This document shows positions 1 through 64,000 of a stretch of 64,000 bases of DNA, piece after piece. The notes under the pieces were generated by a model. The model saw nothing but the letters and a program-made list of their open reading frames with translations. It was not told the DNA's origin and searched no databases. Every line of letters starts with the position of its first letter. Positions within the stretch are counted from its first letter, which is position 1. This DNA is from an uncultured Gammaproteobacteria bacterium (GTDB lineage: Bacteria; Patescibacteriota; Patescibacteriia; UBA11705; DATKZF01). Position numbers and translations under genes: made by a program. The stretch is taken from positions 34,100 through 98,099 of the forward strand of contig CAYPKD010000002.1 in the NCBI GenBank assembly GCA_964411255.1. The letters are read 5' to 3'.

Positions 1-8769: not shown

Positions 8770-10419
8770 ATGACCGCCTTATCCAAAATTAAAAAAATTC
8801 TAAACGCCAAGACAAGCTCAATCGTCTCTGGCGCAGCCATTATAAGTCTGGCTTCTTTAGCCAGTCGGTTTTTGGGTGTGATCAGAGATAGGGTATTGGC
8901 CAGTGAATTCGGCGCCGGCGCTGAGCTGGATATGTATTATGCTGCATTTCGAGTGCCTGATTTAATTTATAATTTGGTTATCCTTGGCGCATTGTCTGCC
9001 GGATTTATTCCTGTTTTTACATCTTTACTAAAAAAATATGATAAGGAAGGCTATAAGGAAAATAAGCAAGCCTGGGATTTGGTAAATAATGTCTTAAATA
9101 CGGTTTTAATATTTTTAACCATTGTTTGTGCCTTTTTATTTATAATTACACCATGGCTGATGAAATACATTGCTCCAGGATTTGAAGGCGAACAGCTTCG
9201 TATAACTACCAATTTAACCCGAATAATGTTTTTAAGCCCGATCTTTTTAGGTATTAGCGGAATATTTGGAGGAGTTTTGCAATCTTTTAAAAGATTTTTA
9301 ATGTTTTCATTTGCGCCGATCATGTATAATATTGGAATAATTTTTGGAGCAGTATTTTTAATTGATTATATAAATATTTATGGTTTGGCAATTGGCGTTA
9401 TTATCGGGGCGTTTTTGCATATGATGATTCAATTGCCAGTGGCTATTCGGTTAGGATTTAGATATCGTCCGGTTTTCCAGCTTTGGAATAAAGATATTAG
9501 AAAAATCGGCAGGATGATGCTGCCACGAACCATGGGATTGGCTACAATGCAATTAAATTTAATTGTGGTTACGGTATTGGGATCAAGCCTGACTGCTGGT
9601 TCAATTGCTGTATATAACTTTGCCACTAACTTGCAGAGTTTTCCTTTAGGATTGTTTGGCATCTCATTTGCCTTGGCTGCATTTCCAGCAATGTCATTGT
9701 CATTTGCTAAAAGAGATTTAACTGATTTTAAAAAGCATTTTGAAGACACTTTAAGACAAATTTTGTTTTTTATAATACCTTTTACTTTAATTTTTATTAT
9801 ACTTAGAATGCAGATTGTAAGAGTGGTTTTAGGTTCTGGCCAGTTCAGCTGGGAAGATACGATTTTAACCGCCAATACTTTGGGAATATTTTCATTAAGC
9901 TTGTTTGCTCAGTCCTTGATCCCTCTGGTTGCTAGAGCATTTTATTCAATGCAAAACACTTTAATACCATTCTTAATGAGTTTAATATCTACAATTGTAA
10001 ATATTGTTTTAAGTTTGATTTTTGTAAAGTATTGGAGCGTTTTAGGTTTAGCTGCTGCTTTTACAATTTCCAATGTTTTAAATATTGCTTTATTAATGTT
10101 TGCTTTAAGAAAGAAAGTGGGAAGACTTGAAGTGCCTAGGATTTTAAAAACATTGGGTAAAATTTCTGTTGCTGGCGTCGCAATGGCAGTTGTGATGCAG
10201 TTGGCAAAATATCCAATGGCAATGCTGGTCGATATGGAAAAGTTCTGGGGAATATTCCTACAGGGCTTGGTTGCCGGACTTTTAGGTATTGGAGTATTTA
10301 TTTTAATTGCTCATTTATTAAAAGTTGAAGAGCTGCAAAGATTGAAACAAGGATTGGCAAAGAGAATTTTTAGAAAAGCTTCTTTGGCTAAGGAACCGAT
10401 CAGGCAAGCAGGGCAGTAG
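8770..10419 (+). CDS. murJ: lipid II flippase MurJ/MviN
   Basis: Polytopic membrane protein; N-term SIVSGAAIISLASLASRFLGVIRDRVLASEFGAG and overall MviN-like pattern. Confidence 0.8.
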   Translation: MTALSKIKKILNAKTSSIVSGAAIISLASLASRFLGVIRDRVLASEFGAGAELDMYYAAFRVPDLIYNLVILGALSAGFIPVFTSLLKKYDKEGYKENKQAWDLVNNVLNTVLIFLTIVCAFLFIITPWLMKYIAPGFEGEQLRITTNLTRIMFLSPIFLGISGIFGGVLQSFKRFLMFSFAPIMYNIGIIFGAVFLIDYINIYGLAIGVIIGAFLHMMIQLPVAIRLGFRYRPVFQLWNKDIRKIGRMMLPRTMGLATMQLNLIVVTVLGSSLTAGSIAVYNFATNLQSFPLGLFGISFALAAFPAMSLSFAKRDLTDFKKHFEDTLRQILFFIIPFTLIFIILRMQIVRVVLGSGQFSWEDTILTANTLGIFSLSLFAQSLIPLVARAFYSMQNTLIPFLMSLISTIVNIVLSLIFVKYWSVLGLAAAFTISNVLNIALLMFALRKKVGRLEVPRILKTLGKISVAGVAMAVVMQLAKYPMAMLVDMEKFWGIFLQGLVAGLLGIGVFILIAHLLKVEELQRLKQGLAKRIFRKASLAKEPIRQAGQ

Positions 10420-10539
10420 ATTCATGTATCATAGATTAAAAAATCCGCATCAATATGATGCGTTTTTAGATGCTTGATTTTTTTGTAAATATATGCTACG
10501 TTGTTTTAACTTAGGAGAAAGAAAAATAAACTTAATTTT

Positions 10540-11655
10540 ATGAAAAAATCAAAACTTTTTACATCAATTATTGTTTTTTTAGGTCTTGCATTTGTTTTTA
10601 ATACGGTAAACGCAGCAGTTATTGATCATGCCAAAGGCAGGTTTTTGCTTCAAGTCGAGGACAAAGGCCAGGCATGGTATGTCAGTCAGGACAATTTGCT
10701 TAAGTATTATTTGGGCAGAGAATATGATGTGCTTAATGTTTTAAGCAAAGTAGGGCTTGGAATTTCAAATGCTAATCTGAATAAAATCCCAATTGCCCTT
10801 TTGCCAATGCCAGGACCAGATACTGACCATGATGGATTGTCTGATGACTTTGAGTGGTCTCAGGGTACAAAGTCATATGATCAGGATTCTGATGGCGACG
10901 GCTATTTAGATAAAGAAGAAATAGAACATGATTATTCTCCGCTTAATCCATTTCCAGTAAAAATATCATATAACCAGAATTTTGCCAGAAATTTGGCTGG
11001 AAAAATTTTACTTCAGGTTGAAGCCAGGGGAGAGGCCTGGTATGTCAATCCAGATAATCTGCACCGTTATTATTTAGGCCGTCCAGCTGATGCCTTTACT
11101 GTAATTAGAGAATTAGGCGTGGGAATTTCAAATAATGATTTAGCTCAAATTGCCACAGCGCCAGATTCATTGTCCCAGCCATCAGGTGGCCAGGGATTTG
11201 AATACCCGCTCCAGGATTTGCCCTGCCGGACATGCGATTTGCCATATAAAAAAGTCGGAGATCAATATGTTTTGCCAGGTGGCTGGTTGAGCAAAGCCAA
11301 GGATGATTATTTCACCTGCGCCTTAACTGAAATTTGCGATATGGCTGGCTATTGCGGAGATGCAGGCATATCAACAGTCAAGCAGATTGAAATGAACCCG
11401 GAAAAAAATAATATTATGCTGGCTATTGTGGAAATAAAATGGAATCCAAACAATACAAGCTCTCTGCTATATTTTACAGAAAATTACGGTACTACCTGGA
11501 TTAAAAAAGCAGATGCCACTCGATTTCGCATAAGTAATGATGATCCAAGTTTAGTCTTTGTTTATAATGGAGATTATAATACACTGGTTTCAGAAGAATA
11601 CGGCACGTTTTACATTAATGCTGACAGCTATTGGAATAGATTTAAAATTTGGTAA
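10540..11655 (+). CDS. secreted protein with duplicated ~55-aa module and thrombospondin-type-3-like DxDxDG calcium-binding stretch
   Basis: Signal peptide; GRFLLQVEDKGQAWYVSQDNL.. repeated as GKILLQVEARGEAWYVNPDNL..; DTDHDGLSDD...DQDSDGDGYLD. Confidence 0.6.
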   Translation: MKKSKLFTSIIVFLGLAFVFNTVNAAVIDHAKGRFLLQVEDKGQAWYVSQDNLLKYYLGREYDVLNVLSKVGLGISNANLNKIPIALLPMPGPDTDHDGLSDDFEWSQGTKSYDQDSDGDGYLDKEEIEHDYSPLNPFPVKISYNQNFARNLAGKILLQVEARGEAWYVNPDNLHRYYLGRPADAFTVIRELGVGISNNDLAQIATAPDSLSQPSGGQGFEYPLQDLPCRTCDLPYKKVGDQYVLPGGWLSKAKDDYFTCALTEICDMAGYCGDAGISTVKQIEMNPEKNNIMLAIVEIKWNPNNTSSLLYFTENYGTTWIKKADATRFRISNDDPSLVFVYNGDYNTLVSEEYGTFYINADSYWNRFKIW

Positions 11656-11678
11656 GCATAAAAAATAAGGTATTTAAA

Positions 11679-11708
11679 AAACCGCGTGAATGTCGCGCGG
11701 TTTTATTT
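11679..11708. terminator. bidirectional rho-independent terminator
   Basis: aaaaaaccgcgtgaatgtcgcgcggttttatttt: GC stem flanked by A-run and T-run between convergent genes. Confidence 0.55.
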
Positions 11709-12614
11709 TTGTTGATTTTTCCATCTCCTAAACATTAATTTAAAAAGTTTTTTATGATCATCAGTCCAGTATTGCATATCAGTGATAATTGAATTAGGTT
11801 TATGAACACAATTAATGCATGTTTTTTTCGCGTCTCGGGCATGAACGGTCATTCTTACAGAACCAATCATATGTTTAAGCAGTTTAGCCAGACGGGCCTT
11901 GTTTTCTTTCATTCTTTTTTCAACAAGATCAGCAGTAACAATATTATTTTCAGTTACATCATCTGTAACAATGGCAATAACCAGGATGCAAGTATTTGAT
12001 TCAACGGCAAGTTTGGTGAACGGAATTTGAGTCATGCCTATTAAATCACAGCCACCAGTCATACGAAGTTCAGCTTCATTATAATAATGAGGACCTTCAA
12101 TGGTTACGCAGGATTTGTCTAGGTGATATCTAAAACCTAGTTCCTCACAGGCCTCAACAAAAACATTTTGAACATATGGGCAGGAAATTTTTTCTGTCGG
12201 ACAATGGCCGACCCAGCCGTCCTGGAAAAAGGTTTTTCCAGTGCGAGGTCCTGTTTGGTCAAGAACTTTGGTGATAATTGCAAAGTCTCCAGCTTTAAAT
12301 TTTGTTGGAATATTACTAATAGCTCCGACAGCTGTGAAATTCAGAATAATATCAACTTTTTGATTCATTAAGGCGAAAATATTTGCACGTTCATTGATTT
12401 GATGCGGTGGAATAGTATGGCCAACACCGTGTCTAAGTAAAAATAAAAATTCAGGAGTTTCTTTAGATAAATCTTCATACTTCATCCAATAAAGAGGAGA
12501 AGACGGATTTCCATATGGTGTCGGAAAATTCCCGATTACTTGAACTTGTTTTGCGCCTGGAATGTCTCTTAATCCGCTGCCGCCAATGACAGCAATGTTT
12601 GGTGTGTCAGCCAT
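11703..12614 (-). CDS. mtnP: 5'-methylthioadenosine/purine nucleoside phosphorylase (MTAP family)
   Basis: IAVIGGSGL, FLLRHGVGHTIPPHQINERANI, TAVGAI, GPHYYNEAELRMTG, IGMTQIPF match MTAP; start set at ATG 12614 (RBS aaggagg); longer ORF call to 12794 runs through repeat DNA. Confidence 0.8.
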   Translation of the reverse strand: MADTPNIAVIGGSGLRDIPGAKQVQVIGNFPTPYGNPSSPLYWMKYEDLSKETPEFLFLLRHGVGHTIPPHQINERANIFALMNQKVDIILNFTAVGAISNIPTKFKAGDFAIITKVLDQTGPRTGKTFFQDGWVGHCPTEKISCPYVQNVFVEACEELGFRYHLDKSCVTIEGPHYYNEAELRMTGGCDLIGMTQIPFTKLAVESNTCILVIAIVTDDVTENNIVTADLVEKRMKENKARLAKLLKHMIGSVRMTVHARDAKKTCINCVHKPNSIITDMQYWTDDHKKLFKLMFRRWKNQQK

Positions 12615-12639
12615 GCGTACCTCCTTGTAGACCATGCTT

Positions 12640-12840
12640 GTAAAGAACAGTGTTATTTTAACGGAAATTTGGGATTTGTCAATATTTGGAAGAGGGCTTG
12701 AGAGGGCAGAAGAGGGCATAAGAAGGCAAAGAGGTATAGAGGTAGAGAAGGCAGATTTAATACAGGAGAAGCCTTCTTTACCTATTTTCCCCATAGCCTT
12801 ATCAAGCCTTCTTATGCCTCCTTATGTCTTCTTAATATTC
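12640..12840. repeat. purine-rich AAGAAGGC/AGAGGGC repeat block with 12-bp inverted arms (gcataagaaggc / gccttcttatgc)
   Basis: Related copies at 14050-14110 and 31530-31600. Confidence 0.5.
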
Positions 12841-12913
12841 AGTTATTGACATTTTGAAATGTTTGTGTTAATATTATTTATTATGCGTAATACAAACCCA
12901 AAGGAGGTGAGTG

Positions 12914-13237
12914 ATGGTTACAGTTAGGCAATTGAAAAATAAAATATTAGCAATGTCTAAAGTAGCACATCATGGAGATTTTTGTAGAATATCAGATGCG
13001 CATCGAGAATTTTGGAAAAAGCTGAATAATATCGGCGCCAGAAATATTGATGAAATGCCGCCTGAAGAGCATGATGATATTGATGCTACTGTAGAGCTGG
13101 ATGATGAAGAATATAATTCCTTAATTTCAGAATATAAGCAGATTCTATCAGCCTTCTTGAGCAAATTAGTGGATAGTAAAGATTATGAAAGAATTCGTAG
13201 AGGTGATGTAGCCGATTATAAAACTGTAGCAGAATAG
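12914..13237 (+). CDS. hypothetical protein
   Basis: RBS aaggaggtg then ATG; acidic C-terminal half. Confidence 0.45.
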   Translation: MVTVRQLKNKILAMSKVAHHGDFCRISDAHREFWKKLNNIGARNIDEMPPEEHDDIDATVELDDEEYNSLISEYKQILSAFLSKLVDSKDYERIRRGDVADYKTVAE

Positions 13238-13264
13238 GCCAAATCAGATTTGGTCTTTTTAAAC

Positions 13265-13296
13265 TAAAAAACCATCTCATTTTTTAAGATGGTTTT
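13265..13296. terminator. bidirectional terminator hairpin
   Basis: aaaaaaccatctcattttttaagatggtttt between convergent genes. Confidence 0.55.
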
Positions 13297-13306
13297 ATAT
13301 ATTGAA

Positions 13307-14050
13307 CTATTGTTTAGTTTGTTCTGAAACTTTTTTTATTCGGTTACTGTCATAATTTATAAAAAGTACTATCCAAAGTACAGAGAAGAAAGCCAGCGAC
13401 AAATCAATTATTGTATCTGTGATTATATTTGTAACAAAATGATCTGGAATTATATATCCGAGTACACCGCCAACAATTATGCCTACAATAATTGTTAAAA
13501 TTCCAAACAGCAATGCAATGCCAAAAGTTTTCCACCACCTGTTTTGAACAATTGCCTTACTTTCTTTAATTGCGCTATAACCCCAGATATTTTTTAAAAT
13601 TACAACATAGGTGATGAAAATCCAGTAGATGTAAAATATAATGCCAGGTACAAATAATAAAAGAAACAAACCGATTAGGAAAATGCCAGCCAGTATGTTT
13701 GTGCCAATAGCCTGCGGCCATTTTTTTAGAGATTGTATCATTGCCTGCTTAAAGTCAATGGTTTTATTATCAATTTTTGCTTTAATCACCAGGGTAATGG
13801 CCATGATGGCAATAATGCCGATTAAAAATTCCAGCAATTCAATAATTCTGAAGTAAATTCTAAAAGCGGTCCAAAATCCATGTGAGTCAATCAAAGATTC
13901 CATTGGTACTAATGCCAATATAATATTTAACGGCACATAGACAGCCAAACTGATTAAAAATATTAATTGCCAGTTTTTTATAAAATACTGCCAGCTGACT
14001 GACATTATTTCACCAACTGTAAATTGCCTTTTATAAATTTCATTTTTCAT
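13307..14050 (-). CDS. polytopic membrane protein, unknown function
   Basis: 6+ hydrophobic helices; start moved to ATG 14050 (MKNEIYKRQ) because upstream extension translates repeat DNA. Confidence 0.55.
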   Translation of the reverse strand: MKNEIYKRQFTVGEIMSVSWQYFIKNWQLIFLISLAVYVPLNIILALVPMESLIDSHGFWTAFRIYFRIIELLEFLIGIIAIMAITLVIKAKIDNKTIDFKQAMIQSLKKWPQAIGTNILAGIFLIGLFLLLFVPGIIFYIYWIFITYVVILKNIWGYSAIKESKAIVQNRWWKTFGIALLFGILTIIVGIIVGGVLGYIIPDHFVTNIITDTIIDLSLAFFSVLWIVLFINYDSNRIKKVSEQTKQ

Positions 14051-14144
14051 ATTTTTAGAGGGCGAAAGAGGGTGATATAAGGCGGGAGAAGAGTTAGAAG
14101 GCTTCATTTGTTAATTCCTTCTGTTACATCTTGCGCCTTATTCT

Positions 14145-14750
14145 CTATTTTAATAATAATAATCTAATAGCCATTACTTCAATCCAGATGTAATAAATAC
14201 CCAGATGCAGCCTTTGCAGCAAACCGACAAAAGGCTCAATTTCGATAATAAAAATGATAAATGCTGCCAGGCCGGTTATTTGAATGATTAGGCTGAAAAA
14301 TTTAAGTTTTTTCCAGTTCGGATCTTTTCTAATACTTATAAATGTGGCGATTGGAACAAATGTAAGTGCTGTAAATCCGATAACATTCAATATTTTATGC
14401 GTTTTACCCGTTGAATTGCTTAATTCGCACGCCTGGTCGCATGGGAAAAATCCAGAACCAATGACAGCGAACAAAGCAAATAATGATATTAATACAGGCA
14501 CAGTCCAGGCGATTTTTTTATTCTTCATTTTTTTAAAAAGTCCAATGCCAAAGAAAAAAATGAAAATTCCATAAATAATTAAACTTATGGAAATAATATT
14601 TTCAAAATCACTGCCTTGCTCGCCAAGCTCACTGATAAATTGAGAAGTATAGTTATATTCAGGAGCAGTTAAACCTAAAATTAGGATTAGGATTGTAAAA
14701 AAAATTGGCGCACAAATTCCGCAGAGTGCAAAATATTTATGCCATTTCAT
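14145..14750 (-). CDS. polytopic membrane protein (possibly DUF998-like)
   Basis: Hydrophobic helices throughout; family assignment tentative. Confidence 0.5.
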   Translation of the reverse strand: MKWHKYFALCGICAPIFFTILILILGLTAPEYNYTSQFISELGEQGSDFENIISISLIIYGIFIFFFGIGLFKKMKNKKIAWTVPVLISLFALFAVIGSGFFPCDQACELSNSTGKTHKILNVIGFTALTFVPIATFISIRKDPNWKKLKFFSLIIQITGLAAFIIFIIEIEPFVGLLQRLHLGIYYIWIEVMAIRLLLLK

Positions 14751-14753
14751 ATT

Positions 14754-15125
14754 TTATTTATATGCATAATACATCCAGGCAGAAATTCCTGCTAAAACCA
14801 ATATTATCATTGCAATGACCGTAATTATTAATATTCTCTTTTGATGAGGCAATGTTTGCTGTTTATTTTTCTTTATCAGGATTGGAATAAATATGGCAAT
14901 CCAAACTGGCAGAAAAGGAATGATTGAACGAACAGAATCCTTGGGTTCAGTTGATACACTTGGCTCGGTATTTTGTCTGATAAAAAATACAGCAGCCAAT
15001 CCACCAAATACCAATAAACCAAGGGCAATGGAAATCATTAATTGCGTTTTGCGTGATTTATCCGTTTCTTTTTCTCCCGGAGCCTTTGGCTGTTCTGGTG
15101 GAGTTGGAGGTTTGTATTGATCCAT
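14754..15125 (-). CDS. small membrane protein with Pro-rich N-terminus
   Basis: Two predicted TM helices. Confidence 0.4.
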   Translation of the reverse strand: MDQYKPPTPPEQPKAPGEKETDKSRKTQLMISIALGLLVFGGLAAVFFIRQNTEPSVSTEPKDSVRSIIPFLPVWIAIFIPILIKKNKQQTLPHQKRILIITVIAMIILVLAGISAWMYYAYK

Positions 15126-15259
15126 ATTTTTATCTTAATTATTCATAGTTTAGCATTTTTTCACATTTAAGACAAAAAAAATCATTGATATTGACATATT
15201 TTTTAATTATGCTAATTTAGTGTGATGAAACAGGTTCATGAGGCAAAAAGGAGAGAAAG

Positions 15260-15538
15260 ATGAGCACATTAAGGGATATTGCTGAAGTTGTTCAGCAGGC
15301 ACAAGTTGCCCAAATGCATAGCTCAATGATTACGCCAAAATTTGATATTAATGAAGTTAAGAAAATTATACGCAATATTATTTTGATTATTGCAAAAGAA
15401 GAGGGTCTGAATCCTGAGCAAGTAAGTGACCTTGATGATGATACAAGGCTTTCAGAAAGAGTAGAAAATGAATTTATAGGATTAAAAAGATATTTGAAAA
15501 CTACTGCGCCTGATCTTTTTACAAATATTATTACATAA
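15260..15538 (+). CDS. hypothetical small protein
   Basis: RBS aaaaggagag; followed by hairpin gaccggttaaaaatcggtc + T-run. Confidence 0.4.
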   Translation: MSTLRDIAEVVQQAQVAQMHSSMITPKFDINEVKKIIRNIILIIAKEEGLNPEQVSDLDDDTRLSERVENEFIGLKRYLKTTAPDLFTNIIT

Positions 15539-15578
15539 AAATGACCGGTTAAAAATCGGTCTTTTTTAAATTAAAAAT

Positions 15579-15598
15579 CCTCACCGAATTTGGTGAGG
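15579..15598 (-). terminator. terminator hairpin cctcaccgaatttggtgagg (copy 1)
   Basis: Identical 28-nt element at 16243-16270; T-run on minus strand after the hairpin. Confidence 0.6.
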
Positions 15599-15614
15599 AA
15601 GTTGTATTATACAA

Positions 15615-16121
15615 TCAGGATCGCAGGCAGCGGCCCCATACTCCAATACCGCCAATATCTTTGCAATACTGGATTCCGACAGTTCCATCGATATCGCATG
15701 TCATCCAGTTTTCTGGCATGCATGCGCAGCCTTCGTCGATCAATTCATTTCCATTGTTATCTTGGCCGTCACAGATCTCGCCTGGCTTGAATGGGATTTC
15801 TCCTTCACAGGTAGAGCATTGTCTGCTTCCGAAAAAGCAGTACTGATTTCCACTGTAGTAATCGCCACAGTATCTATAAGAAGCTAGCCAGGAAAAGGCG
15901 TGTTGGATTTCTTTGTTGATCTTCTTTTCAAGGCGCCATTTGATGCGCGACCATTCCTGTTCATTCAGTTTATCGTCGATTTCTTGCTGTCCTTGCATCA
16001 ATTTTTGCCGTTGTTCATCTAATTTGGCTTGTCTTGGTAGATTGACAAAAACCAAATGACAGATGGAGATGACGCTAATGGTGATTGCAAGAAGACTTAA
16101 AGTCCATGAAAGTTTCCGCAT
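15615..16121 (-). CDS. membrane-anchored Cys-rich protein with DxDxDG putative metal-binding motif
   Basis: N-term TM + coiled coil; CDGQDNNGNELIDEGC motif; paralog of 16525..17484. Confidence 0.6.
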   Translation of the reverse strand: MRKLSWTLSLLAITISVISICHLVFVNLPRQAKLDEQRQKLMQGQQEIDDKLNEQEWSRIKWRLEKKINKEIQHAFSWLASYRYCGDYYSGNQYCFFGSRQCSTCEGEIPFKPGEICDGQDNNGNELIDEGCACMPENWMTCDIDGTVGIQYCKDIGGIGVWGRCLRS

Positions 16122-16248
16122 GTTTTCCTCCTGATGTTGGAATGTTAAAAAGGTACTTTTTGTATTATTTAATTATATCATATTTATTAATTTTGTCAAG
16201 TTTTAAGTAAAATTACACAATCTATTATATTTTGAATAATTAAAAAAT

Positions 16249-16268
16249 CCTCACCGAATTTGGTGAGG
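16249..16268 (-). terminator. terminator hairpin cctcaccgaatttggtgagg (copy 2)
   Basis: Immediately after stop of 16277..16522. Confidence 0.6.
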
Positions 16269-16276
16269 AATAATTC

Positions 16277-16522
16277 TCAGTGCTGGCAATTGCATGAACC
16301 AGAACTGCATTTGCCGCTGGCCTGATTGCAATCAGAATCTGAGAGGATTCTGTGCGGCTCAGCGTTTTGGCATTTGCATTCGCCAGAGCTGCATTTACCC
16401 AGTCTGTCATTGAAATTAATCGCCGGACTGATTTTTGTATCACACTTGGAATCAGCCAGCAGGCCGAGCTTCCATTTAATGTACGTGATCAGCCTTGACC
16501 ACTTGGAGCGTCTTTGAAACAT
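16277..16522 (-). CDS. small Cys-rich protein (CSSGxCxCQ repeats), second gene of operon
   Basis: Start 2 nt after upstream stop; CSSGECKCQ ... CSSGSCNCQH. Confidence 0.45.
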   Translation of the reverse strand: MFQRRSKWSRLITYIKWKLGLLADSKCDTKISPAINFNDRLGKCSSGECKCQNAEPHRILSDSDCNQASGKCSSGSCNCQH

Positions 16523-16524
16523 GA

Positions 16525-17484
16525 TTAACCCCTCTTTTTAGGTTGTGGATTGCAGTCTTTGTCAATTACCCCGTCGCAGTCATTGTCCAGATGATCATTG
16601 CAGATTTCTTTGACAGGGTATGATGTCATTCTGCAATTGGAGAAACCAATCCCATCATCATTGCAGATAGCTTCTCCAGTGCCACAAGTCCCAGGATATC
16701 CAGTATCGCATGGAATGGAGCTTCCTGGAACACAAGCGCAGTTTTCGTCAATTATACCATTTCCATTGTCATCTATATTGTTGCACCGTTCCTCTGTATC
16801 GAATCGAGCAAAACGGTTTCTTGTACAACCAGCCTCATCAATTGCGCCGTCACAGTCATCATCCCTGTGATTATGGCAAACTTCAGGCCTTGGCATTGTC
16901 AAAACTTCGCAGGGCCCAAAGTTTGATCCATCAGACAAACAGACAGATGATCCCATAGCACATATACCTGATAAGCCAGTATTGCATTCTGTAACAGTTC
17001 CTGCTTTGCAAAGACAGCCCTCGTCAATGTTACCGTCTTGGTTATTGTCTTGGCCATCATAACAGATTTCCTCAGGCATATGCGTGCAGGCTGTGCAAAG
17101 AGAGGCAATGCATAACTGGCTGCCTTCTTTGCCGCTTGATTTTTCACTGCCACAGGCATAGCGGCCAATAGGCAGATCAAAATATTCAGCCAGCACTTGC
17201 TGGTGAAAATCAATCTGCTGTCTGGCTGCATCAACCAAAGTTTTACCAATAATGGTAAATGCTTTTTTCATTGCCTGACGTTCTTTTTCAATTCGCTCAG
17301 CTTCAGCTCTTTGACGAGCAAGCTCTTCCTGCTCTTTGAAATAGTTCATAGTGAACATAATTAGAGCAATCAGAGCGCTGACTGCCACAGAAAAAGCAAC
17401 GATTTTCAGTAGTGCAATCTTTGTTTTTCGAGGATCAGTTTTGAACCTGTTTTCATAATTAATTTCTCTTCTCATTCTGTTCAT
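16525..17484 (-). CDS. membrane-anchored Cys-rich repeat protein, four DxDxDG (MopE-like putative metal-binding) motifs
   Basis: CYDGQDNNQDGNIDEGC, CHNHRDDDCDGAIDEAGC, CNNIDDNGNGIIDENC, CNDHLDNDCDGVIDKDC. Confidence 0.65.
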   Translation of the reverse strand: MNRMRREINYENRFKTDPRKTKIALLKIVAFSVAVSALIALIMFTMNYFKEQEELARQRAEAERIEKERQAMKKAFTIIGKTLVDAARQQIDFHQQVLAEYFDLPIGRYACGSEKSSGKEGSQLCIASLCTACTHMPEEICYDGQDNNQDGNIDEGCLCKAGTVTECNTGLSGICAMGSSVCLSDGSNFGPCEVLTMPRPEVCHNHRDDDCDGAIDEAGCTRNRFARFDTEERCNNIDDNGNGIIDENCACVPGSSIPCDTGYPGTCGTGEAICNDDGIGFSNCRMTSYPVKEICNDHLDNDCDGVIDKDCNPQPKKRG

Positions 17485-17655
17485 TTTACCTTCTCCTTGG
17501 TAGGTATTGGGTTCAAAAAGGGTATATATAATTATATCAGTAAATCAAGGATTTGTCAACTTTTTTATGCAAAATAAGCTTATTTTTGCTAATTTTACAT
17601 ATAAAAAAACCCTAGGTTTGAAGAGGATTAGGAGAATATTAAATTATAATAGTTT

Positions 17656-17886
17656 TTATACTTGGTTTTCTTTGTTGCTATGCACGTTATTTTCTTCTAA
17701 CCTGCGCTTGCGCTCTTTGTTCCATTTTATTAAAAAATATATTCCTCGTAAATATAATAAGACAGATATTGCTAATATTGCCAGCATGTATGGGTTATCC
17801 CAGGATTTTTTTTGAACAAAAATATAGTAAAGAAAAAGTACTAGAAAAACATCGCCGGCAATAATATATGTTAGAAATTTTTTCAT
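17656..17886 (-). CDS. small membrane protein (weak)
   Basis: Two hydrophobic segments; no RBS evaluated. Confidence 0.3.
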   Translation of the reverse strand: MKKFLTYIIAGDVFLVLFLYYIFVQKKSWDNPYMLAILAISVLLYLRGIYFLIKWNKERKRRLEENNVHSNKENQV

Positions 17887-17907
17887 ATTGTCTGAACCGC
17901 AGATTAA

Positions 17908-18315
17908 TCAGATTTGATGATTGCGTTGATTAATTTTACTATTTATTAATCTCTTAAATTCTAAACTTTTCGCTCCAAAATTTATTAGTAATCCTACCTC
18001 TAAATTAAATGCTTCTAAATAATTTATTGCTTGAGCCAAGTGAACATCTTCCAGTTTGGTTAATGCTTTAATCTCTACTAATACGCAATCCTCTACAAAA
18101 AAGTCAACTCTCCGTCTACCAATTTGTATTCCTTTATAATGGACCTGTATTTCTTCTTCTCTTGTAAAGGCTAGATCATTATCTGTTAATTCAATAGCAA
18201 GTGCTCTTTGATAGATTACTTCCTGGAAACCGTTTCCGAGCGTGCTATGTACTTGCATTCCTGCTCCAATAATTTTTTCCGTAATATCTGAGTATTTGTA
18301 TGTTTTATTTGTCAT
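17908..18315 (-). CDS. GxxExxY protein (PD-(D/E)xK-like; rRNA-IVS-associated family)
   Basis: LGNGFQEVIYQRAL core; E..VDFFVED..VLVEIK pattern. Confidence 0.7.
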   Translation of the reverse strand: MTNKTYKYSDITEKIIGAGMQVHSTLGNGFQEVIYQRALAIELTDNDLAFTREEEIQVHYKGIQIGRRRVDFFVEDCVLVEIKALTKLEDVHLAQAINYLEAFNLEVGLLINFGAKSLEFKRLINSKINQRNHQI

Positions 18316-18361
18316 AATGTAATCTGTGAAATCATTTAATCAGCGTAATCAGCGGTTCTGA

Positions 18362-18814
18362 CTATTTTTTTCCTCTCCATTCCTCCAAAGTTTCCGGCTC
18401 CAAAGTAATCGGATCAACATGCAATACTTTTTTCAAATGCAGATTTTTGTAAATTAAAAACCGGTGAAGATTCACCTGATGTGTTGGATGGCTTTCTCCA
18501 ACATAAATTCTGTAATAATCTCTTTCATATTCATCTTCGGAAATATAGTTCAGTTCTCTTTCAATATACATTACTAAATGCGCCTGACCATTGCTTTTCT
18601 CCTCAATTTGTTTTGCTAATTCAGTTAGTTCAGGCGCCAGTTCATGTAAAATATCAAACATTTCCTGGCTTTGACGGTCAATTGGCTGGTCTGAGGTTGC
18701 CGGACTTATTTCTGGTATTGCTGGAGAATCTAAATTTTGTGTCTCTTTAGAAAAAGAGCAGCCAGTTAAAAAGAAAAGTAAGAATAAGGGAATGATAAGT
18801 AGTTTTTTATTCAT
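18362..18814 (-). CDS. lipoprotein, unknown function
   Basis: Signal peptide with LTGCS lipobox. Confidence 0.5.
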   Translation of the reverse strand: MNKKLLIIPLFLLFFLTGCSFSKETQNLDSPAIPEISPATSDQPIDRQSQEMFDILHELAPELTELAKQIEEKSNGQAHLVMYIERELNYISEDEYERDYYRIYVGESHPTHQVNLHRFLIYKNLHLKKVLHVDPITLEPETLEEWRGKK

Positions 18815-18952
18815 ATAAATTTTAATTTAGACGTATTTAAATTTTAACATTTTTATGCATAAATAAAAAGCAAAATGCTATATTTGACAGGAATAAAACA
18901 ATATGTTATCATTGGCGAGAGTAAACGCTGGCCCGAACCATAGGAGGGGACA

Positions 18953-19198
18953 ATGGGTCAAAAAGCAGAAGCGGAAATAGTGCATTGTGTATTATGCTTA
19001 GAAGAGTTTGTGCTTACAAAACATACAGTTTATAATGATGATCTTCAGGGTTATATTTGCGATCATTGCGAGGAATCACATGAAGAAGGATTTTGCAATG
19101 ATGATTTGGGCATGTGTCCGCATGGTAGTACTGATGATGAAGGTTGTGAAGAACCCGGATGCTATGGTGGCCCTGATAGTTGGGATGATGATTGGTAA
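18953..19198 (+). CDS. small acidic Cys-rich protein
   Basis: RBS taggagggg; CxxC...CDHC...C motifs. Confidence 0.4.
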   Translation: MGQKAEAEIVHCVLCLEEFVLTKHTVYNDDLQGYICDHCEESHEEGFCNDDLGMCPHGSTDDEGCEEPGCYGGPDSWDDDW

Positions 19199-19318
19199 AA
19201 AAAAATTGTGAGCCTTGGAAAATTTTCTGAGGTTCGTTTTTATTTTAAAAAACTTTACATAAAATTTCATTAATGTTAATTTAATCTTACCAGTCAATCA
19301 GACTGAAAGGAGGAAAAA

Positions 19319-19639
19319 ATGCAAATAGAAGGTTTTGAGGAGATTAAAGATATTTACAAAATTACTGTCCAGCCAGGACAGAGCTCAGATGTGATAAAAA
19401 GATTTGAAAAAAGTTCTTTAATAATAATCGCTATTAGCGGCTTTGGAACAGTGCATAGAGCAGATCGGGAATTAGGACACATTTTAAGTTATCGTTCTTC
19501 ACCCAGACTTGATTTTAGGCATGGAGATGAGTTTGTTATCGATGTGTCTGATGAAGCTAAAGAGCCTTTGACTGTGATATTAATGCAGGTTGTAATGACA
19601 AAGTATATTGAAGAGCAAGAGGAAGCAGTCAATGGCTGA
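19319..19639 (+). CDS. hypothetical protein
   Basis: RBS aaaggaggaaaaa ATG. Confidence 0.4.
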   Translation: MQIEGFEEIKDIYKITVQPGQSSDVIKRFEKSSLIIIAISGFGTVHRADRELGHILSYRSSPRLDFRHGDEFVIDVSDEAKEPLTVILMQVVMTKYIEEQEEAVNG

Positions 19640-19892
19640 ACTGCTTCCATGTAAGCCAAAAATTTTCAAAAAGGGCACTCTTGTTTTTGAAACACACAGT
19701 CTTTCATCAGATGAAATGGAAGCCTGGGTAAAAAAGGTTGCAAAGCTGTCTGGCCAGCCAGTGGACTGGCATTATTACGGAGGCATTGCCTGCGTTTTAG
19801 CCTTGGGTAATCTTGATAAAGTTAATGCTGCAATTGAGCAATTGATGCCAGAGCATGATGCTCTAAAAGAAAAGGCCCTTGGTAGGGTTTAA
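19632..19892 (+). CDS. hypothetical protein
   Basis: RBS gaggaag then ATG overlapping upstream stop by 8 nt. Confidence 0.35.
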   Translation: MAELLPCKPKIFKKGTLVFETHSLSSDEMEAWVKKVAKLSGQPVDWHYYGGIACVLALGNLDKVNAAIEQLMPEHDALKEKALGRV

Positions 19893-19929
19893 AAACCGTC
19901 TGATTCAAAGTTAGGCGGTATTTTAATTG

Positions 19930-19987
19930 TTGACAAAAAGTAAATGGTTTGATATAAATACATATTGCCAGTGCCCAAAAAGGAGGT
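19930..19987 (+). promoter_or_regulatory. cassette module A1: TTGACA-17-TGaTATAAAT promoter + conserved leader + AGGAGGTG SD
   Basis: Near-identical module recurs at 20351, 20815, 29445, 29762, 30270, 30633, 31082. Confidence 0.65.
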
Positions 19988-19992
19988 GTGAT

Positions 19993-20295
19993 ATGAATGA
20001 AAGTGAAAAAGCTACAGCGCATGCATTAAAGTTTAACATTGAACTTATTATTGATATGCTTGGTGAATTTATCCATCAGTCAGGACATAAGGATGTTTTA
20101 TCTGTGATGGAGCAATGGAAAAGAGTTGAGATATTTATAAATTTGATGAAAAAAATGATTATTCCTGATGAACTTCGTGGGCAAGTCATCAGTAGTCTTA
20201 AGCAATGTGTTAGTATTGCCAACACCAGCCTGATTGCCAGGGGGTTGAGAAACCTGATCAAAAAACTGGAGCAGGAAAAAGAAAAAGCTGCGTAG
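19993..20295 (+). CDS. cassette ORF A1, 100-aa helical protein
   Basis: ATG 6 nt after SD; upstream extension in ORF track covers promoter DNA. Confidence 0.5.
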   Translation: MNESEKATAHALKFNIELIIDMLGEFIHQSGHKDVLSVMEQWKRVEIFINLMKKMIIPDELRGQVISSLKQCVSIANTSLIARGLRNLIKKLEQEKEKAA

Positions 20296-20315
20296 AAGCA
20301 GCCTTATTCTATAAT

Positions 20316-20346
20316 AATCGCTTGGCTCAAAGCCTGGCGGTTTTTT
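20316..20346 (+). terminator. cassette terminator (ggctcaaagcctggcgg + T6)
   Basis: Variant of recurring cctgggcggttttt terminator. Confidence 0.5.
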
Positions 20347-20350
20347 GTTA

Positions 20351-20411
20351 TTGACAGGTTAGGAATGATTTGATATAAATAAATATCGCAATTCTACGAC
20401 CAGCAAGGAGG
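20351..20411 (+). promoter_or_regulatory. cassette module A2
   Basis: ttgaca ggttaggaatgatttga tataaataaatatcgc ... aaggagg. Confidence 0.65.
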
Positions 20412-20418
20412 ACATAGA

Positions 20419-20697
20419 ATGCAGAAGTGGTATATTGTTATTATTAAGGATGAGGGTGAATTTGAGGTTGATTTCACTGAAGTAGATCCAAGAGATTTTT
20501 GTAAAGACGGTGAATTCGAATTGATTTCCAGCTGTGCTGTGCCTCCTTCAGCTATAGGATCTGTAGAGGCAATTTTTAAGTTAATGGAAACAATTGGGCT
20601 AGAGTCACCATTTGTGGATGACCTTTTCGCATGGTTTCGTGAAGTGGGCAACATAATCCTCGAAGCTGGCAGAAAGCTGCCACCTCGGGACGAGTAA
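20419..20697 (+). CDS. cassette ORF A2, 92 aa
   Basis: SD aaggagg 7 nt upstream. Confidence 0.5.
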   Translation: MQKWYIVIIKDEGEFEVDFTEVDPRDFCKDGEFELISSCAVPPSAIGSVEAIFKLMETIGLESPFVDDLFAWFREVGNIILEAGRKLPPRDE

Positions 20698-20726
20698 TAT
20701 GCTCTAATTTTCTTTTCTCATAACTG

Positions 20727-20789
20727 CTCGACTCAAAGTCTGGGCGGTTTTTTATTAACGCCAGCCTTCACATAAAGTTATGGCTGGCA
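20727..20789 (+). terminator. cassette terminator (gtctgggcggtttttt) followed by second hairpin gccagccttcacataaagttatggctggc
   Basis: T-run at 20747-20752. Confidence 0.5.
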
Positions 20790-20814
20790 GGCAAAAACGC
20801 AAAAGATTTAATCC

Positions 20815-20873
20815 TTGACAGACAAAATTTAGTTTGATATAAATACATATTGCCAATGCCCAAAAAGGGGGTG
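20815..20873 (+). promoter_or_regulatory. cassette module A3 (preceded by AAAACGCAAAAG motif)
   Basis: ttgaca gacaaaatttagtttga tataaatacatattgccaatgcccaaaaagggggtg; leader nearly identical to A1. Confidence 0.65.
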
Positions 20874-20877
20874 TGAA

Positions 20878-21387
20878 ATGAGCGTCAATTTTCTAGACCT
20901 ATTGATTGTATTTTGTGAGCAGGCTAAGACAATAGATGAAATTGTAACAGAGTTAAAAAAGCATCTTACTGATGGTAAAAAAGCTGCCCAATTACTAATC
21001 GAAGATAGGATTCGTGGAGGGTATATACAAAAGGTTGTCATATCTGAAGGTGAGAGATTTGAGCTTACACAAGCTGGACGTGATGAATTGGAAAAGATTA
21101 AATTAGGTAAACCTGATGAGATTGATAGGCTCACTATGGAAGATGCAATGATTTTCATTTGTGAACAAGCTAGAACAATAGAAGAAATTGCGACAAAATT
21201 TGAAGGGTTTGTTTGTGTTAGTAAAGAAAGTATGAGAAAAGAAATAGTCCCTGCCTTAATTGCATTTAATACTGATAGGAGGGGTTATATGCAAAAGGTC
21301 GATACATCTGATGGTGAGAAGTATGGGCTTACAAAAAAAGGAATTATTTTTATGAAAAGGCTAAAATCATCTAAGCGAACTCCTTAA
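20878..21387 (+). CDS. cassette ORF A3, 169 aa, internal tandem duplication of an ~80-aa module
   Basis: FCEQAKTIDEIVTELKK... repeated as FICEQARTIEEIATKFE...; ...RGGYIQKV.. / ..RRGYMQKVDTSDGEKYGLTKKG. Confidence 0.55.
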   Translation: MSVNFLDLLIVFCEQAKTIDEIVTELKKHLTDGKKAAQLLIEDRIRGGYIQKVVISEGERFELTQAGRDELEKIKLGKPDEIDRLTMEDAMIFICEQARTIEEIATKFEGFVCVSKESMRKEIVPALIAFNTDRRGYMQKVDTSDGEKYGLTKKGIIFMKRLKSSKRTP

Positions 21388-21422
21388 TCGTGCATGACTC
21401 TCTTAAAGTAAATTATAGACAA

Positions 21423-21493
21423 CCCGCTTAGGAAAAATTTCTGGGCGGTTTTTTATTTTAAAAAATAAAAAAACGGCCTGGCGGCCGCTTTTA
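21423..21493. terminator. cassette terminator cccgcttaggaaaaatttctgggcggtttttt plus bidirectional hairpin aacggcctggcggccgctttt
   Basis: Also serves minus-strand gene ending 21494. Confidence 0.55.
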
Positions 21494-21712
21494 TTATAAT
21501 TGGATTTCAAATTTATCAACGCCTTTTTCCTTTAGCTTCTCAAAAACTTCACCCATTGGCATGTTCATAAAATCTTCTAAGCTGGTGTCTTCAGAAATAA
21601 TCCCTGTTTCTTTGGCAGATTTGTACGCAGCTTTATACATAAGCTGACTTGCCATTTCTTCATTAGGACTGCCAAGCTCCCTGTCTTTTGGAATAAATTT
21701 TTCTTCTGTCAT
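21494..21712 (-). CDS. hypothetical small protein
   Basis: ORF only. Confidence 0.4.
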   Translation of the reverse strand: MTEEKFIPKDRELGSPNEEMASQLMYKAAYKSAKETGIISEDTSLEDFMNMPMGEVFEKLKEKGVDKFEIQL

Positions 21713-21716
21713 ATTT

Positions 21717-22265
21717 TTATTTAAATTTAATTGAGCTCATGATTGTGTCAAATTGTTTTTCTATAGTCTCTGTATCTTCAGTGTCAGCTGCGCTGGACCA
21801 GAATCGTAAATGATTTTCATCATCTGAAAATGAATAGTGAAATTCATTGACAAAGCCCTCAGGATCGTCAATTGCTCTGCCTTTGTATTGAATAGTGAAT
21901 TTGATACCGTCAAGTTTATTCAGAGTAACATTTTCTGAAGAAATTATTTCACCGCAGGCATCAGTGTCTTTGCAAAGCATTTGAATATTATCTTTTTCCC
22001 ACTGGAGTAATTGAGCCTGATCTTTCTTTGCTCTTGGAGTAATCTGATAAACAATTTGATTAAATGATTGGCCATCTTTTGCCTTGACCAAGCCGCTTTC
22101 TGCAATATGTGGTGCAGGCAAAGTAAAACTAAAGTGAGTATTATTAAAAACGCTTTCTTTTTGTGTCTCTTCTTGTTGAATAGTATCAACTGGTTTTGTT
22201 TGTTGTTTGCAGCCGGTAATTACAAATGCCAGGCAAATAATTAGGATTGGAATTATTTTTTTCAT
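21717..22265 (-). CDS. lipoprotein, unknown function
   Basis: Signal peptide + ITGCK lipobox. Confidence 0.5.
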   Translation of the reverse strand: MKKIIPILIICLAFVITGCKQQTKPVDTIQQEETQKESVFNNTHFSFTLPAPHIAESGLVKAKDGQSFNQIVYQITPRAKKDQAQLLQWEKDNIQMLCKDTDACGEIISSENVTLNKLDGIKFTIQYKGRAIDDPEGFVNEFHYSFSDDENHLRFWSSAADTEDTETIEKQFDTIMSSIKFK

Positions 22266-22281
22266 AAAGTTTATTGATTAT

Positions 22282-22743
22282 TTATGAAGCTAGTTTATAA
22301 ATGTAATAAATTATTGCAACAATGGCTGCAAGGGCAAGCAGGATTTTTATAAACGTGAAACTACCACCGACTTTGATAGGTTTTGGCTTGTCATTTAGAA
22401 AAGGCTGCGATGGACTGTCTGGCTTTTGGCGATTTTTGCCAATTGTAACAAGAGGCGGCTTTTTCTGATCTATTTTGTTTCCATTTAATTGTATATCTAA
22501 TGGTTGGCCCTTGACTGAAGAACTTTTTATCTTTTTAAATTCTGCAACAACTTCATTCCAGTTGTTAAAGCTCTTGCCATTTATCTTTAGTTTTTTTACA
22601 TCAATATTTTCAATCACATCTGGAATATTATTTTGATTTTTATCTATAATGCGCTGAACGATTTTTGGCAGTCCGCCTAAGCTGCCAAAGACAAGCTCTT
22701 TTGGATCTGAATTGTCTGGTTTTTGATTTAGAGGTTGATCCAT
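22282..22743 (-). CDS. C-terminally membrane-anchored protein
   Basis: Single TM at C-terminus. Confidence 0.45.
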   Translation of the reverse strand: MDQPLNQKPDNSDPKELVFGSLGGLPKIVQRIIDKNQNNIPDVIENIDVKKLKINGKSFNNWNEVVAEFKKIKSSSVKGQPLDIQLNGNKIDQKKPPLVTIGKNRQKPDSPSQPFLNDKPKPIKVGGSFTFIKILLALAAIVAIIYYIYKLAS

Positions 22744-22758
22744 ATTTTTCTATGTTAT

Positions 22759-23469
22759 TTATTTTAAACAAGACATTATTGTTTCTCTGGCAATTCTATC
22801 ATGGAATTTAATATTTTTAAATCCAATTTTTTTCATTTCAGCAGCAGATTCATTTTCTTTCATAATAATATCTGGATGACGGTCTTCTTGCTCATGTTTT
22901 ATTGCTGTTTCTGCCACTTTTTTATTTGAAATTGATTTTAATCTGGAAACAGCTTCATCAAATGATTTTTGTTCTTTCTCAGGATCATCATAAACATATT
23001 TATCCATATTAACAAAAATTCCATTTGATTTTAAAATTCTATAAATTTTTTTTAATAATTCTTTGCGTTCAGTTTTAGTGAAATTGTGAATTGTCCAAAA
23101 AGAGGTGACTGCAGTAAAGCTTGAGGATTCCAAGGTTTTTATATATTTAAATATGTCTTCACAGACTGGTATTACATTTTTACTTTTAATATATTGTTTT
23201 AAATTTTTTTTTAGTCTTTTTATCATTCTCTTATCATTATCAACTGCAAATATCGTAATCGATTGGTTTTTTTCTAATATATACCTTAATTCTTCACCAG
23301 TCCCGCTGCCAATATCAATTATTTGTAAATCTTTTTCCTGAGCAATATGATTATTTACAATTTCTGCTGCCTTTTTTTTCAATTTTGAAATTTGAGGATA
23401 AGCTTCAAGCACTAAATCATATTCCTCAAGCATTTCATCCGGATATATTTCATCTTTTATATTGACCAT
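22759..23469 (-). CDS. class I SAM-dependent methyltransferase
   Basis: IIDIGSGTGEEL motif I; Rossmann-like pattern. Confidence 0.7.
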   Translation of the reverse strand: MVNIKDEIYPDEMLEEYDLVLEAYPQISKLKKKAAEIVNNHIAQEKDLQIIDIGSGTGEELRYILEKNQSITIFAVDNDKRMIKRLKKNLKQYIKSKNVIPVCEDIFKYIKTLESSSFTAVTSFWTIHNFTKTERKELLKKIYRILKSNGIFVNMDKYVYDDPEKEQKSFDEAVSRLKSISNKKVAETAIKHEQEDRHPDIIMKENESAAEMKKIGFKNIKFHDRIARETIMSCLK

Positions 23470-23472
23470 AAA

Positions 23473-23844
23473 TTACTTTTGAAACTTTTGTTCAATTCGC
23501 TGTTTTAATAATTGATATCTTTGAGCAGTTTTTGCTTGAATTGCTGATTGGCTGTTTAGAATTTCATCTCTTGATTTAATTTTATCTTGGCAAATTTTTG
23601 TATCTTTTGCAAATTGCATTTTTGTTAAATCAATTTTTTTTCCATCTGGCAGTTTATTCCAATAATGGTTTGTATGCTCACAATACAATATTTCACCATT
23701 AAAATAATGCTGAATAATTAAAGCAGTGACGGCGCACTGGCCGAGTGCGGGATTTTCAGCAGTCCATTGATCAGCCAGTTTTGGATAGCATGTGTCTTTA
23801 TCCCAGGATTGTTTGATTGCTTTTTCTACGTGTTTGATATCCAT
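23473..23844 (-). CDS. hypothetical protein
   Basis: ORF; ATG at 23844 preferred over TTG at 23901. Confidence 0.4.
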   Translation of the reverse strand: MDIKHVEKAIKQSWDKDTCYPKLADQWTAENPALGQCAVTALIIQHYFNGEILYCEHTNHYWNKLPDGKKIDLTKMQFAKDTKICQDKIKSRDEILNSQSAIQAKTAQRYQLLKQRIEQKFQK

Positions 23845-23927
23845 AATTATTGATTTATAATTGACAAATAATGGTGGTCTTTGGTAAGATAGCTTAAACA
23901 ATGGAAATCAACAATGGAGGATAAGCC

Positions 23928-24305
23928 ATGACACGAGATGAGCTGTTACAGGAAATCCACAAACATTTGCCTGTGTTGGCTAATGAGGGCTGCCAAATAC
24001 GGGAGCTCAAGGAAATTGCTCCAGGCATAATGGTTGCATTTGATGAGAGCGATGGTACATTTATTTACTATTTTGAAACATCTATTTATGGATTCAGAAC
24101 TGATCGGAATGCCCAAATGTGGGGTGCAAATGATCAAAGTGGGCAGCCAGAAGGATGCTCTGAAGGTATCCATGCCTTTGTTTGTGGAATTAATAGCCCT
24201 GACAACTGGTCAGATGTTGTTTTCGAAGCGAAAAATAGGCTGATAACAAAAGAGGGTGAGTATATTAACTGGCATAAAAAACCTGTTGAAATATCTCTTC
24301 AATAA
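23928..24305 (+). CDS. hypothetical protein
   Basis: RBS aatggagg. Confidence 0.45.
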   Translation: MTRDELLQEIHKHLPVLANEGCQIRELKEIAPGIMVAFDESDGTFIYYFETSIYGFRTDRNAQMWGANDQSGQPEGCSEGIHAFVCGINSPDNWSDVVFEAKNRLITKEGEYINWHKKPVEISLQ

Positions 24306-24355
24306 AGTGGCTTAAAGCTTTTTGTAGGCCTTCTCAAAACAATGAGAAGGTTTTT

Positions 24356-24751
24356 TTATTCATTCCTAAAAGTCTCAACAATCTTAGGAAATCCTTCCCA
24401 AGGCATTCCTTCCCATAATGCAAAACTTACTGCGTTTTGAGAAACATTTATTTGAAGTGAAGGGGTTACGTCCTGAACAAATTCACCAGTTTCGTCTGTT
24501 TTTACAATATGGACAATTGTTTTTTGAGGATTCTCTGGATCTGCTGTTTCATTTACTCCATAATCTTGCGGGTGTTTAAAGCTAAAGCCTTTGTTGCTTT
24601 TATATTCAATCCAGTTTTCAAGATCAGTATATTCTGTCAATGGCATAGTGTCAGCAGGCTGCTGCGTTTTTTGCCAATAATAAACTCCGCCACCAGTAAT
24701 GATTGCAGTAATAATTACCGTTAGAATGATTTTAGATTTTGTTGATTTCAT
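24356..24751 (-). CDS. N-terminally anchored secreted protein
   Basis: TM/signal anchor. Confidence 0.45.
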   Translation of the reverse strand: MKSTKSKIILTVIITAIITGGGVYYWQKTQQPADTMPLTEYTDLENWIEYKSNKGFSFKHPQDYGVNETADPENPQKTIVHIVKTDETGEFVQDVTPSLQINVSQNAVSFALWEGMPWEGFPKIVETFRNE

Positions 24752-24760
24752 AGGTATTGT

Positions 24761-25246
24761 TTATTTTTTATTTTTTTCAGAAATTAGTTTCATCGCATCA
24801 GGCGGAATAGATGACTCATAATGCACTTCATGGATTTCAGCTGCTTCAAAAGGATCAGGATTGTTTGGGTCAGCTTTCATCAAATAGTTGTGGGTGCGGG
24901 AAGGTGTAAGATATTGTGTGTCTATTTCTAAAACAACCAGATTGCCTTTTTTTGCTTTTTGCGTTTCTTCAGCTACGCCCATTGCAAAATCAATGTCATC
25001 TGATAAGGAGACAACTTCCCGGTCTTCAAGTATTAATTTGGACGGATCAAGGCCTTCTTTCAATATTTGCTGCGCGTTTTGCCGCGTGGTTACATGATAA
25101 AGTTTTTCCGGAAGAGGTTTTCGCCGTTTTTCAAAATAAGCTTCTTTTTCATCAATCTTTTTAAGCTGCTTTTTCATTGCTTCTGTGAATTCATCAATTG
25201 ATTTCATTAATTCCTCAGGATTTACTTGGGGTTGTTCTTTATTCAT
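24761..25246 (-). CDS. hypothetical protein with LYHVT..ILKEGL motif (tentatively Tpt1/KptA-like ADP-ribosyltransferase fold)
   Basis: Resembles LYHGT..GL block of RNA 2'-phosphotransferases; N-terminal catalytic R/H residues not evident. Confidence 0.3.
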   Translation of the reverse strand: MNKEQPQVNPEELMKSIDEFTEAMKKQLKKIDEKEAYFEKRRKPLPEKLYHVTTRQNAQQILKEGLDPSKLILEDREVVSLSDDIDFAMGVAEETQKAKKGNLVVLEIDTQYLTPSRTHNYLMKADPNNPDPFEAAEIHEVHYESSIPPDAMKLISEKNKK

Positions 25247-25258
25247 AAAATTAAATTT

Positions 25259-25819
25259 TCATTCAAGCAGCAGCATTATTGCTTCATATTTTGGTTTGAT
25301 CATTTTTTTTGATTGTTCAAAATGCAATTGATTCCACTTGCGCTCCAATTTTTCTTTAACAGCAATTTTTGCAGACTCCCTTGATTTATGTCCTTCCCAG
25401 CAAAAAGCTGCCTGAAAAATTCCGGGGATATCATCAAAGCAGGCCAGTGTATCAGCTTCAGCAATAATTTTTTCTTCAATGCTTTCTCTAGTGCTATGTT
25501 GAGATCCGCGATGGTGCAGGATGCATCTTTTTATTAATTCAATTTTTTCAGCAGGATATTCAAGGTCTTTTAATTTTTGTTCTGCAATCTTTGCGCCAGT
25601 AAGATGATGATCTTTTCGGCCATGTCTGATTGATCCAATGTCATGCAGCCAGGCAGCTAATAAAACAATTTCTTTATCACCTCCTAACTCGTCTGTGAGT
25701 TTTTCTGAATATTTAGCCATTGGTATAAAATGATAAATGAAAGCATCATACCCATAAGTACTTTCCGGTTTTTTACATTCAGTTTTAACAAAATTTTTAA
25801 TTTCTTGGATAATATTCAT
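25259..25819 (-). CDS. HD-domain phosphohydrolase
   Basis: LAAWLHDIGS...HHRGSQH. Confidence 0.65.
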   Translation of the reverse strand: MNIIQEIKNFVKTECKKPESTYGYDAFIYHFIPMAKYSEKLTDELGGDKEIVLLAAWLHDIGSIRHGRKDHHLTGAKIAEQKLKDLEYPAEKIELIKRCILHHRGSQHSTRESIEEKIIAEADTLACFDDIPGIFQAAFCWEGHKSRESAKIAVKEKLERKWNQLHFEQSKKMIKPKYEAIMLLLE

Positions 25820-25825
25820 AAAAAT

Positions 25826-26314
25826 TTAAACCAGCGCAAATAAAATCATATGATTATGCCCAAATTTTTTAGCGCATCCTGGACAATATGCATAATGAAC
25901 ATAATATTTTTTTGCTTTTTTATTTTGCTTAGCTAAATATTCATCCATAACTTTAATATGCTTTGGCACAGAATTGTATGGGCCATCAAAAACTTTTGCA
26001 ATAAATGTACCAGAAAGAGCAGTGTTATTTGCTTCAGGCACATTGCCAGTGACAGAAAGGTAAATTTCAGATTTAAATGGAGATGGATCAGTGAATAATA
26101 CTAAAGTGTTTTCTAGGTTTTCATCCATCTTTTTTGCATCTTCAGCCAACTTGGTCATTTTGGTTAATCTTTTACCAATCATTGGTGGAAAGGGCATGTG
26201 AAATAGTGTTGGCACTGATTCTTTTATAAAAAGTTTGTTTTTCCAGTTGAATGTTTTTTCATCCCAGCGTTCTGGATGAAATTTCGGGCAGCATTCGTCA
26301 TTGTTGTTGTTCAT
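25826..26314 (-). CDS. hypothetical protein
   Basis: ORF, C-terminal CPGC..H.H. Confidence 0.4.
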   Translation of the reverse strand: MNNNNDECCPKFHPERWDEKTFNWKNKLFIKESVPTLFHMPFPPMIGKRLTKMTKLAEDAKKMDENLENTLVLFTDPSPFKSEIYLSVTGNVPEANNTALSGTFIAKVFDGPYNSVPKHIKVMDEYLAKQNKKAKKYYVHYAYCPGCAKKFGHNHMILFALV

Positions 26315-26349
26315 ATATTTTTTATTTTTGAGCTATATTCATAAATTAT

Positions 26350-26718
26350 TTAAGAGGAAAAATATTCTTTATAATAAGAAATTATTATATAACATTTTAC
26401 CGCCTCGCCTCTTTTTCGGGTACACTTTTCGCCTTCAATGCTATTGTAATCAGCGCAGCTGCCGCGAGTGGAATTTTTATCAGGGTACAGGCACAGTTTT
26501 TTAGTGCATTCATCATTATAGGTGCAGGCTTTGCCAGCGTCTTTAGCTTTAAATTCGCAATTACTGCTGAAGGAATGGGCGAATATTTTTCCGCCTCTTT
26601 GCACGCAAAAGTTGCATGAGGAATTATCGCAAAGCCATCCCTCTTTTTCAGATGATTGCAAAGAACAACCAGATAATAATATGATACTGATAAATAAGAA
26701 TAAAATTGTTTTTTTCAT
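26350..26718 (-). CDS. Cys-rich lipoprotein
   Basis: LSGCS lipobox; 12 Cys. Confidence 0.45.
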   Translation of the reverse strand: MKKTILFLFISIILLSGCSLQSSEKEGWLCDNSSCNFCVQRGGKIFAHSFSSNCEFKAKDAGKACTYNDECTKKLCLYPDKNSTRGSCADYNSIEGEKCTRKRGEAVKCYIIISYYKEYFSS

Positions 26719-27014
26719 ATTTTTTTATTTTTAGGTTTAATAAAAACATAAACTGCTTTTTGATTTTGGTCCAGCCCTTCAACATCAACCAATTTAACTA
26801 CTATATCAACCTCATCTTTATATTTATCAATGTATTCTTTTATAATTTCTTCTTTTGTGCGAAATGGAATTGCAACAAATCGCGCGCCTTTAGTAAATTT
26901 GAATTTAGTCAGTGGTTCTTGAGTAACAAGGGTAAAGCCCTGCGCTTCCAGCTCTTTTTTTCTTTGTTCAAATGGAGATTCTTTTGCCCAAGGACTCTTT
27001 TCTTGTTTTGTCAT
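26715..27014 (-). CDS. hypothetical protein
   Basis: ORF overlapping downstream start by 4 nt. Confidence 0.4.
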   Translation of the reverse strand: MTKQEKSPWAKESPFEQRKKELEAQGFTLVTQEPLTKFKFTKGARFVAIPFRTKEEIIKEYIDKYKDEVDIVVKLVDVEGLDQNQKAVYVFIKPKNKKI

Positions 27015-27038
27015 AGTCCTTATATGAATAATTGATTT

Positions 27039-27419
27039 TTACTTTATTAATTCAAGCCTTTCCTCAAATTCTATTCTGCTTTGCTCTAAATTTTGTGGAT
27101 AGCTTACTAATTCTTCGCCAGTGAATTCATCGTAGTAATTTGTCCTTTCTCTCATACCAGCTTCATCAATAGATGGATCATCAATTAAAGAATATTCCTT
27201 GTATTTTGTTATACAGCTTTTTCTTTTTTTACTATAGTATGTTCCGAAAAATGAGTATGTTGCTTTGCTATCATTTTCTGCATTCATTTCCTCAATCCTG
27301 TTTTGTGCAATATTGATATATTCACTGCATTTTTTTTTAAGAGTCTGTTCTGATTCTGCGCAGCCTGAAAGGGTTAGTAGAGAGAGAATTATTATGGGGA
27401 AAGTGATTATTTTTTTCAT
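27039..27419 (-). CDS. lipoprotein
   Basis: LSGCA lipobox. Confidence 0.45.
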   Translation of the reverse strand: MKKIITFPIIILSLLTLSGCAESEQTLKKKCSEYINIAQNRIEEMNAENDSKATYSFFGTYYSKKRKSCITKYKEYSLIDDPSIDEAGMRERTNYYDEFTGEELVSYPQNLEQSRIEFEERLELIK

Positions 27420-27437
27420 ATGAGTATTTTATTTCAC

Positions 27438-28064
27438 TTATGATTTGGATGCGCTGCTTTTATTTTGCGTTTTGGTCTTTGGTACAAATTTACCATTTTT
27501 TATGTCAAAACGTTTAAATACAGATACTGTGCCTTCAATAACTTGATGCAAGCTTGATATAGCTTTTATAGCATCCTTGTGAGGATTTCTTCCACGGCCA
27601 TGAGCATACTTGTTTCGTAGTTTTGCAATTTTTGTAAATTGACTCTTAAGATCGTTTTCAATCACTTTAGTTGCAATTAATAGTTCTCTAACTGTTTCTA
27701 AGGGGATTTGTTCTAATTGCTTTCCTTGTTCTGCTGTGGGGGGGAGACCCATTTTACCTTTCCTAAATAGTATTGTAACTCTCAAAAGGTCTTGGGCAAT
27801 CCTTTCTGCGGTTATTCCGCACATAACAACACAAGAATAAAACTTTCCTTCTATATAAAGCTGTCTCGTCTCAAGTAGTATATTAGAATATCTCCCAGGA
27901 TGTGTCATTATAGCGGGGAGTTCTTTTGTTCTTTTTATAATATCATCAATATTTTTCTTAAATTCTTGTATTATGAACTCTTTATAATTTTCTTCTTCGC
28001 CTGGGATTTTTAATACATTTGGAGTTAGGTCTGTCCATACGTCGATTGTTTTTTTTCCTGGCAT
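27438..28064 (-). CDS. HEPN-motif protein (putative RNase / abortive-infection-like)
   Basis: AKLRNKYAHGRG contains the R-x4-H HEPN signature in a helical context. Confidence 0.45.
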   Translation of the reverse strand: MPGKKTIDVWTDLTPNVLKIPGEEENYKEFIIQEFKKNIDDIIKRTKELPAIMTHPGRYSNILLETRQLYIEGKFYSCVVMCGITAERIAQDLLRVTILFRKGKMGLPPTAEQGKQLEQIPLETVRELLIATKVIENDLKSQFTKIAKLRNKYAHGRGRNPHKDAIKAISSLHQVIEGTVSVFKRFDIKNGKFVPKTKTQNKSSASKS

Positions 28065-28069
28065 ATTTT

Positions 28070-28273
28070 TTATTTTTCAGTAAAACCCTTATTAATATAG
28101 TATTTTCTGAAAAAATCATCTGCGTCTTTTTTGGTTCCAAATTCATTTTTTGGAAAACCTACTTCTTGAACATCAATTTTACTGCCATTATTCAAATAAT
28201 TAAAGAGAGTACCAGCTGGTATCCATTTTTTTGATTTTTCTAATTGGTGAGATATTACTTTAAACTTTTTCAT
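28070..28273 (-). CDS. small protein upstream of HEPN gene
   Basis: 6 nt from HEPN gene start. Confidence 0.4.
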   Translation of the reverse strand: MKKFKVISHQLEKSKKWIPAGTLFNYLNNGSKIDVQEVGFPKNEFGTKKDADDFFRKYYINKGFTEK

Positions 28274-28825
28274 ATTTTGGAGTTATTATTGATTGACAAA
28301 TGAAATATTTATAGTAAAATATACTTGTCCCTTTGGGGCATTTATAATTAACTTTCAATTATATGAAAGCAATATTGAATGTCCCTGGCGCGTAACTTTT
28401 TTTAGAACTATGTCGCAGTGAGTGGCTGCGTTATAAACACTTTAAAACCATCGTTTCAATGAGGCTGCTAGCATCGGGGACAAAATATTCCTCACCTAAA
28501 GGAGGAAAGTAGCAGCGAATATGAAAAACTCTTGTATCAGCAGGAGCTGATAGTGATTTTCGTGGAGAAAACCACGTTAAAAATTTATCATTATCTGTAG
28601 TATTATTACGTAAGGCTTTGGGCAAAGGATCAGGCAGCTGATAATGCTTGGTTTTTTTGTTATTTTATTTAAAAACGTTCAGAAAAAAGATCTATCAAGA
28701 ACCTTGGAATTTCAGCAAACCATTCATCTGGATAAAGCCATGCTATCACAAACCAACATAGTATTACGATTATGAGCATGATAATAATTGCAAGAATAGT
28801 TAATAGTGTCTCTGTTAGCTTTTTT

Positions 28826-29377
28826 TTAATTTTTATATTTTTTTTCATAAGATCTATTATTATAATCAATTTGGTTTGAGATGAAGTTTTTCATTTCCTG
28901 GAACTGAATGTTGTCTATTCTTACAGGCTTGACAATTTGCCAGAAAGAAAAAAATATTGATAATGATAATGTTACGATTGTAATATACAAAGTATATTTT
29001 GCAATAATAATTGCTTTGATTGCATGTTTGTTTGCTTTTTTTGAAAATTCTCTAGCTTCTTTTAATTCAAGGTAATCAAGATATTTGAATTTTGAATCAT
29101 AGCTTATAATATATTTAGTTTTTTCACTATAAAAATATGGATCTGATTTTATACAATAGAATGGAGTATCATAATTTGAATATTTGCCTACTCTTTGTTT
29201 TTCTTTATTGCTGTTTGCGTTGTCGAGATACATTTTTACTAAATCCTCTTCCCACTTAGTTAACATAAAATCGTCATTTTTCATGATCGTATCATACGTA
29301 AATCCATCTTTATATTTTTCACAAAATTTTAACAATCGAATATAAAAGTCAGATGTCTCTTTTGAGTTTTTTGTCAT
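28826..29377 (-). CDS. hypothetical protein with C-terminal TM
   Basis: ORF. Confidence 0.4.
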   Translation of the reverse strand: MTKNSKETSDFYIRLLKFCEKYKDGFTYDTIMKNDDFMLTKWEEDLVKMYLDNANSNKEKQRVGKYSNYDTPFYCIKSDPYFYSEKTKYIISYDSKFKYLDYLELKEAREFSKKANKHAIKAIIIAKYTLYITIVTLSLSIFFSFWQIVKPVRIDNIQFQEMKNFISNQIDYNNRSYEKKYKN

Positions 29378-29444
29378 ATTGATTTGATACTAAACTTCAC
29401 TTGAATTTTAGCAGGTTTAGGTTATATGATCAATTTTAAACGGC

Positions 29445-29503
29445 TTGACAACATAAAAATGGTTTGATATAAAGAAATGTCGCTAAAGTAGCGAAAGGAG
29501 GTG
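29445..29503 (+). promoter_or_regulatory. cassette module B1
   Basis: ttgaca acataaaaatggtttga tataaagaaatgtcgctaaagtagcgaaaggaggtg. Confidence 0.65.
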
Positions 29504-29507
29504 TGAC

Positions 29508-29735
29508 ATGAGAATTGAAAGTAAGATTGCCTTATGCTGGATAGCTCTTTTTATAGCATGGCTTTCATTAATCATTTCTGGTCATTATTTTAGTGGAGAG
29601 TTGGGAGTAAAGCTGGCTATAACGGGAATAATCTTCGCCGTTGTCTGGTTTATTTCAGGAGTTAGTATTCTCTTAATTAGCTTATCTAGAGCTAGGACAA
29701 ATCAAACATTTGATCCATTTAGCCAATCCGTTTAG
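29508..29735 (+). CDS. cassette ORF B1, 75-aa two-TM protein
   Basis: SD-ATG spacing 5. Confidence 0.5.
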   Translation: MRIESKIALCWIALFIAWLSLIISGHYFSGELGVKLAITGIIFAVVWFISGVSILLISLSRARTNQTFDPFSQSV

Positions 29736-29756
29736 GAAATATCCTGAGCGGTTTTT
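29727..29756 (+). terminator. cassette terminator ccgtttaggaaatatcctgagcggttttt
   Basis: Variant of ccgcctaggaaaaatcctgggcgg hairpin. Confidence 0.5.
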
Positions 29757-29761
29757 GATTC

Positions 29762-29818
29762 TTGACAGACTGAAAATAGTTTGATATAAATAAGTATCGC
29801 TAATACGGCGAAAGGAGG
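29762..29818 (+). promoter_or_regulatory. cassette module B2
   Basis: ttgaca gactgaaaatagtttga tataaataagtatcgctaatacggcgaaaggagg. Confidence 0.65.
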
Positions 29819-29823
29819 TTGGG

Positions 29824-30237
29824 ATGACAAAAAAAGTCAATTTAATACTTGAATTTGTCTGCCTGGTTATTGCTTTTATAATAACATTTGGTTTCTATGC
29901 AGCAGGGAGATTGATTTCAGCTCAAGAGGCATTTGATTTTGTGCCGCTTGCCTTCGGCTCGGTTGGCTTCATTTTTAGCTTTTGGGTTTGGAGCAAGATC
30001 TCTCAGATTTCAGAAAAAAATAATTCAGCAGATAGGTTGCAAGCGGGAGTGCCGCTTATTATTACTCTAAGCACTGCGGCTGGCATGCTGATCGGATTGG
30101 TCGCCTGCAGGGCGGCAATTAATATGGGAGCACATTTAGCAATTGGCATCATCCTGCCAGTAGCCGGGATTGTCTTGGGCATGGCCCTTGGATTGCGAAT
30201 TAGATCTATTCTGTTAAAAAAAAGTGTTAATCTATAA
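29824..30237 (+). CDS. cassette ORF B2, 137-aa four-TM protein
   Basis: Hydrophobic helices. Confidence 0.5.
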   Translation: MTKKVNLILEFVCLVIAFIITFGFYAAGRLISAQEAFDFVPLAFGSVGFIFSFWVWSKISQISEKNNSADRLQAGVPLIITLSTAAGMLIGLVACRAAINMGAHLAIGIILPVAGIVLGMALGLRIRSILLKKSVNL

Positions 30238-30240
30238 TTC

Positions 30241-30264
30241 AAGCACTCCATTGAGTGCTTTTTG
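30241..30264 (+). terminator. cassette terminator type 2 (gcactccattgagtgc + T5)
   Basis: Same hairpin at 31455-31477. Confidence 0.55.
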
Positions 30265-30269
30265 TATTC

Positions 30270-30326
30270 TTGACACCCTGAAAATGGTTTGATATAAATA
30301 AATATCTCCAAGGCAGCGGAAAGGAT
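30270..30326 (+). promoter_or_regulatory. cassette module B3
   Basis: ttgaca ccctgaaaatggtttga tataaataaatatctccaaggcagcggaaagga. Confidence 0.65.
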
Positions 30327-30333
30327 GTGTGTT

Positions 30334-30531
30334 ATGAGTAGTAGTCAGCAAAGGGAAGAAATGATTCAGATTTTTGATTGTTTTGCGTCGTCTAAGTGGA
30401 GAGGGGGCATGTGTGATCATATTTGCAGCCGATGTGCCTATGCGGGAAACAGGAGATGGGTTCTAAAAAAAGAGTGGCAGAAATATGCTAACCGATACCC
30501 AACTGATTTTGATGACTTTGATAATTGCTAG
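30334..30531 (+). CDS. cassette ORF B3, 65-aa Cys-rich protein (possible zinc ribbon)
   Basis: CDHICSRCAYAGN...C; alternative start 30325. Confidence 0.45.
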   Translation: MSSSQQREEMIQIFDCFASSKWRGGMCDHICSRCAYAGNRRWVLKKEWQKYANRYPTDFDDFDNC

Positions 30532-30552
30532 GAATATGATGAAAAATTAACT

Positions 30553-30582
30553 TGCTTGGAAAGAATCCTGGGCGGTTTTTTA
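30553..30582 (+). terminator. cassette terminator cttgcttggaaagaatcctgggcggtttttt
   Basis: Followed by three AAAACGCAAAA(G) motifs 30583-30630. Confidence 0.55.
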
Positions 30583-30632
30583 AACGCAAAAACGCAAAAT
30601 TTGACAATTGTATTAGTGAAAACGCAAAAGAT

Positions 30633-30691
30633 TTGACAAGCTAATATTATTTGATATAAATAAGTATCTCACAAACCAAACGAAAGGAGGT
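30633..30691 (+). promoter_or_regulatory. cassette module B4 (16-nt spacer)
   Basis: ttgaca agctaatattatttga tataaataagtatctcacaaaccaaacgaaaggaggtg. Confidence 0.6.
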
Positions 30692-30696
30692 GCGGC

Positions 30697-31023
30697 ATGG
30701 AAGCAGAAGTAATAGAAATCAATGGGGCATCCATGATTGATAAAACTTTTGCAGAAATATTAGAAACAATAGTCCAGAGAGTTCGGGAAGCCTCAGGAGA
30801 GAAAATAGTTGTTTCTTTGGAAATAGGTCTTTATAAATTCTTAGCTGATACTGCGGGTAGAAGGCTATGTTCAGGAGGTGTATTAGATGGAGCTCCACTG
30901 GGGCTGATTCAATGGCTTAAGGATTTATGTAGAGATGAAGGATTATCGGTCAATGTGGGGTATGCATGGCATGGTGAATTTCGCGATCGCTTTAAAAAGT
31001 GTCTTACATTCGAAAAAATCTGA
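30697..31023 (+). CDS. cassette ORF B4, 108 aa
   Basis: SD-ATG spacing 5. Confidence 0.5.
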   Translation: MEAEVIEINGASMIDKTFAEILETIVQRVREASGEKIVVSLEIGLYKFLADTAGRRLCSGGVLDGAPLGLIQWLKDLCRDEGLSVNVGYAWHGEFRDRFKKCLTFEKI

Positions 31024-31047
31024 CTTGAATATTCATGTATTTACTAA

Positions 31048-31077
31048 TCCGCCTAGGAAAAATCCTGGGCGGTTTTT
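31048..31077 (+). terminator. cassette terminator ccgcctaggaaaaatcctgggcggttttt
   Basis: 9-bp stem, T5. Confidence 0.6.
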
Positions 31078-31081
31078 ATCC

Positions 31082-31136
31082 TTGACAATCTGAAAATGGT
31101 TTGATATAAATAATTATTGCTAAGACGGTGAAAGGA
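31082..31136 (+). promoter_or_regulatory. cassette module B5
   Basis: ttgaca atctgaaaatggtttga tataaataattattgctaagacggtgaaagga. Confidence 0.65.
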
Positions 31137-31144
31137 TGTGCGGC

Positions 31145-31438
31145 ATGAGGGACAAAAAGCGAAAGCCGCCGGCACATGTGGTTATTCTTGACATGTTGAA
31201 GTATGAGCTGCAACGTGCTAGGGATATCAGTGAGGTCGGCCCAAAGACAAAGTTGACGCAACAGTTTTCTGATGTGAGACTTTTACTCATTGCATTAGGA
31301 AGAATGTTTATTCCAAAAAGATCTAAAGCAAAGGTAATGCGGGGACTTCAAAGACTCAAATCCATGTGTACGCCTAAAATGCATCAAGGCAATGAAATGC
31401 TCGAAGTAGCAATCAAGCGCATCGAGGAGGATTATTAG
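31145..31438 (+). CDS. cassette ORF B5, ~97-aa basic protein
   Basis: ATG 31145 (MRDKKRK) preferred; alternative 31136. Confidence 0.45.
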   Translation: MRDKKRKPPAHVVILDMLKYELQRARDISEVGPKTKLTQQFSDVRLLLIALGRMFIPKRSKAKVMRGLQRLKSMCTPKMHQGNEMLEVAIKRIEEDY

Positions 31439-31454
31439 TTGTATTAATTGTTAA

Positions 31455-31477
31455 CGCACTCCACTGAGTGCTTTTTT
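31455..31477 (+). terminator. cassette terminator type 2 (gcactccactgagtgc + T6)
   Basis: Followed by decayed promoter-like gtatccttgttttctg. Confidence 0.55.
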
Positions 31478-31630
31478 GTATCCTTGTTTTCTGTAGGAAT
31501 TTATGTTAAAATTTACACAATCTTTCCTTATTAAGAGGGCTTAAGAAGTCTTGATAAGGCTTAAGAAGGCAAAGGAGGGCTGAAGGAAGGGAAAGATGAT
31601 TAGATATTATCGTTTATGAAAAATATTAGA

Positions 31631-31665
31631 AGCTTTTGTCGTCCTTCGCATAAGGCTTCGGACGA
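31631..31665 (+). promoter_or_regulatory. hairpin ttgtcgtccttcgcataaggcttcggacgacaa in lepA leader
   Basis: Same gtcgtcc...ggacgac stem as repeats at 52895 and 53328. Confidence 0.4.
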
Positions 31666-31681
31666 CAAGTATAATTAATTT

Positions 31682-33535
31682 ATGGAAAAGATTCGCAATT
31701 TTTGCATTATCGCTCATATAGATCATGGGAAATCAACTCTTGCTGATCGACTTTTGGAATTAACCGGAACTGTTGAAAAACGGAAAATGAAAGAACAGCT
31801 TTTAGATACAATGGAGCTTGAAAGGGAGCGGGGGATTACTATTAAATTGCAGCCAGCACAAATGAAGTATAAAGAATATATTCTAAATCTTATTGACACG
31901 CCTGGTCATGTTGATTTTACTTATGAAGTTTCGAGATCCTTAGCAGCAGTTGAAGGTGCTATTTTATTAGTAGATGCAACTCAGGGTGTTCAGGCGCAGA
32001 CATTGAGTAACTTATATTTAGCATTGGATGCTGATTTGGAAATTATTCCAGTATTAAATAAAATCGATTTGCCTGCAGCCAATGTTGAAAAAGTAAAGAA
32101 CGAAATTGTAAATTTGCTTGGCTGTAATGAAGATGAAATATTGGCAGTTTCAGCAAAGACAGGGAAGGGTGTTGAGGCTGTTTTGGATAAAGTGGTTGAA
32201 AAAGTCCCTGCTCCGGCCTTCGCTAAAGCTACGGCCGGCAGGCCAAAGGGAAATGTTGATGAAAATTTACAGGCTTTGATTTTTGATTCTTTTTATGATG
32301 AATATAAAGGGGTGGTGGCTTATTGCAGAATTGTAAATGGTAAGATTTCTAAAAATGACGAAATTTTATTTATGGCGCCAAATAAAAAGAGTGAATCTCT
32401 TGATGTTGGCGTGTTAAAGCCTGATATGAATTCAATTGATGAATTAAAAGCTGGGGATATTGGATATATTATTACAGGACTGAAAGACCTTGAGCTTTGT
32501 AAAGTAGGTGATACCATTACTTTAGCAAAAAATCCTGCTGATAAGCCATTGCCAGGCTATCAGGAAGTGAAGCCAATGGTTTATGCTGGAATATTTTGTA
32601 AAGAAGGTTCTGATTTTAATGATTTGCGGGATGCCATTTATAAATTAAAATTAAATGATGCTGCTTTAGTTTATGAACCTGAAACTTCACCAGTTCTGGG
32701 ATTGGGATTTAGATGTGGGTTTTTAGGCCTTTTACATTTAGAAATATTTCAGGAAAGATTAAGGCGAGAGTTTGATTTGGATATTATTGTCACTGTACCA
32801 AGTGTTGCATTTAAAGTTGTTTTAAAAGAGAATGCTAAGATTCCAAAAGAAGTAAAGCCAGAACAAATGATTTCTGACAGGGAATATATAATAAATAATC
32901 CAAATGATTTGCCTGATCCAACTGTGTATGAGCGAATTGAAGAACCGATTATGAAAGTAGATATTGTCTGCCCAAAAGATTATATTGGTAATGTAATGGA
33001 ATTGGTTACAGATAAAAGGGGAGAGTATTTGAATACGGAATATGTTGATGATGAAATGACAATTTTGCATTATCAAATGCCCTTAGCAAAGGTGATTGTG
33101 GACTTTTATGATCAATTAAAAACAGTTAGTTCAGGATATGCGTCATTAAATTATGATTTTGAAAAATATGAGCCAACAGATGTGGTTAAGCTTGATGTAT
33201 TGGTGGCTGAAGAAAAAGTTGATGCCTTTTCAACCATTGTATATAAAGACGAATCGTTTCGGGTTGGTAAAAAGATAGTTAAAGCTTTAAAAGACGTTAT
33301 ACCGCGTCAGATGTTTGTGATAAAATTGCAGGCAGCAGTAGGTGGTAAAATTATTGCTGGAGAAAGAATTTCTGCAATGCGAAAAGATGTGACTGCCAAA
33401 TTGTATGGCGGTGACTGGACCAGACGGCAAAAGCTTTTAGAAAAGCAGAAAAAGGGAAAGAAAAAGATGATGGAAATGGGTAAAGGAAAGGTGAATATTC
33501 CGCCAGAGGCGTTTATTGCGGTTTTGAAGCGGTGA
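31682..33535 (+). CDS. lepA: translation elongation factor 4 (LepA)
   Basis: FCIIAHIDHGKSTLADRLL, DTPGHVDF, NKIDL GTPase motifs plus LepA C-terminal domain. Confidence 0.92.
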   Translation: MEKIRNFCIIAHIDHGKSTLADRLLELTGTVEKRKMKEQLLDTMELERERGITIKLQPAQMKYKEYILNLIDTPGHVDFTYEVSRSLAAVEGAILLVDATQGVQAQTLSNLYLALDADLEIIPVLNKIDLPAANVEKVKNEIVNLLGCNEDEILAVSAKTGKGVEAVLDKVVEKVPAPAFAKATAGRPKGNVDENLQALIFDSFYDEYKGVVAYCRIVNGKISKNDEILFMAPNKKSESLDVGVLKPDMNSIDELKAGDIGYIITGLKDLELCKVGDTITLAKNPADKPLPGYQEVKPMVYAGIFCKEGSDFNDLRDAIYKLKLNDAALVYEPETSPVLGLGFRCGFLGLLHLEIFQERLRREFDLDIIVTVPSVAFKVVLKENAKIPKEVKPEQMISDREYIINNPNDLPDPTVYERIEEPIMKVDIVCPKDYIGNVMELVTDKRGEYLNTEYVDDEMTILHYQMPLAKVIVDFYDQLKTVSSGYASLNYDFEKYEPTDVVKLDVLVAEEKVDAFSTIVYKDESFRVGKKIVKALKDVIPRQMFVIKLQAAVGGKIIAGERISAMRKDVTAKLYGGDWTRRQKLLEKQKKGKKKMMEMGKGKVNIPPEAFIAVLKR

Positions 33536-33536
33536 T

Positions 33537-34112
33537 ATGATATTAAAATTTGATCGAAAATTAAATAGAATGCCCAGGTATGATTATTCTCAACCTGGGT
33601 ATTATTTTGTAACGATTTGTACGAAAGATGGTACAGAATTTTTCGGTGAGATAAAAGATGAAAAAATGAATATGAATGAATATGGAGAGATTGTATTTAA
33701 ATATTGGAATCAAATACCAGAATATTATAAAAATGTTTGTATTGATAAATTTATTATAATGCCAAATCATTTGCATGCAATAATTATTATCAATGATGTC
33801 GGGAGGGTAGGGACAGAATACTATTCTGTCCCTACGGCCAATACAAATAAATTAAATACCGACCTCATTGATGAAAAACCATCTTATGGATTATTATCAA
33901 ATATAATAAAATCATCAAAAAGAGAAAGTACGATTTGTATAAGAAAATATTTGAAAGATTATGATTTTCAATGGCAACGATCATTCCATGACCATATAAT
34001 AAGGGATGAAGATGATTTGGCACGAATTCGGCAATATATAAAAGATAATTCATGTAAATGGCATTTGGATAGGAATAATCCTGAAAATATTAATAAAAAA
34101 GCCCACATTTGA
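33537..34112 (+). mobile_element. IS200-like Y1 (HUH) transposase, REP-associated tyrosine transposase (RAYT)-like
   Basis: YYFVTICT, MPNHLHAII (HuH), C-terminal RQYIKDN Tyr; starts 2 nt after lepA stop; contains REP palindrome in frame. Confidence 0.7.
33807..33835. repeat. REP palindrome gtagggacagaatactattctgtccctac (inside RAYT CDS)
   Basis: Same arms as copies at 59671 and 61428. Confidence 0.7.
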
Positions 34113-34126
34113 GTGGGTTTTTATTG

Positions 34127-34966
34127 TTATTGTTGAAGTTCTACTTTATCAATTGTTTCTCCGTCTATATCTTTTCCAAAAACAAATTTCCGAGCACCTT
34201 GAGCATCATACATCTTTTGTGAAAGATAGATGATCGTATTACCGTCTTCATTACCAAAATTGTGTGCAGTGAATCTTAGGGAGGCTCTAATTGCCTGAAT
34301 GAAAGTAGCTAAATGAGTTTCGCCGTTAGAGCTTACCATCTCATGCCAGCTGGCTAAAACATTTTTCCCAAGAGGATCATTTTTATCAAATTCAATTACC
34401 ACAGCATAGGACATGTTATGCGATTGATTAAGCATCCAAGTCATTAATCTTTTTGCAAAGTTAGTACCATCCTGAGCATCTGCAATGAACCCTTTTATTG
34501 CACCCATTTGTTGATCTGTTATTCCATTACCTTGTTTTTGAACTATGTGTCCAGTTTCAACCATCTCACGGATTTCTCTGGGCATATTGAATTGCCCAGT
34601 TTCTACATGTTCAATGAATGGATCAATTGGAGGGAAATAGAATGAAAAGCTTCCATGATTTGACAATAAAGAGTATTGTCCAGTAAAGAGACCATCCCAA
34701 TTTGTATTTGCTGAATCGAATCCAAATTTACTTAAGACAATTTTTTTACATTTTGGTGTTAACCTTCCATAAATAAACCATTCGTTTTCAGATCGGTATA
34801 TTGTACCAAGAAGATATACCTCGACCTTTAGGAATTTAGTGCATGAAAAGGTACGCTCCAAAGAAAAATAAAGTATCTTTTTATTGGCAACACCTTCTAA
34901 AATGAAGTCCCATTTTCCAGGTCCTTTTCTGATTGGATAGGTTGCTGGAATCAGTTGGATTGTCAT
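34127..34966 (-). CDS. hypothetical protein (~280 aa)
   Basis: Start at ATG 34966 (RBS ggaggtg); longer call extends into non-genic DNA. Confidence 0.5.
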   Translation of the reverse strand: MTIQLIPATYPIRKGPGKWDFILEGVANKKILYFSLERTFSCTKFLKVEVYLLGTIYRSENEWFIYGRLTPKCKKIVLSKFGFDSANTNWDGLFTGQYSLLSNHGSFSFYFPPIDPFIEHVETGQFNMPREIREMVETGHIVQKQGNGITDQQMGAIKGFIADAQDGTNFAKRLMTWMLNQSHNMSYAVVIEFDKNDPLGKNVLASWHEMVSSNGETHLATFIQAIRASLRFTAHNFGNEDGNTIIYLSQKMYDAQGARKFVFGKDIDGETIDKVELQQ

Positions 34967-35123
34967 AACGACACCTCCATGAAAAGAACTGTGCTTAAAG
35001 CAGTGCAAGCACAAAACACCCATACCCGCCAGAGGCGGACGACCTGCCATAACGGCCAGGGATTTATAGGATTGTATAGATGATTCTTCTTTTTGTCAAT
35101 TGCTAAAAAAAAGCAAATAAAAA

Positions 35124-35197
35124 AATGATGTCATTTTGTATGGACTGAATAATATTCTGTCCATACAAGCAATAATTTACTTATACGTGACATCATT
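35124..35197. repeat. REP variant gtatggactgaataatattctgtccatac nested in 10-bp outer inverted repeat aatgatgtca/tgacatcatt
   Basis: Compensatory G>T / C>A change in stem relative to other REP copies. Confidence 0.6.
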
Positions 35198-35349
35198 TTT
35201 AATAAAAAGCCGGCGCAACTGTCCACATTACAAGTGACAGCATAATTATTACGATAACTATTGCCCAAACTAGGCGTTGTTTTTGTCTTTGATTCATAGT
35301 AAAATGATTAGTACATGGATTCTGAATCCTGAATCTTGAATCCTAAGTC

Positions 35350-37119
35350 ATGAAATTTATGGATAAAAAGTGGAAAGTGGCACAAAAGGCGCCAAAAGAC
35401 TTCATTGAAGCAAACAAAAATACAAATATATCTGAAATTGCCCTACAGTTATTATACAACAGGGAAATAAAAACTCAAGAGGATATTGAGAATTTTTTAC
35501 GCTGTGATTATGAAAAAGATATTCATGATCCTTTTTTATTTAAGGATATGGATAAGGCGATCAAAATAATTGTTCAGGCAATTTTAAATCAGAGCAAAAT
35601 TGTTGTTCACGGTGATTATGACGCAGATGGCATTACTGCATCAGCAGTGATTTATGAAGTACTAAAGTTATTTGGAGCAAAAGTCGAGGTGTTTTTACCT
35701 CATCGAGAAGAAGACGGATATGGGATGAATCTAAAAACAATTGAAAAGTTTAAAAAAAATAATATTGATTTAATAATTACAGTTGACTGTGGAATTACTA
35801 ATAATGAAGAGGTTGAAAAAGCAAAAGAATATGGAATTAAGGTAATAATCACTGATCACCATGAAGTGCCGCCTGAAGTTCCAAAAGCAGATGCAATTTT
35901 AGATCCAAAAGTAAAAAGCGAAACATATCCTGAAAAATTTTTAGCAGGAGCTGGTATTTCCTATAAATTAGCCTGCGCCTTAATTGATGATCAGATTAAA
36001 AACAATCAGTTTGATATAGATCAGGAAAATCTGGATTATTTTGGAAATTTAGAAGGGCTGAAAAAATGGCTTTTAGATTTAGTTGCCATTGGTACTGTCG
36101 CTGATATCGCACCATTAACTGGTGAAAACAGAACCTTAGTAAAATATGGTTTGGTTGTTTTGCAAAAAACCAGAAGATCGGGGCTAAAAGAATTACTTGA
36201 CCAAACCAGTATTGATTTAACAAAAATTGACACCCAAACCATTGGCTTTATAATTGCTCCCAGGATCAATGCAGCTGGCAGGCTTAAACATGCAAATATT
36301 GCTTTTGATTTATTAACCACCTCAGAAGAGAGTGAGGCTGTTCATTTGGCCAGTATATTAGGCAGCATTAATGGTGAACGCCAGCAAATTACAGAGCACA
36401 TTGTAAGAGAAGCAAGAGTGCAGATTAAGGATCAAAAAGATGCGAAAATATATTTTGCTTATCATCAGGAATGGACTGCTGGAGTGGTTGGATTGGTTGC
36501 TGGTAAATTGTCTGATGAATTAAACATGCCAACAATGGTAATGACCAAGGTTGGGCAAAATATAGTTGGGTCAGGCAGAAGTATTTCACATTTTAATATT
36601 ACAGAAGCTTTGTTTGAGGTCGAAAAGTACTTGAGCCGTTTTGGCGGCCATGCCCAGGCCTGTGGTTTTACTATTAGTGAGGAAAAGTATTTAAAGGTTT
36701 TTCAAAATACATTAAACGAGCATGCATTAAAAAAATTAGAAGGTCTGGATATTAGTCCAGTGGTTAATGTTGATGCCGAAATCGATTCTGATGTGTTAAA
36801 TGAAAAATTATGCAAGGAAATTGAATTACTTGAGCCGTTTGGTGAAGGAAATCCAAGGCCGAGATTTTTAGTTAAGGATTTTGAAATAGTAAATTTTGAT
36901 ACTGTGGGCAAGAGCCAAACCCATCTTCGCCTTATGGTACGCGGACAAAGCCCGAATTTAATAAAAATGATCGGCTTTGGCATTGCCTCAAAATTTGTTG
37001 ATAAAATACAGATTGGAAGCAGAATTGATGCTATAGTAGAGGTAAGCGATTCCCGATGGAATGGAAAGTTTGACTTGCAGGTGAAGATTGTGGATATGAA
37101 GGTAAACGGTAAAGAGTAA
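35350..37119 (+). CDS. recJ: single-stranded-DNA-specific exonuclease RecJ
   Basis: VHGDYDADGITA DHH motif, DHHA1 region, ITDHH. Confidence 0.88.
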   Translation: MKFMDKKWKVAQKAPKDFIEANKNTNISEIALQLLYNREIKTQEDIENFLRCDYEKDIHDPFLFKDMDKAIKIIVQAILNQSKIVVHGDYDADGITASAVIYEVLKLFGAKVEVFLPHREEDGYGMNLKTIEKFKKNNIDLIITVDCGITNNEEVEKAKEYGIKVIITDHHEVPPEVPKADAILDPKVKSETYPEKFLAGAGISYKLACALIDDQIKNNQFDIDQENLDYFGNLEGLKKWLLDLVAIGTVADIAPLTGENRTLVKYGLVVLQKTRRSGLKELLDQTSIDLTKIDTQTIGFIIAPRINAAGRLKHANIAFDLLTTSEESEAVHLASILGSINGERQQITEHIVREARVQIKDQKDAKIYFAYHQEWTAGVVGLVAGKLSDELNMPTMVMTKVGQNIVGSGRSISHFNITEALFEVEKYLSRFGGHAQACGFTISEEKYLKVFQNTLNEHALKKLEGLDISPVVNVDAEIDSDVLNEKLCKEIELLEPFGEGNPRPRFLVKDFEIVNFDTVGKSQTHLRLMVRGQSPNLIKMIGFGIASKFVDKIQIGSRIDAIVEVSDSRWNGKFDLQVKIVDMKVNGKE

Positions 37120-37183
37120 AGGGTAATGGGTAATGGGTAATGGGTAATGAGTAAAGGGTAATGGGTAATGAGTAAAGAGTAAA
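37107..37183. repeat. tandem heptanucleotide repeat (G[GA]GTAA[TA])x~10 spanning recJ stop codon
   Basis: ggtaaagagtaaagggtaatgggtaatgggtaatgagtaaagggtaatgggtaatgagtaaagagtaaa. Confidence 0.75.
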
Positions 37184-37197
37184 TAAAAATTAGATTT

Positions 37198-37569
37198 ATG
37201 AAGAAAGATATAAATAATTTTGATGATTTAGAGGCTTGGCAAAAAGCACACGAATTAGCTTTGGATATTTATAATATAACATCAGGTTTTCCAAAAGAAG
37301 AGCTTTTTGGATTAACGAGACAATTAAGAAGAGCTGCCAGTTCTGTGTCAGCAAACATTGCGGAGGGTTTTGCTCGTTTCCATTATAAAGATAAGGCAAG
37401 ATTTTATTATCAAGCCAGAGGATCAAATGCAGAAGTACAAAGCTTTTTATTATTGTCCAGAGATTTACATTTTATTACGTCTGAAGAATGTTCTGGATTA
37501 TTTGGAAAGGCTAATGAGACCAGAAAGTTAATAAATGGTTTGATAAAATCTATCAATCGCCAGTTATAA
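37198..37569 (+). CDS. four-helix-bundle protein (23S rRNA IVS protein family), copy 2
   Basis: LEAWQKAHELALDIY...RRAASSVSANIAEGFARFHYKDKARFYYQARGSNAEVQS. Confidence 0.85.
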   Translation: MKKDINNFDDLEAWQKAHELALDIYNITSGFPKEELFGLTRQLRRAASSVSANIAEGFARFHYKDKARFYYQARGSNAEVQSFLLLSRDLHFITSEECSGLFGKANETRKLINGLIKSINRQL

Positions 37570-37572
37570 AAA

Positions 37573-37605
37573 ATTACTCATTACCCATTACTTATTACAC
37601 ATTAC
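37573..37605. repeat. right inverted repeat (attactcattacccattac) complementary to heptamer repeats at 37120-37180
   Basis: 18-nt perfect reverse-complement match; orphan copy at 46293-46318. Confidence 0.6.
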
Positions 37606-37615
37606 TAAGAAATAA

Positions 37616-39139
37616 ATGAATAAGTATTTTGCCAATTTTTTCGTTTTCACCACTGGTGCAGTCATCATGGCCATTGAGCTGACTGCTTCCAGGCTTTTAG
37701 CTCCGTATTTTGGGACTTCAATTTTTGTTTGGGGAAATATTATTGGTGTGGTAATGATTGCCTTGGCATTAGGTTATTGGTGGGGAGGAAAATTAGCTGA
37801 TAAAAAGCCAAGGATTCAGGTTTTATCCTCATTAATTTTTATCTGCGCAATTTTTTTAACATTGCTGCCAATATTTTTTAAACCCTTGGTAAAAATGGTT
37901 ATCAGCATTCTTGAATTTCCTTCACTTTTTGTATTCGCATTTATTTGCTTTTGGGTTGTCATTTTTATCCTGGCCTTGCCGCTTATTATTTTGGGAATGA
38001 GCTCGCCGTTTGTAATTAGAATTATGAATAAGGATGTGAAAGATACTGGAAAAGTTGCCGGACAGATTTTTGCCTGGGCTACGATTGGTAGTATATTTGG
38101 CGTATTTTTATCTACATTTATTACAGTGCCTTTTTTAGGCAGCATGGAAACGATTTTAATCAGCGCAGCTGTGTTGATTTTATTGTCTGGCCTGACCTTG
38201 CCTTCAAAGTATAAATTATTATCACTGCTCGTGATTTTACCAGTCATTGTATATATCTTTTTTGCAAATAAACCGCTGACTGATAATGAAAATTTGGTTT
38301 TTGAAAAAGAAACGCCGTATCAGTATGTTCGGGTGGTTGATAAAGAAGGTTGGCGTTATCTTTTATTTAACGAAGGTTCTGGTATTCAGTCATATATTAA
38401 ATTAAACCGGCCCCATTTTTTAACAGACAATAGCTATTATGACTATTTTAATTTTTTACCATATATAAATCATCAAGAAGATTATAAAAAAGATTTTTTA
38501 ATAATTGGCGGAGGTGGCGGCACTGCTGCTAAACAGCTAGTTAGTTTTTGGCAGCCAAAGATAAATATCGATTTTGTAGAGATTGATAAAACAGTAATTG
38601 AAGCAGCCCAGCAATATTTTGACATGAATGAAAAAGAAATAAATGTTATAAATCAGGATGGCAGGTTTTTTTTAGAAAAGACAGAGAAAAAATATGATTA
38701 TTTAATTGTAGATGCGTATTCTAATCAGCTTTTTATTCCATTTCATGTAACTACAGATGAGTTTTTTCATTTGACAAAAAGCAAGCTGAATCAAAGGGGC
38801 GTTTTATCAATAAATATAAACGCAGATGGGCACCAGTCAGAATTGCTGCAAAAGATGGAGCAGACAGTAAAGAAAAATTTTAAAAATGTTTATGTCTTGC
38901 CAATGGATAATAGTTATAACTTTTTGGTCTTTGCTTCAGATGTGGATTTGGATTTTGAATTTGAGTTAGATGAGATTGATAAGGACTTGCATGCTTATGC
39001 TAAAAATTTTGCTAATATAGAAGAGATCAGTCATTGGCAAAAAGATATGATTTTGACAGATAACCGGGCACCAATAGAATTTTTGACTGATAAAATGATT
39101 TTGAAAATATTTTTTAATTATATAATGGGTGAGTCATAG
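37616..39139 (+). CDS. membrane-domain-fused spermidine synthase-like aminopropyltransferase
   Basis: N-terminal 6-7 TM helices; FLIIGGGGGTAAKQL, DFVEID, IVDAYS SpeE-like motifs. Confidence 0.65.
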   Translation: MNKYFANFFVFTTGAVIMAIELTASRLLAPYFGTSIFVWGNIIGVVMIALALGYWWGGKLADKKPRIQVLSSLIFICAIFLTLLPIFFKPLVKMVISILEFPSLFVFAFICFWVVIFILALPLIILGMSSPFVIRIMNKDVKDTGKVAGQIFAWATIGSIFGVFLSTFITVPFLGSMETILISAAVLILLSGLTLPSKYKLLSLLVILPVIVYIFFANKPLTDNENLVFEKETPYQYVRVVDKEGWRYLLFNEGSGIQSYIKLNRPHFLTDNSYYDYFNFLPYINHQEDYKKDFLIIGGGGGTAAKQLVSFWQPKINIDFVEIDKTVIEAAQQYFDMNEKEINVINQDGRFFLEKTEKKYDYLIVDAYSNQLFIPFHVTTDEFFHLTKSKLNQRGVLSININADGHQSELLQKMEQTVKKNFKNVYVLPMDNSYNFLVFASDVDLDFEFELDEIDKDLHAYAKNFANIEEISHWQKDMILTDNRAPIEFLTDKMILKIFFNYIMGES

Positions 39140-39206
39140 TTGTATAGTTATATAGTTGTATGGTTTGTGATTAAATATAGAAAAATTAAAGCATTAATAT
39201 TTAAAT

Positions 39207-39608
39207 ATGAAAATTGAAAAGTTAGAAGACTTAGAAGCCTGGCAAGAGGCAAGAAAGCTCTGTGACATGGTTTATAAATTAACCTTAAATTTTCCAAAAT
39301 CGGAGGAATATAACATAAAAAAACATACAAGAGAAAGTGCGCGTGGAATCGCAGCAAATATTGCAGAGGGATTTGGAAGGCATTTTTTGAAAGAAAATTT
39401 AAGATTTTATGGAATTGCACAAGGTTGTTTAAATGAAGTTAAAAGCGATTTTTATCTTAGTTTTGATGCAGGGTATATAAATGACGATGAATTAAATGCA
39501 GTTATTAAACAAACTGAAATAACAAGGGCAAAATTGAATGGTCTTGTTAATAATGTAAGAACTTTAATGAAAAAAATAGAATTTTCAGAAGAAGTTGATT
39601 TTGAATAA
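39207..39608 (+). CDS. four-helix-bundle protein (23S rRNA IVS protein family), copy 3
   Basis: ~70 percent identical to 8338 copy. Confidence 0.85.
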   Translation: MKIEKLEDLEAWQEARKLCDMVYKLTLNFPKSEEYNIKKHTRESARGIAANIAEGFGRHFLKENLRFYGIAQGCLNEVKSDFYLSFDAGYINDDELNAVIKQTEITRAKLNGLVNNVRTLMKKIEFSEEVDFE

Positions 39609-39636
39609 TAAGTATAAACAATAGAACTATAACCAT

Positions 39637-40038
39637 ATGAAAGTAAATATCTATTCAGACGGCGGTTCCAGGGGAAATCCTGGACCAGCAGCAATCGGAG
39701 TTTATATTGAAGATAAAGCTGGTAAAAAAATTAAAAGCATAAGCCGCTACATCGGAGAAACCACAAACAATCAGGCTGAATATCAGGCAGTACTGGCTGG
39801 TTTAGCTTATGTAAAAGATCTAAAGCCAGAAGAGGTCACTTGTTATTTGGACAGCGAACTGGTGGTCAAGCAAATGAATGGGGAGTATAAGGTGAAAGAT
39901 CCTGATTTGGCTGAGCAGTTTATAAAGGTGTGGAATCTGCAGCATGAATTTGCCAAAATTGAATTTAAGCATATTCGAAGGGAGAAGAATAAAAAGGCTG
40001 ACATGCTGGTCAACTTAGCTTTAGATAGAAGGAAGTAA
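39637..40038 (+). CDS. rnhA: ribonuclease HI
   Basis: YSDGGSRGNPGPAAIG, TNNQAEYQA, D..S motifs. Confidence 0.85.
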   Translation: MKVNIYSDGGSRGNPGPAAIGVYIEDKAGKKIKSISRYIGETTNNQAEYQAVLAGLAYVKDLKPEEVTCYLDSELVVKQMNGEYKVKDPDLAEQFIKVWNLQHEFAKIEFKHIRREKNKKADMLVNLALDRRK

Positions 40039-40041
40039 TAT

Positions 40042-40557
40042 ATGGAATTATCAGAAGCAATAAAAAATCGAAGAAGTATACGCAAATGGAAAGACAAAGA
40101 CATTCCAAAGCAAATGATTGAAAAATTGATTGAAGCGATTATTTGGGCGCCAAGCGCGGGTAATTTGCAGGCGCGTAAGTTTTATTTTGTTTATAAAGAT
40201 GAAATAAGAATTAAACTGGCAGAATTCGCCAGACAGTCTTTCTTGCAGGAGGCGCCATTGGTTGTAGTCGCCTGCGCAGACAGAGAAAAAAGCGCCTGGA
40301 AATACGGGGAACGCGGAAGAGATTTGTACTGTGTTATTGACGCCAGTTTAAGCATTCAAAATTTGATGCTTCAGGCGCATGATTTAGGATTAAGCTCAGT
40401 ACCAGTGGGAGCATTTAATGAACTGGAAGTTAGCGAGTTGCTGAAAATGTCTGATAATTTATATCCATTTTTATTTATCCCAATTGGTTTTCCTGCTGAA
40501 TCGCCAGAAGCGCCAATGAGAGTGAGTTACACTGAAGCAGTAGAGGAACTACGCTAA
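40042..40557 (+). CDS. nitroreductase family protein
   Basis: RRSIRKW, WAPSAGNLQ motifs. Confidence 0.75.
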   Translation: MELSEAIKNRRSIRKWKDKDIPKQMIEKLIEAIIWAPSAGNLQARKFYFVYKDEIRIKLAEFARQSFLQEAPLVVVACADREKSAWKYGERGRDLYCVIDASLSIQNLMLQAHDLGLSSVPVGAFNELEVSELLKMSDNLYPFLFIPIGFPAESPEAPMRVSYTEAVEELR

Positions 40558-40639
40558 GAAGTGCGTACTTTGGGGCTTTGTAAAATTTTGTGGTATAATA
40601 TCAATAACAATCAGCAATTAAAAAATAACTATCAATACG

Positions 40640-41728
40640 ATGGCAATTTTTGGCAATAAAAAAGCACAATCATTTTTAGGAATTGATATTGGCGGCTCCA
40701 GTATTAAAATTGTTGAATTAGAAAATCAAAACGACCGGGCTAAATTGAAAAATTACGGATATTTGGAGAGATCAACACAGGCGAAAAAGGAAAGTTATAT
40801 TGATCAGCCAGATGAAGCAGCAAATATTATAAAAAAGATTATTCAAACCGCTGGCATTACTTCCACTCAGGCATACACGGCATTGCCTGCGCCTTTGGTT
40901 TTTAGCTCAATTTTAAATATCCCCAATGTTACATCAAAAGAATTGTCTTCAAAAGACAAAATAACTGCTCATGTTGAAAAAGAAGCAGAAAAGGTGATGC
41001 CCATGCCGCTGGCAGAAATGGTTTTAGATTGGAAAATTATTGGTAATGTTGAAGAATTAAAAAAGAAAAAAGATGAAAAGATAAATTTGAAGGTAATAAT
41101 GACAGCAGCAGCAAAAACTTTAATTCAAAAGTATGTTGAAATTTTTAAAAAAGCTGGGTTGGAGTTAATAAGTTTAGAAACAGAAAGTTTTGCTATGATT
41201 CGGGCTTTAATAGGAAAAGATCTTTCAACGATTACTGTTGTTGACGTCGGAGCAGTCAGTACAGATATCACCATAGTAGATATGGGAGTGCCTCATTTTG
41301 ACAGAAGTGTAAATATTGGCGGACTTGATATTACAAAAGAAATCGCAAAGGTTCTTAATATCAAAGTATCCCAGGCAGAGCAATTTAAACGTGACTTGGT
41401 AGCTAAACCAGAACTTCAAAAGGAAACGCCAATTAATTTGAAAAAAATGTTTGATCCAATATTAAACGAAGTTCGTTATGTGATTAATTTTTTCTTAAAG
41501 CAGCCGGAAAATAAAGGTAAAATAGTTGAGAAAATTATTTTAACCGGCGGCAGCGCTTATATTCCTGGAATAAATAATTATTTTACTGAGAGTTTGAATA
41601 TAAAAACTTTTATTGGCAATCCATGGGCCAGAGTTATTTATCCAGAAGAGATTAAAGATGTTTTGTTCAAAATCGGCCCACGATTTTCAATCGCTATAGG
41701 CTTGGCAATGCTCGGAGTTGAAAAATAA
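40640..41728 (+). CDS. pilM: type IV pilus assembly ATPase-fold protein PilM
   Basis: LGIDIGGSSIKIVEL actin-like N-term, overall PilM length/pattern. Confidence 0.75.
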   Translation: MAIFGNKKAQSFLGIDIGGSSIKIVELENQNDRAKLKNYGYLERSTQAKKESYIDQPDEAANIIKKIIQTAGITSTQAYTALPAPLVFSSILNIPNVTSKELSSKDKITAHVEKEAEKVMPMPLAEMVLDWKIIGNVEELKKKKDEKINLKVIMTAAAKTLIQKYVEIFKKAGLELISLETESFAMIRALIGKDLSTITVVDVGAVSTDITIVDMGVPHFDRSVNIGGLDITKEIAKVLNIKVSQAEQFKRDLVAKPELQKETPINLKKMFDPILNEVRYVINFFLKQPENKGKIVEKIILTGGSAYIPGINNYFTESLNIKTFIGNPWARVIYPEEIKDVLFKIGPRFSIAIGLAMLGVEK

Positions 41729-41820
41729 TGTGAGAAGGCTTCCAATTTCAAATTTTTAATTTCGTAACGTCATAACTTCTCTAGCCTTTCTAACTTTTTA
41801 ACTTTTAACTTTAAAAAAAT

Positions 41821-42267
41821 ATGCCTGAATCAAAAGGTTTAACATTAATTGAAATAATAATTGCAGTTGCCGTGATTGGAATTTTAGCTACGCTGGCAGC
41901 AGTGGGCGTGAATAATTCTCAAAAAAAGACAAGAGACAACAGACGAATAGAGGATATGGTAATGATTAGAAGCGCTATGCAGCTTATTTTTAATCAAACA
42001 GGAACTTTTAATGACAATACCTGCACAGAAGGTGCTAGGGTTTCAGAATGCCGTGGAGAAGAAATTCTAAATTTAATAAATAATATTCAGGATTTGAAAG
42101 ATCCAAACTCAAAGGGCTTCTCCTGTGTTCAGGAGTTTAGCAAGGGGTGCGATTATTCATTTAAAACTTTAACAGCAGAAAATTACAGCATTTTATTTTA
42201 TTTAGAAACCGGAACTCAAGGTTATGAAAAAGGCCCGCATGTTTTGACAGAGCAGGGGATACAGTGA
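41821..42267 (+). CDS. prepilin-type (type IV pilin-like) protein
   Basis: KGLTLIEIIIAVAVIGILA N-terminal cleavage/methylation motif. Confidence 0.7.
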   Translation: MPESKGLTLIEIIIAVAVIGILATLAAVGVNNSQKKTRDNRRIEDMVMIRSAMQLIFNQTGTFNDNTCTEGARVSECRGEEILNLINNIQDLKDPNSKGFSCVQEFSKGCDYSFKTLTAENYSILFYLETGTQGYEKGPHVLTEQGIQ

Positions 42268-42436
42268 TCAGAAATTAGAAACTTAAAATTGCCGCTGCCC
42301 TGCTTGTCATCTCGAGCCCTTCGACTTCGCTCAGGACAGGCTCCGTCGAGAGATCTCTCAGATTAGTTTTGTATGATCTACAGCAGCGGTCCAAGTTTAA
42401 GGTTGAATCTAAATTCCCAATTATTAAAATAAAAAA

Positions 42437-42456
42437 CCGGCTAATTTAATAGTCGG
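42437..42456 (-). terminator. terminator hairpin ccggctaatttaatagtcgg (copy 1)
   Basis: Second copy at 43429-43452. Confidence 0.55.
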
Positions 42457-43353
42457 TTATTTGTTTCCTGCAAGATTATGCTCCTTAATTATTTTTATCG
42501 CATTATTAAAATCATATTTTTGAAATTGGCCAAGTTTTTCCAACGGCATGTTCATCAGCCAGTGAGCAGCAGTTTTTATTTTTTGTAATAAAAACGGTTC
42601 AACTATTCTTCCTAAATAAATGTATTTGTCAAAAATAAAGATAAATGCTGTTTGAACTCTAATTCCTTTTCGATATTTTCCATTACTTTGATCTTTACTC
42701 TTTAATGCTTTTTCAGCCTGATATAATGAGGCAATTGCAGAATTGAATTTTTTTAATTCAATATAGCAAAAAGCTATAACAAGCAGTTTATTAATTTCCA
42801 ATTCTGGATTTGTGATTTCATCAAGAATTTTCATTGCCTGGCGATATTTTCGTTGTTTTCGTAAAATATCAGCAAGCATTAACTTATTTTCATCAATATA
42901 TTTAGGAGATGAGCAAGCAATCGCTTCATGTATCATTATTTGTGCTGCTTCTAGTTTTCCTTGTGTTATCAGAATGCGCGCGAATAGTGAAAGCCCCCTT
43001 GAATCCATCCCAAATCTCAGGCGCATTTTTGCATATTCAATAGCTTCGTCCAGCTGGCCCCGAAGATATTTTATAATCGCCAGCTGCTCAAAACTGATGG
43101 GGCAATAAATAGTATTTGCATTTTTATATGCTTCTGCTAATGCCTGGTCGAGCAGTTGCAGTCTTACCAGACATTTAATTTTTATCACCCGAATATCAAA
43201 AGTTATCGGGCAAATTTGTTCAGCTTGTTCAATTAACTCCAATGTTTGTCTCGGATCTTTTAGATATTGCTTTTTAACAATTTTTTCAAGCGTTTTTAAG
43301 TCTTGGTAATTATCTCTGAGAAAATTTCCGATTGGCCTTTTTTGCGCCACCAT
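42457..43353 (-). CDS. TPR-repeat protein
   Basis: Repeated AxxYxxAxxL 34-aa helical units; start at ATG 43353 after gggaggag RBS. Confidence 0.65.
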   Translation of the reverse strand: MVAQKRPIGNFLRDNYQDLKTLEKIVKKQYLKDPRQTLELIEQAEQICPITFDIRVIKIKCLVRLQLLDQALAEAYKNANTIYCPISFEQLAIIKYLRGQLDEAIEYAKMRLRFGMDSRGLSLFARILITQGKLEAAQIMIHEAIACSSPKYIDENKLMLADILRKQRKYRQAMKILDEITNPELEINKLLVIAFCYIELKKFNSAIASLYQAEKALKSKDQSNGKYRKGIRVQTAFIFIFDKYIYLGRIVEPFLLQKIKTAAHWLMNMPLEKLGQFQKYDFNNAIKIIKEHNLAGNK

Positions 43354-43428
43354 TATCTCCTCCCGGTTATAAAAGATCAAATCAAGAAAGATTAACATTT
43401 TAGCTTAATTATGTCAAATAAATAAGAA

Positions 43429-43452
43429 AACCGACTAATTTGATAGTCGGTT
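43429..43452 (-). terminator. terminator hairpin ccgactaatttgatagtcgg (copy 2)
   Basis: Immediately after stop of 43453..45219. Confidence 0.55.
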
Positions 43453-45219
43453 TTATGGGTTTAGATTTATTGCAGCAAGCAATGATATTGCTGCTTTTGC
43501 GTTTTCATAGGTCTGGCGTATTGACGGTTTTACATGCTCATCTGTAAATGTGTAAATTAGATTCACTGCCTGCTCAAACTTTTCAAAGAGCCCTGGAAAC
43601 TGTTCTGCGTCATTAATAATAGATCCTGCATAAGTAAAGATAAATCCACACGTTGTTTTAATGAAATGTACTGAATATTCAGTGAAATCCATCATTCTTT
43701 GCGCTTTATCAAAATCCATAAACGCTTCTTTGTATCTTTTAAGCCTTAAATTGCAAAAGGCGCGAAGTAAGTATATGTCAAGCGTTCTTTTGTTAACATC
43801 CTGTAAAATTTTGAAAGTTTCTACGTATTTGCCACTGGTAAATAGGATATCAGCCAAAAGCAGCTTATTTTTGTCACTTAGTTTTCTTTTTTTGCCTTTT
43901 GGAGTAAAGCGCATTTTTTTTGCAGTTTGTTCTGCTTTATCTAATTCTCCTCTTGCTTTGTAAACAATTGCAAGATGTGAGAGAGCAGTGGCGATTGGTT
44001 CTATCTCAACATATTTTTTTGCCATTTCCAGAGCTTCATCCAGGCGATTCATATTAATACAGATTGTTGCTATTAATCCGTAGTTTGCTCCAATAGGATC
44101 TAATTCTAAGATTGTTTGAGCTGTTTCATATGCTTTTTGAAGCTGCCCAGCATTCTTGTATGCTATTGCTAATAAGCTTTGTGTTCTATTATTTGGATGT
44201 AAATCATGATTGAGTTTTGCTATTTCTAAAGCCTGATCAAACATTTCTAATTTAAGTAAGCAACGAGTCTTTAATCCTAAAAGTCTTGCATTTTGAGGAT
44301 TGTTCTCCTCAGCCTTTAATATACATTCCATAGCCCAGTTAGGATTATTGTCAATGCTGCGCATTGCTTTATCTAACAGCAATTTGACATATTTTTGGTC
44401 ATTATCCTCATGCTGTTGTAGGGCCAAATCTAATTCTTCGATATCTTTTTCCTTAACCATAAGCTGAGGCCTGATGCCTAATTTTTTCATTTTTTCTAAA
44501 GCACTTTCATAATCCTTTTTCTGATATATCCCAAGCCTTGAAGTGTCCAGTTGCGTAAACCAATTGGCAGCAATGCTGGCTTTTTCTCTAATTTTTTTTC
44601 CGGCTTTGCCAAATTGTCTTGATGTTCCGTATAAAAAAATATAACCAGCAAATAATCTGACATGAGGAAATGGATTGTGCAGACTTTGCTCTGGTGCCAG
44701 CTCCTCTGCTTTTTCCAAGGCTTGAAAAGATTGGCCAAATTCAAATAAATGCATGTAACAATATGCTCGACAAAGCTCATTGCCCATTCTATTATTTGCT
44801 ACATCAATTTGATCTAAAATCTCTAAAGCTTCCTGATATAGTTTTCTTTTTCGAAGAATTTCAGCCAGTAATTTTTGATAGTATGGCATGTTTCTTTTTG
44901 TAATTGCCTCCCTGACAAATCTTTCAGCGTTTTCATAATCTTGCTGTGCATAAAGTACTTGAGCTAAAAGCGTGAGATTTGCCGCACTGGCTTGCCTTTT
45001 TACATTTTTTTTGGCCAGCCTTTCAGCTTTATCAAATTCACCTAAATTAACCAGTGCCTGAATTTTCGTTTTAATCAAATGGTTTGGATTACTTGCTGAT
45101 TTATCAATAATTTTAATTGTTTTTCCAGGGTCGCTTTGTAAGTTTTCTCTGGCCTCAAGCTCTGTCATAAGTTCAGCTATATCGCCTTGAGTTGCTTTTT
45201 TGCGGCGTTTTTTACGCAA
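43453..45219 (-). CDS. large TPR-repeat protein
   Basis: ~14 TPR-like units. Confidence 0.7.
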   Translation of the reverse strand: MRKKRRKKATQGDIAELMTELEARENLQSDPGKTIKIIDKSASNPNHLIKTKIQALVNLGEFDKAERLAKKNVKRQASAANLTLLAQVLYAQQDYENAERFVREAITKRNMPYYQKLLAEILRKRKLYQEALEILDQIDVANNRMGNELCRAYCYMHLFEFGQSFQALEKAEELAPEQSLHNPFPHVRLFAGYIFLYGTSRQFGKAGKKIREKASIAANWFTQLDTSRLGIYQKKDYESALEKMKKLGIRPQLMVKEKDIEELDLALQQHEDNDQKYVKLLLDKAMRSIDNNPNWAMECILKAEENNPQNARLLGLKTRCLLKLEMFDQALEIAKLNHDLHPNNRTQSLLAIAYKNAGQLQKAYETAQTILELDPIGANYGLIATICINMNRLDEALEMAKKYVEIEPIATALSHLAIVYKARGELDKAEQTAKKMRFTPKGKKRKLSDKNKLLLADILFTSGKYVETFKILQDVNKRTLDIYLLRAFCNLRLKRYKEAFMDFDKAQRMMDFTEYSVHFIKTTCGFIFTYAGSIINDAEQFPGLFEKFEQAVNLIYTFTDEHVKPSIRQTYENAKAAISLLAAINLNP

Positions 45220-45353
45220 TTTACGCCCTCCTGATCTATGATTTCAATGTTCTGGAATAGTAAATTTTAATACATTTATTAGAATTTGTCAATAATATAT
45301 GGACGATATGCTATTTTTATAGTAAAATTAATAGTGAAATTAAATGAAAAAAT

Positions 45354-46256
45354 ATGAAAAAAGCATTTTTAGTAATTTTCGTAATTATTTTAGTGCTTGG
45401 TATTGGAGGGTGCCAGCGATTACAAAAAAACGATTTGGAGGAGGATTTAAATAAACCAGATGTTGAGCAGGATGAAGAAGGCGAAATAAGTGATGCAGTC
45501 ATTGAATATGACGGGCTGATTGTCAGAGATGAAGACGATTATGTTTTGATTTCAGAAGGAGAGGAAATAGCGCTGATTGAGTTTAGCGGCATTGAAAATT
45601 ATTTGGATTCAAAAGTGAAGGTTTTTGGTCAGAATAAATATGATGGGCTTGAAGTTCAAAAAATCCAGATATGGAAACAAGGCCGGCTATTGAGCGTGGT
45701 TGGAAATTTATATTTGACTCTGGACAAAGGCGATCATTTATTGCTTCAGGGATCAGTGGTGCCTGAACTAATGGAAAAGTATGTGGGCAGAGAGGCAAAA
45801 CTTTTAGGTCAGTTTGCTGACAAGGGAGCATACAAATTTAAAATTTTAGAATATTATATTCAGGGAGTGAAAACCGATGTTTATCAGGAGTATAAAAATG
45901 ACAAGTTTGGATTTAAATTAAGATACCCGGCAGACTGGGAAGTTATTGAGGACCAGATAGATGTCGGCCATGAAGCGTATAATATTACTTTCAAAAAAGT
46001 CGAAACTGAAATAAATTTAATTTTGCAAAAGGAAATTCCACGGCCAGCGCTGGAAGACGATGATATTGAAAAGCAGCTTTTGCCAAGTGGGCTGGCAGTT
46101 CAATTGTATCATGATACTGAAGACAGAGACGGAGCTGAAGTTGACCGAGTGATCTTTGCTTTGCCAGAAAGCGATTATGATTTTTATATCGCTGGTTTTG
46201 GCAATGTGTTTAACCAGGTTTACCAGAGTATTGAATTGTTAGGGGATAGAGGCTAA
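45354..46256 (+). CDS. lipoprotein, unknown function
   Basis: Signal peptide with GIGGC lipobox. Confidence 0.5.
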   Translation: MKKAFLVIFVIILVLGIGGCQRLQKNDLEEDLNKPDVEQDEEGEISDAVIEYDGLIVRDEDDYVLISEGEEIALIEFSGIENYLDSKVKVFGQNKYDGLEVQKIQIWKQGRLLSVVGNLYLTLDKGDHLLLQGSVVPELMEKYVGREAKLLGQFADKGAYKFKILEYYIQGVKTDVYQEYKNDKFGFKLRYPADWEVIEDQIDVGHEAYNITFKKVETEINLILQKEIPRPALEDDDIEKQLLPSGLAVQLYHDTEDRDGAEVDRVIFALPESDYDFYIAGFGNVFNQVYQSIELLGDRG

Positions 46257-46327
46257 TAAATCCCTGATCCTGTACCCTGAAACCTGTATCCACTTACTCA
46301 TTACTCTTTACCCATTACTAAACATAT

Positions 46328-47545
46328 ATGAAAAAATTGCTTGTCATTATTTTATTAAGTGTTTTAATTTTGCCTGCATTGGCCTTTGCTGAGGCGCCGG
46401 TGAGGCATATTCAATTTAATCAGGAGACATTAAATAAAGGATTCACTGTAAAAAGCTATGATGATAATCTATGGCTGCCGATTTTTCCGCAGCAGTTTAA
46501 TTATCCTTTAGAAGTTAAAGTTTGGCTTCAGAGCATGATGTATATCCCTGATGATAAAAAAGCTGTCAGTAATGTGTACTGGTATGAAGTGCAAAATGGC
46601 CAGCAAGGTTTTTTGAGCAAGTCAGTTTTATTGTCATTGAGATATCAAAGTAATAATAATAGGAGTAAGAAAATACATTTTTTTGACAAATCCAGGCAGT
46701 CCTGGAGGCCTTTGGAATCAGAAGTTTATTGGGGTGATAAAATTGTAAAAGCCTGGTCACCTGTGCCAGCAGCAAATATTGCAGTGCTGGAAGACGCTTA
46801 TGATGTTCAGCATGATCTGACAGCAGCCTCTGCCATAGTTATTGACGCAAAAAGCGGTGAGATTCTTTATGAAAAAAATCCCACCCAGGTAAGACCCATT
46901 GCCAGTTTGAGCAAGCTTGTCTCAGCTTTGGTTTTTATGGATTATAATCCTGGCTGGCATAAAATGATGACCATAGCAGAGTCAGATAATGTGGGCGGAG
47001 CCAGCTTGCCAGTTGAACCTGGAGATCAGGTGTCTATAAAAAATTTATTCATGTCCACTTTAATGGCTTCAAAAAATAATGCTACCAGAGCTTTGATGCG
47101 TTCAACAGGTCTGAGCGAAGCGCAGTTTATAGTAAAAATGAATGAAAAAGCAAAGGCATTGGGCGCGATTAATACTCAGTTTGTCGAGCCAACCGGTCTT
47201 TCTGAATATAATCTGTCAACTGCTCGAGACATGGCACGAATTAGCAGGGAAGCATTTAAAAAATTTGAATTTTTAGAAGCGACAACTTTAAAATATTATC
47301 GTTTTAATATCATCAGCGTAGAAGAAGAGGGAGGAAAAGAAATTTGGATAAAAAATACAAACAAACTGGTCGACCGGGATCTTTATTTGCTTGGCAGCAA
47401 AACTGGTTATACCCATGAGGCTGGCAGATGTTTGGTGACAAAGGCAAAGAACAATGACGGTGAAATGATCGCTTTAGTTTTAGGCTCAGAGATTAGTCAA
47501 AATTATGAAGAAGTTTATTTGTTGTTGAGGCATTATTTATACTAA
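46328..47545 (+). CDS. serine-type D-Ala-D-Ala carboxypeptidase (PBP5/6, peptidase S11-like)
   Basis: SxxK (ASLSKL), SKTGYT (KTG) motifs, signal peptide. Confidence 0.75.
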   Translation: MKKLLVIILLSVLILPALAFAEAPVRHIQFNQETLNKGFTVKSYDDNLWLPIFPQQFNYPLEVKVWLQSMMYIPDDKKAVSNVYWYEVQNGQQGFLSKSVLLSLRYQSNNNRSKKIHFFDKSRQSWRPLESEVYWGDKIVKAWSPVPAANIAVLEDAYDVQHDLTAASAIVIDAKSGEILYEKNPTQVRPIASLSKLVSALVFMDYNPGWHKMMTIAESDNVGGASLPVEPGDQVSIKNLFMSTLMASKNNATRALMRSTGLSEAQFIVKMNEKAKALGAINTQFVEPTGLSEYNLSTARDMARISREAFKKFEFLEATTLKYYRFNIISVEEEGGKEIWIKNTNKLVDRDLYLLGSKTGYTHEAGRCLVTKAKNNDGEMIALVLGSEISQNYEEVYLLLRHYLY

Positions 47546-47599
47546 CATCGATACTAATATACGAATTCATACTAATTATACGAATTATTTAATCGAAGT

Positions 47600-47833
47600 A
47601 TGAAATTAAGTGCAGAACAATTTAAAAAAGTGATTCTAAAAATTTTAAAAACACCATACATTCCTGAGAAAGTGATGAAAGAAATCAAAGGCCGGGGTTA
47701 TGGTGATTATTTTTATTATTCGATTAGTAAAGAAAAGGCAATTAATATTATCAAAGAGCTTAAAAAGGATAATATTTTGCCAAAATTGCCAACTGCTAGG
47801 ACTGCGATTAATAGAGTTTTGAAAGAAGGCTAG
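47600..47833 (+). CDS. hypothetical small protein
   Basis: ORF. Confidence 0.4.
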   Translation: MKLSAEQFKKVILKILKTPYIPEKVMKEIKGRGYGDYFYYSISKEKAINIIKELKKDNILPKLPTARTAINRVLKEG

Positions 47834-47866
47834 ATGCGGACTGGCGCGGACTAATGCTGACCCTGC

Positions 47867-47893
47867 TGTCTTAAACGTCATTCCCAACTTGAT
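47867..47893. repeat. hairpin repeat gtcattcccaacttgattgggaatctc
   Basis: Related to gtcattcccgaccccgatcgggaatctc at 55413 and 55926. Confidence 0.5.
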
Positions 47894-48005
47894 TGGGAAT
47901 CTCTGACAAGTGCTGAATGACATAAAGCAGCGGCAAATATAATTCATTATGAAAGAACAACCCCAATCATAGTCATGGATCATGGAACATTGATCACATA
48001 ACGAT

Positions 48006-49097
48006 ATGAAATCAGAAAAACCACAATCATTAGAAAGCCAATTAAAAATGGCCCGCCCGCGGCGTGCTGAGGTTAAGCGTGTTCCTTTGACACCTGAAGA
48101 AAAGGAATTTTTAGGTGAGATAATGGATAAGGCTGTGGCAGCGGAAAAGGCTGGCGATTTAGCAAGGGCGATTGGATTTTATACAGATTATAAAAATGAG
48201 TTGTTAAAAATAAAAGATAAAAAGGAGAAGCTAATTGAATTGAAAGAGCAATATGAAGATCAGATTGAAACTCTTAAGAAAATCGGATTGATTGAACAAT
48301 TGCCTAACGGAGAAATGGGATTTTATGATATAAACGATAAACCAAGAAGAATCCCGACTTATGAAGAAATTTTAGAGCGAGTTGAGGCCAAGAAAGAATT
48401 TGTTGAAAAAAAGAAAGAACAAGGTTTTACGCAACTGCTTTTAGTGCCGTTTGGTATGAAATTGAGTGATATGGCCGAGAAAGCCAAGGAATTAATATTA
48501 AAAAAACATAGACAAGGTAAATTAAAGGGGACAAACGGAGATGAGCTTGAATTGAATGAAGATCAGCCTTTTTGGCTGGCAGAAGAGTATAAAGGGGGAG
48601 AAGTGGATATTGGTGAAGATAGCGATTTAGTTTATTTTCCAGAAAAGTATGATCAGGAAAATCACGGCGGAAAAACCAAGAAGGAAATTATAGAAAACAC
48701 AGACGGCTGGGACATAATGTTTATAGAGAATTTGCCAGATTTGCCAGCAGAAGGCAAGGGAAAAGAAGTTGGAGGCAGAAAGCAGTTGGAAGCGAATCAG
48801 ACCCCAAATCAATATTTAGAAAAAATGAAAAAAGAAGAGCAATATCAAGGCGAGAGCGGTATGACGCCAGAAGCTGAGTTAACGTATTTTATGCATTATT
48901 TGCAGAAGAATAACCAAGTAATTGATGACTGGCAAGGCAGTGGTAAAGTTAATTGGAATTTAGGCGGATATTTAAAAAGCGCGGGCGGCGTTTGCTGTTC
49001 TTTCTGGTCTCGGTCTCGTCGGCGGATGTTCCTGCTTTGGAACGTTTCTGGTGCTCGCGATGGCGATGGCGCGGTTCGTGCCTCGGTCAGGATTTAG
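48006..49097 (+). CDS. paralog family member (MIT-like N-term module, non-LRR C-terminus, GC-rich 3' tail)
   Basis: N-term ~85 percent nt identity to 5896/6534 copies; last ~40 codons lie in an atypically GC-rich stretch. Confidence 0.6.
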   Translation: MKSEKPQSLESQLKMARPRRAEVKRVPLTPEEKEFLGEIMDKAVAAEKAGDLARAIGFYTDYKNELLKIKDKKEKLIELKEQYEDQIETLKKIGLIEQLPNGEMGFYDINDKPRRIPTYEEILERVEAKKEFVEKKKEQGFTQLLLVPFGMKLSDMAEKAKELILKKHRQGKLKGTNGDELELNEDQPFWLAEEYKGGEVDIGEDSDLVYFPEKYDQENHGGKTKKEIIENTDGWDIMFIENLPDLPAEGKGKEVGGRKQLEANQTPNQYLEKMKKEEQYQGESGMTPEAELTYFMHYLQKNNQVIDDWQGSGKVNWNLGGYLKSAGGVCCSFWSRSRRRMFLLWNVSGARDGDGAVRASVRI

Positions 49098-49160
49098 GAT
49101 CTTGACCTTTGATATTTGATTTTTCTTTTGTTTCAATTTTTTACTTTTTGTTTTTATTTT

Positions 49161-50342
49161 ATGTCAGAACAACCACAATCCCTAGAAAGTCAATTAAAAA
49201 TGGCCCGCCCGAGAAAGACTGAGGTGGCGCGCATACCATTGACGCCTGAAGAAGACAAGCGTTTGTTTAGAATTTTAAATAAAGCAATTGAAGCTGAGAA
49301 AAAAAGGGAATTGGCAAAGGCGATTGAGTTATATGAACAGTACAAGGAAGAGTTATTACAGATAAAAAGAGAAAAAATGCCATGGGATATGGAAAGATTA
49401 ATTGAATGGGCAAAAAAAGATGCTGGGATTGCCAATGCAGAAAGATGGGTAACGGCAAATTTTGAATATGATGAGGAAGGGAAATTGATAGCTATAAATG
49501 ATATTGATTTGACAGGTAAAGAATTAAAAGAACTTCCCAGTGGAGTTAGTTTTATCGGAGACTTGAGATTGACCAAAGCTAAGGTTCAGAAATTTCCTAC
49601 TGAATTTTCAGTTGATGGCAATTTATATTTGGATGAAGCAAGAGTGAAAAGGCTGCCTCCTGGTTTGGATGTTGGAAATCATTTGACATTAAAAAAATCA
49701 CAAGTTGAGCTATTGGGTGAAAACACAATAGTTGATGGCTGGCTCGATGTGACAGAAAGCAAACTCCAGTGCTTACCTGAAAATTTAACAGTGATTAGCC
49801 GTTTATATGCCTCTGGCTTAAAAAGCATAAAGGGTATTCCAAAAAGCTTAAGAGTAGAAGGAGATCTTAATTTGCAAGGCACTAATATAAGAAAAATACC
49901 TGACGATTTTAGAGTGGGCAATAGGTTAGTATTGATGAATACGCCAATTTTAGAGATTGGCAATAATGTAAATATTGGGGGCAGCTTGGTTTTGACTGGC
50001 ACTAAAATACAAAGAATTGGAAATAATCTTAGAGTTGGCAAGGATTTAGTATTGGGAAGGTGCTCAAAATTAAAAAGCCTGCCTCGAAATATAGAAGTTG
50101 GCGGCAAGGTTGATATTCATGATACAAGAATCGGGAGCATACCTCCAATGCATGTAAAAGGTGATTTGAATATTAGCTCAAATTACCGGATCAGTAATTT
50201 ACCAGATAATTTACAGGTCGATGGTAATATTAATGTTGGTCTGTGCAAAAAGAAATTATATGAAAAGGCAAAAAAATTAAAAGAGCAGGGGAAAATTAAA
50301 GGAGAAATTAAAGGGCAAATAGATCCAAGGCATAAAACATAG
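49161..50342 (+). CDS. paralog family member with ~12 LPX/LRR-like repeats and C-terminal KLKEQGKIKGEIKGQI motif
   Basis: Start ATG 49161 (MSEQPQSLESQLKMARPR); repeats LPxxLxVxGNLxL. Confidence 0.65.
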   Translation: MSEQPQSLESQLKMARPRKTEVARIPLTPEEDKRLFRILNKAIEAEKKRELAKAIELYEQYKEELLQIKREKMPWDMERLIEWAKKDAGIANAERWVTANFEYDEEGKLIAINDIDLTGKELKELPSGVSFIGDLRLTKAKVQKFPTEFSVDGNLYLDEARVKRLPPGLDVGNHLTLKKSQVELLGENTIVDGWLDVTESKLQCLPENLTVISRLYASGLKSIKGIPKSLRVEGDLNLQGTNIRKIPDDFRVGNRLVLMNTPILEIGNNVNIGGSLVLTGTKIQRIGNNLRVGKDLVLGRCSKLKSLPRNIEVGGKVDIHDTRIGSIPPMHVKGDLNISSNYRISNLPDNLQVDGNINVGLCKKKLYEKAKKLKEQGKIKGEIKGQIDPRHKT

Positions 50343-50386
50343 ACCCCATAACGTCTTAACTTCTTTCCGTATTAACGCAATATTAT

Positions 50387-50893
50387 ATGATCAGTTCAAA
50401 ATATTTACTTCAAAAATCATTCAGCAGCGTCTTGTTATTTTTGTTTGCCAGCTTTTTCCATATGTGCCTTTCCTGGTGGCCAAAATATGTTGATCTGACC
50501 AAGTTTTTTTGCAATATAAATGAAAGCGTGTGGGAGCATATGAAAATGGCCTGGTGGGCAGCAATTGTTGTAGCTTTTATAGAAATGATATTTTTTCACT
50601 GGTCAAAAAACAGGAATTTTATAATGTCAAAGATTTTCAGTTCGATTATTTTAATTACAATAATTCCAATTTTATTTTATTCATACACATATTTTATTGC
50701 CAGTGATTTAGTTATTGATATTATAATTTTAATAATTGCTATTATTATCGCTCAAATTTTTGAATATTTATTAATGACAAAAACTCATTTTTATTGGGCA
50801 GTTTATTATATATCGCTTTTTGCGTTTTTAATGGTTAGTTATTTATTCATGAGTTTTAGTGTTAATGCTCCTGATTTAATTTTATTTAAATAA
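50387..50893 (+). CDS. polytopic membrane protein
   Basis: 5 hydrophobic helices. Confidence 0.5.
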   Translation: MISSKYLLQKSFSSVLLFLFASFFHMCLSWWPKYVDLTKFFCNINESVWEHMKMAWWAAIVVAFIEMIFFHWSKNRNFIMSKIFSSIILITIIPILFYSYTYFIASDLVIDIIILIIAIIIAQIFEYLLMTKTHFYWAVYYISLFAFLMVSYLFMSFSVNAPDLILFK

Positions 50894-51020
50894 ATTACAA
50901 ATTATTACAAATGAAGACTTTTAGCAACAGATTACAAATAATGCGTATTCGTAATTATTTGTAATATATTCTGGAAAAGCTAGTTATTTGTAATTAATTA
51001 GAAAGAAATTTTAAAAAAGT

Positions 51021-51710
51021 ATGCAAACGAAAATTTTTAACATTTTAATGATTGTTTTGATCATAATTTTTATTGTAGGCTTAGGCTTGGGCTATTGGTC
51101 TTTGTCAAAAAAGATTTGTGACATCCAGACTGAAATTAAAAATATGAAGCAGATTGATGAAGTAAAGGTAGATGCTCAGATTGATGTGGCAAAAGAAAAA
51201 AAGGACATTGAACAACAGGATGCTTTGACAGTGGCTGGAAAAGTGATAAAAGCAATTGAAAATAAAAGCCTGGCCAGCTGGTCAACCTATATTCATCCAG
51301 AAAAAGGAGTAAAATTTTCACCGTATTTTTATGTTGAAGATGATGACTTAGTCTTTATGCCTGAAGATTTGAAGAGTTTTACAAATAGCAGAAAAAAATA
51401 CGAATGGGGCGTATTTGACGGCACTGGCTTGCCAATTAATCTGAATTTTAATGATTATTATGACAGATTTATTTATGATGAAGATTTTTCAAATGCAGAA
51501 TCAATCAGTGTGGATAAGTTTATTGGCTCAGGCAATACGATAAATAACATTAAAGAGTATTATCCTGGTGCTACCACAGTTGAATTTCATTTTAGTGGTT
51601 TTGAGCAAGATCTTGGCGGCATGGACTGGAAGAGTTTAGTATTAGTTTTAGAACAATCTAATGGCCAGTGGTATTTAGTTGGAGTGGTGCATGGGGAATG
51701 GACGATTTAG
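51021..51710 (+). CDS. N-terminally anchored protein, unknown function
   Basis: TM + coiled coil. Confidence 0.5.
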   Translation: MQTKIFNILMIVLIIIFIVGLGLGYWSLSKKICDIQTEIKNMKQIDEVKVDAQIDVAKEKKDIEQQDALTVAGKVIKAIENKSLASWSTYIHPEKGVKFSPYFYVEDDDLVFMPEDLKSFTNSRKKYEWGVFDGTGLPINLNFNDYYDRFIYDEDFSNAESISVDKFIGSGNTINNIKEYYPGATTVEFHFSGFEQDLGGMDWKSLVLVLEQSNGQWYLVGVVHGEWTI

Positions 51711-51796
51711 TCATGGAACACATAACATGGATCAATTGATATAAAACTCGAAGCATGAAATTCGAAACTCGAAAAAAATAATGAAACAATGAAACC

Positions 51797-52873
51797 ATGA
51801 AGCAATTAATAACAAAAATAGCAGTGGCAATGTCTGGCGGCGTTGATTCTAGCGTGGCTGCTTTTTTATTAAAACAAAAAGGATATGATGTGTTTGGCGT
51901 ATTTGCAAAATTTTGGGCAGAAGAAGACGGAGAAAAAATTAGAGAAAATATTTGCTGTTCAAAACAAGCAAGAGATGATGCAAAAAGAGTTTGTGACAAA
52001 CTTAACATTCCTTTTTATACTATAAATCTTGAATCATCGTTTAAAGAAAAAGTGGTTGATAATTTTTTACTTGAATATAATGAAAGCCGGACGCCAAATC
52101 CGTGCGTTCGGTGCAATCAGTTTATAAAGTTTGGTCAGCTTTTAGAAAAAGTTGAAAAACTTGGTGCCACACATTTAGCAACCGGTCATTATGCGCAAGT
52201 TAAACAAACGCGCGGACAGTACAGACTTTTACGCGGACGAGATAATGAAAAAGATCAATCTTATTTTTTATATCGATTAAATCAAGACCAGCTTTCAAAA
52301 GTTTTATTTCCAGTAGGGCATTTAAAAAAGAAAAAGGTGCGAAAAATTGCTCAGAAAAATAATTTACCTGTGGCTTCTAAAAAAGAATCGCAAGAAGTAT
52401 GTTTTGTGCCATCTGGAGATTTACAAGATTTTTTAGCACGCTATTTGGATTTAAAGCCTGGAGAAATAAAAGATGTAGATTTAAAAAAAGTTTTAGGAGA
52501 ACATAAAGGCTTGGCCATGTACACTATTGGTCAGCGCAAAGGAATAGGCTTGGCTGGCGGGCCGTATTTTGTTGTTCAATTGGATAAGGAAAATAATATT
52601 TTATGGGTTACGAAGAACCAGGATCATGAAAAATTAAAAATGGACAAGTTGGTATTAAACAAAATAGATTGGATTGTAGGAACGCAAAATCTTGCGTTCC
52701 CACTAAAGGCCACGGCCAAAATACGGTACGGCAGTCCAGAAACGCCAGTTTTAATTTCAAAAAAAGATAATAAATATTTAATTCAATTTAAAAAACCCCA
52801 ATGGGCAGTAACACCTGGGCAGTCAATTGTGTTTTGGAAAGGAAAAGAAGTGCTGGGTGGTGGTGTGATTTAA
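51797..52873 (+). CDS. mnmA: tRNA-specific 2-thiouridylase MnmA
   Basis: VAMSGGVDSSVAA PP-loop, CCS, NPCVRCN motifs. Confidence 0.88.
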   Translation: MKQLITKIAVAMSGGVDSSVAAFLLKQKGYDVFGVFAKFWAEEDGEKIRENICCSKQARDDAKRVCDKLNIPFYTINLESSFKEKVVDNFLLEYNESRTPNPCVRCNQFIKFGQLLEKVEKLGATHLATGHYAQVKQTRGQYRLLRGRDNEKDQSYFLYRLNQDQLSKVLFPVGHLKKKKVRKIAQKNNLPVASKKESQEVCFVPSGDLQDFLARYLDLKPGEIKDVDLKKVLGEHKGLAMYTIGQRKGIGLAGGPYFVVQLDKENNILWVTKNQDHEKLKMDKLVLNKIDWIVGTQNLAFPLKATAKIRYGSPETPVLISKKDNKYLIQFKKPQWAVTPGQSIVFWKGKEVLGGGVI

Positions 52874-52874
52874 T

Positions 52875-53000
52875 GCAGCCGCGCCCGTTTTGTCGTCCTT
52901 CGCCAAGGCTACGGACGACTCCGCTCGAGATGACAAGGCGGACGCGGCTGCAGCTAGCAATGTTGTGTCATTTCGACCTTGTGGAGAAATCTAATAAAAA
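52875..53000. repeat. ~120-bp structured direct repeat, copy A (gcagccgcg...gtcgtccttcgccaaggctacggacgac...cgcggctgc...ggagaaatctaat)
   Basis: Copy B at 53294-53457 on other side of GIY-YIG gene. Confidence 0.65.
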
Positions 53001-53003
53001 GTA

Positions 53004-53293
53004 TGTCAACAGATCACGATTATTATGTATACATTATGTCAAGCCTCCAAAAAGCAATTTATATTGGAGTGACAAATGATTTAGAACGAAGAGTGAGTGA
53101 ACATAAAGCTAAAATTTACGAAGGATTTTCGAAAAGGTATAATTGTACAATTTTGGTTTATTATGAATATTTTACGGATATTAATGAGGCTATTGATAGA
53201 GAGAAACAGATAAAAAAATGGAGAAGAGAAAAGAAAATTTGGCTGATTGAATCAGAAAATCCAAATTGGAAAGATTTGGCATTTGATTATTAG
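53004..53293 (+). CDS. GIY-YIG nuclease family protein
   Basis: YYVYIMSS..AIYIGVTNDLERRVSEH; start ATG 53004 just after repeat. Confidence 0.75.
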
Positions 53294-53457
53294 TGCAGCC
53301 GTTTGGAAATTGATTAGATCTCTCGACTTCGTCGTCCTTCGCCAAGGCTATGGACGACTCCGCTCGAGATGACAAGGCGGACGCGGCTGCAACCAAAAGT
53401 CTTGTGTCATTTCGACTGGAGGCCCGCTTTTGGTGGGCCGTAATGGAGAAATCTAAT
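53294..53457. repeat. ~120-bp structured direct repeat, copy B (with extra hairpin ggcccgcttttggtgggcc)
   Basis: See copy A. Confidence 0.65.
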
Positions 53458-53515
53458 TAATGGAAATTCCAATAAAAAGTTGAAAAATAACCAAAAGCTG
53501 TTAAAATAGATTTAA

Positions 53516-55321
53516 TTGATAAAAATTATATATATGAAAATTACTGCACACGAATTAAGACAAAAATACATAGATTTTTTTAAAGAAAAAAAGCATAAAC
53601 AAATTGCTTCTGCTTCTTTGATTCCGGAAAATGATCCAACAGTTTTATTTACCACAGCTGGCATGCATCCGCTGGTTCCGTTTTTAATGGGTGAACCTCA
53701 TGCTCAGGGCACACGCCTGGTTGATTTTCAAAAATGTATTAGAACTGGTGATATTGATGAAGTGGGTGACGCTTTTCATCATACTTTTTTTGAAATGCTT
53801 GGCAATTGGTCATTAGGTGATTATTTTAAAAAAGAAACAATTGAATGGAGTTTTGAATTTTTAACTGATGAAAAATGGCTTGGTTTGCCAATAGAAAAAT
53901 TGGCTGTTACTTGCTTTGAAGGAGATGATGATGCTCCCAGAGATGAAGAATCTGCAGAGATTTGGAAAAGTATGGGAGTTTCAGAAGATAAAATAATTTT
54001 TATGCCAAAATCAGAAAATTGGTGGGGGCCAGCAGGTGAGACCGGACCTTGCGGACCAGATACTGAAATGTTTTATTATATTGGCCCAGATGAGCCGGGC
54101 AAAGACAGTAATCCTGGCAATGATGAAGAAAATTGGGTGGAAATATGGAATGATGTATTTATGCAATACAATAAAACTTCAGATGGAAATTATGAACCAT
54201 TGGTTCAAAAAAATGTTGATACAGGCATGGGACTTGAGAGGACATTGGCAGTAATGAATGGATTGTCAGATAATTATCGAACAGAATTATTTTGGCCGGT
54301 TATTCAGAAGATTGAGGAATTATCTGGAAAAAGATATGGACAAAGTCAGGAAGTCACTTTAGCAATGCGGGTGATTGCTGATCATATTAAAGCTTCAGTT
54401 ATGATTTTAGGAGATGAACATGCAGTGGCGCCTTCAAACGTAGATCAGGGTTATATTTTGAGAAGATTAATTCGCAGAGCAATCAGGCAGTCAAAGCAAA
54501 TTGGCATTGAAAAAGATTTTACAGTAAAAATAGCTCAGGTTGTTACCAAAATGATGGTTGAAACATATCCAGAAATTAGAGAAAATGAGCTTAGTATTTA
54601 TGATGAATTAAAAAAGGAAGAGGAAAAATTCAGAGAAACTCTTGAAAAAGGTGAGAAGGAATTTAAAAAAATGTCCAAAGATAAAAAAATTGACGGCAAA
54701 GAAGCTTTTATCTTATTTTCAACCTATGGTTTTCCATTTGAAATGACTAAAGAGATGGCTAAAGAGATTGGAGTGGAAATTAATGAACAAGAATTTTTAG
54801 AAGAATTTAAAAAACATCAGAAACTTTCAAAAACCGCTTCAGTTGGTAAATTTAAGGGCGGGCTGGCTGATGCTTCTGAAGAAACAAAACAGCTTCATAC
54901 AGCAGCTCATCTTTTATTAGCAGCTTTGCGAAAGGTTTTAGGCGATCATGTTGAGCAAAAAGGCTCAAATATCACGCCTGAACGATTACGATTTGATTTT
55001 TCTCATACTGAAAAGATGACTGATGATCAGAAAACTGAGGTTGAAAAATTGGTAAATGAAGCAATTGAAAAAGATTATTCTGTTTCATATGAAGAAATGT
55101 CTTTGGATGAGGCAAAAGAATTGGGAGCAATGGGAGTTTTTGAATCAAAGTATGGGGAAAAAGTTAAAGTTTATACAGTTGGAGAGGGTAAAGATATTTT
55201 TTCAAAAGAAATTTGTGGCGGTCCGCATGTTGAGAGAACTGGAGGACTTGGCAAATTTAAAATAAAAAAAGAGCAGTCCAGCTCTGCTGGGGTGAGGAGG
55301 ATTAAGGCGGTTTTGGAATAG
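53516..55321 (+). CDS. alaS: alanine--tRNA ligase, short form (catalytic + editing domains, ~600 aa)
   Basis: FTTAGMHPL, F.K C.R, MLGNWS class-II AlaRS motifs; HTAAHLL...CGGPHV editing-domain metal site; possible alternative start 53534. Confidence 0.8.
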   Translation: MIKIIYMKITAHELRQKYIDFFKEKKHKQIASASLIPENDPTVLFTTAGMHPLVPFLMGEPHAQGTRLVDFQKCIRTGDIDEVGDAFHHTFFEMLGNWSLGDYFKKETIEWSFEFLTDEKWLGLPIEKLAVTCFEGDDDAPRDEESAEIWKSMGVSEDKIIFMPKSENWWGPAGETGPCGPDTEMFYYIGPDEPGKDSNPGNDEENWVEIWNDVFMQYNKTSDGNYEPLVQKNVDTGMGLERTLAVMNGLSDNYRTELFWPVIQKIEELSGKRYGQSQEVTLAMRVIADHIKASVMILGDEHAVAPSNVDQGYILRRLIRRAIRQSKQIGIEKDFTVKIAQVVTKMMVETYPEIRENELSIYDELKKEEEKFRETLEKGEKEFKKMSKDKKIDGKEAFILFSTYGFPFEMTKEMAKEIGVEINEQEFLEEFKKHQKLSKTASVGKFKGGLADASEETKQLHTAAHLLLAALRKVLGDHVEQKGSNITPERLRFDFSHTEKMTDDQKTEVEKLVNEAIEKDYSVSYEEMSLDEAKELGAMGVFESKYGEKVKVYTVGEGKDIFSKEICGGPHVERTGGLGKFKIKKEQSSSAGVRRIKAVLE

Positions 55322-55354
55322 TTGGACGCCCTGAGTAAATTCACGAAAGACTAG

Positions 55355-55450
55355 TAAGAGATCCCCAGTCAAGCTGGGGATGACGAACTGGACGGGGCGT
55401 TAGACCACCGACATCGGACGTCATTCCCGACCCCGATCGGGAATCTCAGT
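55355..55450. repeat. direct repeat copy A: agatccccagtcaagctggggatgacg ... cgtcattcccgaccccgatcgggaatctca
   Basis: Copy B 55786-55950. Confidence 0.65.
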
Positions 55451-55471
55451 AACATTTGTCGGTGTAATAAT

Positions 55472-55759
55472 ATGAAAACATTCCACGTTTACATGATGGC
55501 TAGTAGAAAAAACGGCCCAATATATATTGGGCTCACCAGTGATTTAGTTAATAGGGTTTATGAACATAAAACTGAAGTTTATGAGGGATTTACAAAAAAA
55601 TATAACATTAAAAGATTAGTATATATTGAAGAATATGATTATTTTGATGAGGCAGTAAGACGAGAAAAACAATTAAAAAAGTGGAATCGAGCTTGGAAAA
55701 TTGAATTAATAGAGCGAGATAATCCTAATTGGTATGATCTTTATTATGAATTATACTGA
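55472..55759 (+). CDS. GIY-YIG nuclease family protein (second copy)
   Basis: FHVYMMAS..PIYIGLTSDLVNRVYEHK. Confidence 0.75.
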   Translation: MKTFHVYMMASRKNGPIYIGLTSDLVNRVYEHKTEVYEGFTKKYNIKRLVYIEEYDYFDEAVRREKQLKKWNRAWKIELIERDNPNWYDLYYELY

Positions 55760-55785
55760 AATGCCCTGCATAAGTATATGAAAAA

Positions 55786-64000: not shown

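Follow-up and report, generated by a model that had tools for sequence, protein, structure and literature searches.

Two arrays of small genes sharing a promoter–terminator shell near lepA in a Patescibacteria chromosome

Results

The window, that is, the whole 64-kb stretch of DNA analysed, is syntenic with Patescibacteria MAGs, and genes for ribosomal proteins, MutS/MutL and AlaRS are nearby. Hence, the host DNA is a cellular chromosome of the Patescibacteria (CPR), and phage is ruled out as the host. Two arrays of small plus-strand genes flank an accessory island in this window. Each array unit is composed of a shell and a small open reading frame, referred to as the cargo. Array A is headed by a region with three further small genes on the plus strand (18884–19892), which are the Cys-rich U1 (18953–19198), U2 (19319–19639) and U3 (19632–19892), all having other promoters in the window. 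Shell A1 (19895–19992) comprises the U3 terminator (19895–19919 plus a T-run), a −35 element at 19930, an extended −10 TGaTATAAA, a leader and the Shine-Dalgarno (SD) sequence AAAGGAGGTG. Its cargo (19993–20295) is a helical protein of 100 aa with no family match. Shell A2 (20319–20418) has a degenerate type-1 terminator (CGCTTGGCTcaaAGCCTGGCGG-T6), a −35 at 20351 and the most divergent leader, and is followed by a cargo of 92 aa (20419–20697). Shell A3 (20726–20877) contains a degenerate type-1 terminator reduced to the 3′ arm and T-run (CTGGGCGGTTTTTT at 20740), a hairpin GCCAGCC-n15-GGCTGGC, a box AAAAACGCAAAAGATTT at 20793 and a −35 at 20815. Cargo A3 (20878–21387) is a 169-aa protein with an internal tandem duplication and winged-helix-like secondary structure. 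A type-1 terminator (CCGCTTAGGAAAAATTTCTGGGCGG-T6, 21424–21453) ends the array.

The island (21494–29377) is indeed flanked by the two arrays and lies mostly on the reverse strand, as originally predicted. Its about 17 small genes include those for methyltransferase, YunG, HD, Bact_hydrolase, HEPN-like and Tpt1-like proteins and lipoproteins, and it belongs to the same variable region as the arrays.

Array B, also on the plus strand, begins with module B1 (29445–29507, −35 at 29445), which has no terminator upstream and is divergent from a reverse-strand gene (28826–29377). Cargo B1 (29508–29735; 75 aa) has two predicted transmembrane (TM) helices, and its stop codon sits within the following terminator stem. 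That type-1 terminator (29728–29756) abuts the −35 at 29762 in shell B2 (29728–29823), which has a UCGCU/GGCGA hairpin in its leader; cargo B2 (29824–30237) is a 137-aa protein with four predicted TM helices. Shell B3 (30241–30333) is composed of a type-2 terminator (GCACTCCATTGAGTGC-T5), the junction GTATTCTTGACA and a −35 at 30270, and its cargo (30334–30531, alternative start 30325) is a Cys-rich protein of 65 aa with an acidic C-terminus. Shell B4 (30552–30696) has a type-1 terminator (30552–30581), a −35 at 30633, a 16-nt spacer and a divergent leader, with three AAACGCAAAA boxes and a duplicated TTGACA between 30582 and 30632; the 108-aa cargo (30697–31023) is alpha/beta. Shell B5 (31049–31144), with a type-1 terminator (CCGCCTAGGAAAAATCCTGGGCGG-T5) and a −35 at 31082, precedes a basic, helical cargo of 97 aa (31145–31438, alternative start 31136). 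A type-2 terminator with GTATCCTTG (31456–31486) then runs into the lepA promoter. The cargoes thus span 65–169 aa, in agreement with the original prediction.

All eight predicted modules are present, each with TTGACA at its −35, and the consensus recomputed from them agrees with that proposed earlier. TTGACA-N12-TTTGATATAAA is exact in seven of them; the B4 spacer is shorter by 1 nt, so the claimed 17-nt spacer applies to all modules except this one. Allowing up to three mismatches, the pattern has 11 matches in the window versus 1.3 expected, and the four outside the modules have neither the spacer nor the leader. An nhmmer profile made from 16 modules detects exactly eight sites in the 64-kb window at E ≤ 10 (E-values 2e-19 to 2e-11), no site elsewhere in the window, and none in the 10 kb downstream of it. 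The same module families were recovered by a repeat search, with 61–89% identity over 67–75 nt. The module is no generic promoter within the ~74 kb of genome covered (the window plus 10 kb further downstream), since lepA (TTGTTT-17-TAAAAT) and U1 have promoters unlike it. Its confinement to the arrays applies to these ~74 kb and is unproven genome-wide. Since a metagenome scan overlooked a contig known to carry three modules, absence of the module elsewhere is weak evidence.

Aside from the promoter elements, the spacer positions A18, T21 and T24–G27 are invariant or nearly so in 16/16 modules. Paralogous modules within a genome are 60–85% identical and orthologous ones between species 71–77%. 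Paralogues being as diverged as orthologues indicates that the copies are old and kept by selection, and counts against frequent homogenising exchange. The A1 and A3 shells are 84% identical, as are their leaders. Shell homology reaches into the reading frame as ATGAG in 4/8 window units versus 1/51 other genes, and in 9/16 over all modules.

We then inspected the terminators. The type-1 terminator CTGGGCGGTTTTT (≤1 mismatch) occurs at five sites, all inside the arrays, versus 0.09 expected, and the type-2 terminator GCACTCCAYTGAGTGCTTTTT at two sites versus 0 expected, in the arrays only. In the terminator scan, six units as well as U1 and U3 are followed by a hairpin with T-run, so the proposal that every unit ends in a recurring terminator fails for A1 and A2, which are followed by degenerate copies only. 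The G-U pairs of the stems function only in plus-strand RNA. Boxes matching AAACGCAAAA lie upstream of the −35 in A3 (20795) and B4 (30582, 30590 and 30620), where they had been predicted, and a 16-mer AAAACGCAAAAGATTT is common to these two upstream regions. Window-wide, AAACGCAAAA is not enriched (23 matches versus 17.5 expected).

These conserved elements bear on a reading that we regard as possible, if on the doubtful side: the arrays may form a regulon instead of serving recombination, with all units controlled by one trans-acting factor and cassette turnover incidental. Candidate binding sites for the factor are the spacer CTGAAAATGGTTTGA, the upstream boxes and a GATAT-N6-ATATC dyad that covers the −10. 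Spacer and discriminator bases that RNA polymerase does not need are the same throughout the 16 modules, which come from four genomes, and a binding factor accounts better than recombination for the conservation of spacer bases dispensable to a sigma-70 promoter. The age of the modules points the same way, and so do the 5-bp arms of the dyad spanning the −10 and the AAAACGCAAAAGATTT boxes, whose position in the relative L032 is taken by 48–49-nt tandem repeats rich in TACAAGAT. Cargo A3 itself could be the regulator, judging from a weak match to a DNA-binding PHROG (E = 0.0045) and from its tandem winged-helix, helix-turn-helix-like secondary structure. However, no regulator was identified, the boxes are present at 2/8 window units and absent from the relatives, and the dyad is short and in part dictated by the −10 element. 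Such a regulon also leaves the conserved terminators and a repeat-flanked indel (see below) unexplained. It is compatible with, rather than exclusive of, the cassette explanation that we prefer.

None of the eight cargoes has a significant match in Pfam or PHROGs, and neither do the four searched against NCBIfam and the two searched with PADLOC. A3 has no match other than itself among 5.8e9 proteins, B5 none other than itself among 1.84e9 representatives, and B2 matches itself and one orthologue with 81% identity. Searched against billions of proteins, these three are clade-restricted orphans. Orthologue dN/dS values are 0.19–0.42 (0.19 for B2, 0.36 for A2) versus 0.02–0.08 for housekeeping genes, which indicates from sequence divergence that the cargoes are real genes under purifying selection. 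The tandem duplication in A3 is real (E = 3e-13), as had been proposed. The structure model of B4 is of low confidence and gives weak matches to Alba/SpoVS-like folds.

The cargoes had been described as mutually unrelated, and no pair is similar by BLASTP. The exception comes from profile alignment, in which A1 aligns to the B5 profile (hhalign P = 2.5e-5, probability 75%), so that these two may be distant paralogues. This pair, the extension of shell homology into the reading frame as ATGAG and the likeness of the A1 and A3 shells would fit serial duplication of one ancestral minigene, with the shell being selected and the coding parts diverging beyond recognition. We consider this very unlikely, as the cargoes differ in length and in architecture (2-TM, 4-TM, Cys-rich, tandem winged-helix, alpha/beta), no pair apart from A1/B5 is similar, B2 is unrelated to the 4-TM protein of the relative L021, and the orthologues are under purifying, not diversifying, selection.

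Comparison with related genomes shows that three lineages, with lepA nucleotide identity of approximately 81–85%, have the same shell upstream of lepA and different cassette sets and orders. The order is B1-B2-B3-B4-B5 in the window; X84, B1′, a 181-aa protein, a 90-aa B5-like protein (34% identity to B5) and B2′ in L032; and a 4TM, a helical and an HhH-like protein, of 143, 103 and 81 aa, respectively, in L021. All these units carry the module. The L032 orthologue of B1 is 74% identical. At array A, L018 has no U3, A1 or A3; it retains the orthologous A2 shell and cargo (74% identity), and the module precedes U2′, the U2 orthologue. The arrays are invariant across several samples within the species, and vary between related species in content and order.

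One indel is bounded by the shell. The segment 30273–31486 (B3–B5) is missing from L032, L030 and L033, and is bounded by a 31–33-nt direct repeat of the terminator/promoter junction, reading GCACTCCAYTGAGTGCTTTTT(T)GTATYCTTG on both sides. The GTATTCTTGACA junction of shell B3 is the left copy and the GTATCCTTG segment is the right copy, while L032 has a single hybrid copy. For other indels, one or both breakpoints fall outside the shell; the block encoding the 181- and 90-aa proteins of L032 begins inside the B1 3′ end, and nearby indels involving 23S_rRNA_IVP genes and a RAYT-like gene are without the module. Of the three interpretations proposed earlier, a cassette system with the ~100-bp junction as the unit of recombination has the best support, from the differing content and order and from the B3–B5 indel. 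No recombination machinery or excision product was seen.

The arrays stay at the same chromosomal site in the three species-level lineages, which speaks against a phage origin. Under that reading, which we consider unlikely, a prophage or phage early-gene remnant (morons, or PeSL cassettes proper) would have integrated next to lepA, with the shells as early promoters and the cargoes as host-takeover or anti-defence proteins. The anatomy is identical to that of morons and PeSLs, the cargoes are small, orphan and fast-evolving, several have a GC3 of 0.35–0.46 versus 0.27–0.31 in housekeeping genes, and a defence island occupies the same position in a more distant relative. However, the window and island contain no integrase, phage structural or replication gene, no cargo has a significant PHROG match, 2.9 million viral contigs contain no copy of the module, and a comparison of the B array with 50,697 phage genomes gave no similarity.

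In relatives with LepA identity of 88% or lower the module is absent, and in those at 79–88% a tyrosine recombinase gene lies directly upstream of lepA. Together with the small unrelated reading frames separated by imperfect palindromes, this recombinase, which scores 219 bits on the integron-integrase subfamily model, could suggest an integron-like array with the hairpins as attC-like sites, an extremely improbable reading. Its score lies above the XerA equivalog cut-off (236 versus 220 bits) and below the one for IntI (219 versus 265 bits). The IntI match falls into two stretches, suggesting that the IntI-specific insert is missing. It is also missing from the window (tblastn) and from all module-bearing loci seen. 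No attC site was found in the arrays, where the hairpins are 22–25-nt GC stems with T-runs, versus 55–140 nt for attC, and every cassette has its own promoter. The integron reading fails two defining features.

Discussion

We consider it fairly probable that the units are autonomous expression cassettes whose shared shells double as recombination substrates. The shell is a lineage-specific composite of ~110–135 bp, in which an intrinsic-terminator hairpin and T-run are followed by a sigma-70-type promoter close to consensus (TTGACA and an extended −10 TGnTATAAA, separated by a 17-nt spacer), a leader of only ~25 nt and the strong SD AAAGGAGGTG, with ATGAG as the first five bases of the gene in about half of the units. 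Each shell would make one small orphan gene monocistronic, autonomous and insulated from its neighbours, and expression is probably strong and constitutive. Because the shells are the only repeated sequence among otherwise unrelated cassettes, they may serve as homology patches for cassette deletion, insertion and reordering. The outcome would be a hyperplastic region adjoining lepA in a small Patescibacteria clade. We infer promoter strength, termination, expression, recombination as the mechanism and cargo function from the sequence.

The arrays resemble the promoter-early stem-loop (PeSL) cassettes of T4-like phages (Arbiol et al., 2010, PMC2839356; Comeau et al., 2014, PMC4122927). In both systems, a ~100-bp motif that joins a strong sigma-70-like promoter to a terminator stem-loop and to the SD and start of the next gene is repeated before small ORFans in hyperplastic regions, and it borders indels that distinguish close relatives. 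Different from the phage cassettes, the present ones lie in a cellular Patescibacteria chromosome, their hairpin is always before the −35 and has a T-run whereas the PeSL stem-loop varies in position, conservation extends to the spacer and leader, and their sequence is not similar to that of PeSLs; the promoter and terminator activity of the shells is putative. Gene-shuffling cassettes have so far been described in T4-like phages, and the arrays may be their chromosomal counterpart in a tiny uncultured bacterium.

Phage morons are likewise small, accessory and variable, and each consists of one gene equipped with a promoter and an intrinsic terminator of its own. They normally do not have one common promoter sequence. 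The suggestion of moron-like units thus fits the unit anatomy, but not the cellular chromosome, which has no prophage context or phage genes. Integron cassettes such as the VCR arrays of the Vibrio superintegron share unrelated small reading frames, a repeated imperfect palindrome and content that varies between relatives; here, the cassettes bring their own promoters, and IntI, attC architecture, attI and the Pc promoter are absent. The arrays are also a chromosomal analogue of putative mobile promoters (Matus-Garcia et al., 2012, PMC3488235), which are likewise families of similar 50–100-nt upstream regions before non-homologous genes in a single genome. Only some module pairs meet the 80% identity criterion for these, and the module copies differ from them in being collected in two arrays rather than dispersed, linked to a conserved terminator, and kept across species-level lineages.

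A module shared by eight small genes

The eight units occupy the positions claimed by the original prediction (19930, 20351, and 20815 for A1–A3 of array A; 29445, 29762, 30270, 30633, and 31082 for B1–B5 of array B), as found by reading both stretches directly. Each unit has one small gene, the cargo, behind a module of -35, spacer, extended -10, leader, and Shine-Dalgarno (SD) sequence, and the proposed module consensus was reproduced by a MAFFT alignment. The 29-nt pattern TTGACA-N12-TTTGATATAAA is matched exactly by seven of the eight units. Allowing three mismatches raises the number of matches in the window to 11, where 1.3 are expected; the four added ones share only the two hexamers with the module. 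The 17-nt spacer thought to be uniform is present in seven units, while that of B4 (30633) is one base shorter. In a repeat search, the modules appear as direct-repeat families of 67–75 nt with 61–89% identity. We built an nhmmer profile from the eight window modules and eight modules of relatives (16 in all). At E ≤ 10 it retrieved exactly the eight sites from the window (E-values 2e-19 to 2e-11) and none from the 10 kb past the window's right end.

The T-run of a terminator (5–6 T) lies upstream of the -35, and A-rich AAAACGCAAAA boxes are found there at A3 and B4 only. The boxes described for these two units are indeed present, as AAACGCAAAA at 20795 and at 30582, 30590, and 30620, and the 16-mer AAAACGCAAAAGATTT is identical 5' of A3 and B4. 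The short box motif is not enriched across the window. On L032, a contig of a relative, 48–49-nt tandem repeats rich in TACAAGAT (445–555 and 1832–2014, with 2 and 3.7 copies) abut the -35 of two modules, which is the position of the AAAACGCAAAAGATTT boxes at A3 and B4; the L032 repeats may be operator arrays. An extra hairpin, GCCAGCC-n15-GGCTGGC, at 20761–20789 between the A2 terminator and the A3 box and promoter has no counterpart at the other units.

With at most one mismatch, the type-1 terminator CTGGGCGGTTTTT has five sites, all of them in the arrays (0.09 expected), and GCACTCCAYTGAGTGCTTTTT has two sites against none expected. Recurring terminators had been ascribed to every unit. 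A hairpin plus T-run does follow six of the eight, while A1 and A2 have only degenerate copies. The terminator scan also found a hairpin with T-run 3' of U1 and U3, two of the three small + strand genes (U1–U3) heading array A. The array hairpins are 22–25 nt long, followed by the T-run. In several stems a T replaces the consensus C, giving G-U pairs that form only in + strand RNA, and hence the hairpins fit transcription terminators better than DNA recombination sites.

Conservation is continuous through the terminator, T-run, -35, spacer, extended -10, leader, and SD. It reaches ATGAG in four of the eight window units and nine of the 16 modules overall; AG at +4/+5 occurs in just one of 51 other genes of the window. 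We refer to the upstream terminator and module, up to the start codon, as the shell. Orthologous modules are 71–77% identical between species, and paralogous ones within a genome are 53–85% identical. The divergence of the paralogues, together with the identity of the orthologues, indicates that the module family is old and maintained and not a burst of recent copies. Concerted evolution of the modules was considered and set aside, as the signal is mixed: A2 groups with its orthologue, and the L032 modules group together.

T21 and the TTTG just 5' of the -10 are kept in all 16 modules and A18 in nearly all, and a short dyad, GATAT-N6-ATATC, spans the -10. Since these conserved spacer and dyad positions exceed the needs of a sigma-70 promoter, a shared regulator is possible. 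A leader RNA hairpin (UCGC-loop-GCGA) before the SD appears to covary by eye and is statistically unsupported: 67% of the cells pair over the 16 modules, which 171 of 500 shuffles equal. RNAalifold does not predict it, and it is stable (≤ -4 kcal/mol) in only seven of the 16 leaders. We regard it as an optional feature and make no evidential use of it.

Cargo genes

The cargoes of array A are A1 (19993–20295), A2 (20419–20697), and A3 (20878–21387), and those of array B are B1 (29508–29735), B2 (29824–30237), B3 (30334–30531), B4 (30697–31023), and B5 (31145–31438). They had been taken to be mutually unrelated, and BLASTP finds no similar pair among the eight cargoes and U1–U3. The exception is A1 and B5, which align by hhalign: a profile of B5 and its 34% identical relative from the L032 lineage matches A1 over 57 columns (P = 2.5e-5, probability 75%). 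A1 and B5 may belong to one family.

Searches of Pfam and PHROGs gave nothing significant for any of the eight cargoes, nor did NCBIfam for four cargoes, PADLOC for two, or PDB sequences for A3. Among 5.8 billion proteins A3 matches only itself, and the same holds for B5 when 1.84 billion cluster representatives are scanned exhaustively with HMMER; the matches of B2 are itself and one orthologue at 81%. These three cargoes, which were searched in depth, are clade-restricted orphans. The dN/dS values of orthologous pairs are 0.42 for B1, 0.19 for B2, 0.36 for A2, and 0.31 for U2, and those of lepA, recJ, speE, and rnhA in the same genomes are 0.02–0.08. As judged from such comparisons, the cargoes are real genes. 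Recent horizontal exchange of cassettes is unconvincing, with cargo dS (0.43–0.52) barely under that of housekeeping genes (0.58–0.97) and measured on very short genes.

The internal duplication noticed in A3 is a tandem repeat (E = 3e-13). The secondary structure of A3 is helix-helix-helix-strand-strand, and its AlphaFold model is poor (pLDDT 53) and unusable. The B4 model has a pLDDT of 62 and weak Alba/SpoVS-like matches (E about 0.01, TM 0.42–0.45), which serve as a lead only. U1 (18953–19198) and B3 (30334–30531) are both Cys-rich, with the acidic/aromatic tails DSWDDDW and DFDDFDNC, respectively. We presume that these tails resemble partner-binding tails, e.g., that of SSB. U1 also has a borderline treble-clef zinc-finger match.

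Gene content upstream of lepA in related lineages

LepA (31682–33535), encoded next to array B, is closest to Patescibacteria proteins, with named matches at about 70% including Falkowbacteria and Kuenenbacteria. The gene order 3' of lepA (lepA, recJ, spermidine synthase-like, RNase H, nitroreductase, and pilM) is shared with a Patescibacteria MAG, and genes for ribosomal proteins, rpoA, mutS, mutL, and alaS are found around the window. Several samples from ENA, JGI, and Logan have assemblies with the same sequence and layout; hence, the arrays are not an assembly artefact and are invariant within the species. Among GTDB representatives, which do not include the window's species, the module pattern matched nothing but isolated chance promoters of unrelated taxa. 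Viral contigs gave no match to the module, and phage genomes none to array B.

We scanned a metagenome collection with a 22-base module pattern. Besides the window's species, two contigs, L018 and L021, carry the full module, i.e., with conserved spacer and leader, in another genomic background. Contigs encoding the closest LepA proteins served as further relatives. Three species-level lineages, with lepA nucleotide identity of 81–85%, have the module directly 5' of lepA, with different contents. The window has B1 to B5. The lineage of L032, L030, and L033 has an 84-aa orphan, an orthologue of B1 (74%), a 181-aa and a 90-aa gene without modules, and an orthologue of B2 (81%); the 90-aa gene product is the one 34% identical to B5. 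L021 has a 143-aa 4-TM protein that is unrelated to B2, a 103-aa helical protein, and an 81-aa protein. L018 corresponds to array A and shows module-U2', module-A2' (orthologues of U2 and A2), and then a homologue of the reverse gene at 22282–22743 in the island between the arrays. It does not have U3, A1, A3, and two island genes, and its U2' is preceded by a module where U2 of the window has another promoter. Hence the comparison of relatives that the original prediction called for gives cassette contents differing between lineages, in arrays invariant within the species.

The module was not found in five other relatives (L034–L038; LepA 78–88%). Three of these have a tyrosine recombinase immediately 5' of lepA, which scores above the XerA equivalog cut-off and below the integron-integrase cut-off, and which we read from its sequence as a housekeeping Xer recombinase. 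The window has no tyrosine recombinase. In L034 (204–9865; LepA 78%), the XerA-type recombinase, two small orphan ORFs, and a defence-like island with a DUF87 ATPase, SIR2, an AlwI restriction enzyme, two methyltransferases, and RadC lie 5' of lepA. The site upstream of lepA appears to be a long-standing hotspot of accessory genes.

Indel breakpoints in the arrays

The L032 segment 2053–2566 corresponds to window 29761–30272, running from the B2 -35 through the B2 terminator to ...TTTTTGTATTCTTG. The alignment resumes from the B5 terminator, where L032 2536–2718 corresponds to window 31456–31639. Thus 31 nt (L032 2536–2566) match both window sites, and the B3-B4-B5 block is flanked by a 31–33-nt direct repeat of the terminator/promoter junction. 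L032 has one hybrid copy of GCACTCCAYTGAGTGCTTTTT(T)GTATYCTTG against the two window copies flanking the block. In the alignment, the B3–B5 difference has the form that recombination between junction direct repeats leaves after a deletion or insertion.

Other breakpoints are less uniform. The A1 cassette indel relative to L018 starts at the terminator T-run. The L032 block of the 181-aa and 90-aa genes has a breakpoint outside the shell: it starts within the final codons of B1 and stops immediately 5' of a type-1 terminator. Indels without a module also occur nearby, involving two 23S_rRNA_IVP genes and a RAYT-like gene with its neighbour. The 23S_rRNA_IVP genes (PF05635; 37198–37569 and 39207–39608) show precise presence or absence relative to L030 and represent another class of small inserted gene. 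The RAYT-like gene (33537–34112), directly 3' of lepA, scores 52 bits to the NCBIfam REP-associated tyrosine (Y1) transposase (cut-off 80) and has the palindrome GTAGGGACAGAATACTATTCTGTCCCTAC within its own reading frame. The gene and its neighbour (34127–35050, - strand) are absent from L030 and L032.

Comparison with known cassette systems

From what is established about sigma-70 promoters and intrinsic terminators, each unit would be expressed autonomously and in insulation: a predicted near-consensus extended -10 promoter is followed by a short leader, by an SD complementary to the 3' end of the 16S rRNA, and, past the gene, by an intrinsic terminator. The terminator of one unit would double as the upstream boundary of the next. 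The comparisons suggest that these are cassettes in turnover: their content differs among closely related lineages, and at least one event is cleanly shell to shell. Among the interpretations first offered, the one taking the promoter/terminator junction as the unit of recombination or regulation is best supported, on comparative inference.

In T4-like phages, PeSLs combine terminator and promoter in one motif of about 100 bp and stand before ORFans of hyperplastic regions (PMC2839356). They are defined by a sigma-70-like -35/-10, a stem-loop, an SD, and the start codon of the next gene (PMC2839356), and have been proposed, and in part shown, to drive modular shuffling via homologous recombination (PMC2839356, PMC4122927). 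PeSLs also have an AT-rich tract 5' of the -35, where the shells have just the T-run of a terminator and, at A3 and B4, the A-rich boxes; promoter and terminator activity and the formation of mini-circles have been demonstrated for PeSLs. By analogy, the PeSL cassette is the closest described system. The shells of the window likewise have a composite motif within about 100 bp, all eight modules precede genes without a family match, the region varies between relatives, and an indel between close relatives is bounded by the motif, at the B3–B5 junction repeat. The arrays differ in sitting in a chromosome and not in a T4-type phage, with no match to viral contigs or phage genomes. As this defining phage context is absent, they are not PeSLs proper; with its predicted promoters and terminators, the array would work like a PeSL array but in a cellular chromosome.

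The category of putative mobile promoters, i.e., upstream sequences of 50–100 nt with at least 80% identity within a genome, also applies (PMC3488235). A1 and A3 are 84% identical over 75 nt and B2 and B5 85% over 67 nt, the other pairs (61–75%) being below threshold, and the downstream genes are non-homologous with the exception of A1/B5. Integron arrays have an adjacent IntI-type integrase, attC sites (55–140 nt, with R''-L''/L'-R' boxes), and promoterless cassettes. The units of the window, in contrast, each have their own predicted promoter, with hairpins of 22–25 nt lacking attC architecture; no integrase or attC site is found in the window, and the relatives' recombinase is XerA-type. 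We therefore rejected an integron array. Phage morons resemble the units in having their own promoter and terminator, predicted here from sequence, but the prophage context is absent. REP/REPIN and MITE elements are short palindromic or terminal-inverted-repeat-bounded elements mobilised by a RAYT or transposase. This origin was rejected as well, since the palindrome GTAGGGACAG..CTGTCCCTAC of the RAYT-like gene is unrelated to the shell and the modules have no terminal inverted repeats.

It is conceivable, though we hold it rather doubtful, that this Patescibacteria clade keeps a chromosomal PeSL-like cassette system that needs no dedicated recombinase. Its conserved shell, from terminator to ATGAG, would take up orphan genes, drive their expression, and allow their exchange from one array to another, perhaps even among lineages that co-occur; the shell might double as the operator of a lineage-specific regulator. 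If so, ultra-reduced genomes would have a standing route to new genes. T4-like phages are known to have composite promoter-terminator cassettes that shuffle orphans (PMC2839356), and for bacteria there is a catalogue of dispersed mobile promoters (PMC3488235). In the literature, the coverage of which is incomplete, we found no report of orphan-minigene arrays sharing promoter, leader, and terminator in CPR/Patescibacteria or any cellular chromosome. Such arrays are unexpected in a reduced cellular genome, and their proposed mechanism has clear precedent. Should shells mediate cassette turnover, they would illustrate how a very small genome can retain a flexible pool of accessory genes. They would also single out a few fast-evolving and probably highly expressed small proteins, of membrane, Zn-binding-like, and DNA-binding-like types, as candidates for interaction with hosts or phages. 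The shell is also a candidate source of strong promoter, ribosome-binding site, and terminator parts for organisms without genetic tools.

Other features of the mutS-mutL spacer and lepA

A 1.9-kb noncoding stretch between mutS and mutL (59600–61550) is GC-richer (0.44–0.47). Paired palindromes, GTAGGGACAG..CTGTCCCTAC and a second hairpin, flank it at either end, and within it lie three copies of TTACAATACAGTTCCTGCGG and, at 59773, a near-consensus promoter (TTGACA-17-TATAAT). Rfam gave nothing for the whole window, nor for this spacer even at E ≤ 0.1. The stretch may be an unrecognised structured RNA or a mobile noncoding element.

The lepA leader has a 10-nt tandem repeat, TTAAGAAGGC, in 4–5 copies (31531–31590) between promoter and start codon, which is kept in position in a related species (L032 2611–2659). 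At 31616–31700, just 5' of the called start at 31682 (MEKIRNFC...), the beginning of lepA recurs in diverged form (ATGAAAAATATTAGAAGCTTTTGT...; cf. MKNIRNFC of L032), followed by the hairpin GTCGTCCttcgcataaggcttcGGACGAC. L036 (LepA 88%) shares this insertion. From its sequence, the insertion looks like either a small hairpin element that went into the lepA 5' end and duplicated the initial codons or a leader ORF upstream. The LepA proteins of several relatives (765–778 aa; P0004–P0006 and P0008; L035 1065–3362) have a PD-(D/E)XK_3 domain (PF13366) inside the GTPase domain, and the window has a stand-alone PDDEXK_3 gene (17908–18315) at the edge of the variable region.

Follow-up and report, generated by a model that had tools for sequence, protein, structure and literature searches.

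A predicted stand-alone HEPN ribonuclease of a small DUF4145-like family, encoded next to a lineage-specific 67-residue open reading frame

HEPN ribonucleases serve as effectors in Cas13, Csm6, RnlA/LsoA, HepT, AbiU2 and RAZR, and new branches of this superfamily have tended to reveal new ways of silencing a dangerous RNase until it is needed. The locus analysed here, part of a window of 64,000 nucleotides (the whole stretch of DNA under study), poses two linked questions: is its 208-aa protein an HEPN ribonuclease, and, if so, does the small gene directly upstream hold it in check? The initial annotation had pointed to an R-x4-H motif (RN..AH) in the protein and had paired it with a 67-aa gene as a toxin/antitoxin or abortive-infection (Abi) couple. 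We find the motif on the minus strand, where residues 147–158 read AKLRNKYAHGRG (including ELRNKYAHG), with R150 and H155 spaced by four residues and N151 directly after the arginine; R150, N151 and H155 are conserved in relatives. The 67-aa gene is present on the same strand as well, at a distance of 5 nt (28065..28069) rather than 6. Based on the analyses described below, we propose that the 208-aa gene probably encodes a stand-alone HEPN endoribonuclease of a small DUF4145-like family, a conflict or stress RNase of the Abi or toxin-like kind whose control is built into the protein. The features on which the discussion draws are collected in Table 1.

Table 1. Positions of the HEPN gene, its upstream region and the recurrent upstream gene of one sub-branch
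Feature	Position	Strand	Remarks
208-aa HEPN-domain protein, divergent DUF4145-like family (predicted)	27438..28064	minus	ATG start
R150-N-K-Y-A-H155 codons, R-x4-H catalytic motif of HEPN RNases	27600..27617	minus	end of helix 3
E87-R-I-A-Q91 codons, conserved helix 2 acidic residue	27792..27806	minus	E-x3-[KR] element
67-aa ORF, ORFan	28070..28273	minus	ATG start; 5 nt upstream of the HEPN gene
Strong promoter-like site, TTGACA-16-TAAAAT	28293..28320	plus	pointing the opposite way; in the 395-nt gap 28274..28668
Promoter-like site, GGGACA-16 nt-TATAAT	28358..28385	minus	10/12 matches; consensus scan only; 85 nt before the ATG of the 67-aa ORF
64-aa ORF	28431..28625	minus	TTG start; borderline coding score 0.087; in the 395-nt gap
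Terminator-like hairpin	28507..28488	minus	upstream of the 28358..28385 promoter-like site
~89-aa upstream gene of a sub-branch	L050 2809-3084; L056 1450-1719		contains …NELYFAVLPQITVSG…YLTGGHV…

Because a bare R-x4-H is common by chance, being expected by our own estimate about 0.2 times in a protein of 208 aa, the motif alone is weak evidence. In a Pfam scan of the protein all matches were sub-threshold, and every one of them was to a family of the HEPN clan: HEPN_RiboL-PSP (PF18735; E 4.3e-5, 24 bits, cut-off 28.4), DUF4145 (PF13643; E 0.025, 15.1 bits, cut-off 23.1), HEPN_Apea (E 0.061, 14.2 bits) and Abi_C (E 0.098, 13.2 bits). Scanned one by one, all 13 close homologues matched DUF4145 (best 7.3e-6), and the RiboL-PSP, Cthe2314-like HEPN and HepT-like profiles were each matched by 8 of the 13 (HepT-like best 0.021). 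Two distant family members, P0077 and P0094, score above the DUF4145 gathering cut-off of 23.1 bits, with 31.4 and 24.7 bits respectively, and P0010 carries a precomputed PF13643 assignment. PADLOC defence models gave no convincing match for the 208-aa protein (best E 0.005), the weak CARF_HEPN matches (E 0.005–0.013) aligning at the HEPN end only, and in NCBIfam the N-terminal part of a type I restriction endonuclease was matched weakly (0.015). DUF4145 is itself a family of the HEPN clan (Anantharaman et al. 2013; PMC3710099). Given that the window protein stays sub-threshold, that all 13 homologues match and that P0077 and P0094 pass, we regard the family as a divergent branch or a sister of DUF4145, with the membership of the individual window sequence borderline.

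The predicted fold supports the same assignment. An AF2 model of the 208-aa protein (pLDDT 77.8, pTM 0.69) consists of an N-terminal extension (residues 1–57), helix 1 (58–71), helix 2 (75–97, carrying E87-R88), a variable insert (98–136), helix 3 (137–154), helix 4 (161–183) and a beta-hairpin tail (186–195), the last of which is modelled with low confidence. A Foldseek search of the PDB with this model placed HepT toxins and TTHA0636 at the top of the ranking, with a probability of ~1.0. Another structure comparison listed as neighbours Roquin HEPN and TT1696 (10.5 each), sacsin HEPN (10.3), ST0689 (10.2), the HepT toxins 7ae2 and 5yep (9.7) and Csm6 (9.6). A search of the sequences of solved structures with the family profile yielded nothing meaningful (3kae, E 0.57).

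An HEPN active site is made up of an R-x4-6-H that ends helix 3, a polar residue after the arginine and an acidic residue in helix 2, usually as E-x3-[KR] (PMC3710099). All three are found here: R150–H155 ends the helix spanning residues 137–154, N151 follows the arginine, and E87 lies in the helix spanning residues 75–97. At position 91, the far end of the E-x3-[KR] element, 88 of 154 family sequences have K or R, and the window protein has Q. R150, N151, Y153, H155 and E87 are invariant in the 13 closest homologues (alignment A1); across 164 family sequences, the set over which our conservation figures were computed, they are retained at 96% (R150), 87% (N151), 84% (Y153), 94% (H155) and 88% (E87, with aspartate in a further 10%). 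By sequence and by modelled structure, the 208-aa protein thus belongs to the HEPN superfamily (Pfam clan CL0291). Profiles, predicted fold and conservation of the catalytic residues all support this assignment, which the initial annotation had made.

How large is the family, and what sets it apart? A word-indexed search of 5.8 billion proteins returned only 13 relatives. When 1.84 billion cluster representatives were searched exhaustively with HMMER, 191 were recovered at E <=1e-3 and 17 at E <=1e-30, and the family is therefore small but real. Its own characteristic residues, beyond those of the active site, are R45 (96% of the 164 sequences), E65 (93%), G73 (93%), D164 (93%) and G191 (88%). 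Conservation also extends to two elements beyond the HEPN core: the N-terminal extension of ~55 residues, with D12, R45 and a D-x-x-P-N motif, and the C-terminal beta-hairpin, F-K-x-Y-x-I-x-x-G-K-L-V-x-K (G191), which is kept even in distant fused variants. In ~14 cluster representatives the protein carries an extra N-terminal domain of ~180 aa, for which there is no Pfam match; P0090, P0094, P0106, P0121 and P0124 (~340–375 aa) have this domain, and it is conserved among them. P0117 (328 aa) carries an MshEN (c-di-GMP-binding) domain, and its catalytic histidine is replaced by glutamine (motif RNKYFQ). The ~180-aa and MshEN fusions hint at an HEPN module that is coupled to interchangeable sensor domains.

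The distribution of the family is sporadic and crosses unrelated phyla, with relatives in MAGs labelled Thermotogae, Chloroflexota, Aggregatilineaceae, Syntrophaceae and Dehalococcoidia, on contigs of 32–64% GC. A scan of viral contigs found no family relative, and Foldseek against BFVD gave no match at E <0.01. One lineage has a split copy of 89 + 121 aa, present on at least 10 contigs (L008, and also L009, L010, L011 and L044). Directly upstream of the split copy in L008–L011 lies a 120-aa ORF with an RNGVFH (R-N-x3-H) motif of its own and no Pfam match (the whole region in L008 being 5239-6366); this ORF may represent another mini-HEPN gene, so far unrecognised, arranged in tandem. Treating the 120-aa neighbours in L005 and L008 as one family was rejected, the two being unrelated to each other.

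What is the relevance of the 67-aa ORF? Its codon-usage log-likelihood ratio in frame is 0.209 per codon, compared with a maximum of 0.084 for spurious ORFs of 50–100 aa in the window (n=54) and a mean of 0.253 for 67-codon chunks of real genes, within whose range it lies, and an ATG-started ORF of this length arose in 78 of 2000 dinucleotide shuffles (3.9%) of the 604-nt stretch. The ORF is probably a real, lineage-specific gene that is co-transcribed with the HEPN gene. Its product is basic, with 13 K and 1 R to 8 D/E by our count, and its single-sequence AF2 model is of low confidence (pLDDT 60, pTM 0.37). In a search of 5.8 billion proteins its sole match was itself; Pfam, NCBIfam, PADLOC and PHROGs gave no match, whether to an antitoxin-type domain or to any other, and tblastn detected no copy in 80 related loci. 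Over 2.2 kb the DNA of L001–L004, the four contigs with this same locus, is 100% identical to the window.

To look for a conserved partner, we called and clustered the ORFs neighbouring the family member in 73 loci (44 non-redundant groups), and no neighbour family was common to more than 4 of the 44. For 32 distinct loci whose upstream sequence reaches 250 nt or more, we also asked whether a same-strand ORF of at least 40 aa ends near the start codon: such an ORF is absent in 18 of these 32 informative loci, among them the low-GC loci L006, L012, L024, L030 and L033, the low-GC loci being the most comparable to the window, and in the remaining 14 the upstream ORFs are heterogeneous (40–250 aa). 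A partner gene conserved beside the toxin gene across homologues, the criterion for a type II toxin-antitoxin system, was thus not found. As judged from these sequence comparisons, the 67-aa gene is neither a family-level nor a conserved partner.

One sub-branch departs from this pattern. In L050, L055, L056 and L059 (four non-redundant groups), a conserved gene of ~89 aa with no Pfam match lies directly upstream; in the two loci inspected, L050 and L056, it runs 11 nt into the start of the HEPN gene. BLASTP showed no similarity between the 67-aa ORF and the 89-aa gene of L056. The gene further upstream in L050 and L055 we take to be rpoC from its sequence, and synteny may therefore explain part of the recurrence of the 89-aa gene. 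The ~89-aa gene is nonetheless a candidate for a genuine partner within its sub-branch, and its conservation and overlap suggest that some members of the family, at least, are controlled through a partner.

The two-gene module envisaged initially, with the 67-aa protein as a lineage-specific antitoxin binding to the HEPN RNase and neutralising it, is in our view unlikely, even though parts of the evidence speak for it. The order of a small gene followed by the toxin gene on the same strand with a 5-nt gap, a likely common promoter in the 395-nt gap further upstream and the coding-like codon usage of the ORF all fit such a module. Antitoxins are often swapped between related toxins, and the different, overlapping 89-aa gene of one sub-branch could be read as an instance of such swapping. 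Set against this are an ORFan without homologue in the protein collection or the 80 related loci, the 18 of 32 loci that lack any comparable upstream ORF, and a product that is basic rather than acidic, has no antitoxin-type domain and is modelled with low confidence. The genes after the HEPN gene are spaced at 18, 24 and -4 nt and belong to an array of ~11 co-directional genes, within which no terminators are predicted; because tight spacing is the rule along this array, the 5-nt gap is not distinctive. The pairing is not borne out by an ORFan that is absent from the 80 loci, in a family where at most 4 of 44 groups have any neighbour in common. The annotation can be raised from hypothetical protein to putative DUF4145-like HEPN ribonuclease, and the proposed pairing is corrected.

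The 395-nt gap upstream of the 67-aa ORF (28274..28668) holds no convincing gene, looks more GC-rich than its surroundings and also contains small hairpins; a gene in decay or a region with a regulatory role would both be possible readings. The minus-strand promoter-like site in it is possibly the start of the transcription unit. An RNA antitoxin or other ncRNA in the gap was considered and set aside, as Rfam returned nothing at gathering scores and the matches seen were at chance level (E 0.4–0.5).

Beyond the gap, on the plus strand, positions 29430-31600 contain four to five copies of a ~67-nt cassette, cTTGACA-N17-TTTGATATAAAT...GCGAAAGGAGGT-ATG, that combines a promoter, a 5'UTR and a strong Shine-Dalgarno site. 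Copies begin at 29436, 29753, 30261 and 31073, an incomplete one lies at ~30643, and each is followed by a small plus-strand ORF (75, 137, 68, 108 and 100 aa), the first two of which look membrane-spanning. A conserved hairpin terminator, AATCCGCCTAGGAAAAATCCTGGGCGGTTTTT, stands after several of the cassette ORFs (29725, 30549 and 31046). This array of individually promoted small genes lies shortly before lepA (31682). Shine-Dalgarno sites of this kind are lacking from the minus-strand genes that surround the HEPN gene.

In what kind of process would the protein act? The neighbourhoods of several relatives point to genetic conflict. In L021, four genes on one strand (1852-4591) encode an HTH + Panacea (SocA-like) antitoxin, a MazF/PemK toxin, an AbiU2 HEPN protein of 250 aa and the family member, the AbiU2 gene ending 13 nt before the latter; by its gene content this is a compact conflict island. 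L012 has an MNT + HEPN pair 700 nt downstream of the family member. From the sequences, we read a HicA/HicB-like pair and phage remnants in L015, and genes that are presumably IS110-type transposases in L005, L031 and L048 and tyrosine recombinases in L019 and L033. The toxin or Abi role that the initial annotation had suggested is plausible from this context of relatives (L021, L012, L015 and L005), but not as a two-gene pair with the 67-aa gene.

The window itself has a different character. Around the HEPN gene lie HD-domain, Bact_hydrolase, methyltransferase, YunG and Tpt1-like genes, alongside small ORFs that are lipoprotein-like or unknown, and in this part of the window we found no tRNA, no integrase and no gene recognisable as belonging to defence, toxin-antitoxin or mobile elements. 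The accessory island in which the gene had been placed is therefore weakly founded. The co-directional array of the HEPN gene encodes, at 24761-25246 on the minus strand, a 161-aa protein with a weak match to the RNA 2'-phosphotransferase Tpt1/KptA (phrog_5470, 2.3e-7; PF01885, 3.5e-5, 24.4 bits, cut-off 26), so that an RNA-end-modifying enzyme of Tpt1-like type would lie 2.2 kb downstream of a predicted RNase; this proximity may be a coincidence. A 135-aa PD-(D/E)XK nuclease (PDDEXK_3, 1.4e-39) is encoded at 17908-18315, also on the minus strand, in the same run of small genes.

Such surroundings, with HD-domain, hydrolase, methyltransferase and Tpt1-like genes in place of defence genes, would suit a housekeeping or accessory HEPN protein that processes or binds RNA without a role in conflict, or a catalytically silent binding module, and both kinds have precedents in HEPN proteins that process RNA (Las1, Ire1) or are non-catalytic (PMC3710099). 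We nevertheless consider this reading improbable, to a degree somewhat beyond that of the two-gene module. A sporadic spread over unrelated phyla (191 representatives), variable neighbours and a split copy are at odds with a core function, the strong conservation of R, N, H and E, all four catalytic residues, speaks against a silent module, and several relatives sit in toxin-antitoxin or Abi clusters. That the protein is instead the HEPN component of a known multi-gene system, whether a HepT/MntA type VII pair, a restriction-modification-linked DUF4145 protein or a CRISPR-accessory CARF-HEPN protein, is very improbable despite weak matches to HepT-like (0.021), CARF_HEPN (0.005) and type I restriction endonuclease N-terminal (0.015) profiles and structural neighbours that include HepT and Csm6, given that no nucleotidyltransferase, restriction-modification or cas gene lies near the HEPN gene in the window, that there is no CARF domain in a protein whose 208 aa comprise the HEPN core and short extensions, that the HepT motif R-x4-H-x-Y is absent, with G-R after the histidine, and that relatives have no conserved MNT neighbour.

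We therefore return to a stand-alone conflict or stress RNase and propose the following model. Characterised HEPN RNases dimerise, building a composite R/H site (PMC13017515; PMC3710099), and hence a dimer is expected for the 208-aa protein. Two protomers would come together to form a composite, metal-independent active site from R150, N151 and H155 with E87, which would cleave single-stranded RNA and leave 2',3'-cyclic phosphate ends. Since most relatives are without a partner gene, control is most likely built into the protein. The N-terminal extension (D12, R45) and the C-terminal beta-hairpin are candidates for maintaining latency or for sensing a trigger; alternatively, latency may lie in the requirement for a trigger. 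Single-protein HEPN systems such as RAZR offer a precedent. A more far-reaching version of this model, which we put forward tentatively and regard as rather doubtful, is that the family represents a previously unrecognised single-gene Abi system, in which the HEPN RNase is kept latent by its N-terminal helical extension and C-terminal beta-hairpin until a phage or stress cue switches it on, or else that the 67-aa protein arose de novo as a lineage-specific antitoxin.

How does the proposed stand-alone RNase compare with known systems? With DUF4145 it shares R-x4-H with a polar residue after the arginine, the acidic residue of helix 2 and the best-shared profile of the family, as well as an occurrence both stand-alone and in conflict-related contexts. 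Unlike classical members, for which fusion with or linkage to genes of restriction endonucleases, helicases or restriction-modification systems is common (PMC3710099), it has no restriction-modification context in the window, and its branch possesses an N-terminal extension of its own and a conserved C-terminal beta-hairpin. HEPN_RiboL-PSP (PF18735) is the best single-sequence Pfam match, covering residues 132–183 (helix 3, the motif and helix 4), but the C-terminal third of that profile alone aligns, below the gathering score, and 8 of 13 close members match. [quoted passage not shown] A CARF-HEPN protein (Csm6/Csx1) was likewise rejected, the protein being too short for a CARF domain and no CRISPR/cas feature being seen around the gene.

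The closest functional parallel may be RAZR (PD-T7-4), a single-protein Abi RNase that joins a zinc finger to a DUF4145 HEPN domain and is activated by assembly on phage ring proteins; its R and H are required for defence, and it cleaves ssRNA once triggered (PMC13017515). The 208-aa protein is not RAZR, as it has no Cys4 zinc ribbon, with no cysteine in residues 1–57, and its R and H are spaced by 4 residues, compared with R146...H154 in RAZR. Like RAZR, it is one protein of ~200 aa with an N-terminal non-catalytic module, a C-terminal DUF4145-type HEPN domain and no antitoxin gene. The branch as a whole is compact (~200 aa) and usually without a partner gene, with conserved extensions and natural fusions, MshEN among them; if the gene does function in defence, it would constitute a small and easily tested single-protein system. 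Under the single-gene Abi version of the model, it would use a sensor module unlike the one in RAZR, and relatives would have exchanged the N-terminus for the ~180-aa domain or for MshEN.

Follow-up and report, generated by a model that had tools for sequence, protein, structure and literature searches.

[quoted passage not shown] 2017 (PMC5581495). The subclass has a median length of 194 aa, the motifs NH[IFV]H, WQ and YIxNNP, and a median HuH-Y distance of 88 aa (Table 1 of PMC6006769); its Table S1 entry for Chloroflexus is GTAGAGACGCACGGCCGTGCGTCTCTAC (PMC6006769). Quentin et al. regarded the in-gene REP insertions as probably neutral, and noted that the double foot could come from an inverted dimer via central deletion (PMC6006769). 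For TnpA-REP, a requirement for GTAG and cleavage at CT are established (PMC3479197). The E. coli enzyme (RayT; PDB 4ER8), which belongs to subclass 2.2 and RAYT group 2, has an inhibitory C-terminal tail, and the E. coli REPs are imperfect, bulged, single-footed and outside the gene. In-frame palindromes in permissive parts of proteins are also found among intragenic REPs and Rickettsia palindromic elements (Di Nocera et al. 2013, PMC3733652), but in these cases element and host gene have nothing to do with each other.

We describe here a transposase gene from a low-GC Patescibacteria-like genome, found in the window, by which we mean the whole 64-kb stretch of DNA that was analysed. The best explanation of our data, which we hold to be very probable, is that an intact, single-copy subclass 2.4 RAYT holds, in frame and within a disordered loop, a resident copy of the 'double foot' REP that is cognate to it. 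Because an in-gene REP is a published hallmark of subclass 2.4, the gene is of a known kind and is not a broken one.

The transposase gene and its classification

The gene is a 191 aa ORF at 33537-34112 on the plus strand. The lepA stop codon (lepA, 31682-33535) lies 1 base 5' of its start, and its own stop codon is followed by a terminator-like hairpin. An earlier note on this DNA had recognized a RAYT-type Y1 transposase with YYFVT, HUH and a C-terminal Tyr, and motifs, profile and Foldseek matches all agree with this. The HUH motif, H78-L79-H80 in the context MPNHLH, is encoded at 33768-33776 (plus strand); H78 and H80 are invariant across the 30 sequences of our family alignment and pair with H59 and H61 of E. 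coli TnpA-REP in a profile alignment with 4ER8. The Y motif, YIKDNS, is encoded at 34035-34052 on the same strand. Here the catalytic Y167 (codon 34035-34037), I168 and N171 are invariant; Y167 has Y115 as its counterpart in 4ER8, Asn171 occupies the place of the third metal ligand, and in the structure model the tyrosine lies within helix 158-177. YYFVT and W146-Q147 are present as well. The HUH, WQ and Y motifs are invariant in the family, and the window gene has every family-invariant residue.

Against generic profile models the protein scores below the curated cut-offs. Its score against Pfam Y1_Tnp (PF01797) is 22.6 bits, with a gathering cut-off of 23.0, and the match covers only the C-terminal half because the loop splits the domain. 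The NCBIfam model REP_Tyr_transpos (NF047646), which seems to have been modelled on other subclasses, gives 52.3 bits, below its equivalog cut-off of 80. A profile search with the transposase matches 4ER8 with E = 9e-5, and Foldseek matched IS608, ISDra2 TnpA and 4ER8 with probability 1.0; the best 30 PDB matches are all IS608, ISDra2, IS200, Sulfolobus or TnpA-REP transposases (target-normalised TM 0.55-0.68). We found 1830 homologues, and the family profile matches about 7,700 clusters (50% identity) at E <= 1e-30.

The sequence fits subclass 2.4 in its length and WQ motif, in its HuH-Y spacing and in the type of its REP, and the HuH and Y motifs come close. The H78-Y167 spacing is 89 aa, and the protein terminates about 20 residues past the Y helix, with no C-terminal tail domain. 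WQ is exact, whereas NHLH has L for I/F/V and YIKDNS has D for N and S for P, making it a close variant; the consensus of our alignment is NHIH / WQ / YIxNNP. The general plan of the subclass (about 194 aa, NHxH / WQ / YIxNN, HuH-Y of about 88 aa and a variable beta3-alphaC insertion) is recognizable, as are its in-frame 'double foot' GT[AG]G...C[TC]AC REPs, low copy number and patchy distribution across phyla. There are also differences. The described set comes mainly from Cyanobacteria, Bacteroidetes and others, rather than from a genome of the present type; the Y motif closes with NS where class 2 has NP; and the gene is without flanking REPs and is fused to lepA, as part of a lepA-RAYT-recJ order that is conserved.

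With E. coli TnpA-REP the window protein has in common the HUH/Y1 fold, the positions of the catalytic Tyr and Asn, REPs that start with GTAG, and the WQ residues, which contact the GTAG foot in E. coli; sequence similarity is weak, however, and the inhibitory tail is lacking. The fold is also that of the IS200/IS605 TnpA proteins (IS608, ISDra2), and by analogy the window protein would recognize ssDNA hairpins and form a covalent Tyr intermediate. Unlike those elements, the gene is not multi-copy, has neither left and right subterminal hairpins nor tnpB, and carries a class 2 Y motif (Y...N; YIKDN) where IS200/IS605 has Y...Q. The gene is present once in the 64-kb window, and the order lepA-RAYT-recJ is kept in L096 (84% DNA identity) and L097 (56% protein identity); by its single copy and kept order it is of the vertically inherited (domesticated) kind.

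The internal REP and other copies in the window

The earlier note had also placed a 29-nt GTAG-class REP inside the coding sequence, correctly so: a perfect palindrome, with 14-nt arms and a 1-nt centre and GTAG...CTAC as its double foot, lies in frame at 33807-33835, 30 nt 3' of the HUH motif. Its sequence, GTAGGGACAGAATACTATTCTGTCCCTAC, encodes VGTEYYSVPT and has a DNA fold of -13.1 kcal/mol (z = -5.7). Exact removal of the REP would cause a frameshift upstream of the catalytic Tyr; REPs are 28 or 29 nt long, which is not divisible by 3 and makes the ORF dependent on the REP. In the structure model the residues that the REP encodes belong to a loop of low confidence (pLDDT < 50 for residues 92-117), a predicted disordered segment between strand 78-85 (beta3) and helix 119-139 (alphaC).

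The palindrome is the core of an 84-nt module at 33789-33872 on the plus strand (28 codons, residues 85-112), in which an imperfect outer stem, 33789-33802 with 33859-33872, surrounds the REP. The module folds with -22.1 kcal/mol (z = -7.4), and L096 shows the same fold. Outer inverted repeats of at least 8 bp surround the internal REP in just 4 of 60 family genes and are no general family trait; such a module, found outside genes too, is a further difference from described subclass 2.4 REPs.

A search of the window allowing up to 3 mismatches gave 3 sites, with 0 expected from 100 shuffles. Four REP copies lie in the 64 kb of the window, too few to establish the REP as repetitive in this genome. 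They have GTAG...CTAC feet, except that the copy at 35138 reads GTAT...ATAC, and each is a single palindrome whose arms are 0-1 nt apart, not a REPIN. Perfect hairpins of 9 bp or more number only 17 in the whole window (shuffles give 1-7 each), and the three 14-bp GTAG hairpins rank among the longest of these.

The gene-internal module has an extragenic paralogue at 35123-35198 on the plus strand (fold z = -8.0), where a degenerate REP (35138-35166) sits within a 12-bp outer stem; the two modules have a common 5' AATGATGTC and 3' CAATA, and the internal module is likewise paralogous to two tandem units in L091. The earlier note had seen a compensatory double change in the 35138 copy. G4>T and C26>A do form a T-A pair that keeps the stem; an additional A9>T is uncompensated and is predicted to give an internal mismatch, and a single pair is anecdotal.

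The earlier note also had the arms recur at 59671 and 61428. The REP at 59671-59699 is an inverted copy of the internal one, 29/29 as reverse complement, with G and not C at the centre. It belongs to a composite module after mutS (59620-59727; -48.8 kcal/mol, z = -13.2), whose outer stem encloses a 20-bp hairpin, the REP and a 6-bp hairpin and is followed by a T run; the same architecture occurs in L101, L102 and L089. At 61428-61455, by contrast, a perfect 28-nt palindrome has only the outer 10-nt arms (GTAGGGACAG/CTGTCCCTAC) in common with the internal REP, and its core, GTCGCGAC, differs. This variant is the middle one of three hairpins enclosed by an outer stem in a composite module before mutL (61391-61506; -54.4 kcal/mol, z = -15.3), which is missing from the orthologous site in L098 and L099, where the flanks are 94% identical.

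No REP flanks the transposase gene within 1 kb, the nearest being 1026 nt downstream, so the locus is not a classic REPtron; the internal copy is the sole REP linked to the gene in this lineage. Scanning metagenomes for the exact REP gave only 13 sites in unrelated organisms (GC 35-49%), none of them from this genome.

A 1.1-kb segment (34101-35199) is missing from the 84% identical L096, blastn collinearity ending at 34100/35200 against L096 743/791; it carries the extragenic REP module at its right edge and an orphan ORF on the minus strand (34127-34966), which had no homologue but itself and no Pfam or NCBIfam match.

As a separate observation, the mutS-mutL spacer may harbor a conserved unannotated non-coding RNA locus, and this may be a more interesting lead than the REP gene. 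Rfam gave no match at gathering score in the window, none at E <= 1 in the spacer and none in relatives. A search for tRNA and tmRNA was negative as well.

The palindrome across the family

Our survey took in 83 homologous genes, drawn from about 80 genomes in many phyla. Between the HUH and WQ motifs, 53/83 genes have a perfect stem of 10 bp or more and 34/83 one of 14 bp or more, whereas the longest control stems were 9 bp in the N-terminal part and 10 bp after shuffling. The earlier note considered a REP inside a RAYT gene unusual. In fact, most homologues have one at the same place, as published for subclass 2.4 (PMC6006769), although a strong palindrome is absent in about a third. The same stem search found no internal hairpin in canonical E. 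coli rayT.

A 28/29-nt GTAG..CTAC palindrome is present in 46/83 genes, read in frame 0 in 27 and in frame 1 in 19; no gene has it in frame 2, which would read TAG. Its distance from the HUH motif ranges from 15 to 180 nt, and the encoded peptides vary (VGTEYYSVPT, CRGTACRAPT, RRDVACNVST, VGTGLDLSLQ). An alignment of homologues, meant to tell insertion from coincidental palindrome, came out in a third way: the residues are the same or different, but REP-like DNA is there. Perfect palindromes are kept across phyla at 40-50% protein identity; inner stem pairs 9-14 each occur as 3-4 Watson-Crick types, and the window REP is one compensated pair apart from that of the gammaproteobacterial locus L001. 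Pairing across the family hairpins reaches 97.5% in the covariation table, a figure that is partly circular because the hairpins were picked for being palindromic. The unbiased evidence for constraint at the nucleic-acid level is the positional enrichment relative to controls, together with the frame distribution. Comparison of the homologues thus shows that the constraint on the palindrome acts on the nucleic acid and not on the peptide. Selection on the stem, as proposed from the 35138 pair, accordingly rests on these cross-genome data and not on that pair. A peptide proxy, back-translation of 246 homologous proteins, proved too permissive (stems of at least 14 possible in 191 observed against 70 shuffled) and was left unused.

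The hairpin is not confined to the gene. It occurs outside it in 21/80 loci, mostly less than 250 nt away, and the gene is flanked by its REPs in about 14/80. The internal hairpin is the same or nearly the same as the extragenic copies of its own genome, and it varies from genome to genome. Flanks are also shared: in 7/25 pairs of internal and extragenic copies, 10 or more of the 16 flank bases are equal, compared with 3/350 cross-locus controls, and the two tandem units in L091 are 80-85% identical to gene nucleotides 253-341. As judged from these comparisons, internal and extragenic copies show concerted evolution and common flanks.

Origin and significance of the internal copy

If the enzyme works as E. 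coli TnpA-REP does, it would recognize the single-stranded hairpin by its GTAG foot on the 5' side and cleave at a CT dinucleotide; the complementary CTAC foot of the same stem provides such a CT. The gene-internal copy behaves as part of the REP population of its genome. It is probably tolerated because the loop is peripheral, and the physical linkage of substrate to enzyme may keep it in place. In the Di Nocera elements host gene and element are unrelated; here the host is presumed to be the REP's own transposase, and the position is conserved in the family.

A different reading, possible but doubtful, is that the internal copy is a selected cis element: either a donor ('master') of extragenic modules or an autoregulatory site, acting through RAYT-bound ssDNA or as a translation-throttling mRNA hairpin. 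The persistence of perfect palindromes over phyla, as between the window and L001, is consistent with this, as are the presence of the gene's coding flanks on extragenic copies, the dependence of the ORF on a REP that is no multiple of 3 and the lack of any other linked REP in this lineage. But the same pattern would arise without any function if extragenic copies continually re-inserted or converted the gene copy, and copying could run from gene to intergenic site or the reverse. The absence of the palindrome from about a third of homologues, its variable distance from the HUH motif, the lack of a T run for termination at the internal hairpin and the probable neutrality of such insertions (PMC6006769) also argue against a selected role. 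We think it unlikely, in particular, that the gene-internal module is the donor of the genome's REP modules and not a passive passenger, even though the 84-nt in-frame coding piece, REP plus outer stem, has apparent copies at intergenic sites (window 35123-35198 and the L091 tandem units), and even though REPs seem to settle by preference inside the loops of hairpins already present, the mutS terminator among them. Were it the donor, RAYT would represent an autonomous element that mobilizes a piece of its own coding sequence, a piece without which the ORF could not stay in frame.

The suggestion of the earlier note that the REP interrupted or inactivated the gene does not agree with our data. 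REPs are known to enter genes (PMC3733652), and the internal REP is identical to the extragenic copy at 59671, as a recent insertion might be. However, the ORF is full length with its invariant residues complete, the REP residues lie in the low-confidence loop, the same REP occupies the same place in L096 and a variant does so in L097, and the palindrome is a family-wide trait. A recent inactivating insertion is therefore highly improbable, and the gene is, by its sequence, intact and neither interrupted nor inactivated. That the palindrome is a meaningless by-product of a conserved peptide, VGTExxSVPT, is scarcely credible: VGTE[YHQ][YC]SVPT does recur in many homologues, but one DNA palindrome is read in two frames into unrelated peptides, the frame of arm 2 shifts between the 28- and 29-nt lengths, identical hairpins lie in non-coding DNA of the same loci, and the peptide is predicted to be disordered.

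On the explanation that we prefer, a resident cognate REP in an intact RAYT, the gene should be annotated as an intact subclass 2.4 TnpA-REP and not as a pseudogene, and the odd peptides VGTEYYSVPT, CRGTACRAPT and RRDVACNVST, which turn up in many 'hypothetical proteins', come from reading through REPs of this type. The published trait is extended to a small-genome Patescibacteria-like lineage and to the housekeeping context lepA-RAYT-recJ. Flank-sharing hints that gene-internal copies may take part in REP turnover. Finally, the cognate REP of any subclass 2.4 RAYT can be read from the gene, and REP-RAYT co-evolution is therefore easy to survey.

The RAYT gene and its setting

A single base separates lepA (31682-33535) from an ORF of 191 aa (33537-34112), in a window whose GC content is 35% and whose MutL shows its greatest similarity to Patescibacteria proteins. 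The ORF encodes the motifs YYFVT, MPNHLH, WQRSFHDH and YIKDNS, and is the only RAYT gene copy in the window. Its protein scored 22.6 bits against Pfam Y1_Tnp (cut-off 23), with the match confined to the C-terminal half, and 52.3 bits against NCBIfam REP_Tyr_transpos, under the cut-off of 80. A PDB search with a profile of 30 homologues gave a sole match, E. coli TnpA-REP (4er8); in the alignment the HUH strands coincide and window Y167 lies opposite the catalytic Y115. The AlphaFold model (pLDDT 81.5) matched the structures of IS608, ISDra2, IS200 and TnpA-REP with probability 1.0. Within this gene, and in frame, lies a 29-nt perfect palindrome, GTAGGGACAGAATACTATTCTGTCCCTAC (33807-33835). The earlier note's reading that a REP lies in a RAYT gene is supported. 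Its further suggestion, that the REP may have interrupted or inactivated the gene, was not borne out: the gene keeps every residue that does not vary in the family alignment, and in the model the REP-encoded residues and their neighbors (92-117) form a segment of pLDDT below 50 between the HUH strand (78-85) and a helix (119-139). As computed, exact deletion of the 29 nt would cause a frameshift.

The order lepA-RAYT-recJ is kept in two relatives. The REP of one (locus L096; 84% DNA identity) is the same apart from one central change; in the other (L097; 56% protein identity) the outer arms are the same and arm 2 is read in another frame. Compared with L096, the window has an additional 1.1 kb (34101-35199) with a REP module at its edge. 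This segment holds an orphan minus-strand ORF of 279 aa (34127-34966; the longest ORF extends to 35050) with a GGAGG ribosome-binding site; its only homologue in 5.8 billion proteins was itself, and Pfam and NCBIfam gave no match. Two other features of these neighborhoods were recorded. The LepA orthologue of L097 (314-2638 of that locus) has 774 aa, not 617, with a PDDEXK_3 nuclease-like domain recorded within the GTPase domain. On the 3' side of recJ, the window encodes a four-helix-bundle protein (37198-37569; TIGR02436, 121 bits; a weak Avd-like match), and no GTAG hairpin adjoins that gene in the window.

The palindrome across the family

Clusters at 50% identity matching the family profile at E <= 1e-30 number 7,695. 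We compared homologues at 80 genomic loci (Gammaproteobacteria, Chloroflexota, Cyanobacteria, Nitrospirota, Bacteroidota, Omnitrophota, Patescibacteria and others), looking in 83 genes at the DNA that runs from the HUH to the WQ motif. Perfect palindromes of at least 10 bp occur there in 53 of the 83 genes, and of at least 14 bp in 34; no palindrome longer than 9 bp occurs in the N-terminal portion of these genes, and none longer than 10 bp in shuffled segments. The earlier note's view that a REP inside a RAYT gene is unusual is not supported, and the insertion is not confined to the window gene. In E. coli rayT, no comparable internal hairpin was found.

The palindrome has 28 or 29 nt and the form GTAG[GA]G[GA]C...CTAC in 46 genes. 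The G of GTAG stands at codon position 1 in 27 of these and at position 2 in 19; it is never seen at position 3, where a TAG stop would arise. Because the same DNA element is read at two codon positions, it yields quite different peptides, such as VGTEYYSVPT, VGTGLDLSLQ, CRGTACRAPT and RRDVACNVST, and the peptide VGTE[YHQ][YC]SVPT is common to many homologues across unrelated phyla. The outer eight pairs of the hairpin are conserved, and pairs 9-14 each show three or four Watson-Crick types, although the pairing percentage is overestimated because the hairpins had been picked as palindromic. The earlier proposal that the stem is under selection is supported, and the constraint acts on the nucleic acid, not the peptide.

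Copies outside the gene

A search of the window for the 29-nt REP with up to three mismatches found three sites, and none in shuffled sequence. Together with the hairpin coordinates, this confirmed the in-frame palindrome and the copies at 35138, 59671 and 61428 that had been noticed from the sequence. The copy at 59671-59699 is the exact reverse complement of the internal REP. The site at 61428-61455, a perfect palindrome of 28 nt, keeps the outer ten pairs of the internal REP and differs from it in the core. The copy at 35138-35166 does carry the compensatory double change claimed for it (G-C to T-A), together with one uncompensated change. All three are enclosed by an outer stem. Around the internal REP in the window's own lineage, an imperfect 13-bp outer stem closes a module of 84 nt (33789-33872), exactly 28 codons; an outer stem is not a general trait of the family. 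The module has an extragenic paralogue (35123-35198), and the two have AATGATGTC (5') and CAATA (3') in common.

An identical or near-identical hairpin also lies outside the gene at 21 of the 80 loci, usually less than 250 nt away and locus-specific in sequence; within genomes, the hairpins inside and outside the gene evolve in concert. The agreement often extends beyond the palindrome: of 16 flank bases, 10 or more are common to the internal and extragenic copy in 7 of the 25 pairs, but in only 3 of the 350 cross-locus controls. In an unrelated metagenomic contig (L091, 7467-7623), two intergenic units, each about 87 nt long, lie in tandem and show 80-85% identity to nucleotides 253-341 of the window gene, the HUH-distal, REP-containing loop; one has an in-frame stop, and we take both to be relics or mobilized fragments of the subclass 2.4 coding module. 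Different double-foot REP types (5' GT[AG]G, 3' C[TC]AC) adjoin within one genome (L086, 6464-6540; L087, 9072-9150; L036; L076), for example ACAGAATA beside GGCGGGTTTAAACCCGCC, and in some genomes (L025, L031) there are two subclass 2.4 genes whose internal REPs are of different types; these arrangements fit cognate enzyme-REP pairs.

The REPs at mutS-mutL are each the middle of three hairpins within a closing stem, in composite modules at 59620-59727, after mutS (DNA fold z = -13), and 61391-61506 (z = -15). This architecture, with a central double-foot REP, recurs after mutS, a T run following it: a relative (L101) has two direct copies (4850-4965 and 5835-5945), and others lie in the relative L102 (4378-4475) and in L089 (about 2015-2115). 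L081 has the architecture as well. At the same site L100 has the closing stem alone (CAGGG...CCCTG and a T run), and in L098 and L099 the right-hand module is wholly absent. The comparison suggests palindromic elements nesting in a terminator hairpin loop, gained and lost between close relatives.

The spacer between the two modules (59740-61390) has 45-53% GC, against about 33% in neighboring genes, and few ORFs. It contains a perfect TTGACA-17-TATAAT promoter (59773-59801), a second promoter-like site (60942-60970), terminator-like hairpins (60899-60927 and 61344-61372), a 68-nt repeat (60631 and 61106) and three copies of TACAATACAGTTCCTGCGG. Rfam gave no match to it, even at E <= 1. Relatives with MutL 64-88% identical all have a spacer of 620-1150 nt at the same place; that of L098 shows 73-82% identity across about 1 kb, and those of L100 and L101 have 85-90% blocks in common, with a recurring domain CCYGCGG...GATCGCCCC...GGGGCGGAAAC...CCGCRGG that includes a T-A/C-G exchange. 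The spacer is a candidate for a conserved, undescribed structured RNA.

Proposed working and published systems

E. coli TnpA-REP binds the REP hairpin as single-stranded DNA, requires a 5' GTAG foot and cleaves at a CT dinucleotide, with which A3 and G4 of the foot are free to pair (PMC3479197). Because the 3' CTAC of a double-foot REP complements GTAG, the stem itself supplies a CT paired to the guide bases, and the window enzyme would cut at this CT. The internal copy most likely belongs to the genome's REP population and is housed in a permissive loop; turnover that homogenizes the extragenic copies would also keep it like them. It may be selected, as a donor copy, a substrate-enzyme link or a regulator: the coding flanks common to extragenic copies favor some active role, although copying could have run in either direction. 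Alternatively, it may be only tolerated.

The trait of a REP inside the gene has already been reported by Quentin, Siguier, Chandler and Fichant 2018 (PMC6006769) for subclass 2.4 of the TnpA-Y1 family, which is RAYT group 4 of Bertels et al. 2017. Proteins of that subclass have a median length of 194 aa, carry the motifs NH[IFV]H, WQ and YIxNNP, with HuH and Y about 88 aa apart, and vary greatly in an insertion that lies between beta3 and alphaC; Table S1 gives 28-nt double-foot REPs such as GTAGAGACGCACGGCCGTGCGTCTCTAC. The window gene agrees in its length and spacing, in the WQ motif and the loop, and in REP type. For the HuH and Y motifs, its NHLH and YIKDNS come close to the subclass consensus. 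Unlike a classic REPtron it has no flanking REP, and unlike E. coli rayT it has an internal hairpin. By these features, we regard the window gene as a further case of the published subclass 2.4 trait. To that trait, the frame statistics, the fixed 28/29-nt size, the flank sharing, the 84-nt module and a conserved housekeeping context in a Patescibacteria-like genome are incremental additions.
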